The notes under the pieces: generated by a model
Seen by the model: the letters and a program-made list of their open reading frames with translations, nothing else
The model's database searches: none
What the model was told of the DNA's origin: nothing
In this document: positions 1-64,000 of the stretch, one piece after another
Layout of the letters: each line of letters begins with the position of its first letter
How positions within the stretch are numbered: position 1 is the first letter of the stretch
Origin: Leucoraja erinacea
Taxonomy: Eukaryota
Direction of reading: 5' to 3'
DNA length: 64,000 nt
Assembly (NCBI RefSeq): GCF_028641065.1
Contig: NC_073381.1
Location: 27,032,001-27,096,000 of the forward strand
Position numbers and translations under genes: made by a program

Positions 1-193
1 TATTTGAATGAATGAAAGTATAAATGAATGAATGGATGAATGAATGAATGATTGAATGCTTTATTGTCACATGCGACACTTCACAGTAAAATTCTTTGCT
101 TGCATACCCAAGGTATGCAAATAGTCGCCGCATAAGGTCGCTCACAAAGTTACAAAGTATCGACACCAGGTTGTTCTCAAGGAACATGACTTA

Positions 194-668
194 AGGGCCT
201 GGCCCACGAGCATGCGGCTGCATGCAGCAAGCGCAACCAAACCGGAAGCAGGTGCCGCGCGGGGGTCGCGCAGAGGATGAGTGATCCCCGTACAAGGCCG
301 GTCCCACCAGCATGCGCCTGCATGCGGCGAGCGCGACCAAACCAGAAGCGGGGGCCGCGCGGAGATCGAGAGTGACGTGAAGTTCGAGCGAAGTCCGCGG
401 GAAGCTGTGTACGGCGTTGAGATGCCGCGCACACCCGTTGAGGCGGTGCGTACGGCGTCGAGGCGGCTGCGGGCCGGCAGGCCGTTGCCACGCGGAATTT
501 ATGAACAGTCAGTTTTTCGGAGCCCGGCGCGATGTGGTAACTAGCTCCGCACAACTCCATACGACTCCGGCGATCAAAGTGGGACCGGACCCGCGAGGCC
601 ATACAGCTCAAGCGACCACGTTAGGTCGCGCTTGCTGCATGCAGTCGTATGCTTGTGGGACCGGCCCT
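194..668. mobile_element. Non-autonomous DNA transposon (MITE), PIF/Harbinger-like
   Basis: ~50-bp imperfect TIRs (AGGGCCTGGCCCACGAGCATGCG... / ...CGTATGCTTGTGGGACCGGCCCT) flanked by TTA on both sides (191-193, 669-671); CpG-rich interior; no transposase. Confidence 0.75.
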
Positions 669-800
669 TTAGTCAAACACTGACAAATGTTTAGAAAGAA
701 ATATCCATTTTATTGACTGATGGCTTTTGCGTTGACCTTTAAAGCTTTTATCCATATTTGTCACTCAGGTCTTTCTGTGCAATACTTCTTTGCAGGCAAT

Positions 801-892
801 TGTATTGTATTGTATTGTATTGTATTCAAATTTATTGTCATTGTCTCAATTTGAGACAACGAAATGAATTTCCCTTACAGGCAGTATCATAT
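801..892 (-). mobile_element. 3' tail of a non-LTR retroelement with (TACAA)n tail
   Basis: Reverse complement matches the 3' end at 44690-44798 (GTAAGGGAAATTC...GTTGTCTCAAATTGAGACAATGACAATA...TACAA repeats). Confidence 0.65.
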
Positions 893-1644
893 CAATTGAG
901 TGGCTAATTCAGTGACCTGCTTACAATGCCACACTGAGTTGGAGCAGGTATCGAGAGGAACATGTTCTCATTCCTTTCACCTTGAATATTGAACAGATAG
1001 ATAGTGAGGCAGGAAAATTTAAGGACAGACTTCCAGATCTCAGACACAGCCACCGATGAAAAATTGATGACAATCAAGAATACTCAAGAGGCCAAACTTT
1101 AATGAGTGCCGAAGTTAAAAAAGGTTAAAGAGAATGCAGTGTGTTTGTTATCAAGCAAAGGTTGCAACTCACACTTACAAATTAGCATACATCCCAAGTG
1201 GTCAAATAACTTGCTCAATATCCAAGGTGGACAATAATGCTGGAGAAACTCAGGACGTGAGGCAGCATCTATAGAGCGAAGGACTAGGCGACGTTTCGGG
1301 TCGAGACGTCTATATCTATATCTGTTTAGAGGTAAAGGGCTTTTCCACAACCAGGGGGCATCACCATGTTTGATCTTATTTTTACTTGATAAATCCAAAA
1401 AAAATCAACTCAAAAATGTAGATGAAATACCGTAAATCCCTTTGTCCCCGTCCTACTGTTCAAAAATGTGTCCAATAAGTATTTATTTTATATTCAAAAG
1501 TCTGTTCTTCTAGAATCATTACAGTTATGGAAGGCTTTGTGAAGTGAGGCATCAGTCGTGTTAATTTGCTTCATTAACAGAGTGGTGGTCATAGCCAGGA
1601 GCTGCACATCACACTAAGTGGAAATGCATGGAAGATACGCATAA

Positions 1645-2020
1645 AGCAATTTCTCTAACCTCAAATAAACATTGCATCCCCTCTCTCTCCGTCCCTCCCC
1701 CACCCTAGTCACGGTACTTGTTTCACTGTCGTCCAGTTGAGATTCAGTATCTGTGTACTTCGTTATCGCCTATCCCACAGCCAACAATGGACCATTGTGG
1801 CTCCATCTTTCCTTGATTATTGTGGCATTTTTCATACCTTCCATGCATTTGCCCTATATCTGTCACTTCCCATTCCCCTGCGCTCAGTCTGAAGAAGGAT
1901 CTGGAGCTGAAACGGCACCTATTCCTGTTCTCCAGAGATGCTGCCTGGCCCGCTGAGTTACTCCAGCCTTTTGTGTCTGTCTTCGGTTTAAACCAGCATC
2001 TGCAAATCCTCCCTACACAC
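1645..2020 (+). mobile_element. Penelope-associated repeat (pLTR-like) with degenerate hammerhead motif
   Basis: CAGTCTGAAGAAGG...GAAAC followed by TCTCCAGAGATGCTGCCTGGCCCGCTGAGTTACTCCAGC, a tail found many times in the window. Confidence 0.6.
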
Positions 2021-2296
2021 TTCTAAGTCTTTGCTAAAGTCACTTGGCACTGCTGCAATTAGCCATGTAACAACAGGAAAGAAAACCGGATCAGTATAAT
2101 ACATAAACTACCAAAGGCATAATTAGAAGGCAAGTATTTCACCGGGATTTTTGGTATTCTGTTTAATTAAGTGGGTATCGCCTGTTAAATTCATAATTGG
2201 CTTCATCTTTTTAAGATCAACCCAACCACTTGTGTATTATTCTGGCACAATAATAATAATCCATTGGACTATCTTTAATTGGACTTTACCTTGCAC

Positions 2297-2363
<67 letters not shown>

Positions 2364-2690
2364 TTTATTTATGGGCGCCTTTCAAGAGTCTCAAGGACAC
2401 CTTACAAAAATTTAGCAGGTAGAGGAAAACATGCAAGGGGAATGAAATAAATAGTAGAGACATGACTAGTACACAGAGTAAATACAGAATTCAATACAAA
2501 ACACAGTATGAGGCAATTAATACACAGATGAAATGGGACGGCACGTAGGGCTAAGGATAGGCAGAGGTGAAGAGATGGATCATGAGGCAGGACTGGAAGA
2601 TGGTGAGGGACACGGAATTGTGGATCAGTTGGGGGAGGGAGTTCCAGAGCCTGGGAGCTGCCCTGGAAAAGGCTCTGTCCCCAAAACTGC
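2297..2690 (-). mobile_element. L2-clade LINE 3' fragment with (TTA)n tail
   Basis: Minus strand encodes GDRAFSRAAPRLWNSLP (L2 ORF2 C-terminus); ends AAGGCGCCCATAAATAAAAT followed by ~21 TTA units (2297-2360). Confidence 0.7.
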
Positions 2691-2834
2691 ATTATTCCCT
2701 TTACCCTGTATCTGTACACTCGGCTCAATTGTAATAAATTCATAAGTGATAGTAGCAGAATTAAGCCATTAGGCCCATCAAGTCTACTCCACCATGCAAC
2801 GATCTTTCCCTCTTAACCCCATTCTCGTGCTGAT

Positions 2835-3100
2835 GTAGAGTTGCTCCCTTACAGGACCAGAGACCCGAGTTCGATCCTGACTACGGATGCTATCTGTACA
2901 GAATATGTATGTTCTCCCCATGACCACGTGTGTTTTCCCCAGGTGCTCCGATTTCCTCCCTTCCTCCAAAGACGTACAGGTTTGTAGGTTAATTGACCGG
3001 TAAAAATTGTAGATTGTCCCTAGTGTGTAGGATAATGCTAGTGTACGGGGATCACTGGTTAGCGCAGATTCACTGGCCTGTTTCCACTCTGTATCTCTAA
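2835..3100 (+). mobile_element. tRNA-derived V-SINE (HE1-like)
   Basis: B-box GAGTTCGATCC, V-domain TGTTCTCCCC...TCCGATTTCCTCCC...CCAAAGACGTACAGG, CR1-type tail GGCCTGTTTCC. Confidence 0.75.
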
Positions 3101-3894
3101 AAAAAAAAAAAAAACCTAAGAAAGCTTTTCACTGTACCTCGGTACACATGACAATAAACTGCACTAAACGAAAGGAAAAATGTTAAACATCCCAATCACG
3201 TTGGGTGATGTGACCTTCAGTTGTTGGTGCTGCCACACAGTCTGTCCCTATCCACCCTGGTGGAGCTGGTGAAGGTTCACGGGGTGCTGTGGAAAAGGTT
3301 TAGTGAGTTAATGGTGGGCACGCCATGGTTAATGCAAGCCGCAGCCGCAGTATATCAACTGCAAGGCGGTGGATGTTTAGGTTAGTGGATGGAATGTTGA
3401 TCAAGTGAACTCTAACTTACTCTCATCATGCTGTCACAGTATGATGAATAGAATGTAGGGAGACACTACAGAAAAAACAAAAATGCTTTTAACACTGACA
3501 ACAGCACAATAAATTGATAACTTCCACACCAAGCTGCACATGGGCCCTTACCATTCATCCCAGCTATCTTCACTTACATGCCTTATATTTTGAAATGGGT
3601 AAGAATAAATAGAAATCTTGAAATGCCTTCTCAGCGCTATAGCCCTGTGCTGCTTTGGACCATGAATCTGTTACATGATTTAGCTAAAGATGTAACATTA
3701 GGCCAGTATTTTAGAGTATTGTTGGATTTGGTTCGGTGATTGGGAACATATTTGCCGAGTTTTGGTTCCTGGAAATTTTACACATAGTAATTTAACAACT
3801 TTGAGAGATTTGTTGAAATAGAATACTTCAACATGCCAACTCTACCCAGCCAATGGAAAGCACCTCCCAAGTGGCCAAAATTCAACTTCCATTT

Positions 3895-4594
3895 CATGTT
3901 CAAGTTCAAGTTCAAACTTGTGTTTATTGTCACTTAACTATCTAAGATACAGTGAAATTTGAGTTATCGTACAGCCATACTAAGTGAAAAGAACACAATA
4001 CACACATTAAACATAAACATACACCATAGTGAAATCAACATTCCTCACTGTGATAGAAGGCAATAAAGTTCAGTCATTTTCCTCGTTGCTCCCCCGTGTT
4101 GGGGCCTTGAACCCTCCACACTTGCTGTTGCCGACGGTCCAATGTTCAAGCGCTCTCGTCGTGATGGTCCGGACAGATTGGAACACTCCGCGACTTGGAA
4201 CTCCCGAGTCGACCACTTCTTACCGGAGACCGCGGTCTTTACGTTGTTAAAGTCCACAGGCCCCGAGGTCAGAGCTTTTCTTCTGCCGATCGTCGGAAAA
4301 GGATCCCCGGCTCTGTGATGGTAAGTCTGTGCTGTGCACACGGCTTGAAACTCCAGGCCGCACCACTCCAGGTTGATAGGCCGAGGCGGGGGGGGGGGGG
4401 GGGGGGGGGCAGAGATGCAACACAGAGAAAATTGCATCTCCGTCGAGGTAAATGGCTGGAAAAAGTTTCGCCCGATCCCCCCCCACCCATCCCACACATA
4501 AGACATACTAAGAGACATAAAACAAACATTGTAAACATTCTTAAAATAATAAAAACAGAGAAGTAGACAAATAGGCTGCTGGCGAGGCAGCCAC
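3895..4594 (-). mobile_element. Non-autonomous retroelement with GC-rich body and (TTGAAC)n tail
   Basis: Reverse complement starts GTGGCTGCCTCGCCAGCAG and is homologous to 59421-60095 (both give a MELPSRPLLT-DRGL reading frame). Confidence 0.65.
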
Positions 4595-4835
4595 ATGTAT
4601 GTTCTCAGTTAATTTTTAGAATCAACATTTTTTTAAATCTCTAAGGTTGATTGTTTTATTTGAACCTGGGACTAAATGTGTCAATTCGTAACTTATTACC
4701 CTTTACCGATTATTCCATTTCCTCTTCCTCGCATCCCCTCATACCGTTTAATTTTCCCCATAATTCCTTGCCTTGACCATATTCACTTCATTCTGACCCT
4801 CAACTACTCTCCCCACTTCTTCTTCCCATGAAAAT

Positions 4836-5070
4836 TCATGTTCATAAGTTCATAAATTATAGGAATAGAATTAGGCCATTCGGCCCATCAAGTCTACTCC
4901 TCCATTCAATCATGGCTAATCATTCTTTCCCTCTCAACCCCATTCTCCTGCCTTCTCCCCATAACCACTGACTCCCATACTAATCAAGAATCCACCTTAA
5001 AAATATCAATTGGTCTCCATGGACTTCTGTGGCAATCAATTCCATAGACCACCCTCTGACTAAAGAAATT
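4836..5070 (-). mobile_element. CR1/HER1 LINE 3' end
   Basis: TAGGCCATTCGGCCCATCAAGTCTACTCC...CCTGCCTTCTCCCCATAACC, the reverse complement of the CR1 3' UTR and GYGEKAG terminus. Confidence 0.7.
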
Positions 5071-5516
5071 CTACAATCACCGACAAGCCGAGGATTTTGC
5101 TGCATGTCTCGAATGATGATTTACAGTTCCAGGTGGACTTGGGGCTGCTGTGTCGCTAATGGGTCAGGACACCTGGGAGAGGATCGGATCGCCGAAACTG
5201 AAACCGGCCAACATCCGCCTTTTTGGATACAGACGACAGCCCATTCCCACGAAAGGCAAATGCACTGTCGCCGTTTCCTGTAATGGTATGACACAGATGT
5301 TGCCGTTGATCGTCGTTGGTAGAGAAGGTACATCCCTGTGCGCCATCGATTGGATCCATGCTTTCAAGCTTGACATGAACGATGATGGATGAACTATGGC
5401 ATTGTCAACTACCATGTATTGCAACAAGGTCAGCAAGTGCGAGAACAACCTGCAGACGGTTTTTGACCAGTTTCCGGACGTTTTCGCACCTGGACTCGGG
5501 CATTGCACAAAGATGA

Positions 5517-6314
5517 ATGCATGGCTCATACTCAAAGACGATGTCATCCCTAAGTTCTTCAAACCAAGACCCGTTCAGTTGGATGGACGCCGTCGACAAG
5601 GAACTCTGCCGTCATGAGGAAATGGGAATTATCACCCATGTGGACCATTCAGAATGGGCCACACGCATAGTTGTGGTTCAGAAGCCTTGCAGCAAGTTGC
5701 GCATCTGTGGCGAATACAAAGTGACTATAAACCCTCAATTGCACATTGATCAACACCCCATACCAAAAGTGGACGAGCTGTTCGTCAAGCTGCAAGGAAG
5801 ACAGTACTTCTCGAAATTGGACATGTCTTGCACGTATCTCCAAGTGGAACTGGATGACGAGACAAAAAACTTGCTCGTGATCAACACACACAAGAGACTG
5901 TTCAGATACAACCGATTGTCGTTTGGACCGGCACCGGCCATCTTCCAGAAACTTGTCGACAATCTGGTTTCTGGAATTCCGTACGTAGCCGCCTACCTGG
6001 AGAACATAATTGTCATCGGCCGGACAGAGGAAGAATACCTGCAGAACCTAAAACAGGTCCTCACGGCACTGAACAACTACGGCATGAAGTTGCGCAAGGA
6101 CAAGTGCGCATTCTCCCGACAACAGGTCACATATCTCGGACATATGATCTCGGCAAGTGGTCTGAAGCCATCGGAAGAAAGAGTGGATGCCATTGTGAAA
6201 TTGCCGATGTCTGAAAATGTGAATCAGCGTGAAAGCTTCATTGGCAAGGTGAACCACTATGGCAAGTTCATACCGGCACTTTTGACATTGTGCGCACAAT
6301 TGAACAACCTGTGA
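5517..6314 (+). pseudogene. Gypsy reverse transcriptase, inactive
   Basis: RT motifs present but catalytic YxDD reads YLEN; frameshift upstream and stop at 6312-6314. Confidence 0.85.
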
Positions 6315-6844
6315 AAACAGGATGTCGAATGGCACTGGTCCAAAGAGTGTAACCATGCATTCACAAGATTGAAGGAGATGCTCACCCAGAAGACGCGTTT
6401 GGTCCACTATGACCCATCAAAGCTGATCTCGCTGGCCGCCAATGCATTGCCGTATGGTCTTGGAGCTGTAATCTCACAAACAGCGCCGAATGGACAGGAA
6501 GAATCAATCGCGCTCGCATCCAAAACGCTGACGACCGCCGAGAAAAACTACAGTCAAGTGGAGAAAGAAGCACTGGTGATCGTGTTTGGTGTCCGGAAGT
6601 TCCACCAATATTTGAGTGGGCGACATTTCCTGCTCATCACCGACCACAAGCCGCTGCCGACTATTTTTGGTACGGAGAAAAGTTTGCCTGTCATGACGTT
6701 GCAGCGTCTACAACGTTGGGCCCTGATCATGATGGGATATGATTACCACATCATTTACCGACAGTCTGCCGAGCTTGCCAATGCCGATGCACTGTCTCAT
6801 CTACAGATTGGACCTGACCTGACATTCAATAAAGAGGAGGCAAT

Positions 6845-7146
6845 TCAAACAAGAGGCCATGACTTCAGAATTAAGGGACAGAAGTTTAGGGGTAACATGA
6901 GGGGGAAATTCGTTACTCAAAGAGTGGTAGCGGTGTGGAATGAGCTTCCAGTGGAAGTGGTGGAGGCAGGTTCATTGGTATCATTTAAAAATAAATTGGA
7001 TAGGCATATGGATGAGAAGGGAATGGATGGTTATGGTATGAGTGCAGGCAGGTGGGACTAAGGGAAAAAATGTTGTTCGGCACGGACTTGTAGGGCCGAG
7101 ATGGCCTGTTTCCATGCTGTAATTGTTATATGGTTATATGGTTATA
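6845..7146 (+). mobile_element. CR1 LINE 3' fragment inserted into the Gypsy pol
   Basis: TRGHDFRIKG...FVTQRVVAVWNELP CR1 C-terminus fused in frame to Gypsy RNaseH; (ATGGTTAT)n tail; Gypsy sequence resumes at ~7147. Confidence 0.8.
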
Positions 7147-7860
7147 ATGGAAATTGAGATGGACGTGAACCTGCTCAACACGCGGGTCATCGCCGATTTC
7201 CCCATCTCCGCAAGGACGGTCGCCAACTACACGTGCACAGACCCCATATTGTCGAAGATACAACAATTTGTCACTCAGGGGTGGCCGAACAGTCCTAAGC
7301 GGGACAAGGAATTCCCATTTTCGCAATGCGCGATTTCTTACAGCAATATCGAACCGTTCCAAACTGCACTACCGGTCGAACTCCAGTGGAGTTGATGCTC
7401 GGACGTCAAGTGTGTTCTCCCCTATCAGTTTTGAACCTCTTATACGGTGCGCACTCAGCCAACGAAGTTGAACAAGTCCAAATTCGACATTGGTGACATC
7501 GTATATCGCCGCAATTTTACGGCCAAGAAAAGCAAATAGAGCGCTGGCAGAATCATGGCTCACATTGGAACCAAAATGCATACCGTCCAGGGACAAGAAG
7601 GACAATGCCAATGGCATGATGACCAATTAAGAAGCTGCATTCCTCCAGCGAAGACTGCACAGAACCTGACCAGAACCAAACAGTCGGACACCCCGGTGCC
7701 GAATCGTGTGGATACCGGAGTGTCTAACTTTGACGAAGTTCCACCAGACAAACTCCCCGCCGATCTGCCTGTGCCCTTCGTCGATCGACACGTTGCAATC
7801 GTGCTATTCCCCCAAGGTGACCCCTTCAGGAATAGAGACGTTCAAACTGCAAAGGGGGAG

Positions 7861-8091
7861 TGTGATGTTTGGTGGACTGTGTGCAGTGGGAGGACCCGTT
7901 GCTCCTACCATGCAACAAGTGGTGCTGCACAGGACAAATGGAGATGTTTTGTAAATAGTTTTTCCTGTCTGTAGACATGAGTGTGCAGCCATTTTTGAGT
8001 TGTCTTGCTGCCAGCATTGAGTCATATATAAAAGACTTCTGTTGTACCCTGAAGACTCTCAAGTTTCATGCTGACCTAGAAAAAGAACACA
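7861..8091 (+). repeat. Gypsy 3' LTR
   Basis: Begins TGTG directly after the PPT, contains TATATAAAAG (~8025), probable end ...GAACACA. Confidence 0.6.
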
Positions 8092-8509
8092 AAATTAGTG
8101 GAAACATCCTCTCCACACCTACTCTAGTCTGACTTCTATTGTTCCATTGCACTTTCCTACCTTGTATATTTAACACCTTCCCTCACTTTGTCCTGGTTAA
8201 ATAAAGGTTCATTTGTCTGAAACATTAATTCTTCCACAGTTGCTGGCAGATGCTCTAAGAATTTCCAGCATTTCTATTTTTGTTTCAGATATCCAGCATC
8301 TGATTTTTTTGCATTTAAGTTTTGCTCATTTGCTTTTAAGGCTGTACAACAAATACTTCCCTCATAAAAATAAACCAGCATCGGCAATTCCTTCCTACAC
8401 CCTCCAGAGATAGAGTCTGGCCCACTGAGTTACTCCTGCACTTTGTGTTTTATCATTATTATTGGTAGCCTCCCTGCTCTGTGACTACATAGTAACTACC
8501 AAAAGACAA

Positions 8510-9085
8510 GTTTAGTTTAGTTTAGTTTAATTGAGATATAGCGCAAAAAAAGGCTTTTCGGCCCACCGAGGCCGCAATGACCAACGATTGCCACACTCTA
8601 ACACTGGGGAGAACATACAAATTCCTTACGGATAGCATTTGTAGTCAGGATCATAGAAACATAGAAACATAGAAATTAGGTGCAGGAGTAGGCCATTCGG
8701 CCCTTCGAGCCTGCACCGCCATTCAATATGATCATGGCTGATCATCCAACTCAGTATCCCGTACCTGCATTCTCTCCATACCCCCTGATCCCCTTAGCCA
8801 CAAGGGCCACATCTAACTCCCTCTTAAATATAGCCAATGAACTGGCCTCAACTATCCTCTGTGGCAGAGAGTTCCAGAGAACCTGGGTATCTGGTGTTCT
8901 AAGACAGCAGCTCTCGTTCAAGTTCAAATGAGTTTATTGTCGTGTGTCCCTGTATAGGACAATGAAATTCTTGCTTTGCTTCAGCACACAGAACATAGTA
9001 GGCATTTACTACAAAACAGATAAGTGTGTCCATATACCATAAAATAAATATATACCGCTCTACCGCTGCGCCACTGTGCCACTGC
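8510..9085 (-). mobile_element. V-SINE broken by nested insertions (CR1 3' end 8653-8880; second retro-tail ~8916-9050)
   Basis: SINE tail (TAAAC)n at 8510, SINE body resumes at 8881 and SINE head CTCTACCGCTGCGCCAC at ~9058; CR1 tail (CATAGAAA)n at 8653. Confidence 0.65.
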
Positions 9086-9995
9086 GTAAAAACTGTCAAC
9101 AGCCACTAATACCACTCGTGCAACCAATGGGCTATGTTTACTGGACTCCCTGGACTTCAGATCAGCTCTCCAAATCCCTGCCACGTTACAATTGACAGAG
9201 GTTCAGTGGAGCATATTGGGCTTAATGCAAAGTAATCAAACCGGGCTGAGAATCTAATCTCATGTCATTCCCAGTGGGATAACAACATTTACATTTTAGC
9301 TGAAAATCTTTAAACCATATTTTGATAAGCCTAACTCTTAGCAATGTACTTTAAATAAAAAATGCACTCTCCTTTGAAAACATCCCTGAGAAACAGAAGC
9401 TCAGAAAATCTTGAGGATGTTTTGCACCATTCACCAAACTCAGGTTAAATAAGGACATCTCCTGGAATGAAGGAAGTTCCATAATCCTCACAGCAACAAT
9501 CGTCACTGAGGATGTTGCGTGTCTGAGACTGCATTGCCAGAGCTATTTAGATAGAAAATAAATTATGTCTTACTCAAAAAAACAGTTCTAATTTATGATT
9601 TTACTCTGAAGCAGAAATGTCTTGGTTAAGAAAATGACGAACATAAAAAGTACAGAGGAAAGCCTGAAATTGTTTCTGATGGATGAATTCTGTGGTTTAA
9701 CATTTGCATCAATTTGCTTGGGTGTCTGTGTGTGTGCTGTAAACATGTCTGAGTATTTGTCTATGTGTTTGTATTTGGAGCATCAGAGTGTATGTGTGGG
9801 TGTGTGTAGGAGCCATTCTGTTAGTTAGTATATTATAGTATTTTGTATAGATTGCTCCAGCTGTTTTTTTTTGTAAGTTTGTGGATGAGATTATATACAT
9901 AGATGGGTGTGTCTACATCGGAGGAGGCTAGCGTAGCCACGGAGAGTGGGCTGGTCAGTTTAGCCACAAGGGATGAAGGAGACAGCAGTTTTTAC

Positions 9996-10496
9996 CTCAC
10001 GTCGCCACACGACACGCGGGCTGTGGAGCTTACTCCTGCGTCAGCGCGATCAAGGAACCAATCGAGGTTACTCGCGCTGACACAGTAAGTTACACCGCCC
10101 GCTGTCCTGTTATACATCGCCCACTGACCCACTCTTGAGCTGGTCCCCTCACTGCCAGGTCTACATTGAAAGACACGGACCGGGCAGTGAATGCCATGCA
10201 GTGTCACCCAGTGCAGCTAGTGAGGCCATGTGCTGCCCCTGGCGGCAATTGGAATGTACGGATTTGCATGAAGCGGCTGGCATGAGCGAGGTGTTCAGAT
10301 GGAGAGCACTGCCAGAGGTGAGCGGGCCGGCAGAAAGCGCTGAGGTGGCGGCCGGTTCCGCTGCCCGGACCCTGCGGCCGGTTCCTGCGCAGCAACCCGA
10401 GCCACTTCCCTCCCCGGCCACAATGCGATAGCTCCGCGCCCGGAGCGTCGGAGCAGCTTTACCCCTGGCCAGACTTCCCACACGCTGTGAAAGAAA
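9996..10496 (-). other. CpG-rich putative first exon/5'UTR of an unidentified minus-strand host gene (possible N-terminus MYNRTAGGVTYCVSASNLDWFLDRADAG from ATG 10117)
   Basis: Non-repetitive, GC/CpG-rich; ATG in GCGATG context; candidate donors GGA|GTAAGC (exon end 10034) and GAG|GTAAAA (exon end 9996); peptide not recognised. Confidence 0.3.
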
Positions 10497-10504
10497 CTCT
10501 CCCC

Positions 10505-11194
10505 TTTTTTTTTTTTTTCCATTTTCATATATTTATTCTGATAAATTCAGCGCATTTAACTGTACGAAGTAGGGTCTTCTTCCCAAATGATGGTCGAAAT
10601 GTCTCACGACATACTGCACATCCCAGAGATCAAGCTATTCCAGTGCTTTTATGATTGCTTCATTGGCTTCTACATTAATTAATGCTTCCGCACGTTCCAC
10701 CTCGTCAGTGGCAGTTGAAAGTTCAGCGTTAGCCTTATCCAGGTTGGCCTTTGCAGCAGTGACATCCAAATTGTCCAAGACTGTTGCCTCTTCAGCTAAC
10801 AGCTGAACCGAGGAGTCTGCATTCACTGTCACTGAACCACTGCTCACAAAATATTTAGTCTGACCACCCTCCTCATCAATGACAGTGACAACTCCAGGTT
10901 TTAGCACCTGAAGCGTGGGCACATGAGCTGGTAGAATACCAAAGCTTCCAGTCAGGGTTGGAACATCTACTTGTTTAACACTTGCTTCATTATAGAATAC
11001 CTTGGTCGGAGAAGCAAAGGTGAAGGACATCCTGACGGCGGAGGCCAAAGCCGGTGCCGCCTCGGCATAGCCCCTAGCAAGCACTGCCCGTGCCGAGGGC
11101 AAGGCACCGGGTCGGAGTATGGAGCAGATCCTGGCGGCGAACATGCCCGCAGCTTCCCGTCCGGATCCGGCAGCTCCAGCAAGGACAAGCCGAC
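10505..11194 (-). other. ATP5F1D: Processed (retroposed) ATP5F1D mRNA copy including 5'UTR, 3'UTR and poly(A)
   Basis: No introns; AATAAA (10537-10532) 13 nt before an A14 tail (10518-10505); direct repeat CTCTCCCC at 10497-10504 and 11195-11202 (TSD). Confidence 0.92.
10635..11144 (-). CDS. ATP5F1D: ATP synthase F1 subunit delta, mitochondrial (intact retrocopy, 169 aa)
   Basis: MFAARICSILRPG...ARGYAEAA presequence, then MSFTFASPT...VKQVDVPTLTGSFGILPAHVPTLQVLKPGVVTV...YFVSSGSVTVNADSSVQLLAEEA...EANEAIIKALE; true ATG at 11144; no stops or frameshifts. Confidence 0.95.
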   Translation of the reverse strand: MFAARICSILRPGALPSARAVLARGYAEAAPALASAVRMSFTFASPTKVFYNEASVKQVDVPTLTGSFGILPAHVPTLQVLKPGVVTVIDEEGGQTKYFVSSGSVTVNADSSVQLLAEEATVLDNLDVTAAKANLDKANAELSTATDEVERAEALINVEANEAIIKALE

Positions 11195-11202
11195 CTCTCC
11201 CC

Positions 11203-11650
11203 ACCCACCCCCCAGCGGCGCTGTCCTTTTACAGCTGCTTCCCATCAGCTGCCAACAATGAGGGATAGATTTGGCTATCCCTCAGTACAGCAACAATGAG
11301 AGATAGCCAAGTCTCTTTCTTCGCTAACAACCTAACCTTCGGCCACTAAGATGCAGGTAAATTTTTGCGCCTTATTTCTGGGTAAAAAAAAAACAAAAGA
11401 AATTTATTTACCACATTATTTGTACACGAACTCCATTCTTCTCTCTTTGTTTCTTAAGATACTCTTAGGATAATGACAATCCATGTTTGAAAAACCCGCC
11501 AAGAATCTTGCGTTGTGCATGCGCAGTAGGCTGCTGTGCAGCACATGCACGCAGTCCATGGTGCAAAGGCAGAATTTCAGCTGCCTTCAGCTCCCCTTGT
11601 CATTGAAGGCTTGAAGCAGCATCGACGGCACGCGAGATGTACATACCTTC
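11203..11650 (-). promoter_or_regulatory. Putative promoter region upstream of the retrocopy/host exon
   Basis: Unique sequence contiguous with the CpG-rich segment; two CAACAATG SOX-like sites (11253, 11291); NRF1-like TGTGCATGCGCA (11514-11525, 1 mismatch). Confidence 0.3.
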
Positions 11651-12377
11651 ACGTATTACATGTACTGCGGATGAAAGGAACGGGAGAATTATGCCTACCT
11701 AAGAGATGCCTCCCTTGCCTTTACTATTTATATTTAATAATTACCATTTTATAATTTTAGTCAGGGTAGGCAGTACCTACCTTGCCAACCCTGATGGCAC
11801 GTGCCTGGTGTACGTGTGTTCTGTATGCGTGAGTGAATGTGTGCATGAACTTTAATGAACACATCGCAAAACACTCCCCAGAAGGGGGCCTCTCCCAGTG
11901 ATCCAGCGGCATTCGATATAAACTTCCCACAGAGGCCGGCAATAAATACAGAAGTTGCAGGTGGTGATGGCTCCCCATCTGGTGCCCCTGTGTGTGGGGA
12001 GATCATTGTAAGTCCAAAGATTGTTAGAGCCATTCAGGTAAATATTGAAACTCACACAGGCAATGGTGGCGTACCTCTTATTTATGAGCCTGGTAACTAG
12101 GGTGAAAACTGATGGTGCAGCCAATGGGTTTGCAGCACCCAGTGGTGAAAAGACCACAGAACTATAGTAGAATGAACAAGGATTACTTAAACAATGCAAG
12201 TGTATTACTGATTGACCCGTATTGGGTTTAAGACTCACCCAGGTCATGTGGGAAAGATGGGAACATGACAGTAGAATCTAGTCAAAGGAATTAATTTAAA
12301 TAAAATAAAATAGATATGGAAAAGGAAGGGGAAATGAAAGACGGGAATTTAACAGACTTTCAGCTAACCAGACTTTC

Positions 12378-12654
12378 TGCCTTACAGTGCCAGAGCCCCG
12401 GGTTCGATCCTGACTACAGGTGCTGACTGTGTCTGTTTGTACCCTCTCCCCATGACCTGCGTGGGTTTTCTCCAGGTGCTCAAGTTTCCTCCCACACTCC
12501 AAAGACGTACAAGTTTGTAGTTTAATTGGCTTGGTAAAAATGGCAAATTATTCCTAGTGTGTGTAGGGTAGTGTTAGTGTGCAGGGATCGCTGGTCAGCG
12601 CGGACTCGGTGGGCCCAAAGGCCTGTTTCCGCTCTGTATCTCCAAACTAAACTA
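12378..12654 (+). mobile_element. V-SINE (HE1-like)
   Basis: GGGTTCGATCC B-box, V-domain, GGCCTGTTTCC...(TAAAC)n tail. Confidence 0.75.
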
Positions 12655-13054
12655 AAAGGAGCACAGCACAGGAAGAGGAAAGAGAATAATGTGAATGGAA
12701 ATCGAGCCTGTTTCCATGTTGTGTGATTCTATGACTCTAAATGAGTAAGATCTTTGGAAAGGGGGTGTACACACCCAGCACAAGGCTGCCGAGAAGTCAC
12801 AAACAATGTTCTCTACTTTAACTGCAATTAACATGGAAGTCTTGACCAGACTACAAAACAGTAGATGCTTTGCACAGGGTCTAAAACTGGCATTAAGCCA
12901 TTGTTTGGCACACAAAAAATGCCAAACAGGTTCCATCTTAGTTTTGTGGAGATTAGACTAATTATCCAGTCTTATCATTTATCTTATCTTAGGCCTCTGT
13001 CTCAAATTACTCTTTATCCATTTCTTCACATATAACAAAAAAAAAGTTGGATTT

Positions 13055-13305
13055 GTTTAATTTAGAGGTACAGTATTGAAACAGGCCCTTTGGCCTACGT
13101 TGGACTACGCTGATCAATGATCACCCGTACACTAGTTCTATGCTACACACTTGGGACAATTTACAGAAACCAGTTAACTGACAAACTTGTACATCTTTGG
13201 AATATGTGAAGAAACCGGAGCACTGCAGAAAACCTACGCAATCGCTGGGAGAACGTACAAACTCCGTCCAGACAACACCTGGCGCTGTAAGGCAGCAACT
13301 CTACT
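13055..13305 (-). mobile_element. V-SINE (HE1-like), degenerate
   Basis: Reverse complement of the same SINE consensus (GAAACAGGCCCT...GAGAACGTACAAACTCCGT...GGCAGCAACTCTAC). Confidence 0.65.
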
Positions 13306-13754
13306 GCTATTAGTTCTATTAATAAAGACTGGACATCCCAAAGCTATTTCACTACTCCTCTGCCAATCTTCAAGGAGTGGCAAAAAAAACTGAAATGTGA
13401 CACAAAATAATATACATTATGAGGCCAAAGCAGAACAACAAATATTTTGATGCATTTTAGCCTTCAGTATTCAATCGATCAACAATCCGTTCAAACAGTT
13501 ATTTTCTTAAGCACAACACAGTCCTAAGCTGGGACTAGTCAGTAACTCAATTTTTGCACAACACAGCTAATATTGTTGTTGGGTGACAAACTACGGAAAA
13601 TGTTTATCACACCTCATAAAAAACCAATGCTGACATTTTGGCAACAATATTTTGTGCAAAGTAATTTCAGCATCATGACACAAAAGTGACAAGTCTGTAC
13701 TAAAATAGGGAATGGGAAATTACCTGTGATACATTGTCCCTCATTGCTTCTCCA

Positions 13755-14855
13755 TTGCAGCAGCGTTCATCTCCCGGGGAGGTAGTTGGGGGGCGTCTCC
13801 TCGTGGTGGATGTAATGTACCGGGGCTCTCCGCTCCGGCTGAATAATGTGTACACCTCACCCGTGCAGATCAAGACGATCCGACAGTGCCGACACAGACT
13901 GGACAGCACCTCCAAGCTCCTGCTGGAGATGGTAAAAGACGCAAAGCTGTGCAACTCCTTCAGCGACCCTGCAGGCGGGTCCCAGTCGCGGTTCACCTGG
14001 TCGAGATCGAACGGTTCAGTCCGGTCCCGGATAGATTTCCTCTTCACGTCGAAGGCCATCATGGTCAGACACACCTACCTCACACCTACCGGTGTTCTTC
14101 TCTGACCACACCTCAAAATGCCTCATTGTCAAAACTTACCAACAAGCACCAAGACCTGGCTAGGCTGGCAGTGAGGGGAGCCCTCCCAGTCTGATCCTTC
14201 CTGCACCGTGGAACCTCATTACCAGCGCACGCTGCCCTCGGGACGGCTGCTATGGAGAGGAGACGGTTGCCCACCTCTTTGCAGAGTGTGGATTCGCAAA
14301 GAGAGTCTGGAGAGGTCTGTAAGGGTCCCTGTCACGGTTTATTCTGAACAGCTCCGTCACAGAGGACTCTGTGATTTACAGACTGTTCCCAGGAACGCAT
14401 TCAGAGACTGACCGAGTGCTGCTGGAAGGTCATCAACTCGGTGAAAGACGCTCTTTGGTCTGCCCAAGCACCACCCAGCAGAGCGAGATGTCCGTCAGGG
14501 AATGTTGCCGACTGGCCCGCTGCAGACTGCAGGAGTACGTGCTGAGGGATGCACTGAAGCTCGGTGCAGCCAACGCCAAGGCTTGATGGGGGAGGAACAC
14601 AGTTTAGGTTCCTTCCACTGCTGGACATGGGGGGCAGGGTGTGGTGGAGACACCCCTCAAAATAAGAAAGGGATTCCCTCCGGTGGGCCACATGAGTGAC
14701 AAGGGTGGAGGGTAAATTTGTGAAATTTGAGCAATGTAGGTAGACTGTATTGCGTATTTTGTATGGCCTCCGAAAATGTCGTATGAATTTTTTGCACGGT
14801 TCACGTATTCGTATATATTTATTACCTAAATAAAGTCTATTTTGAATTTTTTTTT
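13755..14855 (+). mobile_element. Internally deleted Tx1-clade LINE (EN fragments joined to C-terminal zinc-finger region and 3'UTR)
   Basis: EVVGGRLLVVDVMYRGSPLRLNNVY and SRIDFLF (endonuclease); LTNKHQDLARLAVRGALPV...CPRDGCYGEETVAHLFAEC; RCRLQEYVLRDALKLG; AATAAA at ~14828; RT absent. A second 3' end follows at ~14870-15145. Confidence 0.7.
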
Positions 14856-15164
14856 AAAGTTAATCTCCCAGAAGCTTGATGCAGCCAACGCCAAGACTCT
14901 ATCGGGGAAGACCACAGTCTAGGTTCCTTTCAATGCTGCACATTGGAGAGAAAAGTCTGGTGGAGACACCCCTCAAACGAGGGAAGGGACATCACCCCAG
15001 GGGTCCACATGAGTGGCAAGGATGCCTGGTATAAAATAAGGTTTTTGTCAACATCACTAAATACAACGTTAATGATTGTATGTATAGCTGCTGAGAATGT
15101 TGGAAGATGTTTTGCATAGTTCTTATTTTGTATATATTCTTTGTACATATTGCCGCTTTTCACG

Positions 15165-15442
15165 CTTGCAGTGCCAGAGGCCAGGGTTCGATCCCGACCA
15201 TTGCAGTTGTACGGAGTTTGTACGTTCTCCACGTGACTGCATGGGTTTACTCCGAGATCTTCGGTTACCTCCCACACTTCAGAGACGTACAGGTTTGTAG
15301 GTTAATTGGCTTTGTCAATGGGTAAATTGTCCCTAGTGTGTGTAGGATAGGGTTAATATGTGCGGGCATCGATGGTCGGCACGGACTCGGTGGGCCGAAG
15401 GGCTTGTTTCCGCACTTTATCTCTAAGCTAAATTAAACTAAG
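15165..15442 (+). mobile_element. V-SINE (HE1-like)
   Basis: B-box, V-domain, CR1-type tail. Confidence 0.7.
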
Positions 15443-17346
15443 TAAAATTTATGTTTGGGAAAAAAAGAAGAGCGGCACAAAGTTGCATTTGAAAACCAGG
15501 CAGAATGTTTACTGAGAGAGTTTATGTACAGGATGTGCAACCTTCAAGGGAAATCAGTGTCAATCATCAACTCTGATTACATTAACAAAACATAGAATTT
15601 CACTGCAAGATATCTTCATCGTGGGGTCCAATAAGAGATTCAATGTGGTGCAGTTTTACTCAGGTCTACTGATTGAACATTATATTTCTGTAGCTTTAAC
15701 ACTTTCATAAAATAAAACGAGCCCAATGTCATCAGCATCAGTACAAATTCATTTGAGCCTCTGATGAGAAAGCAGGATGAAATGCAATTATTCAAACACA
15801 AATTTAATTTAAGCAAAAGGGAAATAAATAGCCTCAAACACAAAGCAGTGTGTTGTGCGTATTCCATGTGGAGCCCATCGGTCAGCAAAGGCCAGAGCCT
15901 TTAAAACAGGTAATAATGAGTCGAAGTAAAAGCAATACTTCAGCTTAAACAAGCATTCCACTGCGAGTCTGCATACACTCAGCAACATACGTGACAGATT
16001 TAAAGCTACATTTAATCCCGTTTCAGTTAAAGTGTTTCACAAAGCTCTGAGCACCATTAAAATTTCATACCACAGTCCCTCTGACCATGAGATCTGAGTT
16101 TATAAATGTGGACTCCCTTGGTAGGGTCCCCTGCCCCGCTGGGAATTCATGTTCATTAAAAAAAAAAAAACCCTCTGATGTCCCTTTTGAGATAGAAAAC
16201 AAGGGGACAGCAACAAAATGATTATTTGGATTACTGTGAACTAAGAAAAATCAGTAACTCTTTTTCAGCGTGCATCTCCCTGGTAAGCTGTAATGTTCAT
16301 GCAGTCTTTAGTAATAGACACTGATGAGCTATCTAGAGTGAATTCTGCAACCTCACACAGCCGGGGGGGAAACAACATTCAAAGTAAATGTGCATATTCA
16401 GGCTTACTGTGTTAATCCTGGCTAAATTGGACCAGCTAGAACTTCAAAATGGGGTTAAGTTTCAGGGTTGCTGGGAGATTTGGTCAAATTGGAATTACTC
16501 TCTGCAGAGCTGGGACAGGCTGCGAAGAGGTGGCAGAATGTCTGGAGCTTAGATACAATTTGCAAACAAAGAATGGGAAGATCTGCAAACCCTGTCAATC
16601 TGGTGCAAAATGCATAGAATGGATTGGATGGCTGTTGCAGTCTGACTTTGCCAAGTGTTGATTGGATGAGGTGATGAGCCTTGTCTGGGTTTTCTGTTAA
16701 TCAGGGTAAATGTTTCCAAGTTGACTTCATCTAGAAGTCCATTGTGAACTATTGTGGTGAACATCCCACAAGCCGATAGTGTTACAAAATATTTAAAAAC
16801 AAATTCTGCCATTGATTTTATTGGTGATTTCTGGGCTAGGAAGAACAACCATTTCAGATAACCTATCTCAATTTTTTGTTTATAGTGGTGCCAAAGTTTG
16901 TGGTTCTTTGTAACTGCATAACAATATAGAAGTGTGAAAACGCACACCTCCAGATTCAGGGACAGTTTCTTCCCAGCTGTTAACAGGCAACTGAATCATC
17001 TTACCACAACCAAAGTTCATAGAGCGGAGCAAGGTAGACCACTCCTGCAAAATCCAATAGACTGACATGTAGTGCGCAATGGAGGAGAATGTCCGCCATT
17101 TTGGGAAACCCGACCCAACTTCCGTTATGCCTCTCGCAGTGTAATCAGCATTTTGGGGGAACAGTATGTGTGTGTGATATAGCTCATCTACCAAATTTTG
17201 TTGATTTTCTTTTAAAATGTTTTCCTCCCTGCTTAATTCATCTGTTTCTGCTTATTTCCCTCCCATCCTTCCTCCCCATCCCCCTCTTTTTCTGCAGTTT
17301 CCCTTGTATTGCTATAACCTACACTATGCACAAATATAACTGCTGG

Positions 17347-17806
17347 AGTCTGTGAATGTCCGTAAGTGGCCCGGCCAGAGTCCGGACTTGAACCCGATCA
17401 AACATCTCTGGAGGGATCTGAAAATAGCTGTGCATCGACACTCCCCATCCAACCTGACAGAGCTTGAGAGGATCTGCAGAGAAGGATGGGATAAATTACC
17501 CAAATACAGGTGTGCCAAGTTTGTAGCATGATACCCAAGAAGACTTGAGGTTGTAATCACTGCCAAAGGTGCCTCAATAAAGTACTGAGTAAAGGGTCTG
17601 AATACTTATGTAAATGTGATATTTCAGTTATTTATTTTTAATTATTTTGCAAAAATTTCTAAACATCTGTTTTCACTTTTTTATTGTGGGCTATTGTGTG
17701 TAGATTGCTGATAAAAAAAAATGAATTTAATCCATTTTAGAATAAGGCTGTAACGTAACTAAATGTGGAAAAAGTGAAGGAGTCTGAATACTTTCTGAAT
17801 GCACTG
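17347..17806 (+). mobile_element. Tc1/mariner transposon 3' fragment
   Basis: WPGQSPDLNPIKHLWRDLKIAVHRHSPSNLTELERIC...AKGASIKY* transposase C-terminus; right TIR ends CACTG followed by TA. Confidence 0.85.
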
Positions 17807-17843
17807 TATATATATGTGATATATATGTATGTTATAAATATAT

Positions 17844-17880
<37 letters not shown>

Positions 17881-17968
17881 TTCTCCCATTCGTTCTTGTA
17901 ATTTCCTCTAATTATTTGTTGAGCAATTCCCTTTGCTCCATAGATGCTGCCTCACCCGCTGAGTTTCT

Positions 17969-18201
17969 NNNNNNNNNNNNNNNNNNNNNNNNNNNNNNNN
18001 NNNNNNNNNNNNNNNNNNNNNNNNNNNNNNNNNNNNNNNNNNNNNNNNNNNNNNNNNNNNNNNNNNNNNNNNNNNNNNNNNNNNNNNNNNNNNNNNNNNN
18101 NNNNNNNNNNNNNNNNNNNNNNNNNNNNNNNNNNNNNNNNNNNNNNNNNNNNNNNNNNNNNNNNNNNNNNNNNNNNNNNNNNNNNNNNNNNNNNNNNNNN
18201 N
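17969..18201. other. Assembly gap (233 N)
   Basis: Run of N. Confidence 1.
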
Positions 18202-19604
18202 GTGAATAAAATATCAATGAACACATGCCAAGATATCTTTTCATTCTTTCATTCTATATTAGTGTAATAAAATGTAGTGTATACATACACACCTACACTG
18301 ATGCAGAAGTGTGAGCTTCGGACATGAATAATGTACATTGCTACCATAGTTTAGTATTTAATTTAACATATATTTGAGGGGGTTGGTCCAATATAATGCT
18401 AACCCTCACTTTGTAACACTGATGGAGCGATTTTTGGACCCTACCTGTTTCCACGGGAACCTACCTCAAAACACCAATTTAACCTGATGGCGATCTCATG
18501 TGAACAACCACGCAGCCAGTCTTTAGGCAATAGGTCACGTTGCGATATTTAAAATGGAAATTGTTGCTTCTGATTTTTGCATGTTATAATCTAGAAATAC
18601 AGTGCGAACTACTTTGTGGACAAATGGCATGAAATCACGGGCTCTGACAATGGACGGGCTATAAGCAACATATGGCTGTTACTGATATTTTAGTGACTAT
18701 GAAAATATAAGACAAAAAAATATAAAACACAAAAAGCTGGAGTAACTCAGCGGGACAGGCAGCATCTCTGGAGAGAAGGAAGGGGTGATGTTTCAGTTTG
18801 AGACCCTTCTTCAGCTTCAAATGAATCCTTCTTGGTCCAGTAGGTGAAATTACTCCATCTGATGCATTTGCAGGAATCTTCAAGTTGCTGCTTTTTATTT
18901 TATTTTACAGAATGGGAACTGGACATTTTTTGATATTTTATGACTAAATAGCAAAAAATGTCTGATAGTTTGTGTAATATTCCAAGTTTTCCAAAATTAG
19001 TGTAAAACTAGCGATAATCACTGGGCTACAGTGCATGGAGTTAAATCAGAAACGGTAACTTAAAGAAGCAACTTATCAAATAAGGTGTCGGCTAGTACAT
19101 TGTTGCCTGTACTAAAGCCACATCTGAATATTACTATCTTAAAAAAAACCTACAGACTAAATTTTATCATTTTAGTGCCTCAGCCCCACATTAAATGAAG
19201 ATTGATAACGAAGTTATCTATTGATATCACAATTTCTGACATGGAGTCATAGCACGCATTTAAATTATAATTTATACCTAATACTTTAAAATACAACTTT
19301 TTCAAAGACGCAACAGTAATCAAATTGATCCTGAAGTTATTTCACAAAAATTGAGCCACTAATTTCTAGATCATAACAGTGACAATCATTTCTATATTAT
19401 AATTCACACAGTGCGTGCATTTTTCACTGCAATGCCATTCAAAAAAGTTTGCACAATGAATTAAATTAATTGCATGTTCCAAACTTGGGAGAAATTACTT
19501 CTTTGGAGATAACGCGGTGAGTGCATGGACTTAGGAATGTTGTTGTTATGGTGCAAGTGACTCAAATCGCGTAATCGTGGCTGCAGACTAATGGGGCCCC
19601 CATT

Positions 19605-20225
19605 ACATAGAAACATAGAAAATAGGTGCAGGAGTAAGCCATTCGGCCCTTCGAACCTGCACCGCCATTCAATTTGATCATGGCTGATCATTCAACTCAG
19701 TATCCTGTACCTGCCTTCTCTCCATACCCCCTGATCCCTTTAGCCACAAGGGCCACATCTAACTCCCTCTTAAATATAGCCAATGAACTGGCCTCAACTA
19801 CCTTCTGCGGGAGAGAATTCCAGAGATTCACCACTCTCTGTGTGAAAAAAGTTTTCCTCATCTCGGTCCTAAAAGATGTCCCCCTTATCCTTAAACTGTG
19901 ACCCCTTGTTCTGGACTTCCCCAACATCGGGAACAATCTTCCTGCATCTAGCCTGTCCAACCCCTTAAGAATTTTGTAAGTTTCTGTAAGACCCCCCCTC
20001 AATCTTCTAAATTCTAGCGAGTACAAACCGAGTCTATCCAGTCTTTCTTCATATGAAAGTCCTGACATCCCAGGAATCAGTCTGGTGAACCTTCTCTGTA
20101 CTTCCTCTATGGCAAGAATGTCTTTCCTCAGATTATGAGACCAAAACTGTACGCAATACTCCAGGTGTGGTCTCACCAAGACAACTGCAGTAGAACCTCC
20201 CTGCTTCTATACTCAAATCCTTTTG
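19605..20225 (-). mobile_element. CR1/HER1 LINE 3' fragment
   Basis: ORF 19697-20179 VRPHLEYCVQFW...GYGEKAGTGY; (CATAGAAA)n tail. Confidence 0.85.
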
Positions 20226-22494
20226 CTATTAATGTGCCTTAATATAATAACATTAATGTGCGGCACTGGCATTTCTAACGTGGCGCTGCGTACTCTGCAC
20301 TTGCAGGCAAAGATACTAATCATGAAGCCGGTTCCGAAGATGGCGCTAAAAATTAGCCATGACCTACTACGGCTTTTTCGCCGACTGGACCATCTTGCTC
20401 CACTCTATAATCTTTGAGCACAACTAGAGAGCAGTCTTGAACTACTATCCACCTCATTGGTGACCCGCGGTCTATCTTTGATCAGAATTTACTGGCTTTA
20501 TCTTGCACTAAACATTATTCCCTTGTCATGCATCTATACACGGTTTGATTGTAATCATGTATTGTCTTTCCGCTGACTGGTTGGCACGCAACAAAAGATT
20601 TTCACTGTACTTCGGTACACGTGACAATAAACTAAACTGATAACTTTAGCCATTAAACAATTATCCATCTAATAATACCAATATTAATATTTATTATCCA
20701 GTCAGTCTTTGCAGAGCTGTGCTGGCCTGTCTGCATTCAATGTGCTCATCCAACTAACCTGGTTAGTTTTGAGTTACTGACCTTTCAACTATTAAGTTTA
20801 TCACTCATTAAGCTAGTCAGTGTATGGCAAAGAAGCCACAGTTGGACAGTCTGACAGAAAAAAACTCAGAATTGGTGTTGGTTGGTTAAGTAAAACTGTG
20901 AAATCTGCAGTAAATGTTCTGCTAGGTTTCAAATCTCAGAATGACTTCCACCAGTCTCCCACCATTCTGTCAAAGCTAATGGTTAGTTTTTTTGTGTCTA
21001 TCTTCAGTTTAAGAATGGTCTCAACCCAAAACGACATCCATTCCTTCTCTCCAGAGATACTGCCTGTTCCGCTGAGTTACTCCAGCATTTTGTGTCTACT
21101 AATGGTTAGCTCATCAGTCTATAATGAAACCGGTTTCAGCTCAACCTGACCATTTCTTCCATATGTTTATCCCACCAATCAAATATCTACAATACTCAGC
21201 ATAGGTTCTCAGCCAAAAGGATGTGGACAAGGCATACGAGGACGGTCAGAACTATTTGAACTAGATATCAGAATAAATCAAAGGGTGGCTAGGAAATGTT
21301 GGAAGAAAAATGCATCATACAGGTCCTTCACAGGTTACAGCAAGGCTCTGTTCTTGAAAATTCTTCATAACCCCAACCATTCACAAGCTGGAAATGCAGC
21401 CACGATCCATGTTCCTGCATGTCTACAGCCAGCAAATCCATCCTGCCCAACTCCCAAATACTCGCTCGTATGTACTGACTGTATTTTGATAATTCAGTGG
21501 GGATTCGATCGCTGGAGGAGACCTATGCAATGTCTTCACAAATGTTTACCAATCATCTTCTCCATCTGATACCTATGCACCAGCGGCAGAGATCCTTCCA
21601 TTGTCAAGCACAATGCTCCTGGTTTACTCAAACCAGGTGCTGATAACGGAATGAGCGATCAACAAATATTTTTAGGCTACCCCATGCACGCTCCTTCCTG
21701 CTTTGTGCCATCACCATTAACTATATAAATAGTTTATCTGCGTATCCAAAAAAATGTCCATCATCTTTCAGTTCAGAGGCTGAGACCTTGGCTCATAGTC
21801 TGACGAAACAAAAAATGCAGTGAATATGCAAAATCTGCAGAAAGACCTCAAGAGAAAGTGGGCCTAAAGTGCAGGAGTAACTCAGCATGTCAGGCAGCAT
21901 CTCTGGAGAACATGGAGAGGTAACGTTTTGAACATGGAGAGGAAACTCTTCAGACTGGGAAAAATGGGGCATTAGTTTTAACAATTTAGTATCAATAGGC
22001 AGTGGATCCCATTTGGATGTTAGGGGGATAACTTGTTGGCCAGTTTTTGGAAACATTCATCAGCTCCAATGTAAAAAAGGTTCATAGGGAAATTTTGGGA
22101 TGCGAGTATGACATTTGGAAAAAGGATTTGCACACAGAGCAGTAACCCGCAATGTTGCTGGGCAGTCAAGAACATAAGAACTCTAACCTGCTATTAACCT
22201 GAAATATTTCACTAGACTACATGCAATAGAAACTGTGCAGGGTCTAAAATGGCATAAAGCCATTGATCAACGTATTAAAAATGCCTCCGAAAACAACAAA
22301 ACAGCACTTCACTGCTGGATGAAGTTTAAAACAACATTGAGACTGGCGGGTGACAAAGGGAGCAAATATTTCATGAACAAAACAAAAAATATCAGAAGCT
22401 GGAATTATGGAATACAAACAGAAAATGCTGGAAACACTCAGCGGGTCAGGCAGCATTTGCAGAGAGAGAAATAAATTTAACGTTTCAAATTTAG

Positions 22495-25400
22495 TACGGA
22501 CAGGGGTTTCTGCGGCAACAGACGGGATGCGAGGATGGTGTGCTGCCTTCCCGGTGCCAGGATCCAGGATGTCACGGACGGAGTGCAGAAAATCCTCAAG
22601 GGCGAAGGTGAACATCCGGAAGTGGTAGTGCATGTCGGCACAACATGTCGGAAAGAAGGGGATGAATATTCTGCAGCGTGACGGCGGTTTGACATGTTGG
22701 CAGGCAACGCAATGTCGGAAAGAAGGGGATGAATATTTCAGTTGCATGCGTGGATCTTAGAGAGAGGTTAACAGAAGGTAATGTTGTAATGGTGGTGACG
22801 CAAAGGTCCAAAATAAGTGCGAGGTTAGGGTCGTGGGGGAGAAGTGGCAAGGATGCTCCAGGGGTTATTTCCGGATAATGCTTCCAGGTTTCCCAGCAAT
22901 GCAGTGGTGGAAGCTGGCAGATAGTAACAGTTATCTGGGGCGGGACCAGGGTTTGGCAGGCAGGTTTTGCAACTTCTACACGGGTGGCTTTAAACTGAAT
23001 AAGGGAGGTAGGGTGTCGAATGGGATAGTGGAGGATGGAGTTAAAGGGAAAGGGTTTCTTAAATGTGTGAGCGTAGAGACCGAGGGGTGTAAAATGAGGG
23101 TAGAAGCAATAGGTAGCAAGGTGAAAAGTAAAAGTGGCAGGCAGACAAAACCCGGGCAAAGATCAAAAGGAGCCACTTTTCAACATAATTGTATAAGGGG
23201 TAAGAGTGTTGTAAAAACAAGCCTGAAGGCTTTGTGTCTCAATGCAGGAGCATTCGTAATAAGGTGGATGAGTTGAATGTGCAGATAGCTATTAATGACT
23301 ATGATATAGTTGGGATCACGGAGACATGGCTCCAGGGTGACCGAGGCTGGGAGCTGAACATCCAGGGATATTCAATATTCAGGAGGGATAGAGAGAAAGG
23401 AAAAGGAGGTGGGGTAGCGTTACCGATTAGAGAGGAGATTAATGCAATGGAAAGGAAGGATATTAGTTTGGAGGATGTGGAATCGGTATGGGTAGAGCTG
23501 CGAAACACTAAGGGCCAGAAAACGCTGGTGGGTGTTGTGTACTGGCCACCTAACAGTAGTAGTGAAGTTGGAGATGGTATCAAACAGGAAATTAGAAATG
23601 CGTGCGACAAAGGCAAATTGGCAGGGGTGCCGAGGAAGAGGATTTCTTGGAATGTATGCGGGATAGTTATCTAAATCAACATGTAGAGGAACCAACGAGA
23701 GAGCAGGCTATTTTAGACTGGGTATTGAGTAATGAGGAAGGGTTAGTTAGCAATCTTGTTGTACGTGCCCCCTTGGGCAAGAGTGACCATAATATGGTTG
23801 AGTTCTTCATTAGGATGGAGAGAGTGACATTGTTAATTCAGAAACAATGGTTTTGAACTTAAAGAAAGGTAATTTTGAAGGTATGAGACGTGAATTGGCC
23901 AAGATTGACTGGCAATTAATTCTAAAAGGGTTGACGGTGGATATGCAATGGAAGACATTTAAAGACTGCATGGATGAACTACAAAAATTAATCAGGGAAG
24001 GTAGTACATCCGTGGATAACAAGGGAAATCAGGGATAGTATCAAAGCGAAGGATGATGCGTACAAATTAGCCAGAAAAAGCAGCATACCGGAGGACTGGG
24101 AGAAATTCAGAGACCAGCAGAGGAGGACAAAGGGCTTAATTAGGAAAGGAAAAATAGATTATGAAAGAAAACTGGCAGGGAACATAAAAACTAACTGCAA
24201 AAGTTTTTATAGATATGTGAAAAGAAAGAGATTAGTTAAAACAAAGGTAGGTCCCTTGCAGTCAGAAACAGGTGAGTTGATCATGGGGAACAAGGATATG
24301 GCGGACCAATTGAATAACTATTTTGGTTCCGTCTTCACTAAGGAAGACATAAATAATTTGCCAGAAATAGCAGGGGACCGCGGGTCAAAGGAGTTGGAGG
24401 AATTGCGTGAAATCCAGGTTAGCCGGGAAGTGATGTTGGGTAAATTGAATGGATTAAAGGCCGATAAATCCCCAGGGCCAGATAGGCTGCATCCCAGAGT
24501 ACTTAAGGAAGTAGCTCCAGAAATAGTGGATGCATTAGTAATAATCTTTCAAAACTCTTTAGATTCTGGAGTAGTTCCTGAGGATTGGCGGGTAGCAAAT
24601 GTAACCCCACTTTTTAAGAAGGGAGGGAGAGAGAAAACGGGGAATTACAGACCAGTTAGTCTAACATCGGTAGTGGGGAAACTGCTAGAGTCGGTTATTA
24701 AAGATGGGATAGCAGCACATTTGGAAAGTGGTGAAATCATTGGACAAAGTCAGCATGGATTTACGAAAGGTAAATCATGTCTGACAAATCTTATAGAATT
24801 TTTCGAGGATGTAACTAGTAGCGTGGATCGGGGAGAACCAGTGGATGTGGTGTATCTGGACTTCCAGAAGGCTTTCGACAAGGTCCCACATAAGAGATTA
24901 GTATACAAACTTAAAGTACACAGCATTGGGGGTTCAGTATTGACGTGGATAGAGAACTGGTTGGCAAACAGGAAGCAAAGAGTAGGAGTAAACGGGTCCT
25001 TTTCACAATGGCAGGCAGTGACTAGTGGGGTACCGCAAGGTTCAGTGCTGGGACCCCAGCTATTTACAATATATATTAATGATCTGGATGAGGGAATTGA
25101 AGGCAATATCTCCAAGTTTGCGGATTACACTAAGCTGGGGGGCAGTGTTAGCTGTGAGAAGGATGCTAGGAGACTGCAGGGTGACTTGGATAGGCTGGGT
25201 GAGTGGACAAATGTTTGGCAGATGCAGTATAATGTGGATAAATGTGAGGTTATCCATTTTGGTGGCAAAAACAGGAAAGCAGACTATTATCTAAATGGTG
25301 GCCGACTAGGAAAAGGGGAGATGCAGCGAGACCTGGGTGTCATGGTACACCAGTCATTGAAAGTAGGCATGCAGGTGCAGCAGGCAGTGAAGAAAGCGAA

Positions 25401-26058
25401 TGGTATGTTAGCTTTCATAGCAAAAGGATTTGAGTATAGGAGCAGGGAGGTTCTACTGCAGTTGTACAGGGTCTTGGTGAGACCACACCTGGAGTATTGC
25501 GTACAGTTTTGGTCTCCAAATCTGAGGAAGAACATTATTGCCATCGAGGGAGTGCAGAGAAGGTTCACCAGACTGATTCCTGGGATGTCAGGACTGTCTT
25601 ATGAAGAAAGACTGGATAGACTTGGTTTATACTCTCTACAATTTTGGAGATTGAGAGGGGATCTTATAGAAACTTACAAAATTCTTCAGGGGTTGGACAG
25701 GCTAGATGCAGGAAGATTGCTCCCGATGTTGGGGAAGTCCAGGACAAGGGGTCACAGCTTAAGGATAAGGGGGAAATCCTTTAAAACCGAGATGAGGAGA
25801 ACTTTTTTCACACAGAGAGTGGTGAATATCTGGAACTCTCTGCCGCAGAGGGTAGTCGAGGCCAGTTCATTGGCTATATTTAAGAGGGAGTTAGATGTGG
25901 CCCTTGTGGCTAAGGGGATCAGAGGGTATGGAGAGAAGGCAGGTACGGGATACTCAGTTGGATGATCAGCCATGATCATATTGAATGGCGGTGCACGCTC
26001 GAAGGGCCGAATGGCGTACTCCTGCACCTAGTTTCTATGTTTCTATGTTTCTATGTTT
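22495..26058 (+). mobile_element. CR1/HER1 LINE, 5'-truncated (ORF1 esterase remnant, ORF2 APE+RT, (TTTCTATG)n tail)
   Basis: RMVCCLPGARIQDV...VVVHVGT (SGNH-type ORF1); LCLNA-SIRNK, GITETW, GKSDHN (APE, frameshifted); RT ORF 24217-25965. Confidence 0.9.
24217..25965 (+). pseudogene. CR1 ORF2 reverse transcriptase region, probably inactive
   Basis: NYRPVSLTS, YLDFQKAFDKV, GVPQGSVLGP; catalytic FADD reads FADY here (FADD in the copy at 53569-54147). Confidence 0.85.
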
Positions 26059-26369
26059 ATGAGCCTTTATCAGGAATATTTTGAAATGGGTCGATCTAAA
26101 AATAAGTGAGGTTACGTAAATGTTGATCAGAATTCTGGCTATGTCATTCTTGGATTATAATGTACAGTTCCAGTGTGTCTATCGGAGCAAGGGGAGAATG
26201 AGGTGTTAGTATGATTCCTATTTGAACAAGATTAGTTTGTGCAGAGGCAGCATTGCTGCAGATAAGAAAACCAGGCTTTATATGCCGCAAAGATGGTAAA
26301 TGTCTAAAATATATATACTTGAATTGGAATAGGCATCCATTTCCCAAGCCTCCAATACCCTGATCACGT

Positions 26370-26685
26370 TCACAAGCTATAGAAGCAGAATTAGGCCATT
26401 TGTCCCATCAAGTCTACTCCGCCATTCAATCATGGCTGAATCAGCCTCCTAATTCAATTTTCCTGCCTTCTCCCCATAACCCTTGACACTGTTCTAATTA
26501 AGAATTTGTCTTAAAAAATATCACGGACTTGGCCCCCACAGCACTCTGTGACAATGATTCCACAGATTAACTCCTCACTGACTAAAAAACATTTTCCTCA
26601 CCTCCTTTCTAAAAGAGCCCCCTTTAATTCTGAGGCTATGACCTCTGGTCCCACCAGTGGAAACATCCTTTCCACATCCACTCAA
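26370..26685 (-). mobile_element. CR1 LINE 3' fragment, degenerate
   Basis: TTAGGCCATT...AAGTCTACTCCGCCATTCAATCATGGCTG...CCTGCCTTCTCCCCATAACC. Confidence 0.65.
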
Positions 26686-28459
26686 TTTCAACATCCACTG
26701 ATCAAATCTATCCCTCCCCATTCACAGGATTCAGTTAGCTGAGGGCCAGTGCAACATAAAGAATGCAAAGAGTTTCAGAAGATGCTTTTTCACGTGGCCT
26801 TCAATGTTTGCAGAAAAGGCAGACAGTGGCCTAACATTGGAATTAGTGCAGGCCCCATCATTTAGGTCCGTGAGTTGTATCCTGCACTCCCCAGCTAACA
26901 CATCTGAATTTCTAACCCCCGTAAGACCATAAGACATAGACGTATTCAGCTCCCACTATAACTAATATTTGTAAACAGCAGGATACTTTGCAAAAAAAAA
27001 ATAGAAGGAGATCTCAATATTGCTCTTTTTCAGATCATCTGTTAGTAAAAAATATCTCCCTCCAGGCCAGAGTATTTTGATTTTGATTTGCCTTATTCAC
27101 ACAAAGGATGAGTCAGTCCACACCACCTGTTTTCTGTGCATCAGCTGTGCAAATCTCCACATTAACTTAAATCACTAGACCCATCGCGGAAGAGATATGA
27201 CTGTCTCTCCTCCCATGGTACATTTGCATGCCCAGCACAGCCTGCTGTCTCCTTGTCCATCAATACTTTAACAAACCCACTAACATTCAAAGAGACTGCT
27301 GGTAATTATCCAGATGTGCCTCGGATCTCTAAAAAATCTTTACCGGGCTGCCTTCAAGCATGATTTAGTTTGTCTGATAAATAAATTGCAATTCCAATGA
27401 CGCTCACCCATCACACTTCCAGAATTAAATGTAATCGGAGACACAAAGACCAGTGGGAGAACTGGGAACGCGGAGGGGATGGAGAGAGAGGGAAAGCAAG
27501 GGCTACTTGAAGTTAGAGAAGTCAATGTCCATACCGCTGGGGAGTAAGCAACCCAAGTGATATATAAACAGCACCTCATATTTCACTTGGGCAGCTTCCC
27601 CCCCAATCTGTTTTAGAAACATAGAAACATAGAAAATAGATGCAAGAGTTGGCCATTAGGCCCTTCGTTTTAATTAAGATCCTCTTGTCGTGTTGTGTTG
27701 GTCCTGCAAAATGAGCAGGCTCAATGGGCCAAATGGCCTAAATCTGCTCCTATGTCCCATTAAAAAGGAGTGCATGTCTAGAATGCAGTGTTTGCACAGG
27801 AAATTAAAGAAAGATAATAGTACTTCTGAACTACAGTCCCTGTTGTAATTTAGTAATCTTAGCAATCAATTTACACACAGCAAGGTCCCAGATACAGCTT
27901 TGTGATAATGCCAAATGATATATGACCTTGAAAGTACTTGAAAGACTCATTCAAAGGATGTGGACATTGCTGGCAATTGCACCACTGATGTCCTATCCCT
28001 CACATAGAGGTATATAGGGAGTTATTGTCCCTAACCCTTCCACATCATGTTTTTATCCTTATCTTTCTCATTGACAATTTTCATTGGAAAATCACAGGAA
28101 CCGCAGCTGTTCTATCCAAAACATATCGGCAACAGGTAACTTCCTCTCTGTGATTGCATTTTGTATGATGTAGACTTCTGTGCCACATTGGGGACTTTGA
28201 GTGCATGCTGCAGTAGCTTCGGAGTGAACTTGTGAAAGAGTAAACCTCACAAGAAATTTTAATGTCAATACATTTTTAATTGATTTTTAATTTAATTGAT
28301 TTAAAAAATATATGTATACTTCCTAATAATGCAGGATAAAATCATTTTAAATGTATGTACCACAAGATTGCTCAATGAAAAATCTTCTCTCTTTCTATTT
28401 GAGGACCCAACCTCTGGGTCTCTGCTGTTCTCATGCAGGGTATTAATCCGGAATGGTGT

Positions 28460-28552
28460 CCCCCCCCCCCCCCCCCCCCACCCCCCCCCCCCCCCCCATC
28501 ACCCCCCCCCCCCCCCCCCCCCCCCCCCCACCCCCCCCCTCCCCACCCCCCC
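28460..28552. repeat. Interrupted poly(C) tract
   Basis: ~90 nt almost pure C. Confidence 0.9.
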
Positions 28553-28939
28553 TATGCTGCCTGACCTGCAGAGCTCCTCCAATAGTCTGTTTTTCCTTTT
28601 GCTCTGGATTTTACAAATATAAACACAATGTCCAAATTCCATTTTTACCTAAAATATAGCCAGTCACCAAATCTGAATATCACAAATATCACTCGTCGCC
28701 ACTTGCAGCTGTTTTTGATTAATACACAAGATCCTTCTGTGCTCCAATCATTTGTACCCTCTCTCCATTCAGATCATAGTCTTCCCTTTGATTACTCTTA
28801 TTGTAGTTCAAGACCTCTTAACTCTTCACACTAAAATCGATTTACCAGGTTTTCACTCACTCACTCAACATCTATATCCTGCCACAGAGTCCGAATATCT
28901 TCATTGCAGCATGCCCAGTTTTGTGTCTGTCTTGGCCTA

Positions 28940-29450
28940 TGTGATCTCCCAGTTGCCAAACACTTTAACCCCCCTTCCCATTTCAATACTGATCTATCTG
29001 TCCTGGGCCTCCTACATTGTCAGAGTCAGACCCAGCACAAATTGGAGGAACAGCACCTCATATATTGCTTGGGCAGCTTTCAACCCAGCATATGCATATT
29101 GATTTCTCTAACTTCAAGCAACCCTTGTATCCTCTCTCTCTCCGTCCATCCCCCACCCTAGTCTTCGTACTAGTTTCACAGTCATCCTGTTGAGTTTCAC
29201 TGTATAAATCATTATCACCAAGTCCACAGCCAACAATGGACCATTGTGGGCTCCAGTGCTCTTTGATCATTGTTACTTTTTGCATATCTTTCATTCATTT
29301 GTTCGATATCTCTCTATATCACCAGCTATATCTCTCTTTTCTCTTTACCCTCTCTTTCAGTCTGTAGAAGGGTCTCGTCCCGAAACGTCACCTATTCCAT
29401 TTCTCCAGAGATGCTGCCTGACCCGTTGAGTTACTCCAGCATTTTGTATA
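28940..29450 (+). mobile_element. Penelope-like element 3' fragment (GIY-YIG C-terminus + pLTR)
   Basis: PVAKHFNPPSHFNTDLSVLGLLHCQSQTQHKLEEQHLIYCLGSFQP (ORF 28904-29161), then pLTR with CTGTAGAAGGGTCTCGTCCCGAAACGTC. Confidence 0.75.
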
Positions 29451-30024
29451 TATATCTTAGATACCTTGCAGTCTGATTCTAGCGCTGGGTCGTTAATGTT
29501 GATTGGTAAATAATTGTTGGTCATGGGTCTGATCCTTGGGACACCCCACGGTCACATCATTTATTCCAGCTCTCTGTCTCCTCTGTGATTACCAAATCTG
29601 CACCATATTTCTTGGCACAATCAGAAAAACATTCTTTGGCAACATGTTTACAATCTCCTGAGAACGAGGAGAACAAGAGATATTTTCAAAGAGGAAACCT
29701 TTTAAGGAGCAGATAAAATATGGAAAGCAACACTTAACACACAAGAAGTGAGCGAGTTGAATTCCTATCTGGGCAAATATACATTCATATACTACTCGCT
29801 TTGCATTCAACCTTGAAACTGTACTGAAGGTGAATTGAATGTTAATAAATGCCTTTGCTTCCTGTTGCAACGTACAGAGACAGAATGTGGGGGACATTGT
29901 TTGGAGGAAGGGCAGCAGCAGAACAGGCAAGGTTATTCATCCCAGCTGCTCACTCCAGGTTTAGCTCAAGGGAGGAAGAAAGAAACATTCCTCAAGATTT
30001 AGTCTGCAGCTTCTGAAAAAGAAC

Positions 30025-30095
30025 CCCCCACCCCCCCCCCCCCCCCCCCCCCCCCCCCCACCCACCCCCCCCCCCCCCCCCCTCCCCCACCCCCC

Positions 30096-30137
<42 letters not shown>
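30025..30137. repeat. Interrupted poly(C) tract
   Basis: ~110 nt almost pure C. Confidence 0.9.
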
Positions 30138-30139
<2 letters not shown>

Positions 30140-31534
30140 TCTTTGGCTTCGTATTGACTGGGAAGGAATATCACAAGTAATCTCGAGAACTGTTTCCCTT
30201 GGAGGGGTTGGGGACCTCTTGCTTACAAGGAGATTCAAATAACATTCGCCGCGCCATCTAACCAGGGCTTGGGCTTGTGGTGATTTCAATGCAGACACAG
30301 GCCTCATAGGAGCGTGGGACACCAGTTAAAGAGCTTAACTCCTAAATCCCTTTATCCCCTTTAGAGCAGGGGAGCCACTGACAGAAAGTCAGTCGAGTCT
30401 ATTCAGTGCCAGCTGCTTGGGTTTTGCATAATTAATTATTTATACTGAGCCAGATGCAGTAATTAAGGTTCAGTAGCATATTATATCACAGCGTCCATGG
30501 ATTCTTTTAAAGTGCCCCCCCAGCTACAAGGCAGGTGGCAGAAAAGCCAGTTTAATTCCTTTTTTTTAAATCCATTTTCTCGAAAAAGAAAATTGCCTGG
30601 AAGGATGGTAGAAGGAGCATTCAAGTTGGAATTTCTGTTTTTTTTTTTCAATTAGCAATGGGGAATATACTGGTAGATTCAGGGGCCAGTTTGACTGGGA
30701 TGTGGGGATATTGGCCGTGCTTACGACCAGGGATGACCGTTCATCTAATTGGAGAAAACCACACTGCTGTGACATGAGTGAAGGACATGTTAATGCATTT
30801 GTCCAAAATTCCTTTGACTGCTATTTCAACAAGAGATAAAAATCTGTTGAAAACAGAATACAAAGCAATTTCACACAATATCATGAACCTGTCCACTACT
30901 AGTATAGCTCGTCATATTCAAACCCTATTCATGGTTGAATCTGTGGAGTTTACCCATTTCAGACTGGTCATTTTTAATCAAATTTATCACACGTTTACTA
31001 TTTCCCAATTTATATTGGGAATTATATATTTACAGATTTATATTGAGTTAACTTTCAAATTCTTAATTGTTTTCCCATTCTAATAATTATGTTACCTTTT
31101 CTAAAATTGACAAGTCTCTTTGAAGATACATTGAGTGAAAAAACAGAGCAAACTCCCATTTTGAATGACTAGTATTGGAGACAAGTCTGTTTGCACCATG
31201 ATTCTCTCTTTGCTTATGGTAGGAACTAAATTCATCACACTCATACTTCATACTCATATATCATACTCATGTCACAGTGCGGTTTTCTTCAATAGGTGAA
31301 AGGCTATCCATCATTGCAAACACAGCCCGTGTCCCCATTGTTCAGTAAAACTGGTCCCTGAATTTCAGCTGCAGAGCAACATTTACCAGACTAGCACCAT
31401 TATAAATGTTTTCCAAGGTGTTGCAGCATGGCAAATTTGTCCCTCCTGAGGCACAGTCTAATAAGTTCATATCCCAACCCAATAGCTGAAGAATTTAAAT
31501 GTAAAATCTGGAACACAGTGGTCACTTGTCAATA

Positions 31535-32128
31535 GACACCAGACAATAGGTGTAGGAGTAGGCCATTCGGTCCTACGAGCCAGCACCACAATTCACTGTA
31601 ATCATGTCTGATCATCCACAATCAGTACCCTGTTCCTGCCTTCTCCCCATATACCTTGACTCCGCTATCTTTAAGAGCCAGATCAACTCTCTTGAAAGCA
31701 TCCAGAGAATCGACCTCCACTGCCTTCTGAGGCAGAGAATTCCACAGATTCACAACTCTCTGGGTGAAAAAGTTTTTCCTCATCTCTGTTCTAAATGGCC
31801 TACACCTTATTCCTAAACTGTGGCCCCTGGTTCTGGACTCCCCCAACATCGGGAACATATTGCCTGCCTCTAGCGAGTCCAATCCCTTAATAATCTTATA
31901 TGTTTCAATAAGATCCCCTCTCATACAAGCCCAGTCGCTCCATTCTTTCAACATATGACAGTCCCACCATCCCAGGAATTAACCTTGTGAACCTATGCTG
32001 CACTGCCTCAATAGCAAGAATGCCCTTCCTCAAATTTGAATACCTGAACTGCACACAATACTCCAGGTGTGGTCTCACCAGGGCCCTGTAAAACTACAGA
32101 AGGACCTCTTTGCCCCTATACTCAATTC
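31535..32128 (-). mobile_element. CR1 LINE 3' fragment
   Basis: ORF 31622-31954 RGDLIETYKI...FFTQRVVNLWNSLP. Confidence 0.8.
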
Positions 32129-32130
32129 CA

Positions 32131-33555
32131 TCTTACTCACAGTCCTCCTCTGCTGAGCAGGCCCCAAGGATTTTTCCTATTGAAATAAAAAAATTATGAG
32201 CGTTTAAAAAACCTTGAGATCCTCTCGCCTGTCAATCACCGCGATGTTGGTAACACCCTTACCGGGGGGAGGGGGGCAGGACTATAAAAACCAGGATGCC
32301 TGGATGCAATGCAGTCACTCTGCAAGATCGCAAGGGAGAGGCCATGACTCACATTCTAAGCTGTGAATTAACTGAACTGTGAGCCTGCAATGTACTTGCA
32401 ATAAATGATTTGGTAGCCCTTAATGAAAATGAAATTAGTTATTTGGCCTGCCCTGTGCTTGAAACTGCAATGGCAATGGAAATGAAATGAAAATGCAATG
32501 ATCTGTTTGGCCTGCCCTGTGCTTGAAACTTCAATGGCAATGGAAATGAAATGAAAAGGCAATGAGTGGTTTGGCCTGCCCTGTGCTTGAAACGGCAATG
32601 GCAATGGAAATCAAATGAAAATGCAATTAGTTGTTTGGCCTGCCCTATGCTTGAAACTGCAATGGCAATGGAAATGAAATAAAAATGCAATGAGCTGTTT
32701 GGCCTGCCCTGTGCTTGAAACTGCAATGGAAATAGAAACTAAATGAAAAGGCAATGAGCTGTTTGGCCTGCCCTGTGCTTGAAATTGGAATGGGAATGAA
32801 ATGAAATTAGTTGTTTGGCCTGCCTAAAACCACGGATGTTAGCCCACAAGGCCCCTATTAGCCGGGAAACCAGTCCCTTTTGCCCAAAATGCCCATATAA
32901 ACCCAGGAGGAGCATTTTGGCCCAAAAGGCCCGTGCTATGCCAAGGAAATGTCCAGAAAAAGTGCCTTTCACTGAGATTTAACTAGTTTTTTTTTATTTG
33001 TAAGTGTCCCTTCGGCCCATCAGGCCTGTCCTAGCCCAGGAGGAGTCCCTTCACCCCATCAGTAAGTACTCCCCTTGCAAGTATTAAACCTCACCTCAGC
33101 ATTTTTCTCCCTCCCTTCATTGGCTCCTTGTGAGATCCAGGCCAGGATAGACTTTCTTCCTTCATTGCTGTGATCTGCAGAAAAAGATGAAAAATGTCTA
33201 AAATTGATTCTCCACCCTCTCCCCCTTCTCTCTCACAGAGTCTCTCGCCTGTTTTGGACAGAATTTCTGGCAGTTTCTGAGCTGCCAGCCCACCAGGCCT
33301 GAGTGACTGAGCTGCCAGCCCACCAGGCCTTAGTGACTGAGCTGCCAGCCCAAGAATCCATTTGGTGCACAATGTCCATACTAGCCCTCTGGAAACCAGT
33401 CCCTTCTGACCACAACACCCATACTAGCGCTCCAGAACCTCCCCCCCTCCCCGACTGGCCACCAATATTGGAATTGGTTAGAGAGGTGGAATATTTTGTT
33501 GGGGGACCAGCCCTCCCATGTGAACATGGGACCCAACTGGTCCCACTTAGTCTAG
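32131..33555 (+). mobile_element. Non-autonomous Helitron-like element with internal minisatellite
   Basis: 3' hairpin GGGACC-CAACT-GGTCCC then ACTTAGTCTAG|T; 5' boundary uncertain (A|TC at 32131). Confidence 0.55.
32440..32825. repeat. ~60-bp minisatellite, ~6.5 units
   Basis: TTTGGCCTGCCCTGTGCTTGAAACTGCAATGGCAATGGAAATGAAATGAAAATGCAATGA repeated. Confidence 0.9.
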
Positions 33556-34179
33556 TCTCCTTTAAATGTTGCCTTGCTCACCTTAACGATATGCCCTCTA
33601 GACTTTGACATTTTAACCTTGTGAAACAGGTTCTGTCTGCCTATTCCTTCTCTGCTCTCTCACAATTGTATCTATTCCTATCAGGTCACTTCTCAGCCTT
33701 TGACACTCCAGAGAAAACTATCAATGTTTATATAACCTTTCCTTACAGTTAATACTCTCTAATCCAGGTGGCATTTTGGAACTTCTGCACCCATCCAAAC
33801 CCCACATATCATACTGCAATGGGGCAAGCAGAAATGCACAGAGTACTCCACATTCAGCCTAACCAAAGTCCTGTAAAGCTGCCAAATGACATCCTGACTC
33901 TTATACTGATTGACAAGAAAAATGAGGATGCAAAGTGTAGCTTTAACATGGTTATTTCGCACTTGCAATCGTTCCCTTCATTTGATGTTTCACTTGGGGT
34001 TCTACATCTTTCTCCAAATTTGGATTAAACCAGTTGCAAGGAGTACTCTGTAACTGTTGATTACAGAGAATAAAAGATTGTGGATTTCTGACACAGTACT
34101 TGGAACTGTTGCTGTTACTGACGCACTTGCTTTACTGAAGTCAGGTAGAATTTACTACTTTGGAAAGTCTAAGGTGATA

Positions 34180-34650
34180 GTTTAGTTTAGTTTAGTTTAG
34201 CTTATTGTCACATGCACCGAGGCACAGTGAAAATCTTTTGTTGCATGCTAACCAGTTGGCGGAAAGACAATACATGATTACAATTGTGCCATCCACAGTG
34301 TACATATATATGATAAAGGGAATAACATTTAGTGCAAGATGCAGTCCAGTAAAGTGAGATCAAAGATAGTCCTAGGGTCTCCAGAGAGGTAGATAGTAGC
34401 TTATGACTGCTCTCTAGTTGTTGGTTCAGTTACCTGATAACAACTGGGAGGAAACTATCCCCGAATCTGGGGGTGTGCGTTTTTATACTTCTATTCATTT
34501 TGCCCAATGGGAGAGGGGAGAAGAGGGAGTGGCCAGGGTGCGACTCATCCTTGATAATACTGCTGGCCTTGTCAAGGCAGCGTGATGTATAAATGGAGTT
34601 AATAGACGGGATGTTGCTTTGTGTGATGGTCTGGGCTGCGTCCACAATAT
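34180..34650 (-). mobile_element. Rex1/Babar-type LINE 3' fragment
   Basis: ORF 34430-34645 IPSINSIYTSRCLDKASSIIKDESHPGHSLFSPLP; (TAAAC)n tail. Confidence 0.7.
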
Positions 34651-35496
34651 TCCAGGTAGCTCCACCAAAACGGTGCTTTAAGGTGGCATATCTTGACCAT
34701 GGTTTTCTTGGTGCCTGTGAAATTTGCTCTGAGGATATGCACCACCTTCAGTCTGAAGAAGGGGTCTCGACCTGAAACATCAACCATTCCTTCTCTCCAC
34801 AACCCGCTGAGTTGCTCCAGAATTTTGTGTCCCCCACCTTCTGTTGCACCGGGATAACTTCATTAAATTCAAAATGCCTGGAATATCTTCAATAGACCAG
34901 CAGATGGTATAATCAAATATTTCTTCTCCTGAAGCTATACTGAAAATTAGAATTTTGAATTGTGTTACATCATCCTAATCTATGTTATGATATAATCCTC
35001 GGCCTCTGGTAGGAAGTTTAATTTTTGATCTAGCTTTAAGAAAACATATCTGATTACTTCTGCAGTGAACATCAGATTTAGGTATAATTTTATTTTAGTC
35101 TTAATTGGTTTTCTAATTAATTTGATACCATTAATTTTGGATTGTCTGAATGTTTTAGTTGTACGACAAGTACTAAATGTTAGACTCAAGATGTATGACC
35201 AGCCGTTGTTCCATTATATCATTATCTGCCAGTACTTTCATTCATTACATCTTTTAACCAATATAACAAATAACAAATAATAACAGAATAACAAACTTTG
35301 GAATGTACATTTTGATCTGCATGCCCTTCTGCTTAAATCTACTGTTAAATATTTGAAATAATTAATAGTTTAAAATTGTTTTAATGTGTCGACATATTGA
35401 AGATGGTAGTCTAAGAAGGCAAGCAGGATTTTCCGTCATAGAAAAGATACTAGAGAATCGATTTGTAACATTAAGTACAATTGAATAATGAAATGA

Positions 35497-35805
35497 TGGC
35501 GGTAAGTGGCGCAATGGTAGAGTTGCTGCTTCACAATTCCAAGAGACCCGGTTTTGATCATGATGACGGGTGCTGTCTGTAAGAAATTTGTATGTTCTTC
35601 CCATGACTGCATTGGCTTTCCTCGGGTACCTCCCACTCCAAAAACATACAGGTTTGTAGGTTAATTGGCTTTGATACAGATTGTAAATTGTCCCAAGTGT
35701 GTAGGATAGTACCAGTGTGGAGGAGATCGCTGGTCGGCGTGGATTTGCTGGGCTCAAGGGTCTGTTTCCGCGCTGTATCTCCCAGACTAAAATCTAAAAC
35801 TAAAA
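35497..35805 (+). mobile_element. V-SINE (HE1-like)
   Basis: A-box GTGGCGCAATGG, V-domain, tail. Confidence 0.7.
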
Positions 35806-36371
35806 CAAAGCACTATCAAAGGTTTATGTTTAGGTTTAGGTTTATAATTGTCGTATGTACTGAGGTACAGTGAAAAACTTTGCATGCAATCCAATCAAAG
35901 CAAATAATACTGTACATAAACATAATTAAGTCAAATTCAACTATAATAGTTAGCGAGAATGGATAGGTACAGGATGCAGAATTTAGTTTCCAGCATTGCA
36001 GCGCACCAGTTCCTGAGACAAAGTCCACTGTCTGCAGCAGGGTAGACGGGAATCCGACAGTACCTTATTTTATGGAAAGAAGTTTTCAGATTTTCTATCC
36101 TTTATGTGGAGATAGGTACATAACGCTTGGGCAGCTTACATCATTACATTGGTATTTAACTTCATTTTTTTTTTTTTTTGAAAATATTTTTTATTGGAGA
36201 TAGGTACATAACCTATTACATCATTACAGTCTTACATTTTTAAATTGATAATATTGTCAGTTATTATTACATTGTCTCCAATACCTTTTGCCTTTTTCTT
36301 CCTTTTTTTTTTAAACTAGATAGAACTAAAGAGATAGATGAGGTAAAGAAAGAAAAGAAAGAGAAGAAAAA

Positions 36372-36406
<35 letters not shown>

Positions 36407-36516
36407 AAAAAGATAGTTAAAGAAGAATGGAAAAATTTATTAAAATAAAAAACATCGTTCGAGATATGTTCGTACATTTCAGAGTATAGCATTTCATCCA
36501 TTCTTTAGCCCGAGTG

Positions 36517-39500
36517 CTAGTCAGGTTCCTGTGCTGAACTATTCTGACCCTTTAAGTAATCAATAAAAGGAGACCATGTTCCAACGAATAATTCCTGTTT
36601 GTCCAACAGGGAAAATCTGATTCTTTCCACGTTTAAGGTCTCCGTCATTTCTATAATCCACATTTTGATTGTGGGGGCCGTAGGGCCTTTCCAAAATTTT
36701 AGAATTAATTTTTTTCCTGTTATTAAACTATAATCAATAAAGTTTCTTTGTGTTATTCTAAATGTTTGATTTAATTCTAATATTCCGAGTATTATTAATT
36801 TTGGATCTGGGTCCAATTGTGTGTTGGTTACTTTAGATATTATACTAAAAATATTTACCCAGAATTTTTTAATTTTTATACAGTTTGCAAACATATGAGA
36901 TAATGTAGCTTCTAAATGTTGACATTTATCACATATAGGTGAAATATGTTGAAAAATTTTATGTAGTTTTGTTTTTGAATAATGTAACCTATGTATTACT
37001 TTAAATTGTATTAGAGAATGTCTGGCGTTTAGTGAACACTGATGTATGTGTTGCAAACTTTCTTCCCAAGTATCTTTCGTTATTACTTGATTTAATTCTT
37101 TTTCCCATGTTTGTCTGTGTAAGTCCGTCGAAGGAATGTCACTGTCTAATAAGATATTATATATATAAGATATTAATTTTTCTGTATTAGGATGTTTGTT
37201 CCAACATTCATCAAGAATTTCTGAGTTTCTAATTCGAAAATTTTGAGAGTTCGATTTTACATAATCTCTAAGTTGAAGATATCTGAAATAATCATTTCCT
37301 CGAAGTCCATAAGTCTGTTGCAACTCCTGAAATGTCAGAAAAGTGCCTTCCTTGTAAAGTTGTCCCATATTTTTAATTCCATAATTCTTCCATTGTGTAA
37401 AACCCCCGTCCAACCATGAAGGCTTAAACAAAGGATTATTCACAATTGGAAGAAAAAGTGATAAATTATCTAATTTTAATGTCTTTTTTAATTGTTTCCA
37501 AATTCGTATAGCACTAAATATTATAGGGTTTTCCCTATAAATTTTTTTGTTTAATTTAGACGTAGCAAATAATATCGAACCGATATCAAAAGGTAAACAA
37601 TCTTCCTTTTCCATTTTTAACCAGTCTGGTTGATGATCTATTTCTTCCAACCAGAAATTCATATTTTTAATATTAACTGCCCAGAAATAAAACAAAAAAT
37701 TAGGTAAAACCAAGCCTCCATTTATTTTTGATTTACACAGGTGTCTTTTGTTTATCCTATGATTCTTATAATCCCAGATAAAATCATTAACAATAGAGTC
37801 CAATTTTTTTTTAAAGTTTTTTGCCAGATATATCGGAATTGTCTGAAAAAGGTATAATATTTGCGGTAAAAAAATCATTTTTATGGCATTAGTTTTGCCA
37901 ACCATTGAGATAGGAAGTGTTTTCCAGTATTGAATATTCTTATGTAGTTTATTCAGTAATGGGGGGAAATTTGCTTTAAATAATGATGTATATATCTTAG
38001 TTACATAAATACCTAGATATTTAAATTTTTCATTTACTATTTTAAATGGAAATTGTTGTATTATCTGTTTGTTATGTTCCCTTATTGGCATAATTTCACT
38101 TTTATTCCAATTTATTCTGTATCCTGAAAGTGAACCAAATTGGGTTATTAGCTTTAATAAGTTTGGGATACTAATTTCTGGTTTTGTAATGTAAATTAAT
38201 ACATCATCTGCGTATAGAGAAATTTTATTCACTGTGTCCTTTGTGTTATACCCATGTATTTCCGGATGCCCCCTAACTCTTTCTGCCAGTGGCTCAATAG
38301 CAAGCGCAAATAATAATGGAGATAACGGGCATCCTTGTCTACAACCTCTAGATAGGCTAAATTTAGATGACAACCTTTGGTTTGTAAATATTCTAGCCGT
38401 GGGATTTGTATATAACAGTTTTATCCATGTACAGAATTTCTCCCCTAGCTGCATCTTTTCCATCACCGAAAATAAATAAGGCCATTCGACCTGATCGAAT
38501 GCTTTTTCAGCGTCAAGTGAGATTATTGCTAGATCTTCATTAATAATTCTCTTGGAATATATAATATTAAATAATCTTCTTAGATTATAATATGAGTACC
38601 GTTTCTGAATAAAGCCTGTTTGGTCAGGGTGTATTAATTTATTCATCACTGTACTTAATCTATGCGCTAGTATTTTAGTTAATATTTTCTGATCTGTATT
38701 TAAAAGTGCAATTGCTCTGTATGATCCCGGGTCTTCCGGATCTTTATCAGCTTTAGGAATAAGTGTTATTATAGATTCATTTAAAGTGTCTGGAAGTTTC
38801 TGTTGAGTATAGATATACTCATACAGTCTTTGTAAACGTGGGCAAAGCAAATCATAAATTTTTTTGTAAAATTCGGAGCCTAAACCATCTGGTCCTACTG
38901 CTTTACCATTTTTTAAAGAGCCAATAGACTCCTCAATATCCTTTATCGTAATCTCCCTTTCTAATAATTCTCTATCGTTTGAATCTAAACCTTTTAAATT
39001 ACATTTTATTAAAAAATCTGCTATTCCTTCTGATTGTGCTACGGTTTTAGTTGAATAAAGGTTATGATAGTATTGGAGAAATCTATCATTTATGTCCTTG
39101 GGCATTTTTAATAATTCTCCTGTCTCTGTTCTAATTTTATGAATTATTTTTTCCCCTTCCATTTTTCGTAACTGGCGTGCTAATAGTTTTTGTGGTTTGT
39201 CTCCAAATTCAAAATGTAATTGTTTGGTTTTTTGATAAAGTTTTATTACTTGTTCTGAATACATTTTATTTAATTTATATTTCAATACAGCAATTTTATT
39301 ATGTTTTAACGTAGATGGCATTCTCGCATTTTCTATATCTAGTTGCTTGATTTCACTTTCCAATGTTTGTTGCTTAATCCTGTTCTCTTTATTATAAAAT
39401 GCTTGAGCAGAAATTAATGTACCTCGAACATACGCTTTGAACGTTTCCCACATAAGAGAAGTAGGTGTGTCAGGGTTGTCATTTACCTCAAAAAATATTT

Positions 39501-40236
39501 GAATCTGTTTAATAATATATTCCTGGCATGATCTTTCGTTCAAAATTTGTGGGTTAAATCTCCAATATGCTTGTTTCTCGGACATTCCATTTAATTTAAT
39601 CATGAATGTTACAGGTGCGTGATCTGAGATTATAATGTTATGGTATTTTGAATTATAAATAAATGGGATAAACGTAGAGTCAACTAAAAAATAATCTATT
39701 CTTGAGTATGTTTTGTGTACTGGTGAGTAAAATGAATATTCCCGTCCAGTTGGGTTTTCTATTCTCCAGACATCCTTAATATTAGTGGTATTAATAAATG
39801 AATTTAAAAATACACTTGATTGAGATTTTGCTTTTTTTTGCCTTGATGATCTATCTAAGTATGAATCTAATGTACAATTGAAGTCTCCTCCAATTATTAA
39901 TTTATATTGTGTAAATTCAGGAATTTTATTAAATGTTTTATTAAAAAACGTGGGGTTATCAAAATTAGGCCCATAAACATTAAGAAGGATCACTTTTTCT
40001 CCATTTAACTCTCCAACTAATATAATATATCTACCATCAATATCCACTATTGTTGAAGAGTTCGTAAAAGGTATTCCTTTACGAATTACTATTGCAACTC
40101 CTCTGGACTTGTGGGAAAAGGAGGAATGATATGATTCAGCGATCCACTTAGCTTTAAGTCTATGTTGAGATTCCTTTTTAAGGTGTGTTTCTTGAAGAAA
40201 TATTATATCTGTTTTGATTAAATTTAGATGTGCCAA
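36517..40236 (-). CDS. L1 ORF2p (APE endonuclease, RT, Cys-rich domain); native N-terminus disrupted
   Basis: FLQETH, GGDFN, SRIDYF, SDH; RQGCPLSP, YADD; CDKC...HMFANC; upstream SWNVKGIN cut off by TGA at 40248-40246. Confidence 0.9.
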   Translation of the reverse strand: MAHLNLIKTDIIFLQETHLKKESQHRLKAKWIAESYHSSFSHKSRGVAIVIRKGIPFTNSSTIVDIDGRYIILVGELNGEKVILLNVYGPNFDNPTFFNKTFNKIPEFTQYKLIIGGDFNCTLDSYLDRSSRQKKAKSQSSVFLNSFINTTNIKDVWRIENPTGREYSFYSPVHKTYSRIDYFLVDSTFIPFIYNSKYHNIIISDHAPVTFMIKLNGMSEKQAYWRFNPQILNERSCQEYIIKQIQIFFEVNDNPDTPTSLMWETFKAYVRGTLISAQAFYNKENRIKQQTLESEIKQLDIENARMPSTLKHNKIAVLKYKLNKMYSEQVIKLYQKTKQLHFEFGDKPQKLLARQLRKMEGEKIIHKIRTETGELLKMPKDINDRFLQYYHNLYSTKTVAQSEGIADFLIKCNLKGLDSNDRELLEREITIKDIEESIGSLKNGKAVGPDGLGSEFYKKIYDLLCPRLQRLYEYIYTQQKLPDTLNESIITLIPKADKDPEDPGSYRAIALLNTDQKILTKILAHRLSTVMNKLIHPDQTGFIQKRYSYYNLRRLFNIIYSKRIINEDLAIISLDAEKAFDQVEWPYLFSVMEKMQLGEKFCTWIKLLYTNPTARIFTNQRLSSKFSLSRGCRQGCPLSPLLFALAIEPLAERVRGHPEIHGYNTKDTVNKISLYADDVLIYITKPEISIPNLLKLITQFGSLSGYRINWNKSEIMPIREHNKQIIQQFPFKIVNEKFKYLGIYVTKIYTSLFKANFPPLLNKLHKNIQYWKTLPISMVGKTNAIKMIFLPQILYLFQTIPIYLAKNFKKKLDSIVNDFIWDYKNHRINKRHLCKSKINGGLVLPNFLFYFWAVNIKNMNFWLEEIDHQPDWLKMEKEDCLPFDIGSILFATSKLNKKIYRENPIIFSAIRIWKQLKKTLKLDNLSLFLPIVNNPLFKPSWLDGGFTQWKNYGIKNMGQLYKEGTFLTFQELQQTYGLRGNDYFRYLQLRDYVKSNSQNFRIRNSEILDECWNKHPNTEKLISYIYNILLDSDIPSTDLHRQTWEKELNQVITKDTWEESLQHIHQCSLNARHSLIQFKVIHRLHYSKTKLHKIFQHISPICDKCQHLEATLSHMFANCIKIKKFWVNIFSIISKVTNTQLDPDPKLIILGILELNQTFRITQRNFIDYSLITGKKLILKFWKGPTAPTIKMWIIEMTETLNVERIRFSLLDKQELFVGTWSPFIDYLKGQNSSAQEPD

Positions 40237-41259
40237 AACTTTATTTCACTTAATTGGTTCATTGATTCCCTTGACATTCCAACTACCAAATGGTATATCC
40301 CTGACCCCCTCTTGTCATGTTAACATCTTGCATATTGTTTCTAAGGTGGTCTATAACCGAGCAGAAGGTACAACACATAGAACCTGACCCTGCTCCCGAA
40401 CCTCAAATAGATGAATTTAAAATCATATACATCGCTCTTCCGAACACATCTCCTTGTATTAGTCTTATTTTTCCATTCAAACATTAAGTTATAAAAATAT
40501 TTAAAGTGAAAAAAGTGATAGAGTTGATTAGTGTAGAGTGAAAGAAAAAGAACTACATCTACAATTAGTGTAGTTAGTGATAGCCACACTAACGTGGCTA
40601 GAATTCTAAAGACTTCCGTAGCCTTTGTAAGAAAAAAAAATTCCCAGCTCCGTGCCCGAAGAAAAAAAAAAAGATTATTTCTAACATTCAAATAACTTCT
40701 TTGGGAGTAACAAACTTATTTACATACCCATACATACACACACACACACATATATATATATATACCCATATGTATACATACATAAGCACGTAACCCTGCA
40801 GAAAAGTTCAAGAACAGCAAAAATTCACAACGTTATTATTCTCTACATATCATATTAATTTTTTCGCTAAATCTATAAATTTAATTTTAAATTGAAAAAT
40901 AAAGAGAAAAACCGTCAAACTTTATTATGATGTAGGCTAATTTACCTCTTACATATCTTCCTATATAATATAAGTATGTAATTCATTTCTACGTTAATCG
41001 AAGACTATTAATTATTAATCATTGTTATCAATCATATACAGTATTAACTTTTTATGAGAAATGTTAATGTTAATAATTTTAGTGGTAATATGGATATTTA
41101 ATAATGGATTTTTAAAAATACAAAGATCACGGTTTTATCCAATGTCCTCCGTCGATTTCGGTTTCCGAATGTCCTTAAAGCTCTTGAAAGAACTTTAAAG
41201 GTCCTTTTAGATCTGGCGGTCCTGTTAGTCCTTGACTCCTAAGGAGTAATGTAAATTCT

Positions 41260-42264
41260 TCAGTCTATGGTCATGTTACCGACTTCTTTGGCATATTCCA
41301 GTGCTTTTTCGTGGTCTGTAAAAAAGTGCTCCTTGGACTTGTAGGAGACTCTTAGTCTTGCGGGATAAAGCAAGCTGTATCTCAAATCAGGTACATTCTT
41401 CAATATTCTTTTTGTCTCAGTGAACAGCGCTCTTTTCTTGAAGACTTCTGCCGGATAATCTCGGTAAATACTGAATCTCACACCTTCAAAGAGGAGCTGT
41501 CCGCCTCGAACAATTTTCTTCATTATATCGTCAAATTCATGATCCAGTTGCACTTTTACGATAATTTGTCTTGGATGGGCATCATCTTGTGTACGACGTC
41601 GCTGCGCTCTATGAGCTCGACCGAGTGAAGGTTTGTGATCCAATTTTAAGGCTTTTTGTAGTAGGTCTGCCACAAAATCCCGAGTGCCCATTTCCCTCTC
41701 ACTTCCTTCTTTCACCCCTACAATTCTTAGATTCTTACGTCTTTGACGCCCCTCCAAATCGGTACATTTATCACTTAATTTGATCACCATATTGGAGAGG
41801 CGTTGGTTTTCAGTAAGGAGTCGACTTACAGTTTCCGCACTTGTCGTCGCCCATTTCTCAAGTTCGGTTATCGCTATTCTATGTTGATCAAGTTCGTGAT
41901 GAATGGGGTCCACCTCCGTTTTAACCTTCGTTTCCACCGAAACGAGCCTGGCTTCCAGCACTTCCATCTGATCCTTGACCTCTTCCTCCCTCGTCCTCTT
42001 CCAGATTTCCAGCATTTGTTGAACGGTAGAATGCATTTCTGCTTTAAAATCTACCTTAAAAGCGTCAAGTACCTCTTTAAAATTCTCTCCAAAGGTTTTC
42101 ATTTCGGCAGCGAGAAAGGTTTTAAGATCCTCCATTTCAGACTTTTTCTGTTTCATTTTCTTTGGAGGGTCTTCCTGGGCCATCGTTGTAACTGAGGCCG
42201 AGGCCTCTGTAGGGCCTTCCTCTTCCATCTGCGGTTTCCCTTTAACGGCTTTTTTTTGTGTCAC
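41260..42264 (-). CDS. L1 ORF1p (coiled coil + RRM + CTD)
   Basis: Coiled-coil N-half, DLEGRQRRKNLRIVGVKEG, RAHR, YPARLRV; probable true ATG at 42290 is one base out of frame across a G8 run. Confidence 0.88.
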   Translation of the reverse strand: MTQKKAVKGKPQMEEEGPTEASASVTTMAQEDPPKKMKQKKSEMEDLKTFLAAEMKTFGENFKEVLDAFKVDFKAEMHSTVQQMLEIWKRTREEEVKDQMEVLEARLVSVETKVKTEVDPIHHELDQHRIAITELEKWATTSAETVSRLLTENQRLSNMVIKLSDKCTDLEGRQRRKNLRIVGVKEGSEREMGTRDFVADLLQKALKLDHKPSLGRAHRAQRRRTQDDAHPRQIIVKVQLDHEFDDIMKKIVRGGQLLFEGVRFSIYRDYPAEVFKKRALFTETKRILKNVPDLRYSLLYPARLRVSYKSKEHFFTDHEKALEYAKEVGNMTID

Positions 42265-42311
42265 ACGGGGGGGGTACGTTGTAGCGACATACCATAAAGT
42301 CGCGCACCTGA

Positions 42312-42319
42312 TGACGTCA
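42312..42319. promoter_or_regulatory. Palindromic CRE (TGACGTCA) in L1 5'UTR
   Basis: Exact CRE consensus ~20 nt upstream of the probable ORF1 ATG within the CpG-rich 5'UTR. Confidence 0.4.
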
Positions 42320-42435
42320 CGCAGGCAGCCGTTCAGATCGCGATCGTTGCAGGTAAGACCCGATTTTCTCCCGTTTTTAGATTCTTCGGCACGGAGCTAG
42401 TTGGCGCTGGACTCAAGCCTCCATAGCGCCACCGT

Positions 42436-42642
42436 CTCCCAGCTAACAATGATCTATTCTACATTTTCCTTGATCTCCATTCCCTTTGTCCTGCTTTCAC
42501 ACCTTTACACTTCCTTATCTATGTGTCCCTCTCCCCTGACGTCAGTCTGAAGAAGGGTCTCGACCTGAAACATCACCCATTTCTTCTCTCCAGAGATGCT
42601 GCCTGTCCCGCTGAGTTACTCCAGCATTTTGTGTCTATCTTT
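42436..42642 (+). mobile_element. Penelope-associated pLTR repeat with hammerhead-like motif
   Basis: CAGTCTGAAGAAGGGTCTCGACCTGAAACATCACCC...GCTGAGTTACTCCAGCATTTTGTGTCTA. Confidence 0.65.
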
Positions 42643-42649
42643 CAGAAGT

Positions 42650-42960
42650 TGAGTTTAGTTTAGAGATACAGCATAGAAACAGACCCTTCAGCCACTGTGA
42701 CCATCGATCACCTATTCACACTCGTTCTATGATATTACACTTTCACACCCACTCCCTACAAAATAGGGACAATTTAATGCCAATTTTCCTTTTAACCTGA
42801 ACGTCTTTCAGATGTGGGAGGGATCTTGAGAAGCCAGAGAAAGCCCAAATGGACAAAGGGAGAACATAGGAACTCAACACAGCCAGCACCCAAGGTCGGG
42901 ATCGAACCTGGGAATCGAGTGCTAAAAGGCAGTGACTCTACCAGCTGGACCACTGTGCCA
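42650..42960 (-). mobile_element. V-SINE, degenerate
   Basis: Reverse complement: tail TTTAGTTTAGAGATACAG, B-box GGATCGAACC. Confidence 0.6.
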
Positions 42961-43384
42961 TTCCTGATAACAGAGCAGAAGAAGCTATCTGGTGTTGAGC
43001 ACTTTCAAGCTCCCATATCTTCTGCTTAAAGTAACGTGGAGAAGAAGGAATGAACAGGATAGACATGTTTTCTCATGCAACATAAAGTCTAGATGCACTC
43101 CACAGTGGGGAGTCTGGGCTAAGTGATGGAATGGGCCACTTCTACAATTTGCTGTAATTTCTTGCATCCTTGGGCAACGCTGCTTCCAAACCAAGCTGTG
43201 ATGCAATCCACCATTAGGCATTCTATGGTAGATCTGGAGAGTTTGTTAGTCATTGGAGACATACAAAGTACAGGTTTGCAGGCTACATTATGTCCTTTAG
43301 TAATGTAGCAATGCAGACCAAATGGAGAATGAAATGAGCACTACAAATTACTTCCAGCACATTTGTATAAAGCAGTGTGCATTC

Positions 43385-44990
43385 TTTGACGGAGGTGGAA
43401 CGTGTTTCCATCTTCAGGTTTCTGGGGGTCAACATCTCCGATGACCTCTCTTGGACCCACAATGAGGTCAAGAAGGCTCACCAGCGTCTCTTCTTCCTGA
43501 GGAGACTAAAGAAGGTCCATCTGTCTTCTCAGATTCTGGTGAACTGCTATCGCTGCACCATCGACAGCATCCTTACCAACTGTATCACAGTATGGTATGG
43601 CAACTGCTCTGTCTCCGACCGGAAAGCACTGCAGAGGGTGGTGAAAATTGCCCAACGCATCACCGGTTCCTCACTCCCCTCCATTGAGTCTGTCCAAAGC
43701 AAGCGCTGTCTGCGAAGGGTGCGCAGCATCGTCAAGGACTGCTCTCACCTCAACCACAGTCTGTTTACCCTCCTACCATCCGGGAGGCGCTACAGGTCTC
43801 TCCGTTGCTGGACCAGTAGGTCCAGGAACAGCTTCTTCCTCTATGATTGCCAGTCAGATGTTGTACTTCCGGTGGCGCTGGTGCCAGCAGCCTCCACCTA
43901 CAGCACGGTATCTTTTTGTTTTTTTGTTTATTTAGTTATGTTGATGTGTGTTTTTTTGTGTGTTTTTTTGGAGTTTTTATGTGGGGGAAGAGGGCACGGT
44001 GTGGGGGATACCGTCCTTCAGCCACTTCCTGGTGAGGACGCGACTATTATTCGAGTCGCGTCCTCGCCCCCCCCCCCCCCCCTCCCCCCACAGCGGCCTA
44101 CCTACCTGGATTGGCGCGGCCTTTCCTGCCGGGATCGACCGGAGCTCCAGCAGCGGCGGGACAGCGCTGGAACATCGCGGGGCTGGCGATGCCTTACCGG
44201 GGGTCGCCGTCTGGAGCCCGGAGTGCTGGACCTGCTGCACCGACATCCTGGAGCTGCGGTTTTCGGAGCTCCCAACGCGGGCGGCGCTGATGGACAGCGC
44301 GGGGTCCTGTGACTCTGCCCGGCTCGACCTGTGGACTGAGGAGCTGCAGACTCCGGCAGCGGGAGGCGGCTGATCAGGAGGTCCGGGCCGCTGAGGAGGA
44401 GGATGCTCACCGTCGGGGTTCGGCGTCGGCGTTCCACCAGCCCGGCGTGAGGGCCTGAACATCGGGCCACCCGGGGAGGCGACTGCGGGTGCTCGGAAGG
44501 CCCCGACCACGGATGAACACGGGGGGGAGGCTGGCTGGACTATGGTGCCGTCCTCACCTGGGTGCCATTTATGTTATGTTGTGTTGTGGACTTTCTGTGT
44601 TTGTGCTTTTTTTAAATTCAATTTCAATTTTATTTTTAATATGTTTTATTATTTATTTATTATTTATTTATTTTTTAGTGATTTTTTTTATGATACTGCC
44701 TGTAAGGGAAATTCGTTTTGTTGTCTCAAATTGAGACAATGACAATACATTTGAATACAATACAATACAATACAATACAATACAATACAATACAATACAG
44801 TCATCCCCCCCTCCCGGACCCTCCTTCCCCAGAAAAAACTGCACCTAGACGACTGTATGTACGTATATTTATTTATTGCTCGTATTCTATGTTCGCTCTT
44901 CTAGGGAGATGCTAACTGCATTTCGTTGTTTCTGTACTGTACACTGCAATGGCAATAAAGTTTGAATCTGAATCTGAATCTGAATCAGAT
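43385..44990 (+). mobile_element. Rex1/Babar-type LINE 3' fragment interrupted by a GC-rich retroelement (~43860-44798)
   Basis: VERVSIFRFLGVNISDDLSW...KKAHQRLFFLRRLKK...LPSGRRYRSL; insert begins CTTCCGGTGGCGCTG and ends (TACAA)n; host tail (GAATCT)n at ~44965. Confidence 0.7.
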
Positions 44991-45712
44991 CTGCATGATA
45001 ATCTAAATGTTGCAATAGGTCAAAGTGGTTCAAGTGCTTTAAAAGCTTAAATTCCAGAACACAAAATGATAAGCATGATGCACCACGCAGATGGAAAGCA
45101 GTAGAGGAAGGTGACAATGTCCTTGAGAAGACCATGTTTGCACAGCAGTCAATGTCCTTTAGTAATACAGTATGCTCTGCTAGCTCTGCAGTTGCCGTAA
45201 TAACTGAGACCTTTGAGGTAAATTGAATACAATGTCCACAGCCATTTTGGAGTTACGTTCAATGCAACCAAGGTGGTATCAATGGTGTTATTTGAACATC
45301 TTATTGGAATTTGAAACACAGATTACAACCAGGTGACTGAGCAGGCCCTACAATAACCACAACACCAAACCACTGGGATGTGGAAACCTATTTCTGATCA
45401 TTACTTCCCTAAAACGATTTATAATATAGAAGTGTGTATATTACAGTAAGGGGTGGAGCGTACATTTTTAAATGATGTGATCCATACAGGTAGAAGTTAC
45501 CTAGAGAGATATGAATAGATCAGGACCCCAGGAATGAGAAATTAATCTTGCAGTTGGTGCAGCATAGGTGTAACATACAACATGGTACAGCACAAGAACG
45601 GGCCCTTTGGTCCATAATGACCATGCTAAACATGATGCCAAGTCAAACTAATGTCCTCTGCCTGCACGTGATACATATCCCCAAGACATATAACAGATAA
45701 TATAATATTAAG

Positions 45713-46012
45713 GGCTGTACGGTTGCGCAGAGGTAAAGTTGCTGCCTTACAGCGCTTGCAGCGCCAGAGATCTGAGTTTGATCCCAACGGGTGCTGTCTA
45801 TATGGAGTTTTTACATTCTCCCTGTGAATGCATGGGTTTTCTCCAAGATCTTCGGTTTTCTCCATTACGTCAAAGACGTGCAGGTTTGCAGGTTAATTGA
45901 CTTGGTATAAGTGTAAATTGTCCCTAGTGTGTGTCGGAGAGTGTTAATGTGTGGGGATTGCTGGTCGGTGCCGAGTTGGTGGGCCGAAGGGCCTGTTTCC
46001 GTTCTGAACTAA
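45713..46012 (+). mobile_element. V-SINE (HE1-like), followed by a partial second head at ~46042-46155
   Basis: tRNA head, V-domain, GGGCCGAAGGGCCTGTTTCC tail. Confidence 0.7.
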
Positions 46013-46831
46013 ACAAAGATATGTAAGAGCATAAAAAAAAGGATGGCACCATGGTGCAGTGTAGAGCTGCTGACTCACAGTCCCAAAGACCCGGGTTTGA
46101 TCCTGAATACAGGTGTAGTCTGTAGTGTGCAATTTGTATGTTCTCCATATGACTTCACTGATTCCATTGAAGGTGAAAATCAAAGAAGGAGATTCTTGGG
46201 GAGTCAAGTGAGACTACAGTCGTAACCATGCAAGACAGTAACCCTTTTATTAAAACAGGTTGTTATGCAGACCTGCTTTGAAATGCAAATTAATAACCGA
46301 AAAAACAGCTACGTGCATGATCAAAAGAAGAATCAGTCATGTCGGTTGTTGCTTTGCACAAGTTCATGCATGGGGTGGGAGATTGCAACCTTCACGTGGT
46401 CCACCCTGTTTCGACTAATGCAATCAACCCAATGTGTGCAAACAGTTACGGTAGATCAAATACAACAAGTTGACCTACAACTTTAAGTTGTGCACACCAT
46501 ACACAAGAGGGTGTTCATTCATGAACCAGTCTCCAAACATATTGACTGATTTAGAAAATAAAGTTTGTGAATTTAATGTTAATTTAAGAGATTATACAAA
46601 ATCTTTTGTGGAGAAATCTTGTTCTAATGAGTGATAATCAAGATTAGTTTGTCACTCGGTTTTAATGATCAGATCCCAAACTAATTGAAGTATCGTGCAT
46701 GTTCATCGTCAATGGAGCAGCACTCTGTGACTTTGCGCAGATAATCATCAGTATTTTCCTCAGGTAGCCATCATTTTGAATCAAGGTAGTTCCAGTTCAA
46801 TGAGTAGAGAGAGGGTAGCTGAAATATGCAA

Positions 46832-47829
46832 GCACTTTGAGACCAAAATGAAATTCTATGCAATAAATCTTTTGCACATTGTGCGAACTGTCAGTCTTGC
46901 TGTTTATTGAGTTGCAGAAGTGATTGTTTCGGGGAGTTAATAATTACATGGTTAACTCTACACAGAGGTAGAAATAGATGGCATTTACAAAATACTGGCA
47001 TCTGGAAAAGAAAAAGGATATTATTTAACTTTATCTTAGGTTATTCAGCAACAAGTGTACTCAATCATGGTCTCTTGTCGAAGGTTCACAAATTAGGAGC
47101 CAGCAGTCAGAAGCAGTTTAAAGTAGAGGAGTGATGTTTTAGATTGCCAAGCACAGCATTGTCCATGATGCTATTGTTGGGTATTAAAAGTAAATGGCCC
47201 TTCCCAATATGGTTCTACCTTTCCCTGTCAAGCTTAGCTTGAATGCTGTATAGGGTTTTATTTATTTAGTTTATACCTTCAGAATCTATAATACGAGTTT
47301 GTCTAGGACAAGGTTTGGATGGCTTAAGCGGCACTTTGAGACCAAAATGAAATTCTATGCAATAAATCTTTTGCACATTGTGCGAACTGTCAGTCTTGCT
47401 GTTTATTGAGTTGCAGAAGTGATTGTTTCGGGGAGTTAATAATTACATGGTTAACTCTACACAGAGGTAGAAATAGATGGCATTTACAAAATACTGGCAT
47501 CTGGAGAAGAAAAAGGATATTATTTTACTTTATCTTAGGCTATTCAGCAACAAGTGTACTCAATCATGGTCTCTTGTCGAAGGTTCACAAATTAGGAGCC
47601 AGCAGTCAGAAGCAGTTTAAAGTAGAGGAGTGATGTTTTAGATTACCAAGCACAGCATTGTCCATGATGCTATTGTTGGGTATTAAAAGTAAATGGCCCT
47701 TCCCAATATGGTTCTACCTTTCCCTGTCAAGCTTAGCTGGAATGCTGTATAGGGTTTTATTTATTTAGTTTATACCTTCAGAATCTATAATACGAGTTTG
47801 TCTAGGGCAAGGTTTGGAGGGCTTAAGCG
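46832..47829. repeat. Tandem duplication of 499 bp of unique sequence
   Basis: 46832-47330 and 47331-47829 nearly identical (about 7 substitutions by eye); twin ORFs 46907/47406 offset by 499. Confidence 0.95.
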
Positions 47830-48171
47830 GCAGTTTCAGGTCACTGTTGACATGTGTGTGGGCTCCCATCTAAAAAACATTCATGGGGTCCTGGTCAGTT
47901 TCAGTTTTAGGTTATCATCATGTGCACCTCAGTGCACGAGGTGGAATGGGGACTATATCGTTTGGTGAAAACCCACCAGCATTGAAAAATGTATTCCATA
48001 CAGTCATAGCTGAATTAGTTAAAGATTATTATTGTCACGTTCACTGAAGTACAATGAACAGCAGTGAGCAGTGTTGATATACTATTAGGTTGCAAGCAAA
48101 ATGTCTCAGAATTTAGTCTGTTTTTCTCCCACACCTTCACAGTCACTCTTTGTCAAACTAGCTTGTATGTA

Positions 48172-48460
48172 TTTAGTTTAGTTTCGAGATACAGCGCGGA
48201 AACCACTGGGCCACCCCAACCAGCAATCCCTGCACATTAACACTATCCTACACCCACTAGGGACATTTTTTACATTTACCTACATACCTGTAGGTCTTTG
48301 GAGTGTGGGAGGTAACCGAAGATCTTGGAGAACCCATGCAGGTTACGGGGCGAACGTACAAACTCCGTACAGACAGCACCCGTAGCCAGGATTGAACCCG
48401 GGTGTCCAGCGCGGCATTCGCTGTAAGGCAGCAACTCTACCGCTGCGCCACCGTGACTGC
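48172..48460 (-). mobile_element. V-SINE (HE1-like)
   Basis: Reverse complement head CTCTACCGCTGCGCCACCGTGAC, B-box, tail. Confidence 0.75.
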
Positions 48461-49733
48461 CCTATTCTCTCTCATATTTTGAATGCATTTCCATCTCAGT
48501 ACATGACCACATTCACACTCTTTCTCAGTCACGTGCACTCTCTCCACTCTTTGTAGACAAAATATAGGCATGGTGACTGTGAAGATGTGGGAGAAAAACA
48601 GACAAAATGCTGCAGTAACTCAGCAGGTCAGACAGCATCTTTAGAGAAAATTAATAGATGGCGTTCCAGTCTCGACTCAAAACGTCACCTATTCCTTTTC
48701 TCCATAGATGCTGAGTTACTCCAGCTTTTTGTGTCTATGTTCGGTTTCAACCAGCATCTGCAGTTCCTTCCTGCACATCCTTTCACTCTCTGTCAGTTGC
48801 CTCTCTTTCTCACAATTCCCCAACCATGGTGAATCTGTGGAATTCTTTCACACAGAAGGCTGTGCAGGTAAAGTCAGTGGATATATTTAAGGCAGAGATG
48901 GATAGATTCCTGATTAGTATGGGTGTCAAAGGTTATGGGGAGAAGGCAGGAAAATGGGAGGGAGAGATAGATTAGCCATGTTTGAATAATGTTTTGTTAT
49001 TAATGTTTAATGTTTTATGTGTCATTCCTAACTGTCACTGTATGTCATGTTATCACTTGCGGGTGGAGCACCAAGGCAAATTCCTTGTATGCGAATACTT
49101 GGCCAATAAACCTATCATTCATTCATTCAGACTTGATGGGCCGAATGGCCTTATTGCTCCTATCACATGATCTTATGAGCCATTTGGGACTTTCTGGTTT
49201 ATCCACTGGAACTAATGTACACTTAATATTGCAACCTAGTGCAATTTTCTTTGACTTTTTAAGCCTTGGCAATATCTTCCTTTCCCAGCTGATGCTCAAT
49301 CTCAAATGTAATTTACTTTTTTACACCTCAATCTGTTGCCAAGGCTACTTCTTTCTATTCACATAGCACTGCCACTGTTATCACCTCTTCAAGAATCAGA
49401 TCAATGTGTTTATCATATCATGGCGAGACTTCTCAAGCGCTTAGACCCACGTCCCCTTCATGCAATGCCTGCCGCACTTTAAGTCTCTGCAGCCTCATGG
49501 TTTTCTTACTCTGAACTCCTCCCTCTACATGTCCCTGTGCGCTACAAGGTCCCCCAGTCTGGATCCCTCTCACTATGTCTCCAGCATCTGCTCATTAATT
49601 GACCTTGTCCCTGTCCCCATCAGCTCTACATGAACCTCTCCATCCCATCCTTCCCTTCAGCCGCTCTTTAACGTCCTCCTGCCATTTTTACAGCCGTCAG
49701 TTTGGTATTGATTCCCAACACCTCATTTTGCAG

Positions 49734-50197
49734 CATAGAAACATAGAAACATAGAAATTAGGTGCAGGAGTAGGCCATTCGGCCCTTCGAGCCTGCACCG
49801 CCATTCAATATGATCATGGCTGATCATCCAACTCAGTATCCCGTACCTGTCTTCTCTCCATACCCCCTGATCCCCTTCCACAAGGGCCACATCTAACTCC
49901 CTCTTAAATATAGCCAATGAACTGGCCTCAACTACCCTCTGTGGCAGAGAGTTCCCAGAGATTCACCACTCTCTGTGTGAAAAAAGTTCTTCTCATCTCG
50001 GTTTTAAAGGATTTCCCCCTTATCCTTAAGCTGTGACCCCTTGTCCTGGACTTCCCTAACATCGGGAACAATCTTCCTGCATCTAGCCTGTCCAACCCCT
50101 TAAGAATTTTGTAAGTTTCTATAAGATCCCCTCTCAATTTTCTAAATTCTAGAGAGTATAAACCAAGTCTATCCAGTCTTTCTTCATAAGACAGTCC
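49734..50197 (-). mobile_element. CR1/HER1 LINE 3' fragment
   Basis: GLSYEERLDRLGLYSLEF...; (CATAGAAA)n tail. Confidence 0.85.
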
Positions 50198-50354
50198 AGT
50201 CAGCATGCATTGGCACATCTCCTTTACGACTTAAAATACTGGAAAAAAATGCTCCTGCTGGGACAATGCAATAAGTTAATTGGACCGAAAACATGAGTCC
50301 CTGGAGTCTCCCTCTATTTTTAATAACATTCAAGATGATGCCTGTTTCAAGATT

Positions 50355-50607
50355 AGTTTAGTTTAGTTTACAGGTCCGGGTCCGCGCTGACCAGTGATCC
50401 CTGCACACTAACACTAACACTATCCTACATACACTAGGGTCAATTAACAGAAGCCAATTAACCTACAAACCTGTACATCTTTGGAGTGTAGGAGGAAACC
50501 GGAGCACCCAGAGGTCATGGGGAGAATGTACAAACTGTAGTCAGGATCGAACCTGGGTCACTGGTGTTGGAAGGCAGCAACTCTACCGCTGCTCCACCGT
50601 GCCACCG
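50355..50607 (-). mobile_element. V-SINE (HE1-like)
   Basis: Reverse complement of SINE consensus. Confidence 0.7.
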
Positions 50608-52300
50608 TATCACAGCAACATTTGCAATATATTTTCAAGTTTCAATCAACATCACTTTCTGTGGACAGAACAACACAGTATAAGCCTTGGTCCCACTGCA
50701 CATTAAATACTAGACTGAATCACCTTTCAGAGGCAACAGTACTTCTTCAACCCATTACATTAGTGTTCTTTGGCCACATTATTTGCTCACTGCATTGATC
50801 CTGGGTAAAATATTAAACACGTGCTCATGAGAATACAAGGTTTTACTTTGATGTTTAGGCACAAGTACTTTAGATCCCTAGCCAATGCTGCTTTATGAGT
50901 TTATTTTATCATCGGTGAGCCTTTGAAAACTCAGGCTTGGAGATTCCACTTTCTCTTTCCACATTATACTGAATCCTGTTCAAAATTTCTCATATTTGTT
51001 CGTGCAGCAACAATACCAAGTCTTTCCAATCACCAAATTATACTGCACCTGCCATAGAAAACCTCAGTCCATGATGTTTTGTTTGCTGACTCGGTCATTA
51101 CCACAGATAAAATTTATTTTTATGCCCAAAGTTGTACCTTAGCAGGAATATTATTGGGATAGAGGGTGGGACAATCAGCCGGAACTACTGCACAACAATT
51201 ACCTAATGCCTCCATTTCAGTCTGAAGAAGTGTCCCGACCCAAAACGTCACTCCAGAAATACTGCCTGACCCGCTGAGTTACTCCAGCGCTTTGTATCTA
51301 TCTTTGGCTCATTTTCAAATATTGTTTCATGTGGATGATTTATAAATGTACAATTCAACTTCTCAGGAGCAGCCTCTTCTCCTCTGTTATCAGGCTTCTG
51401 AACATTCCTTCCATAATTTAGGGTATCATCCAATTCACCTCCAACCCATTGCAGACATTGGACTTTGTCTCTGAAACCGATGTGCTACAATGCTGAGAAC
51501 TATATTCTGCACTCTGTATCTTTCCCTTTGCTCTACCTATTGTACTGGAGATTGATGATTGTATTTATGTGGAGTGTTATCTCATGTGATTGGATAGCAT
51601 GCAAAACAAAGCTTATCACTGTACCTCAGAGCAGCTGACAACAATAATAAACCTCAACCTAACTTGGTTCTGAGGAAGCCAAGCGAGAATATCCGACACT
51701 GTGCCTAGTCACATGTGACAATAAAGTATTTCTATTCCTCCTCCTCCTATAATGTAACATTTGTGGAGTTCTGTGACATTCCCTGTTGTACAACCTTTTT
51801 TCTCTGACATTAATGGTTGTGAAATATCCTGAGGTGCCCAAATATGATGCTTGCGGAGATTAATTATGCATTAACTGTGGATCTGTTCCTCCTCCAATTT
51901 TCTTTCTTCCTTGTTCAGAATGCAGGATATGAAAGACGTACTAGGCCCCCATTCTTTCTGTCAGTGGTGTTGCTCATATCATTATTAAACATTCTATTCC
52001 TTGCCTGATTAACGTAGACCATCAAAATGTACTATTCAAAGTGACTGAACTACTGTAGTGCATTCTGACATTGATTAAATTGTATTTACCCGGGACTGTG
52101 ATAGTTACATTTGACTCGTGACAAGAGCCCGCAGTCAGACAGGCATTTGGTCACTTTAGCATCTTATTCTGGCTTCAATTTACCATGTCATCTGTGAAAA
52201 CATTTCTGAGGTCAAGGCTAAATCTTCTCGAGAAAGCTCACCAAATTCAGCAGAAGGAAAGATTGGCAGACTTGTGCAAATTAACACTGTACTCTCCATA

Positions 52301-52928
52301 TCTATCTATTAATATATAAAACTCAAATCCATCCGTCCGCCTGCAGTACGGATCCCTTCCTGCCTTTTGATTCGTTGACGGCTGCTCCTTCCTATCAGCT
52401 TCCAACACACTTCGAAACAAAGTTGCAAGACAGGAACACTGAACTTTTCACTGCTGCAGCAGGCAGGGGAGGTGCAATTGAGGGAGGCAGGGGAGTGCTG
52501 GAAACTTACATTTGGCAACGGCTTCAGTTCCATTGGAGGAGACGGGTGCATGGTGGAATATTGGGTTGGGGGAATCACACCATTGGGGGAGCAGACCCAA
52601 CGGGTCTGCACTTGGTCTAGTATATATATAAAAGTCTGTGGCTGCCGCCTGCCGTCCGGCTGCCAGCTGCCTTTCTTCCTTTTGATTCGCTGCTCCTTCC
52701 TGTCAGCTTCCAACACACTTCGAAACAAAGTTGCAAGACAGGAACACTGAACTTTTCACTGCTGCAGCAGGCAGGGAAGGTGCAATTGAGGGAGGCAGGG
52801 GAGTGCTGGAAACTTACATTTGGCAACGTCTTCAGTTCCATTGGAGGAGACGGGTGCATGGTGGAATATTGGGTTGGGGGAATCACACCATTGGGGGAGC
52901 AGACCTAACGGGTCTGCACTTGGTCTAG
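52301..52928 (+). mobile_element. Two adjacent non-autonomous Helitron copies (52301-52620, 52621-52928)
   Basis: A|TC start; each ends GCAGACC(C/T)-AAC-GGGTCTGC hairpin + ACTTGGTCTAG|T; no TSD. Confidence 0.8.
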
Positions 52929-53079
52929 TATATCTATAAAACTCTGGGGCCATCCGACCGACTGCCGTCCGGCGCCCTTCCTGCCTTTCGATTCGTGCCC
53001 GATACTCACAAAGATTGGCAGACTTGTGCCGATTCGCAGATGTCCTCCATATCTATCTATTAATATAGAAATTACTCAG

Positions 53080-55056
53080 AATAGGCCATTCGGCCCTTCG
53101 AGTACGGACCCCATTCAATATGATCATTTTGATCATCCAACTCGGCCCGTACCTTCCTCTCTCCATACCCCCTGATCCCCTCAGCCACCAGGGCCACATC
53201 TAACTCCCCCTTAAATATAGCCAATGAACTGGCCTCAACTACCCTCTGTGGCAGAGAGTTCCAGAGATTCACCACTCTCTGTGTGAAAAAAGTTCTCCTC
53301 ATCTCGGTTTTAAAGGATTTCCCCTTTATCCTTAAGCTGTGACACCTTGTCCTGGACTTCCCTAACATCGGGAACAATCTTCCTGCATCTAGCCTGTCCA
53401 ACCCCTTAAGAATTTTGTAAGTTTCTATAAGATCCCCTCTCAATCTTCTAAATTCTAGAGAGTATAAACCAAGTCTATCCAGTCTTTCTTCATAAGACAG
53501 TCCTGACATCCCAGGAATCAGTCTGGTGAACCGTCTCTGCACTCCCTCTATGGCAATAATGTCCTTCCTCAGATTTGGAGACCAAACTGTACGCAATACT
53601 CCAGGTGTGGTCTCACCAAGACCCTGTACAACTGCAGTAGAACCTCTCTGCTCCTATACTCAAATCCTTTTGCAATGAAAGCTAACATACCATTCGCTTT
53701 CTTTACTGCCTGCTGCACCTGCATGCCTACCTTCAATGACTGGTGTACCATGACACCCAGGTCTCGCTGCATCTCCCCCTTTCCCAATCGGCCACCATTT
53801 AGATAATAGTCTGCTTTCCTGTTTTTGCCACCAAAATGGATAACCTTACATTTATCCACATTATACTGCATCTGCCAAACATTTGCCCACTCACCCAGCC
53901 TATCCAAGTCACCCTGCAGTCTCCTAGCATCCTCCTCACAGCTAACACTGCCCCCCAGCTTAGTGTCATCCGCAAACTTGGAGATATTGCCTTCAATTCC
54001 CTCATCCAGATCATTAATATATATTGTAAATAGCTGGGGTCCCAGTACTGAGCCTTGGGGTACCCCACTAGTCACTGCCTGCCATTGTGAAAAGCACCCG
54101 TTTACTCCTACTCTTTGCTTCCTGTTTGCCAGCCAGTTCTCTACCACATCAATACTGAACCCCCAATGCCTTGTGCTTTAAGTTTGTATACTAATCTCTT
54201 ATGTGGGACCTTGTCAAAAGCCTTCTGGAAGTCCAGATACACCACATCCACTGGTTCTCCCCTATCCACGCTACTAGTTACATCCTCGAAAAATTCTATA
54301 AGATTAGTCAGACATGATTTACCTTTCGTAAATCCATGCTGACTTTGTCCAATGATTTCACCACTTTCCAAATGTGCTGCTATCCCATCTTAATAACTGA
54401 CTCTAGCAGTTTCCCCACTACCGATGTTAGACTAACTGGTCTGTAATTCCCCATTTTCTCTCTCCCTCCCTTCTTAAAAAGTGGGGTTACGTTTGCTACC
54501 CGCCAATCTTCAGGAACTACTCCAGAATCTAAAGAGTTTTGAAAGATTATTACTAATGCATCCACTATTTCTGGAGCTACTTCCTTAAGTACTCTGGGGT
54601 GCAGCCTATCTGGCCCTGGGGATTTATCGGCCTTTAATCCATTCAATTTACCCAACACCACTTCCTGGCTAACCTGGATTTCACTCAATTCCTCCAACTC
54701 CTTTGACCCGCGGTCCCCTGCTATTGCCGGCAAATTATTTATGTCTTCCTTAGTGAAGACGGAACCAAAGTAGTTATTCAATTGGTCCGCCATATCCTTG
54801 TTCCCCATGATCAACTCACCTGTTTCTGACTGCAAGGGACCTACATTTGTTTTAACTAATCTCTTTCTTTTCACATATCTATAAAAACTTTTGCAGTCAG
54901 TTTTTATGTTCCCTGCCAGTTTTCTTTCATAATCTATTTTTCCTTGCCTAATTAAGCCCTTTGTCCTCCTCTGCTGGTCTTTGAATTTCTCCCAGTCCTC
55001 CGGTATGCTGCTTTTTCTGGCTAATTTGTACGCATCATCCTTCGCTTTGATACTAA
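53080..55056 (-). mobile_element. CR1/HER1 LINE, 5'-truncated, frameshifted RT
   Basis: ORFs 54380-55207, 54141-54371, 53569-54147, 53072-53596 tile the CR1 RT; nearly identical to 24035-26030. Confidence 0.9.
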
Positions 55057-55315
55057 TCGGAATCGGAATGGATCCATTTCCATGTGTGGCTGCCGGCTGC
55101 ATTTCTTCCTTTGATTCATTGCCACGCCCAATCCAGATGCTCAATCTCCGAGATCTTTTCCATTTTGGTAGAGATTTCGCTTTTCTTTCTAAGTATCCAC
55201 TCCTCATTACATTTCGTCGTGTTGAAGTGTACGTTTTTAATCAAATCCTTCCCACCCCCCCCCCCCCCCCTCCACACCCAGGTATTTCAAAATTAACTGG
55301 CTTCTCCATTTACAT

Positions 55316-55561
55316 GTCAGCTTCCAACACACTTCGAAACAAAGTTGCAAGGGAACACTGAACTTTTCACTGCTGCAGCAGGCAGGGAGGTGCCATTGGA
55401 TTTTTTTTTTAATCCACTGCTGAGGGAGGCAGGGCAGTGCTGGAATCTTACCTTTGGGAACGGCTTCAGTTCCATTGGAGGAGACGGATGCATGGTGGGA
55501 TATTGGGTTGGGGGATCACACCATTGGGGGAGCAGGCCCAACGGGTCTGCACTTGGTCTAG
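55316..55561 (+). mobile_element. 3' part of a third Helitron copy
   Basis: Same body as 52301-52928, hairpin + CTAG|T at 55558-55561. Confidence 0.75.
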
Positions 55562-57930
55562 TGTCCTTTAAAATTCTATTTCAAATGCCCAGAGTTGTGA
55601 TGTAATCCCAAGTAAGCTGCATTTGATCTTCACCCAGCAGCTCTCTGAGGCTGTGTGTTATGGTGTAAATAATGTTATAAAGGGAAAAATTAATGCAATG
55701 CAAATCAGCCTTTGCTGCACCTTCTCACAGTCTTTACCCATCGGTAATGTGGAGGCATACAAGTGTTTCTTCAGTTTTATTTAAAACAAAACACTAGAGG
55801 CGAGAAGCAAAACAAGTTTATCGGTATACTGAATTAACCCAAATCTAAATACATAACTCCGAGTTGCTCCTGGCCTGTGAAATTCTTACCCACTAATGAC
55901 CGTTTACTCTAAACCAGCCTGTAGCACACACAAGTGAATTTAAGCATAGTCTTTACGTAGTGCTATTCCTAATCGGCAAAGTCATTGCACCTTTCAGTCC
56001 AAGTACTCTGTTCAATAGAAAACTAACACAGGAATCTATTTACTATGTGTGTTGTATGTTTGAGCACAGGCTACCCACAAAACATCATTGTGTAGCCCAT
56101 TCATTTGTTCAGGAAGAGCAGGAGTGGCAGGGATTCAAACCTCAGAACATCAGTAGAAAGCCATTTCAAGAAAACGTTTTTTTAAATTTCTAAACAGCAG
56201 CGTAATGCTGTGACAGACGTTAACCTCATTTATAATTGTTACTGTTACATGTAAAGCACAGATAAAACACGTTTATTGGTTTAATCGTAAGGTGATATTC
56301 ATGTTCTTGAGGTGAATATGGAGAAAATACCTATAAAATAAATCCATGGTCAATAACACTAAACATGCAATACTGTGTACCTTGGTCTGCTTCAGCCATT
56401 CAACTCATTTGTAGCCAAGAGCCACTATTATGTTGCATATTTAGTTTTATTGATTGAGATTGAATTTCTCCCTCATGTGTTTCATGAAAACATCAATTAC
56501 CTCTTATAATGGTTTCCAGGTTCAGGTGCAAGGAAGTATGTTAATGCTCTGTACTAAGATGACAAGTACTACCTTTCTAACATCACCAATTGCGCCTTTG
56601 TTCCATGATCAGGTTATTATTGGTGGCGTAGAGTCAGCAGGGCAGCCATGGGAAGCTCTCTGAAAATAAAATCTCAACAAATAAATTCCTTAACCTTGTC
56701 AAGGTTCCTTAACAAACCAACCAGCATGTGTGTTGGTTCATCTATTTACATGTGAGCATCCACAGTATAACAGCCAATACAAGACTAGACTAGACTAGAC
56801 TACAAAACTATAAAGTAATAATGACAAACCCATGAGCCGAGGAAAATGAATTTGGTAGATGGACATATTCTTGCAAAAAAGATAACATGAAATTAAAAAT
56901 AAAACTATGTAGCACATAGACAAGTCCAATATACCAACTATTGGACATTGTCTATCATTCTTGACTGAAGAATGAAGGCAGAATTTATGATGATCAATAA
57001 TATTTACTGATGCCACATTTCGCAGCGTAATGATGCAAACTGATCTCCTGACCCACTTGACCATGCTCTTTTTGAATGTCTATTGTGCCTCTATATTGAC
57101 TCCAGCTTAAATTTTCTCATTCTATTCTTATATCCCGATTTCATTTAATGTTCTTCTCCTTTTCTCCCTTGCTATTGCCATTGCCAGCAGCCACTTAACA
57201 TAAAATATAGCTCTCCGTTCATTTTGCTTTAAAAAAAAGAGCTGATTTCCAAATATTGATTAACACATCCAATGAAAGGTGAAGGACACCACAAATCTAT
57301 CAGTTGCAATCTGAACTGAACGCAAATGCCCAGCGACCAGCCGTCTCTATCCATTCTTGCTTCTATAGATCTAATCCTATATAGATCTATTCCTCTAAAT
57401 CCCCGAGAATTCACAGAGCTCTGTGGGGTTGTGAAGATTTTGTTTAGATTTTAAAGCAGGTGCCACTTTAGCCAAACTTCATGGAACGGCGAGACTATTT
57501 AAAACAATTGTACTCCATGTAAAAAAAAAGTTTTCTCTTTTTTTTATGGAACTAGTATTCAGCTAAGTGCAGACTGCAGTTTCTATTGATCTCTTGTCAT
57601 GTAGCCTGACCTATTGAAAACCCATAATCCTATAAAAAGCTCAGAATATATTACCAGGTTCACCCTTAAGCAAGCATGCATTTAGAAACCGTTTCCCAGC
57701 CACTCAAATGAACACTATGTTCATGAGGAGAAATTTGGTAAAGTTGGTTTACTTCCAAAGATAAATTATTTGAAGTATTGGGTCATGATTTTAATCATGG
57801 AACTGTCAATTTGGATATATGCTTTGGTATTCTTTTAGTAATTACATGATACTGTATGTAATTACTTAAATAATATTACAAACCTAAGAGAGAAAGGATT
57901 TGTATATCTTATCAGGTGGGTAAAGAATTA

Positions 57931-58167
57931 AGGGCCTGTCCCACTTTCACAACCTAATTCACGACCTTCTTTACTTGTGGACATTTTTCATCAGGCTAGA
58001 AAAACGCCCCGACCTACTTGATGCCACGAGTACCTACGACTAGCATCACGACCTGCTACGACTTACCCACAACCTCCTACGACCTCGTGACGACCATGCT
58101 GCGAGTACGAGTCAAGGGAAAACTCGGCAGAGGTCGTGAATTAGGTCATGAAAGTGAGACAGACCCT
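57931..58167. mobile_element. MITE, PIF/Harbinger-like (or Kolobok)
   Basis: ~37-bp TIRs AGGGCCTGTCCCACTTTCACAACCTAATTCACGACCT / AGGTCGTGAATTAGGTCATGAAAGTGAGACAGACCCT; TTA/TAA flanks; internal ACGACCT repeats. Confidence 0.75.
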
Positions 58168-58989
58168 TAAAGCAGGCATAAATATCCAGCCTGTTTGTTC
58201 TGGTTTTAGTCAAAGATGAATGAAATCTGTTTATGGGAAGTTTTAAAACAAAGTACCTCTTGTGAATCTCTGCATTTCTTCTACAAAAATGGGTGTTAAA
58301 ACACTCCAGTTAAAATGTGCTGAACCTGAACCAATACAAATTGTCCTGAATTAACTGAAATCAAATCTCTTCCATTTGTGGTCATTGTTCAATGAGATAT
58401 AAAGAATCAGAGAGGAAGACATTTCAGGGAGGCATCAAGACATGTCACACAAATTCAAAACTATGTCTTAAGCTACTGTGCAATTGACAGTAAAAGAGTG
58501 CTGCTAGATCTCCTGAGAAGACAGATCCCAAGGCATTTAAACCAAAACTTACCTCATCCATTAAAGAAAAATTCCACTTGACTGCTGCACTGTAATTCCA
58601 CAGAGAACCAATTGTTCATGATCAGAAAGATTACTTACCACAGTCATTATAAAAAAAAGAAGTCAGGAAGGAAGCTGCTGACTACAATTTAACTAAACTT
58701 ACAGCTGGGAAATAAATAATTAATATTTGGGAAAGATGTGGTGATAAATTTAAATAGTTTGGATTGTTAAATGGAAATTACATTTAATTAAGTTCTTTAG
58801 TGAAGTAACAGAGAGGTTTGATGTTGAATGTATGAATTCTCAAAAACCATTTTATAACATGCCACATCTCAGTCTTGCCAGAAATATTAAAATTAAAAGG
58901 CTTAAAAGTGGCAGCATGGTTACAAAGCTGGTCTGGGGACAGAAATAGAAGAACAGCTTCAAATCTTTTTACACCAGAATCAAGCACGC

Positions 58990-60320
58990 AGTGTTGATCC
59001 CCAGGGGTTGGAATTAGGACCCATTGCCTCTTCCTACATAAATTAATGACTTAGATTGGGTATATGAGACGTTCTTTCACGTTTCGCAGATGAGATGAAG
59101 TTCAGAAATGTACGGAGTAATGAGGGGAATAAAAACAGATGTCAGGAGGACATTAGACACACTGGTGAAATAAGCAAACAGATGGCAATGGAATAAAATG
59201 TAGGGAAGGGTGACGTGATTGAATGTAGTAGGTAGGACAAGGAAATGGAATATAAATTAAGTAGTGAATTTTAAAGTGCACATCAGAGCAGAGGCACCTC
59301 AAAATGAAGATGTGGGTGGGATGGATTGGTATGCAATTCATTGAAGATGACACGACAAATTAAGAAGGCTATTACCTTAAGCAAGTGGGATTCTTGGGTT
59401 TATTCATGAATAGAAGTGCAGTGGCTGCCTCCCCAACAGTCTGTCTGTCCTTTCTTCTTTTTGGTATTTTTAGTATGTGTTAAAAAGTACATTTTAGTGT
59501 TCCTTGGGTTTTTTGGGGGGATTTGGGGGAAACTTTTTTGCAATCTCTTACCTCAATGGAGATGCAATTTTTTTATGTTTCGTAACTCCGTCCCCACTGC
59601 GGCCTAACAATGGTGGAGTTGGCGGCCTTTCCTGGAGACTGATCCGGCGCTCCAACCCGTTGGAGTCTGCGGGACTTTAACATCGCGGAGCTTGCGATCC
59701 CTTTGCCGGGGATCGAAGCTCCAACCGCGGGGCTAACACTGTGAAGCCCGCGGTCTCTGGTAAGAAGAGGCCGACTCGGGAGCTCCATGCCGCAGAGAGA
59801 ATTTCAACCAATCAGACATGGGAGTTTTGATCACCCCGATGGGGACTTCGATCGTCGGCTGCGGGGGCTTTTATCGCCCCGACTGCAGATAGTTTGACTG
59901 CCCCGGCCGCGGGAAAACAAAGAGGAAGAAGTTGAACTTTATTGCCTTCCATCACAGTGAGGAATGTGGAATCCACTGTGGTCGATGTTAATGTGGTTGA
60001 GTGTCTTGTTGCTTTTCACTTAGTTTGGCTGTATGGTAACTCAAATTTCACTGTACCTTAATTGGTACATGTGACAAAACACTGCCCTTGAAACCTTGAG
60101 AATGAGGCCGCAGCACCCTGTAAAACCTGAATTAGACATCAGTTGGAGCACTTTCGGTTCCTGATCCTGTACTACACAGAGAAGGTATGCAGAGGTATAA
60201 AGTGGTTGCAGATGTGTACCAAGACTATATCAGCCTGGAAACATCTATTCTGTAGAGAAATTGTAGAACCTTAAGGCAGGCCATGTTAATAAGGGATTTA
60301 ATAGAGATTATTAAAAAATA
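58990..60320 (+). mobile_element. Old CR1 RT remnant interrupted by a GC-rich non-autonomous retroelement (59421-60095)
   Basis: Degenerate PQG, INDL, FADEMK and ...LIRHQLEH motifs on either side of an insert homologous to 3895-4594. Confidence 0.5.
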
Positions 60321-60324
60321 TGAG

Positions 60325-60680
60325 AGTGCTGGAGTAGCTCAGTGCACCTGGCAGCATTTCAGTCGAACATGGATAGGCAACGTTTCGAGTTGGGACCCTT
60401 CTTCAGACTGATTGTGAGGGGGGAGGGAGGGTAAAGCTAGAAGAGAGGAGAGGCAAGACAAAGCCTGGCAGGTATTATGCCGATACAGGTAAAGAGGGTT
60501 AATTGATAAGCAGATGGTTGGGCAAAGGCCAGAGATAAAAAGCCAGAAGGTCTAAGTCAAAAGCATTGAAGAGTTGCGATTGTGGAGCTAGAGGAAGTAA
60601 TGTGGGTGGATGGGTAAGAGGAGGGAGAAATAGTCCTGTGACAAGATGGGACACAGGGGAAAGGAGGGGTGGAAAGGGGA
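60325..60680 (-). mobile_element. Penelope-associated pLTR repeat with intact hammerhead core (60374-60410)
   Basis: Minus strand CAGT-CTGAAGA-A-GGGT-CCCA-ACTC-GAAAC-GTT-GCCTA. Confidence 0.6.
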
Positions 60681-61737
60681 ACCGATTGTAAATTGTAAAT
60701 TCTCTCTAATGTGTAGGTTAGTGCTGGCGGACGGGGATCATTGGTTAGCAGGGACTTGGTGGGCCGAAGGGACTGTTTCTACACTGTATCTCGAAACTAA
60801 ATTAAATCACATAACTCAATTTGATTCTCTCTGCAAACTGAGAGGCAGTTTTCATGTACATGACAAATGAAAAAAATAAGTTACCACAAGAGTGCAATGA
60901 AATGTGAGTTCTTCATAACCTCCGTTAAAGAAGTACACGTGGCCCGTTAATTTTATTATAGGGTGATAAACTTAGAGTAAAATGAGTGTTGAATTTAAAA
61001 TTTCCCGTGATCTTATAATGCAAAAAGAAATCTCTCTGGGTTAAGATTCATCATCAGGATATTTTTCGTGAGTTTTCCAGTATGTAGCTGAATGAGATAA
61101 TTTGAAAAAAATGTAAAATATCAAAATAATTGTTGCCACAGCATGCAATTGACATGGTTTTTACACAATCAAAAGATAATATTTAAGCTCAGAAAATCCA
61201 CTTCTAGAAGTGAAATATTTTGTTTCCATGGTGCAGTGGAAGATAGGCATAGGATTCAATACTTAACCCATGCCTGTATTATATTGTAGAAAATATGTTC
61301 ATTTGTTTCCGAATTTTATTTGAGAAAGAAAACCAAATCTGTAGAGATCAATCCTTGTGGCAATCGCACGGAGCAATGTCAAACAGATGTTCCGATTATT
61401 TGTGCAGTTTTGTACGGAGGGGTATTAAAGGCAAAAGATCAATGGAGGCATCTTTAAAAGGGTAAAACTAAAACTGTTAAATATGAACAGAAGTGTATGG
61501 CTTGCAGGCACTGGGTAGAAGGCTACGTGTGTCAGTTCTTGCACTGTGTAAGCCAGGACTTGTTCAGTCTGACAACATATTAGCAGTCAAGAAACCACAC
61601 GGAAATACCCACAGCCTAGTTCAGGGTACAATCCATTAAACAGAAACACCTTTACTGTCTTCAGGCAGTGTGGTCAATCGCATTTGGAGGGAGGGAGCCT
61701 GCCTGCGACAGCCAAACTGACAACTAGCTCGTGCCTG

Positions 61738-61970
61738 AGATAGACACAAAATACTGGAGTAACTCAGCGGGACAGGCGGCATCTCTGGAGAAGGAATAGG
61801 TGAAGTTTGAGTCTAGATCCTTCTTCAGTCTCTGAAGAAGTGTCTGAAGAAGGATCTCGATCCGAAATGTCACCCATTCCTTCTCTCCAGAGGCTGCCTG
61901 TCCCGCTGGGTTACTATAGCATTTTGGGTCTATCTTTGGTTTAAACCAGCATCTGTAGTTCCTTCATACA
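61738..61970. mobile_element. Inverted pair of Penelope pLTR tails (imperfect hairpin)
   Basis: AGATAGACACAAAATACTGGAGTAACTCAGCGGGACAGG... mirrored by ...CCTGTCCCGCTGGGTTACTATAGCATTTTGGGTCTATCT. Confidence 0.7.
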
Positions 61971-62008
61971 CATACTAGTTTGTGCCTACCTGAACAAGTT
62001 ATTTATGT

Positions 62009-62163
62009 AAGGTACACAAAAATGCTGGAGAAACTCAGCGGGTGCAGCAGCATCTATGGAGCGAAGGAAATAGGCGACGTTTCGGCCCGAAACGTCGCCT
62101 ATTTCCTTCGCTCCATAGATGCTGCTGCACCCGCTGAGTTTCTCCAGCATTTTTGTGTACCTT
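62009..62163. repeat. Perfect 155-bp palindrome from Penelope pLTR tail
   Basis: 77-bp arms identical in reverse complement around C62086; flanking direct repeat TGAACAAGTTATTTATGTA at 61991 and 62192. Confidence 0.95.
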
Positions 62164-63057
62164 CGATCTTCCATCATCTGCAGTTCCTTCTTGAACAAGT
62201 TATTTATGTACACAGGATTTAGTTGTCCTGCTTAACTTTTAGGGTTTTTTAAAATTATCTTGAATGAATTCTCACACGGGTACATCTAAAAAGTTACATT
62301 TGACACACGAGTACATTGAAAAAGTTAAGAAAATGTTTTTTCAATTTATTTAAATTATGAAAAGATTACTAAAGTTTAAACAATAAAATGTGTTCATCAC
62401 ATTAGTCGGTTCGGACCTCAAGCAGCTTACAAGACAACGATCTGCCATAGACACTAGCAGAAAGAAATGATATGCATATCAGCACCTTTTATGTCTTCAT
62501 AGCAACACTCAGCTGTTTGTTCCACCACTGGATCAGAAAACTGTTAATATGTCAAAGGGTCTGTAATCCAGTGATTTATCAGGCATATTTCATGATTTTC
62601 TATATCAATTCCAATGTTTATTTTATCCTTCTTTAAATTCTACCATTGTAACATTTCTCATAATTCTTGATTGTACCGAAGCATGTTTTAGAATCCATAA
62701 CCAGACAGCACATGAACAGGTCCATCGGCCAATAATGTCCATGCCGAACATGATGCCATTGTAAACTAATCTCCTCTACTTACACATGATCCATATCCCT
62801 TCATTCCCTACATATCCATGTGCCCGTGTAAAAGCCTTGTTAAAGCCACAATTATGCCTATGAAGTTATCTATTTACTATGTTGCAATCCTCTCTTTATT
62901 TAATAAATCAAATACAGGTTTAATATTCAATTACCCAGTAGAGAAATCCCCTCCTTTTCCACACCACTCACCTCCTCTGCTTGTCCAAAATGTGGCTGGG
63001 CAGTAGGTTGGATTTTGTGCAGGATTCTCCTTGATTTCCCGACAAGATTTCCTGACC

Positions 63058-63288
63058 TTTAGAAAGGAGATGAGGGGGAATTTCTCTAGTCGGAAGGTGG
63101 TGAATCTGTGGAATTCATTGCCACAGATGGCTGTGGAGGCCAAGTCAATGGATATTTTTAAAGCGGAGATTGACAGATTCTTGATTAGTAATGGTGTCAG
63201 TGATTATAGGGAGAAGGCAGGAGAATGGGGTTGAGAGAGAAACATAGATCAGCAATGATTGAATGGCGTAGTAGACTTGATGGGCCGC
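63058..63288 (+). mobile_element. CR1 LINE 3' fragment
   Basis: FRKEMRGNFSSRKVVNLWNSLPQ...EKAGEWG and 3'UTR. Confidence 0.75.
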
Positions 63289-64000
63289 TCGTAAGAACTA
63301 GAGTGCAGACTGGACTTTGAAAATTGTGCCAAAAAAATGGTGCGTCGTGTATGCGGGCTCAGTGGACTATTTCTATACACTTTGCTAATCAGGGGGATTG
63401 TGCTTAGTTATGGCAAAGAAAATAATTTGATTGCGCATCTGCACATGTGACAATTAAGTACCAGTGCACCGTTGAAACCACATTGATCACATCTCAGCTA
63501 TAATGAAGAAATATTGTGCTCCAAAACTCTCCAAACCATTAGCTTGGGTGATCAGGAGCAGCTACAAAATTAAATATTGTTCACCAGACAATATGGAAAA
63601 TTGCCCAGGAATGTCTGATCACAAAAATGTAGGACAAATCTCTTCCACTTAATTACTATCCTTAAGGTCTATTCTGTTCTCATTTGACAGTAACAGAAGG
63701 TGCCATCAATCTATGCTTATGTACCGATAATCTGCTCACTAAAACTCAGTTTTGATTCTCCCAAGACCATGGAGCTTCGAATCTCTTTGGAAAAAGCCTT
63801 TGGAAAAACATGGGAAAATAGGGCCAAATTCCAGGGGTGTGCTGAGAATGATTGTTCTTCACCAAGATAGCACAAAAGCAAGGGTGGCATCAAGGAGTCA
63901 TAGAGCCATATAGTGTGGAAACAGGCCCTTGGCTCAACTTACCCACACCGACCAACATGTCCCACCTACACTTGTTCCACTTGCCTGCGTTTGGTCCATA

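Follow-up and report, generated by a model that had tools for sequence, protein, structure and literature searches.

Positions 10497-11202 of the 64,000-nucleotide stretch of Leucoraja erinacea DNA analysed here (the window) hold an intact reading frame for the ATP synthase F1 delta subunit, ATP5F1D, which raises the question of whether a skate lineage has acquired a second gene for this subunit or one more processed pseudogene. An earlier note had read the segment as a very young retrocopy, inserted into the CpG-rich promoter or first exon of a same-strand host gene whose promoter could transcribe it. With a probability of about 0.77, it is instead considered to be an ordinary processed ATP5F1D pseudogene inside a high-copy CpG-rich repeat, likely made by LINE-type target-primed reverse transcription, likely silent, and with a reading frame that is intact by chance.

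The insert lies on the minus strand. In its own direction it consists of an incomplete stretch (50 nt, 11145-11194) of the parent's 5' leader, an intronless ATP5F1D reading frame of 169 amino acids plus stop (10635-11144; protein P0121, already annotated in NCBI), a 3' UTR (10519-10634) with an AATAAA signal at 10532-10537, and the remnant of a poly(A) tail, an uninterrupted A14 that appears as T14 on the plus strand (10505-10518). The octamer CTCTCCCC, as written on the plus strand, stands at 10497-10504 beside the 3' end of the insert and at 11195-11202 beside its 5' end, forming a perfect 8-bp target-site duplication that abuts the tail on one side and the end of the likeness to mRNA on the other. 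Reading frame, signal, tail and duplication had all been named in the earlier note and were each confirmed. The frame corresponds over its whole length to ATP synthase F1 delta (Pfam PF02823 and PF21335; PDB match with E 2e-58). The octamer or its complement occurs 6 times in the 64-kb window, and a matching 8-mer pair at a spacing of about 700 nt arose by chance, with generous slack, in 0.6% of 200,000 random placements.

Comparison with other skate sequences relied on read sets, 24 of which were listed for the locus, the best containing 0.64 of 74 sequence words. Four were placed on 9100-12350 at 85% likeness: DNA contigs of skate A (X1), contigs guessed to be RNA from skate A, tissue not recorded (X8), contigs of skate D whose kind is unrecorded and which behave as DNA (X10), and raw poly(A) RNA of skate D, about 6% of the run having been read (X23). 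The placements reported are the best-supported ones; beyond them lie 199 difference entries, 78 joints, 914 loose ends and 10,677 pieces. In unique flanking DNA, mismatches to the window number 1 in 819 and 0 in 534 letters for X1, which makes skate A the species of the window or one very close to it; for X10 they number 23 in 953 (with 12 further gap letters) and 11 in 568, or 2.2%.

The processed nature of the copy, as the earlier note had it, is borne out by these sets. An mRNA contig of skate A (X8 record 20) is colinear with the window over 10532-11194, with 14 differences and no gaps in 663 letters, and a genomic contig of skate D (X10 record 10, 953 nt) aligns over 10998-11194 only and is unlike the window on both sides, where it likely holds upstream DNA of the parent and intron 1. 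The colinear mRNA and the restricted genomic match together indicate that introns of the parent are absent from the copy. The mRNA contig stops matching exactly at 11194, at a loose end, and since it then runs 18 nt into a different 5' leader, the likeness to mRNA ends precisely at the duplication. In-frame reading upstream of the copy follows the parent's annotated N-terminal extension, again only as far as the duplication, whose boundary is thereby fixed independently by the protein match and by the end of the mRNA contig. The 5' UTR ascribed to the copy is accordingly present as 50 nt of parent leader, but it is incomplete, the mRNA contig extending at least 18 nt beyond the copy.

The closest named proteins are rajid skate orthologues, P0001 of Amblyraja radiata (97% protein identity) and P0122 of L. 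erinacea (98%), and the residues of the copy form a mosaic of the two. The window's protein is annotated on a 100.5-Mb sequence, and the main genes P0001 and P0122 on sequences of 34.7 and 31.1 Mb. The skate main genes are modelled at 195 amino acids with an upstream ATG that the copy does not have. The DNA contigs of skate A contain at least one processed copy besides the window's, represented by X1 record 3, a second intronless copy with 8 differences in 172 letters. Proteins annotated as 'ATP synthase delta-like' lie on sequences other than that of the main gene in L. erinacea (P0002, 169 amino acids, 94% identical to the window's protein) and in Scyliorhinus canicula (P0016 and P0019). Taking proteins and gene structures as annotated, ATP5F1D may have been retrocopied repeatedly in elasmobranchs.

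The surroundings of the insert proved different from what had been proposed. The retrocopy breaks a high-copy repeat into a left part at 9925-10496, whose left end is approximate (9920-9970), and a right part at 11203-11807, with depths of 8,000-73,000 and 18,000-103,000 against 20-30 in unique DNA. Across 11 flank bins (9972-10516 and 11171-11824), summed depth is 8,042-98,975 in X1 and 10,509-102,938 in X10, that is 319- to 4,876-fold the neighbouring unique DNA in both of the two DNA runs; summed contig depth is no copy number, but the contrast between repeat and unique DNA is nonetheless beyond doubt. It follows from the depth in both runs that the two flanks are one interrupted repeat and not a unique promoter or first exon, and the claim that both flanks are unique is contradicted. 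They had seemed unique because a blast of 8001-14000 against the window gave no repeat between 9086 and 12369, a picture that read depth reversed. The unique X1 contig on the left ends at 9918; behind 11807, loose ends of 45 and 32 contigs show low agreement (0.39 and 0.41), as expected of many different neighbours. Members of the repeat family carry internal deletions (10152-10292, 11528-11562 and 11540-11652). Both ends of the repeat are found at the same locus in skate D (X10 records 9 and 16), which appears to be without the copy, so that the repeat would be older than its insert. The copy is in sum a genuine, well-preserved ATP5F1D retrocopy with an intact reading frame, lying in a high-copy repeat.

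The nature of this repeat was considered further. A non-autonomous DNA transposon was tried and set aside, since neither convincing terminal inverted repeats nor a 7-8 bp duplication of the repeat's own was found. An Rfam scan of 8000-14000 gave no matches, and a 19-nt end motif had three exact matches in metagenome contigs, none extending beyond 20 nt, which is attributed to chance. The flanks are CpG-rich as the earlier note had described them (observed/expected 0.76 on the left, 0.60 on the right), but ratios at least as high (0.83-1.19) are found in other repeats of the window. One of these, a decayed LTR-retrotransposon pol fragment at 5000-7600 (plus strand; reverse transcriptase match E 7e-17), has a ratio of 0.83. 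Elsewhere the window contains a Tc1-like DDE transposase fragment (PF13358) at 17340-17730 on the plus strand, adjoining an assembly gap at 17969-18201; two long stretches rich in C, separated by about 1.5 kb (28460-28552 and 30022-30137); a 64-nt tandem array (32358-32865); 300-nt direct duplications (46832/47331 and 52381/52689); and a perfect inverted repeat of 77 bp around a single-nucleotide loop, built of a SINE-like unit (62009-62163).

As to mechanism, a skate ATP5F1D mRNA was likely reverse-transcribed by LINE-type target-primed reverse transcription and would have been inserted into the pre-existing repeat, possibly by an L1-like enzyme, leaving a copy presumably without a promoter or selected function of its own. 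A near full-length L1-like element with AATAAA and an A15 tail lies at 36165-42430 on the minus strand; it has a 378-aa upstream frame with no Pfam match and a 1242-codon open frame that encodes endonuclease and reverse transcriptase and lies behind a stop in the N-terminal part, and a target duplication for it was not found. Its endonuclease and reverse transcriptase indicate that such machinery has existed in this genome. Young LINE copies, 93-98% alike and in inverted orientation, which we take to be of CR1/L2 type, occur at 22500-26060 (plus strand, with a 657-aa reverse transcriptase frame at 23992-25965), 52900-55300 (minus) and 19600-20200 (minus). The mammalian L1 target site is TTTT/AA, whereas the pyrimidine run at the copy's target is of C and not T. 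The enzyme is therefore not pinned to L1, the C/G-rich target setting this copy apart from LINE-1 retrocopies made at T/A-rich sites, from which it also differs in lying within a high-copy repeat and in having amino-acid changes that are unusually orthologue-like.

According to PMC5470649, LINE target-primed reverse transcription is recognised by a poly(A) tail, a target duplication and a shortened 5' end. With LINE-1-mediated processed pseudogenes, as portrayed there and in a preprint on cartilaginous fishes (bioRxiv 10.64898/2026.06.26.734816), the copy shares the absence of introns, a poly(A) remnant, a duplication and a short 5' leader, and with housekeeping-mRNA retrocopies as treated in both sources it shares a highly expressed parent and a lineage-restricted occurrence. 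The preprint counts 14,081 retrocopies in cartilaginous fishes, 95.7% of them species-specific and 15.7% with an intact reading frame, formed with a bias to housekeeping genes. A literature search listed no paper on this copy, which the retrocopy tables in the supplements of that preprint may list.

The age of the insert was estimated from its divergence. The alignment to parental mRNA that had been suggested as a check shows 14 differences from skate A mRNA in 663 letters (2.1%), far more than the 1 in 1,353 that separates the X1 flanks from those of the window (Fisher P=2e-6) and resembling the A-D flank distance of 2.2%. With skate D mRNA as outgroup, 13 listed of the 14 differences divide into 11 on the copy side (2 in the 3' UTR, 5 non-synonymous and 4 synonymous) and 2 on the skate A parent. 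The copy-side rate of 11/663 is not different from half the A-D flank distance (P=0.31), from which the insert would be about as old as the A-D split or derived from an already divergent allele. The description of the copy as very young is thus not sustained: its divergence is like that of two species, and a perfect 8-bp duplication with A14 would survive 1.7-2.1% divergence with a probability of 0.5-0.6, counting substitutions alone. In X1 the exon-1 contig has its start exactly at 11194; judged from the behaviour of assembly graphs, this points to a second path upstream, such as a copy with this junction in skate A would create. In X10 the exon-1 contig runs unbroken through 11194 and depth over the insert is single-copy (1-28), so that skate D, the one other species compared, is likely without the copy.

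These dates leave some room for an insertion that predates the split from skate D and has stayed polymorphic or was unevenly sorted or introgressed, the copy keeping an ancestral parent allele; we hold this to be possible, at odds well short of even. Such a history is suggested by N52, found in Rhinoraja and 9 more orthologues where both named rajid parents have K, and by the mRNAs of skates A and D agreeing against the copy at 11 sites, the copy and skate D agreeing against A at only 2 listed sites. Depth offers a further hint: a contig with the window's letter at 10773 is 14.3 deep against 20-25 for single-copy DNA and 29-34 for X1 exon contigs, which hints at heterozygosity in one individual. 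However, the counts are tiny, contig depth is flat and collapsed bubbles hide zygosity, and several other processed copies add depth. An older insertion alters the age of the copy and not its likely lack of function, and it overlaps the explanation preferred here, an ordinary processed pseudogene.

It is considered improbable that the copy is a working retrogene, one that draws on promoter activity in the CpG-rich repeat at 11203-11807 for its transcription and that purifying selection has maintained in a single skate lineage to encode a second F1 delta subunit. The reading frame has stayed intact through about 11 copy-side changes, the protein is annotated by NCBI, and copy-side dN/dS is 0.44 (5 non-synonymous, 4 synonymous changes), but this ratio is not different from neutral (P=0.18), and the frame would survive 9 random substitutions with a probability of 0.71, which falls to 0.29 on the assumption of one indel for every ten substitutions. 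More suggestive are the copy-side residues S17, L33, N52, V85 and D124, each of which is also carried by one or more of 17 chondrichthyan main-gene orthologues; if the copy were a retrogene, such tolerated changes would mark selection. Orthologue-like residues make up 13-16% of possible non-synonymous changes, which gives five of five a post hoc P of about 1e-4, and 3 of 5 remain orthologue-like without the two nearest skates (P=0.03, likewise post hoc). Random decay alone does not predict this pattern; an old template allele or selection fits it. At 10878, 10892, 10956 and 10989 the window's letters seem to recur in further processed copies of X1, collapsed contigs making this uncertain, and ancestral states of the parent are therefore a simpler reading than selection. 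The orthologue-like residues would then mostly be states of the parent allele that was copied.

Expression points weakly the same way. Mammalian retrocopies often recruit nearby CpG-rich proto-promoters, according to PMC4772013, and the repeat family is present in RNA on both strands, but RNA over the flanks has the letters of the family majority and not those of the locus (all reads differ, for example, at 10063, 10090 and 10114). With the promoter-recruiting functional retrogenes described there (PMC4772013) the copy shares an intact reading frame beside CpG-rich DNA; it differs from them in that this DNA is a repeat and not the island of a gene, in showing no significant constraint, and in being apparently absent from skate D. 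The RNA check of the insert junctions that had been proposed could be made in X8, where the best 8 of 10 records placed on the region include no copy-type or junction contig, the one contig among them over the insert being of the parent type, with the 14 differences and the run into the parent 5' leader; it is a weak test, X8 being one assembled library guessed to be RNA whose contigs drop rare variants. Reads of X23 over the insert are nearly all of one strand, and at nearly every listed site their letters depart from the window's (for example 62/62 at 10773, 31/32 at 10892). Since they are parent mRNA from a species likely without the copy, they provide no test of its expression. The processed pseudogene is likely silent and without a promoter of its own.

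It is harder still to believe that a freshly inserted copy occupies a unique promoter or first exon, where it would be transcribed with a same-strand host gene and truncate the transcript of that gene. Besides the GC- and CpG-rich flanks, support for this view consists of donor-like motifs seen by eye near 9996 (minus strand) and 11355 (plus), but no spliced joint to unique DNA occurs among the 15 listed (78 further). Among 355 non-repeat frames of 40 or more amino acids, five retroelement or insert regions having been excluded beforehand, the 290 longest were compared with Pfam and revealed no cellular family and no cellular exon, although short or non-coding exons can be missed in this way. 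Matches were restricted to 3 of the 290 frames (zf-RVT, DDE_3 and PF09004), all in transposon-like pieces. We take PF09004 to occur also in LINE C-termini. Neither of the two RNA runs shows any RNA over the adjacent unique DNA (9318-9862 and 11825-12350). In X23, 6-8 RNA reads of one orientation with 2-3 start places fall on unique DNA at 9100-9287; they are possibly an intronic signal of a distant gene, and with them a long transcript with introns across the region stays conceivable. With flanks that are a high-copy repeat in both DNA runs, no host exon, no locus-specific RNA and 2.1% divergence, neither the host-gene setting nor the transcription from, and truncation of, a host gene envisaged in the earlier note finds support. 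An assembly artefact joining an mRNA-like piece into the repeat, for which speak the low word content of even the best read set and the lack of a listed contig across the whole locus, is the least credible reading of all, given 14 differences from mRNA, an X1 exon-1 contig starting exactly at 11194 where that of X10 runs through, and a tail and paired duplication that misassembly would not be expected to produce.

As a processed pseudogene the copy carries little weight by itself, thousands having been catalogued in cartilaginous fishes and its protein being already annotated. It also serves as a caution that GC-rich flanks, even if seemingly unique inside a window, can belong to high-copy repeats. 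For skates it provides a clean case of retroposition of the poly(A) and duplication type and a possible marker of species or population. Should transcription and selection be demonstrated after all, the copy would count as a new OXPHOS gene driven by a repeat, in a lineage that evolves slowly and has few described retrogenes.

Follow-up and report, generated by a model that had tools for sequence, protein, structure and literature searches.

Human L1 is reportedly able to translate ORF2 by termination-reinitiation, as Alisch is said to have found in 2006, and mouse L1 is said, after work by Li in the same year, to contain an IRES. For human L1, the 5'UTR has also been reported to contain a short uORF. 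The accessible part of the L1 literature leaves open by what route ribosomes reach ORF2 when the spacer is long and rich in AUGs. According to the available portion of PMC5381506, such a long spacer is thought to be ancestral, and GAGCTCCG occurs at about +40 in frog L1 5'UTRs, i.e. the 5' core considered below was already known. For a megabat L1, the portion of PMC4072516 at hand describes an approximately 3.3-fold decrease in retrotransposition after removal of the spacer AUGs. Shunting in the pararetroviruses CaMV and RTBV, in RTSV and in prototype foamy virus involves a short 5'-proximal ORF that ends just before a stable helix, as described in the accessible part of PMC5902531; there, the gap between stop and helix is given as 7 and 8 nt for RTBV and RTSV, respectively, and a GAG UAG UCG stop context is reported for both of these shunts.

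The stretch analysed here, referred to as the window, comprises 64,000 nucleotides of Leucoraja erinacea contig NC_073381.1. An L1 copy with the following features was found on its minus strand.

36165..42434, minus strand: near full-length L1 of a skate-type family, damaged by frameshifts and one stop
42413..42424, minus strand: cap-proximal short ORF of 3 codons plus stop, the stop lying 12 nt 5' of the helix
42382..42400, minus strand: predicted 5' arm of the helix, with a conserved GCTCC core (42397-42393) and a family-specific 3' extension
41260..42290, minus strand: ORF1, which the helix would loop out; open from 42228 in this copy
40334..41259, minus strand: inter-ORF spacer, about 930-945 nt, 30% GC
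40644..40663, minus strand: predicted 3' arm of the helix, flanked by U-tracts at 40672-40662 and 40640-40632
40341..40715, minus strand: spacer reading frame, 124 codons from stop to stop
36517..40333, minus strand: ORF2 (endonuclease and reverse transcriptase), broken near 40297 and at 40248-40246, open over 40245-36517

The 5' end of the element was placed at about 42434, the adjoining repeat diverging at 42430-42441, and the 3' end is marked by AATAAA and an A-tail at about 36195-36165. No target-site duplication was seen by eye, the 5' end abutting another repeat, and no second copy of the L1 was found in the window. Judging from likeness to proteins P0001 and P0003, the family start of ORF1 is probably at 42290. 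Relative to the window, the relatives' contigs show a single-base difference at each of 40297 and 42296, and they do not have the window's stop at 40248-40246. ORF2 matched the Pfam domains Exo_endo_phos (6.5e-12) and RVT_1 (6.4e-40) and was 37-55% identical to fish LINE-1 relatives. ORF1 shared 82% identity with a Rhinoraja longicauda (skate) protein named for a LINE-1 transposase domain; the Pfam search gave no direct match for ORF1 itself, and one relative carries PF02994. On its ORF2 domains, L1-type ORF1, short 5'UTR, long spacer, AATAAA and A-tail, the element is assigned to the L1 clade, as a long-spacer type of non-mammalian kind.

Presumed RNA contigs from two studies skipped 241 nt of ORF1, with one letter between, at 41773-42015, and P0003 is without the same stretch, in frame; this may reflect a deleted copy or a splice taking out the coiled coil. 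Beyond the A-tail, at 36140-36090, a diverged second copy of the L1 3'-end sequence was present, possibly as a result of insertion into the tail of an older copy. The window also contains a pair of 2-kb repeats, 96% identical and oppositely oriented, at 24036-26021 and 53079-55055, together with further fragments; short repeats are numerous, and the assembly is interrupted by a gap at 17969-18201.

The original prediction was that a motif near the 5' end of the L1 RNA pairs, with one bulge, with a motif in the spacer. Both motifs were found where it had placed them on the minus strand, and the 17 bp it described were extended to 19: when the 2,181-nt RNA reaching from the 5' end up to the start of ORF2 was folded, 42400-42382 paired with 40663-40644 through 19 predicted base pairs and one bulged G, with pair probabilities of 0.66-1.0. 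The 11-nt exact part of the motif occurs without mismatch only twice in the 64 kb, in opposite orientations. The helix was the top long-range self-complement of the 2,181-nt stretch (score 40; runner-up, 34). As had been noted, the 3' arm sits between U-tracts (of 11 and 9 U) in an AT-rich spacer of about 0.9 kb, and the distance of about 330 nt to the ORF2 start agrees with the 313-328 nt measured to two candidate ATGs (40333 and 40318). Its description as a lone GC-rich patch held in part: the arm is the GC-richest 18-mer of the spacer (72%), but another patch, at 40404-40387, reaches 67%. Among the 40 entries listed, with 227 more existing, no variants at the two arms were seen. A cap-proximal hairpin also predicted in the window fold was rejected as a general feature, as it did not co-vary across families (z of 0.2 and -1.4).

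For comparison, an ORF1 pattern search was carried out, from which the best 80 of 105 confirmed metagenome loci and 3 loci from a genome collection were taken. These loci have the appearance of animal L1 copies that came along in the assemblies. Viral contigs yielded no relatives. Thirty-one families were kept, each represented by one copy with a recognisable 5' end and a spacer (28 whole spacers and 3 cut at a contig end), and the best BLAST match between any of them was at most 76% identical. The GCTCC-like core, about 41 nt past a TTCCGG-like motif at the 5' end, was fixed by pattern and by eye before the pairing tests. Six extra loci provided 5' ends only, 38 5' ends being available in all, and 15 loci (9 second copies and 6 new families) were held out for the reading-frame test. 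The rest were not used, 2 of them having almost no spacer and the others lacking a 5' end or ORF2. Three L1-like elements, L081, L082 and L083, came from bacterial genome assemblies and probably represent host contamination; L081 was 77% identical to L045.

Because the spacers of different families do not align, the compensatory co-variation by which the pairing was to be checked could not be read column by column, and pairing of each 5' end with its own spacer was instead compared with pairing with the spacers of other families. Own-family pairing was clearly favoured: with a 30-nt probe around the core, the score was 29.3 for own and 24.7 for other spacers (p=5e-5; 31 families, the window left out), and the duplex energy was -23.7 vs -20.7 kcal/mol (z=-5.7). 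When the window was included, it ranked first of 32 both in its row and in its column of the matrix. The signal was present in each of two contig groups of 18 and 12 families (p=0.013 and 5e-5, respectively), and it persisted without the shared core (z=5.5, for a target zone picked after seeing the data). Three controls gave no signal, namely the reverse-complemented spacer (p=0.16), a probe upstream of the core (p=0.21) and ORF1 as target (p=0.95). The silence of the upstream probe also led to rejection of an inverted copy of the whole promoter as the source of the match. A fourth control, a downstream probe, gave a weak signal (p=0.008) since a second, weaker family-specific antiparallel match exists between core +15..+60 and the region 300-450 nt before ORF2 (z about 3); this match extends the main helix and is clear in L009 and L026.

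The main signal peaked at core -5..+20 and, apart from the second match, was confined to core -10..+25. On the spacer side, it peaked 230-380 nt upstream of the ORF2 SWN codon (z about 7) and blurred when spacers were anchored on the ORF1 stop instead (z at most 3.3). Across families, the partner site lies 240-370 nt upstream of ORF2. Between L009 and L019, which are related families, the 5' extension differs, and the partner at the same spacer site differs correspondingly. Taken singly, 11/31 copies exceeded their own shuffles at p<=0.05, the other 20/31 not being individually significant. Held-out L026, which has a 700-nt leader, contained the short ORF, the helix and the spacer frame alike. 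In the held-out helix search, L025, L034 and L057 were weaker or ambiguous and, like L040 and L055, were without a recognised 5' end. An outlier was observed at L068:1228-1260, a strong own-family partner (-34 kcal/mol) that coincides with the end of ORF1, upstream of ORF2 by about 1,050 nt. The consensus sequences in the PMC5381506 supplement were also inspected through their first 400 letters, which is enough for the 5' ends. By eye, with no null, own-family matches of at least 10 bp (G-U allowed, at most one bulge or mismatch) were seen in about 7/12 frog, 10/17 zebrafish and 2/3 lizard clade-2 sequences. Considering these comparisons, complementarity between the 5' arm and the spacer is a real, selected, family-wide and apparently undescribed feature of long-spacer vertebrate L1s, and it is very probable that it acts, in some way, as pairing in RNA.

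An ATG was present within 45 nt before the core in 38/38 5' ends, although the filter used to display 5' ends contained ATG-bearing words and could favour the presence of an ATG, not its frame. The frame of this ATG closed before the core in 35/38 ends, compared with 5.6 in shuffles (maximum 13) and 12.5 when the ATG was held fixed (maximum 22); the other two frames had stops before the core in only 7 and 5. The resulting ORFs are 1-9 codons long, and their stops end mostly at core -14 to -16 (18 cases) or -6/-7 (10 cases). The three exceptions were L019, L069 (stop ending at +1) and L016 (a flank ATG taken first). For the 15 strong helices, the gap between stop and helix ranged from -3 to 17 nt with a median of 11; it was 6-17 nt in 13/15 and -3 and 1 nt in the remaining two. 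Several of the stops read GAG TAG TCG. By eye, all the consensus sequences of the PMC5381506 supplement from frog (12), zebrafish (17) and lizard clade 2 (3) carry this short ORF. Among mammalian L1 5' ends of that supplement, likewise inspected by eye, 12/14 had a 3-4-codon ORF starting from the YY1-site ATG, and in human L1 two AGCTCC motifs lie downstream of it. The stop of the short ORF overlaps a conserved (A/G)GACG motif at about +30, which we take to resemble the DPE promoter element. Because of this overlap, and because the ORF also occurs in short-spacer mammalian L1s, it may have other uses as well.

The region before ORF2 was then found to contain a second unusual frame. One frame was free of stops from -270 to -60 in 16/29 families, compared with 2.7 in shuffles (maximum 7), 1/29 on the antisense strand and 0/16 and 1/20 further upstream in the spacer. 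Re-dealing the observed stops among frames gave 5.2 expected against 15/28 open, and the stop deficit begins at about -300. In the held-out loci, the frame was open in 14/15; for three families with an interrupted first copy, the second copy was among the open ones. The frame starts close to the 3' arm, reaches as far as the ORF2 AUG and is 70-100 codons long. A stop closing a frame of at least 40 codons lay within 12 nt of the ORF2 ATG in 16/24 families vs 9/120 and 19/140 control ATGs, and within 28 nt in 24/24. The first ATG past the helix was in the open frame in 10/16 families, whereas later ATGs were so in 25/77 (p=0.016); several families have both the beginning of the open frame and its first ATG on the upstream side of the 3' arm. 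In the window, the stop of the spacer frame ends 7 nt upstream of ATG 40333. The first ATG past the helix opens a 1-codon ORF there, the spacer frame is free of ATG for 160 nt, its first in-frame ATG is at 40484 (47 codons), and a near-cognate ACG lies in frame at 40619, directly past the U-tract. The spacer-ORF peptides look unrelated between families, and hydrophobicity gave no support for a protein role, as in 16 families it matched the level seen in the other frames (p=0.74).

The proposal that the pairing serves ORF2 expression stood in one respect and failed in another. The position of the partner is set relative to ORF2 and not to the ORF1 stop, which fits such a role. Delivery of ribosomes followed by plain scanning, however, is disfavoured since 3-12 ATGs per family, not depleted, intervene between the partner site and ORF2.

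The reading that we favour, with confidence evenly balanced against doubt, is a short-ORF-dependent shunt of the pararetrovirus type over ORF1, followed by translation of the spacer ORF and reinitiation at ORF2. The arms would pair in the sense L1 RNA and loop out ORF1. Ribosomes leaving the short ORF would be unable to melt the helix and would shunt across it, as in plant pararetroviruses; they would then start on the spacer ORF, the numerous AUGs of the spacer being passed during elongation. Termination beside the ORF2 AUG would drive reinitiation, a step already proposed in the case of human L1. Ribosomes failing to start at the short-ORF AUG would melt the helix and make ORF1p, and the device would thereby set the ORF1p:ORF2p ratio. 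Closure of the spacer ORF beside the ORF2 AUG fits both the L1 termination-reinitiation model and the result of AUG removal in megabat L1. What speaks against this reading is the composition of the landing zone, the want of a G-U excess, the minority of copies that stand out singly, the late first ATG of the spacer frame in the window, the frames that open ahead of the 3' arm in several families, the even spread of UGGGA and the possible other uses of the short ORF. The complementarity, its place, the short ORF and the spacer frame rest on sequence and comparison, and every step taken by the ribosome is one that we infer.

Alternatively, the helix might bring the cap and its factors beside an internal entry site in the spacer, where ribosomes would load without translation of the short ORF, the latter merely keeping a promoter-imposed ATG harmless. 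We consider this unlikely. It would explain the ORF2-anchored position of the partner as well as the GC-richer sequence past the helix: for the 15 strong helices, AU was 0.54 in the next 40 nt vs 0.61 in the spacer (p=0.004), so that the landing zone is not UA-rich on average, and in the window it was 0.70, the same as in the window spacer. G-rich tracts cluster 80-240 nt before ORF2, and a G-rich/C-rich stem-loop with an internal loop, common to six families, was observed about 150-240 nt before it.

L039:1472-1560, L045:1476-1570, L051:2152-2245, L052:4215-4312, L056:4054-4140 and L064:1668-1765: shared stem-loop

Most pairs of this stem-loop are invariant and few co-vary. IRES predictions are reported for 32/36 long spacers in the accessible part of PMC5381506. 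The spacers, on the other hand, were without an Rfam match. The scan of window positions 40200-42500 gave nothing at gathering score, dicistrovirus-type IGR IRES included; that of 15 relatives' loci gave one sub-threshold miRNA match only, and the stem-loop itself had no match in the five families scanned. Internal entry also leaves unexplained why the stop falls at core -15/-16 in ORFs of 1-5 codons whose ATGs lie at varying sites, each in frame with that stop. For an HDV-like ribozyme, considered by eye, the spacer likewise gave no Rfam match.

It is rather improbable that the helix acts as a switch or brake, damping scanning into ORF1 or masking the start of the spacer ORF, with ORF2 reached by serial reinitiation from ORF1 through the spacer ORF. 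Scanning could be slowed by a duplex of -35 kcal/mol that lies 35 nt into the RNA, the spacer ORF often begins at or inside the 3' arm, and human ORF2 reportedly needs an upstream ORF. Ribosomes leaving ORF1 would nevertheless have to cross 100-900 nt of AUG-rich spacer, which in the window holds 14 AUGs ahead of the 3' arm, and no pairing of the ORF1 stop region with the ORF2 region was found that could bridge it (z at most 2.2).

A cause at the level of replication or DNA is quite unlikely. In such a case, the inverted match would aid reverse transcription or packaging of full-length RNA, or inverted copies of the 5' end, made time and again, would renew it. The own-family signal was strongest when Watson-Crick pairs alone were scored, and G-U was not enriched over A-C (14:10 in own-family helices and 162:114 in other-family ones, in a test that would be diluted by decayed single copies); therefore, pairing of the sense RNA is not separated by this count from a DNA-level or antisense cause. 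The second antiparallel match, extending the first, is also in line with such a cause. Neither a short ORF ending before one arm nor a long open frame near the other would be predicted from it, nor would a fixed distance to ORF2.

Very unlikely, too, is a splicing bridge, in which the helix would appose a donor near the short ORF and an acceptor past the 3' arm, with splicing removing ORF1 and fusing the leader to the spacer ORF. RTBV splices a leader ORF to a distal ORF, according to the available part of PMC5902531. The best donor-like sites in the first 55 nt outscored control windows (p=4e-4), and the window has a pyrimidine tract and AG directly past the 3' arm. These donors, however, match at most 7/9 positions and are scattered, the best in the window matching 5/9, and strong acceptors were present in only 3/29 and 2/29 families in two bins past the helix, without excess. 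No joint of the 5' end to the spacer was listed in contigs of two DNA and two presumed RNA runs, which is given no weight here since contigs drop rare forms and RNA cover of the 5' end was thin. A chance match without function is suggested by the 4/300 region-wise shuffles of the window stretch that reach a score of 40, because of which the single window copy goes only modestly beyond chance, but it is largely refuted, and extremely improbable, given the family-specific signal (p=5e-5), the three null controls and its repetition in two contig groups and in held-out L026.

The finding names three short, mutable parts. If the shunt holds, a host retrotransposon performs a short-ORF-dependent jump over an entire essential ORF, the persistence of long spacers is explained, and the function of such spacers may have been understated when they were tested in a human L1 backbone. 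We suggest tentatively, as something that may but need not be the case, that the ancestral vertebrate L1 makes its reverse transcriptase by a relay consisting of the short ORF, a jump over a kilobase-scale helix looping out ORF1 and a disposable spacer ORF leading to ORF2. ORF2p would then be made solely from RNAs whose 5' end is intact, and the short-spacer reinitiation of mammals would be a simplified descendant that keeps the short ORF and the AGCTCC motif. In the literature searched, which covered few subscription journals and included the accessible portions of PMC5381506, PMC4072516, PMC5902531, PMC5972666, PMC3894237 and PMC5203782, no description of 5'UTR-spacer pairing or of a shunt in L1 was found.

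The frog L1s of PMC5381506, as far as the available text goes, resemble the present elements in their short 5'UTR with GAGCTCCG at about +40 and their long T-rich spacer; unlike here, an IRES is proposed there, no shared spacer structure is reported, and the word 'complementary' is absent from the main text. Compared with the shunts of CaMV, RTBV, RTSV and prototype foamy virus, as set out in the accessible literature, the L1 short ORF likewise stops a few nt short of a helix with arms that are unconserved in sequence, and the GAG UAG UCG stop context of RTBV and RTSV recurs in several L1 families. Unlike in pararetroviruses, the L1 helix bridges about 1.2-1.8 kb, an entire essential ORF included, rather than being a leader stem-loop, and the first long frame past it is the spacer ORF, not the target gene. 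Since the landing zone is not UA-rich, the L1 layout is not filed with the pararetroviral shunts; at most, it works like one. The Pol shunt of duck hepatitis B virus is similar in that a bicistronic retroelement RNA has its first ORF bypassed to reach the reverse transcriptase ORF; in the available part of PMC5902531, however, its take-off site is undefined, its landing site is near the Pol AUG, and no long-range helix or relay ORF is described. As in the TURBS of caliciviruses and influenza B (PMC5972666, in part), stop and start lie within a few nt of each other. Unlike there, UGGGA (TGGGA) is spread evenly over the L1 spacer, with no positional enrichment before ORF2, and the offsets are mostly +5 or +8 nt, with no fixed AUGA or UAAUG overlap. 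The start of ORF2 appears coupled to the stop of an upstream ORF, as in human L1. In human L1 the spacer is about 60 nt; here, the upstream ORF is a separate spacer frame of 70-100 codons, apparently linked by pairing to the 5' end of the RNA.
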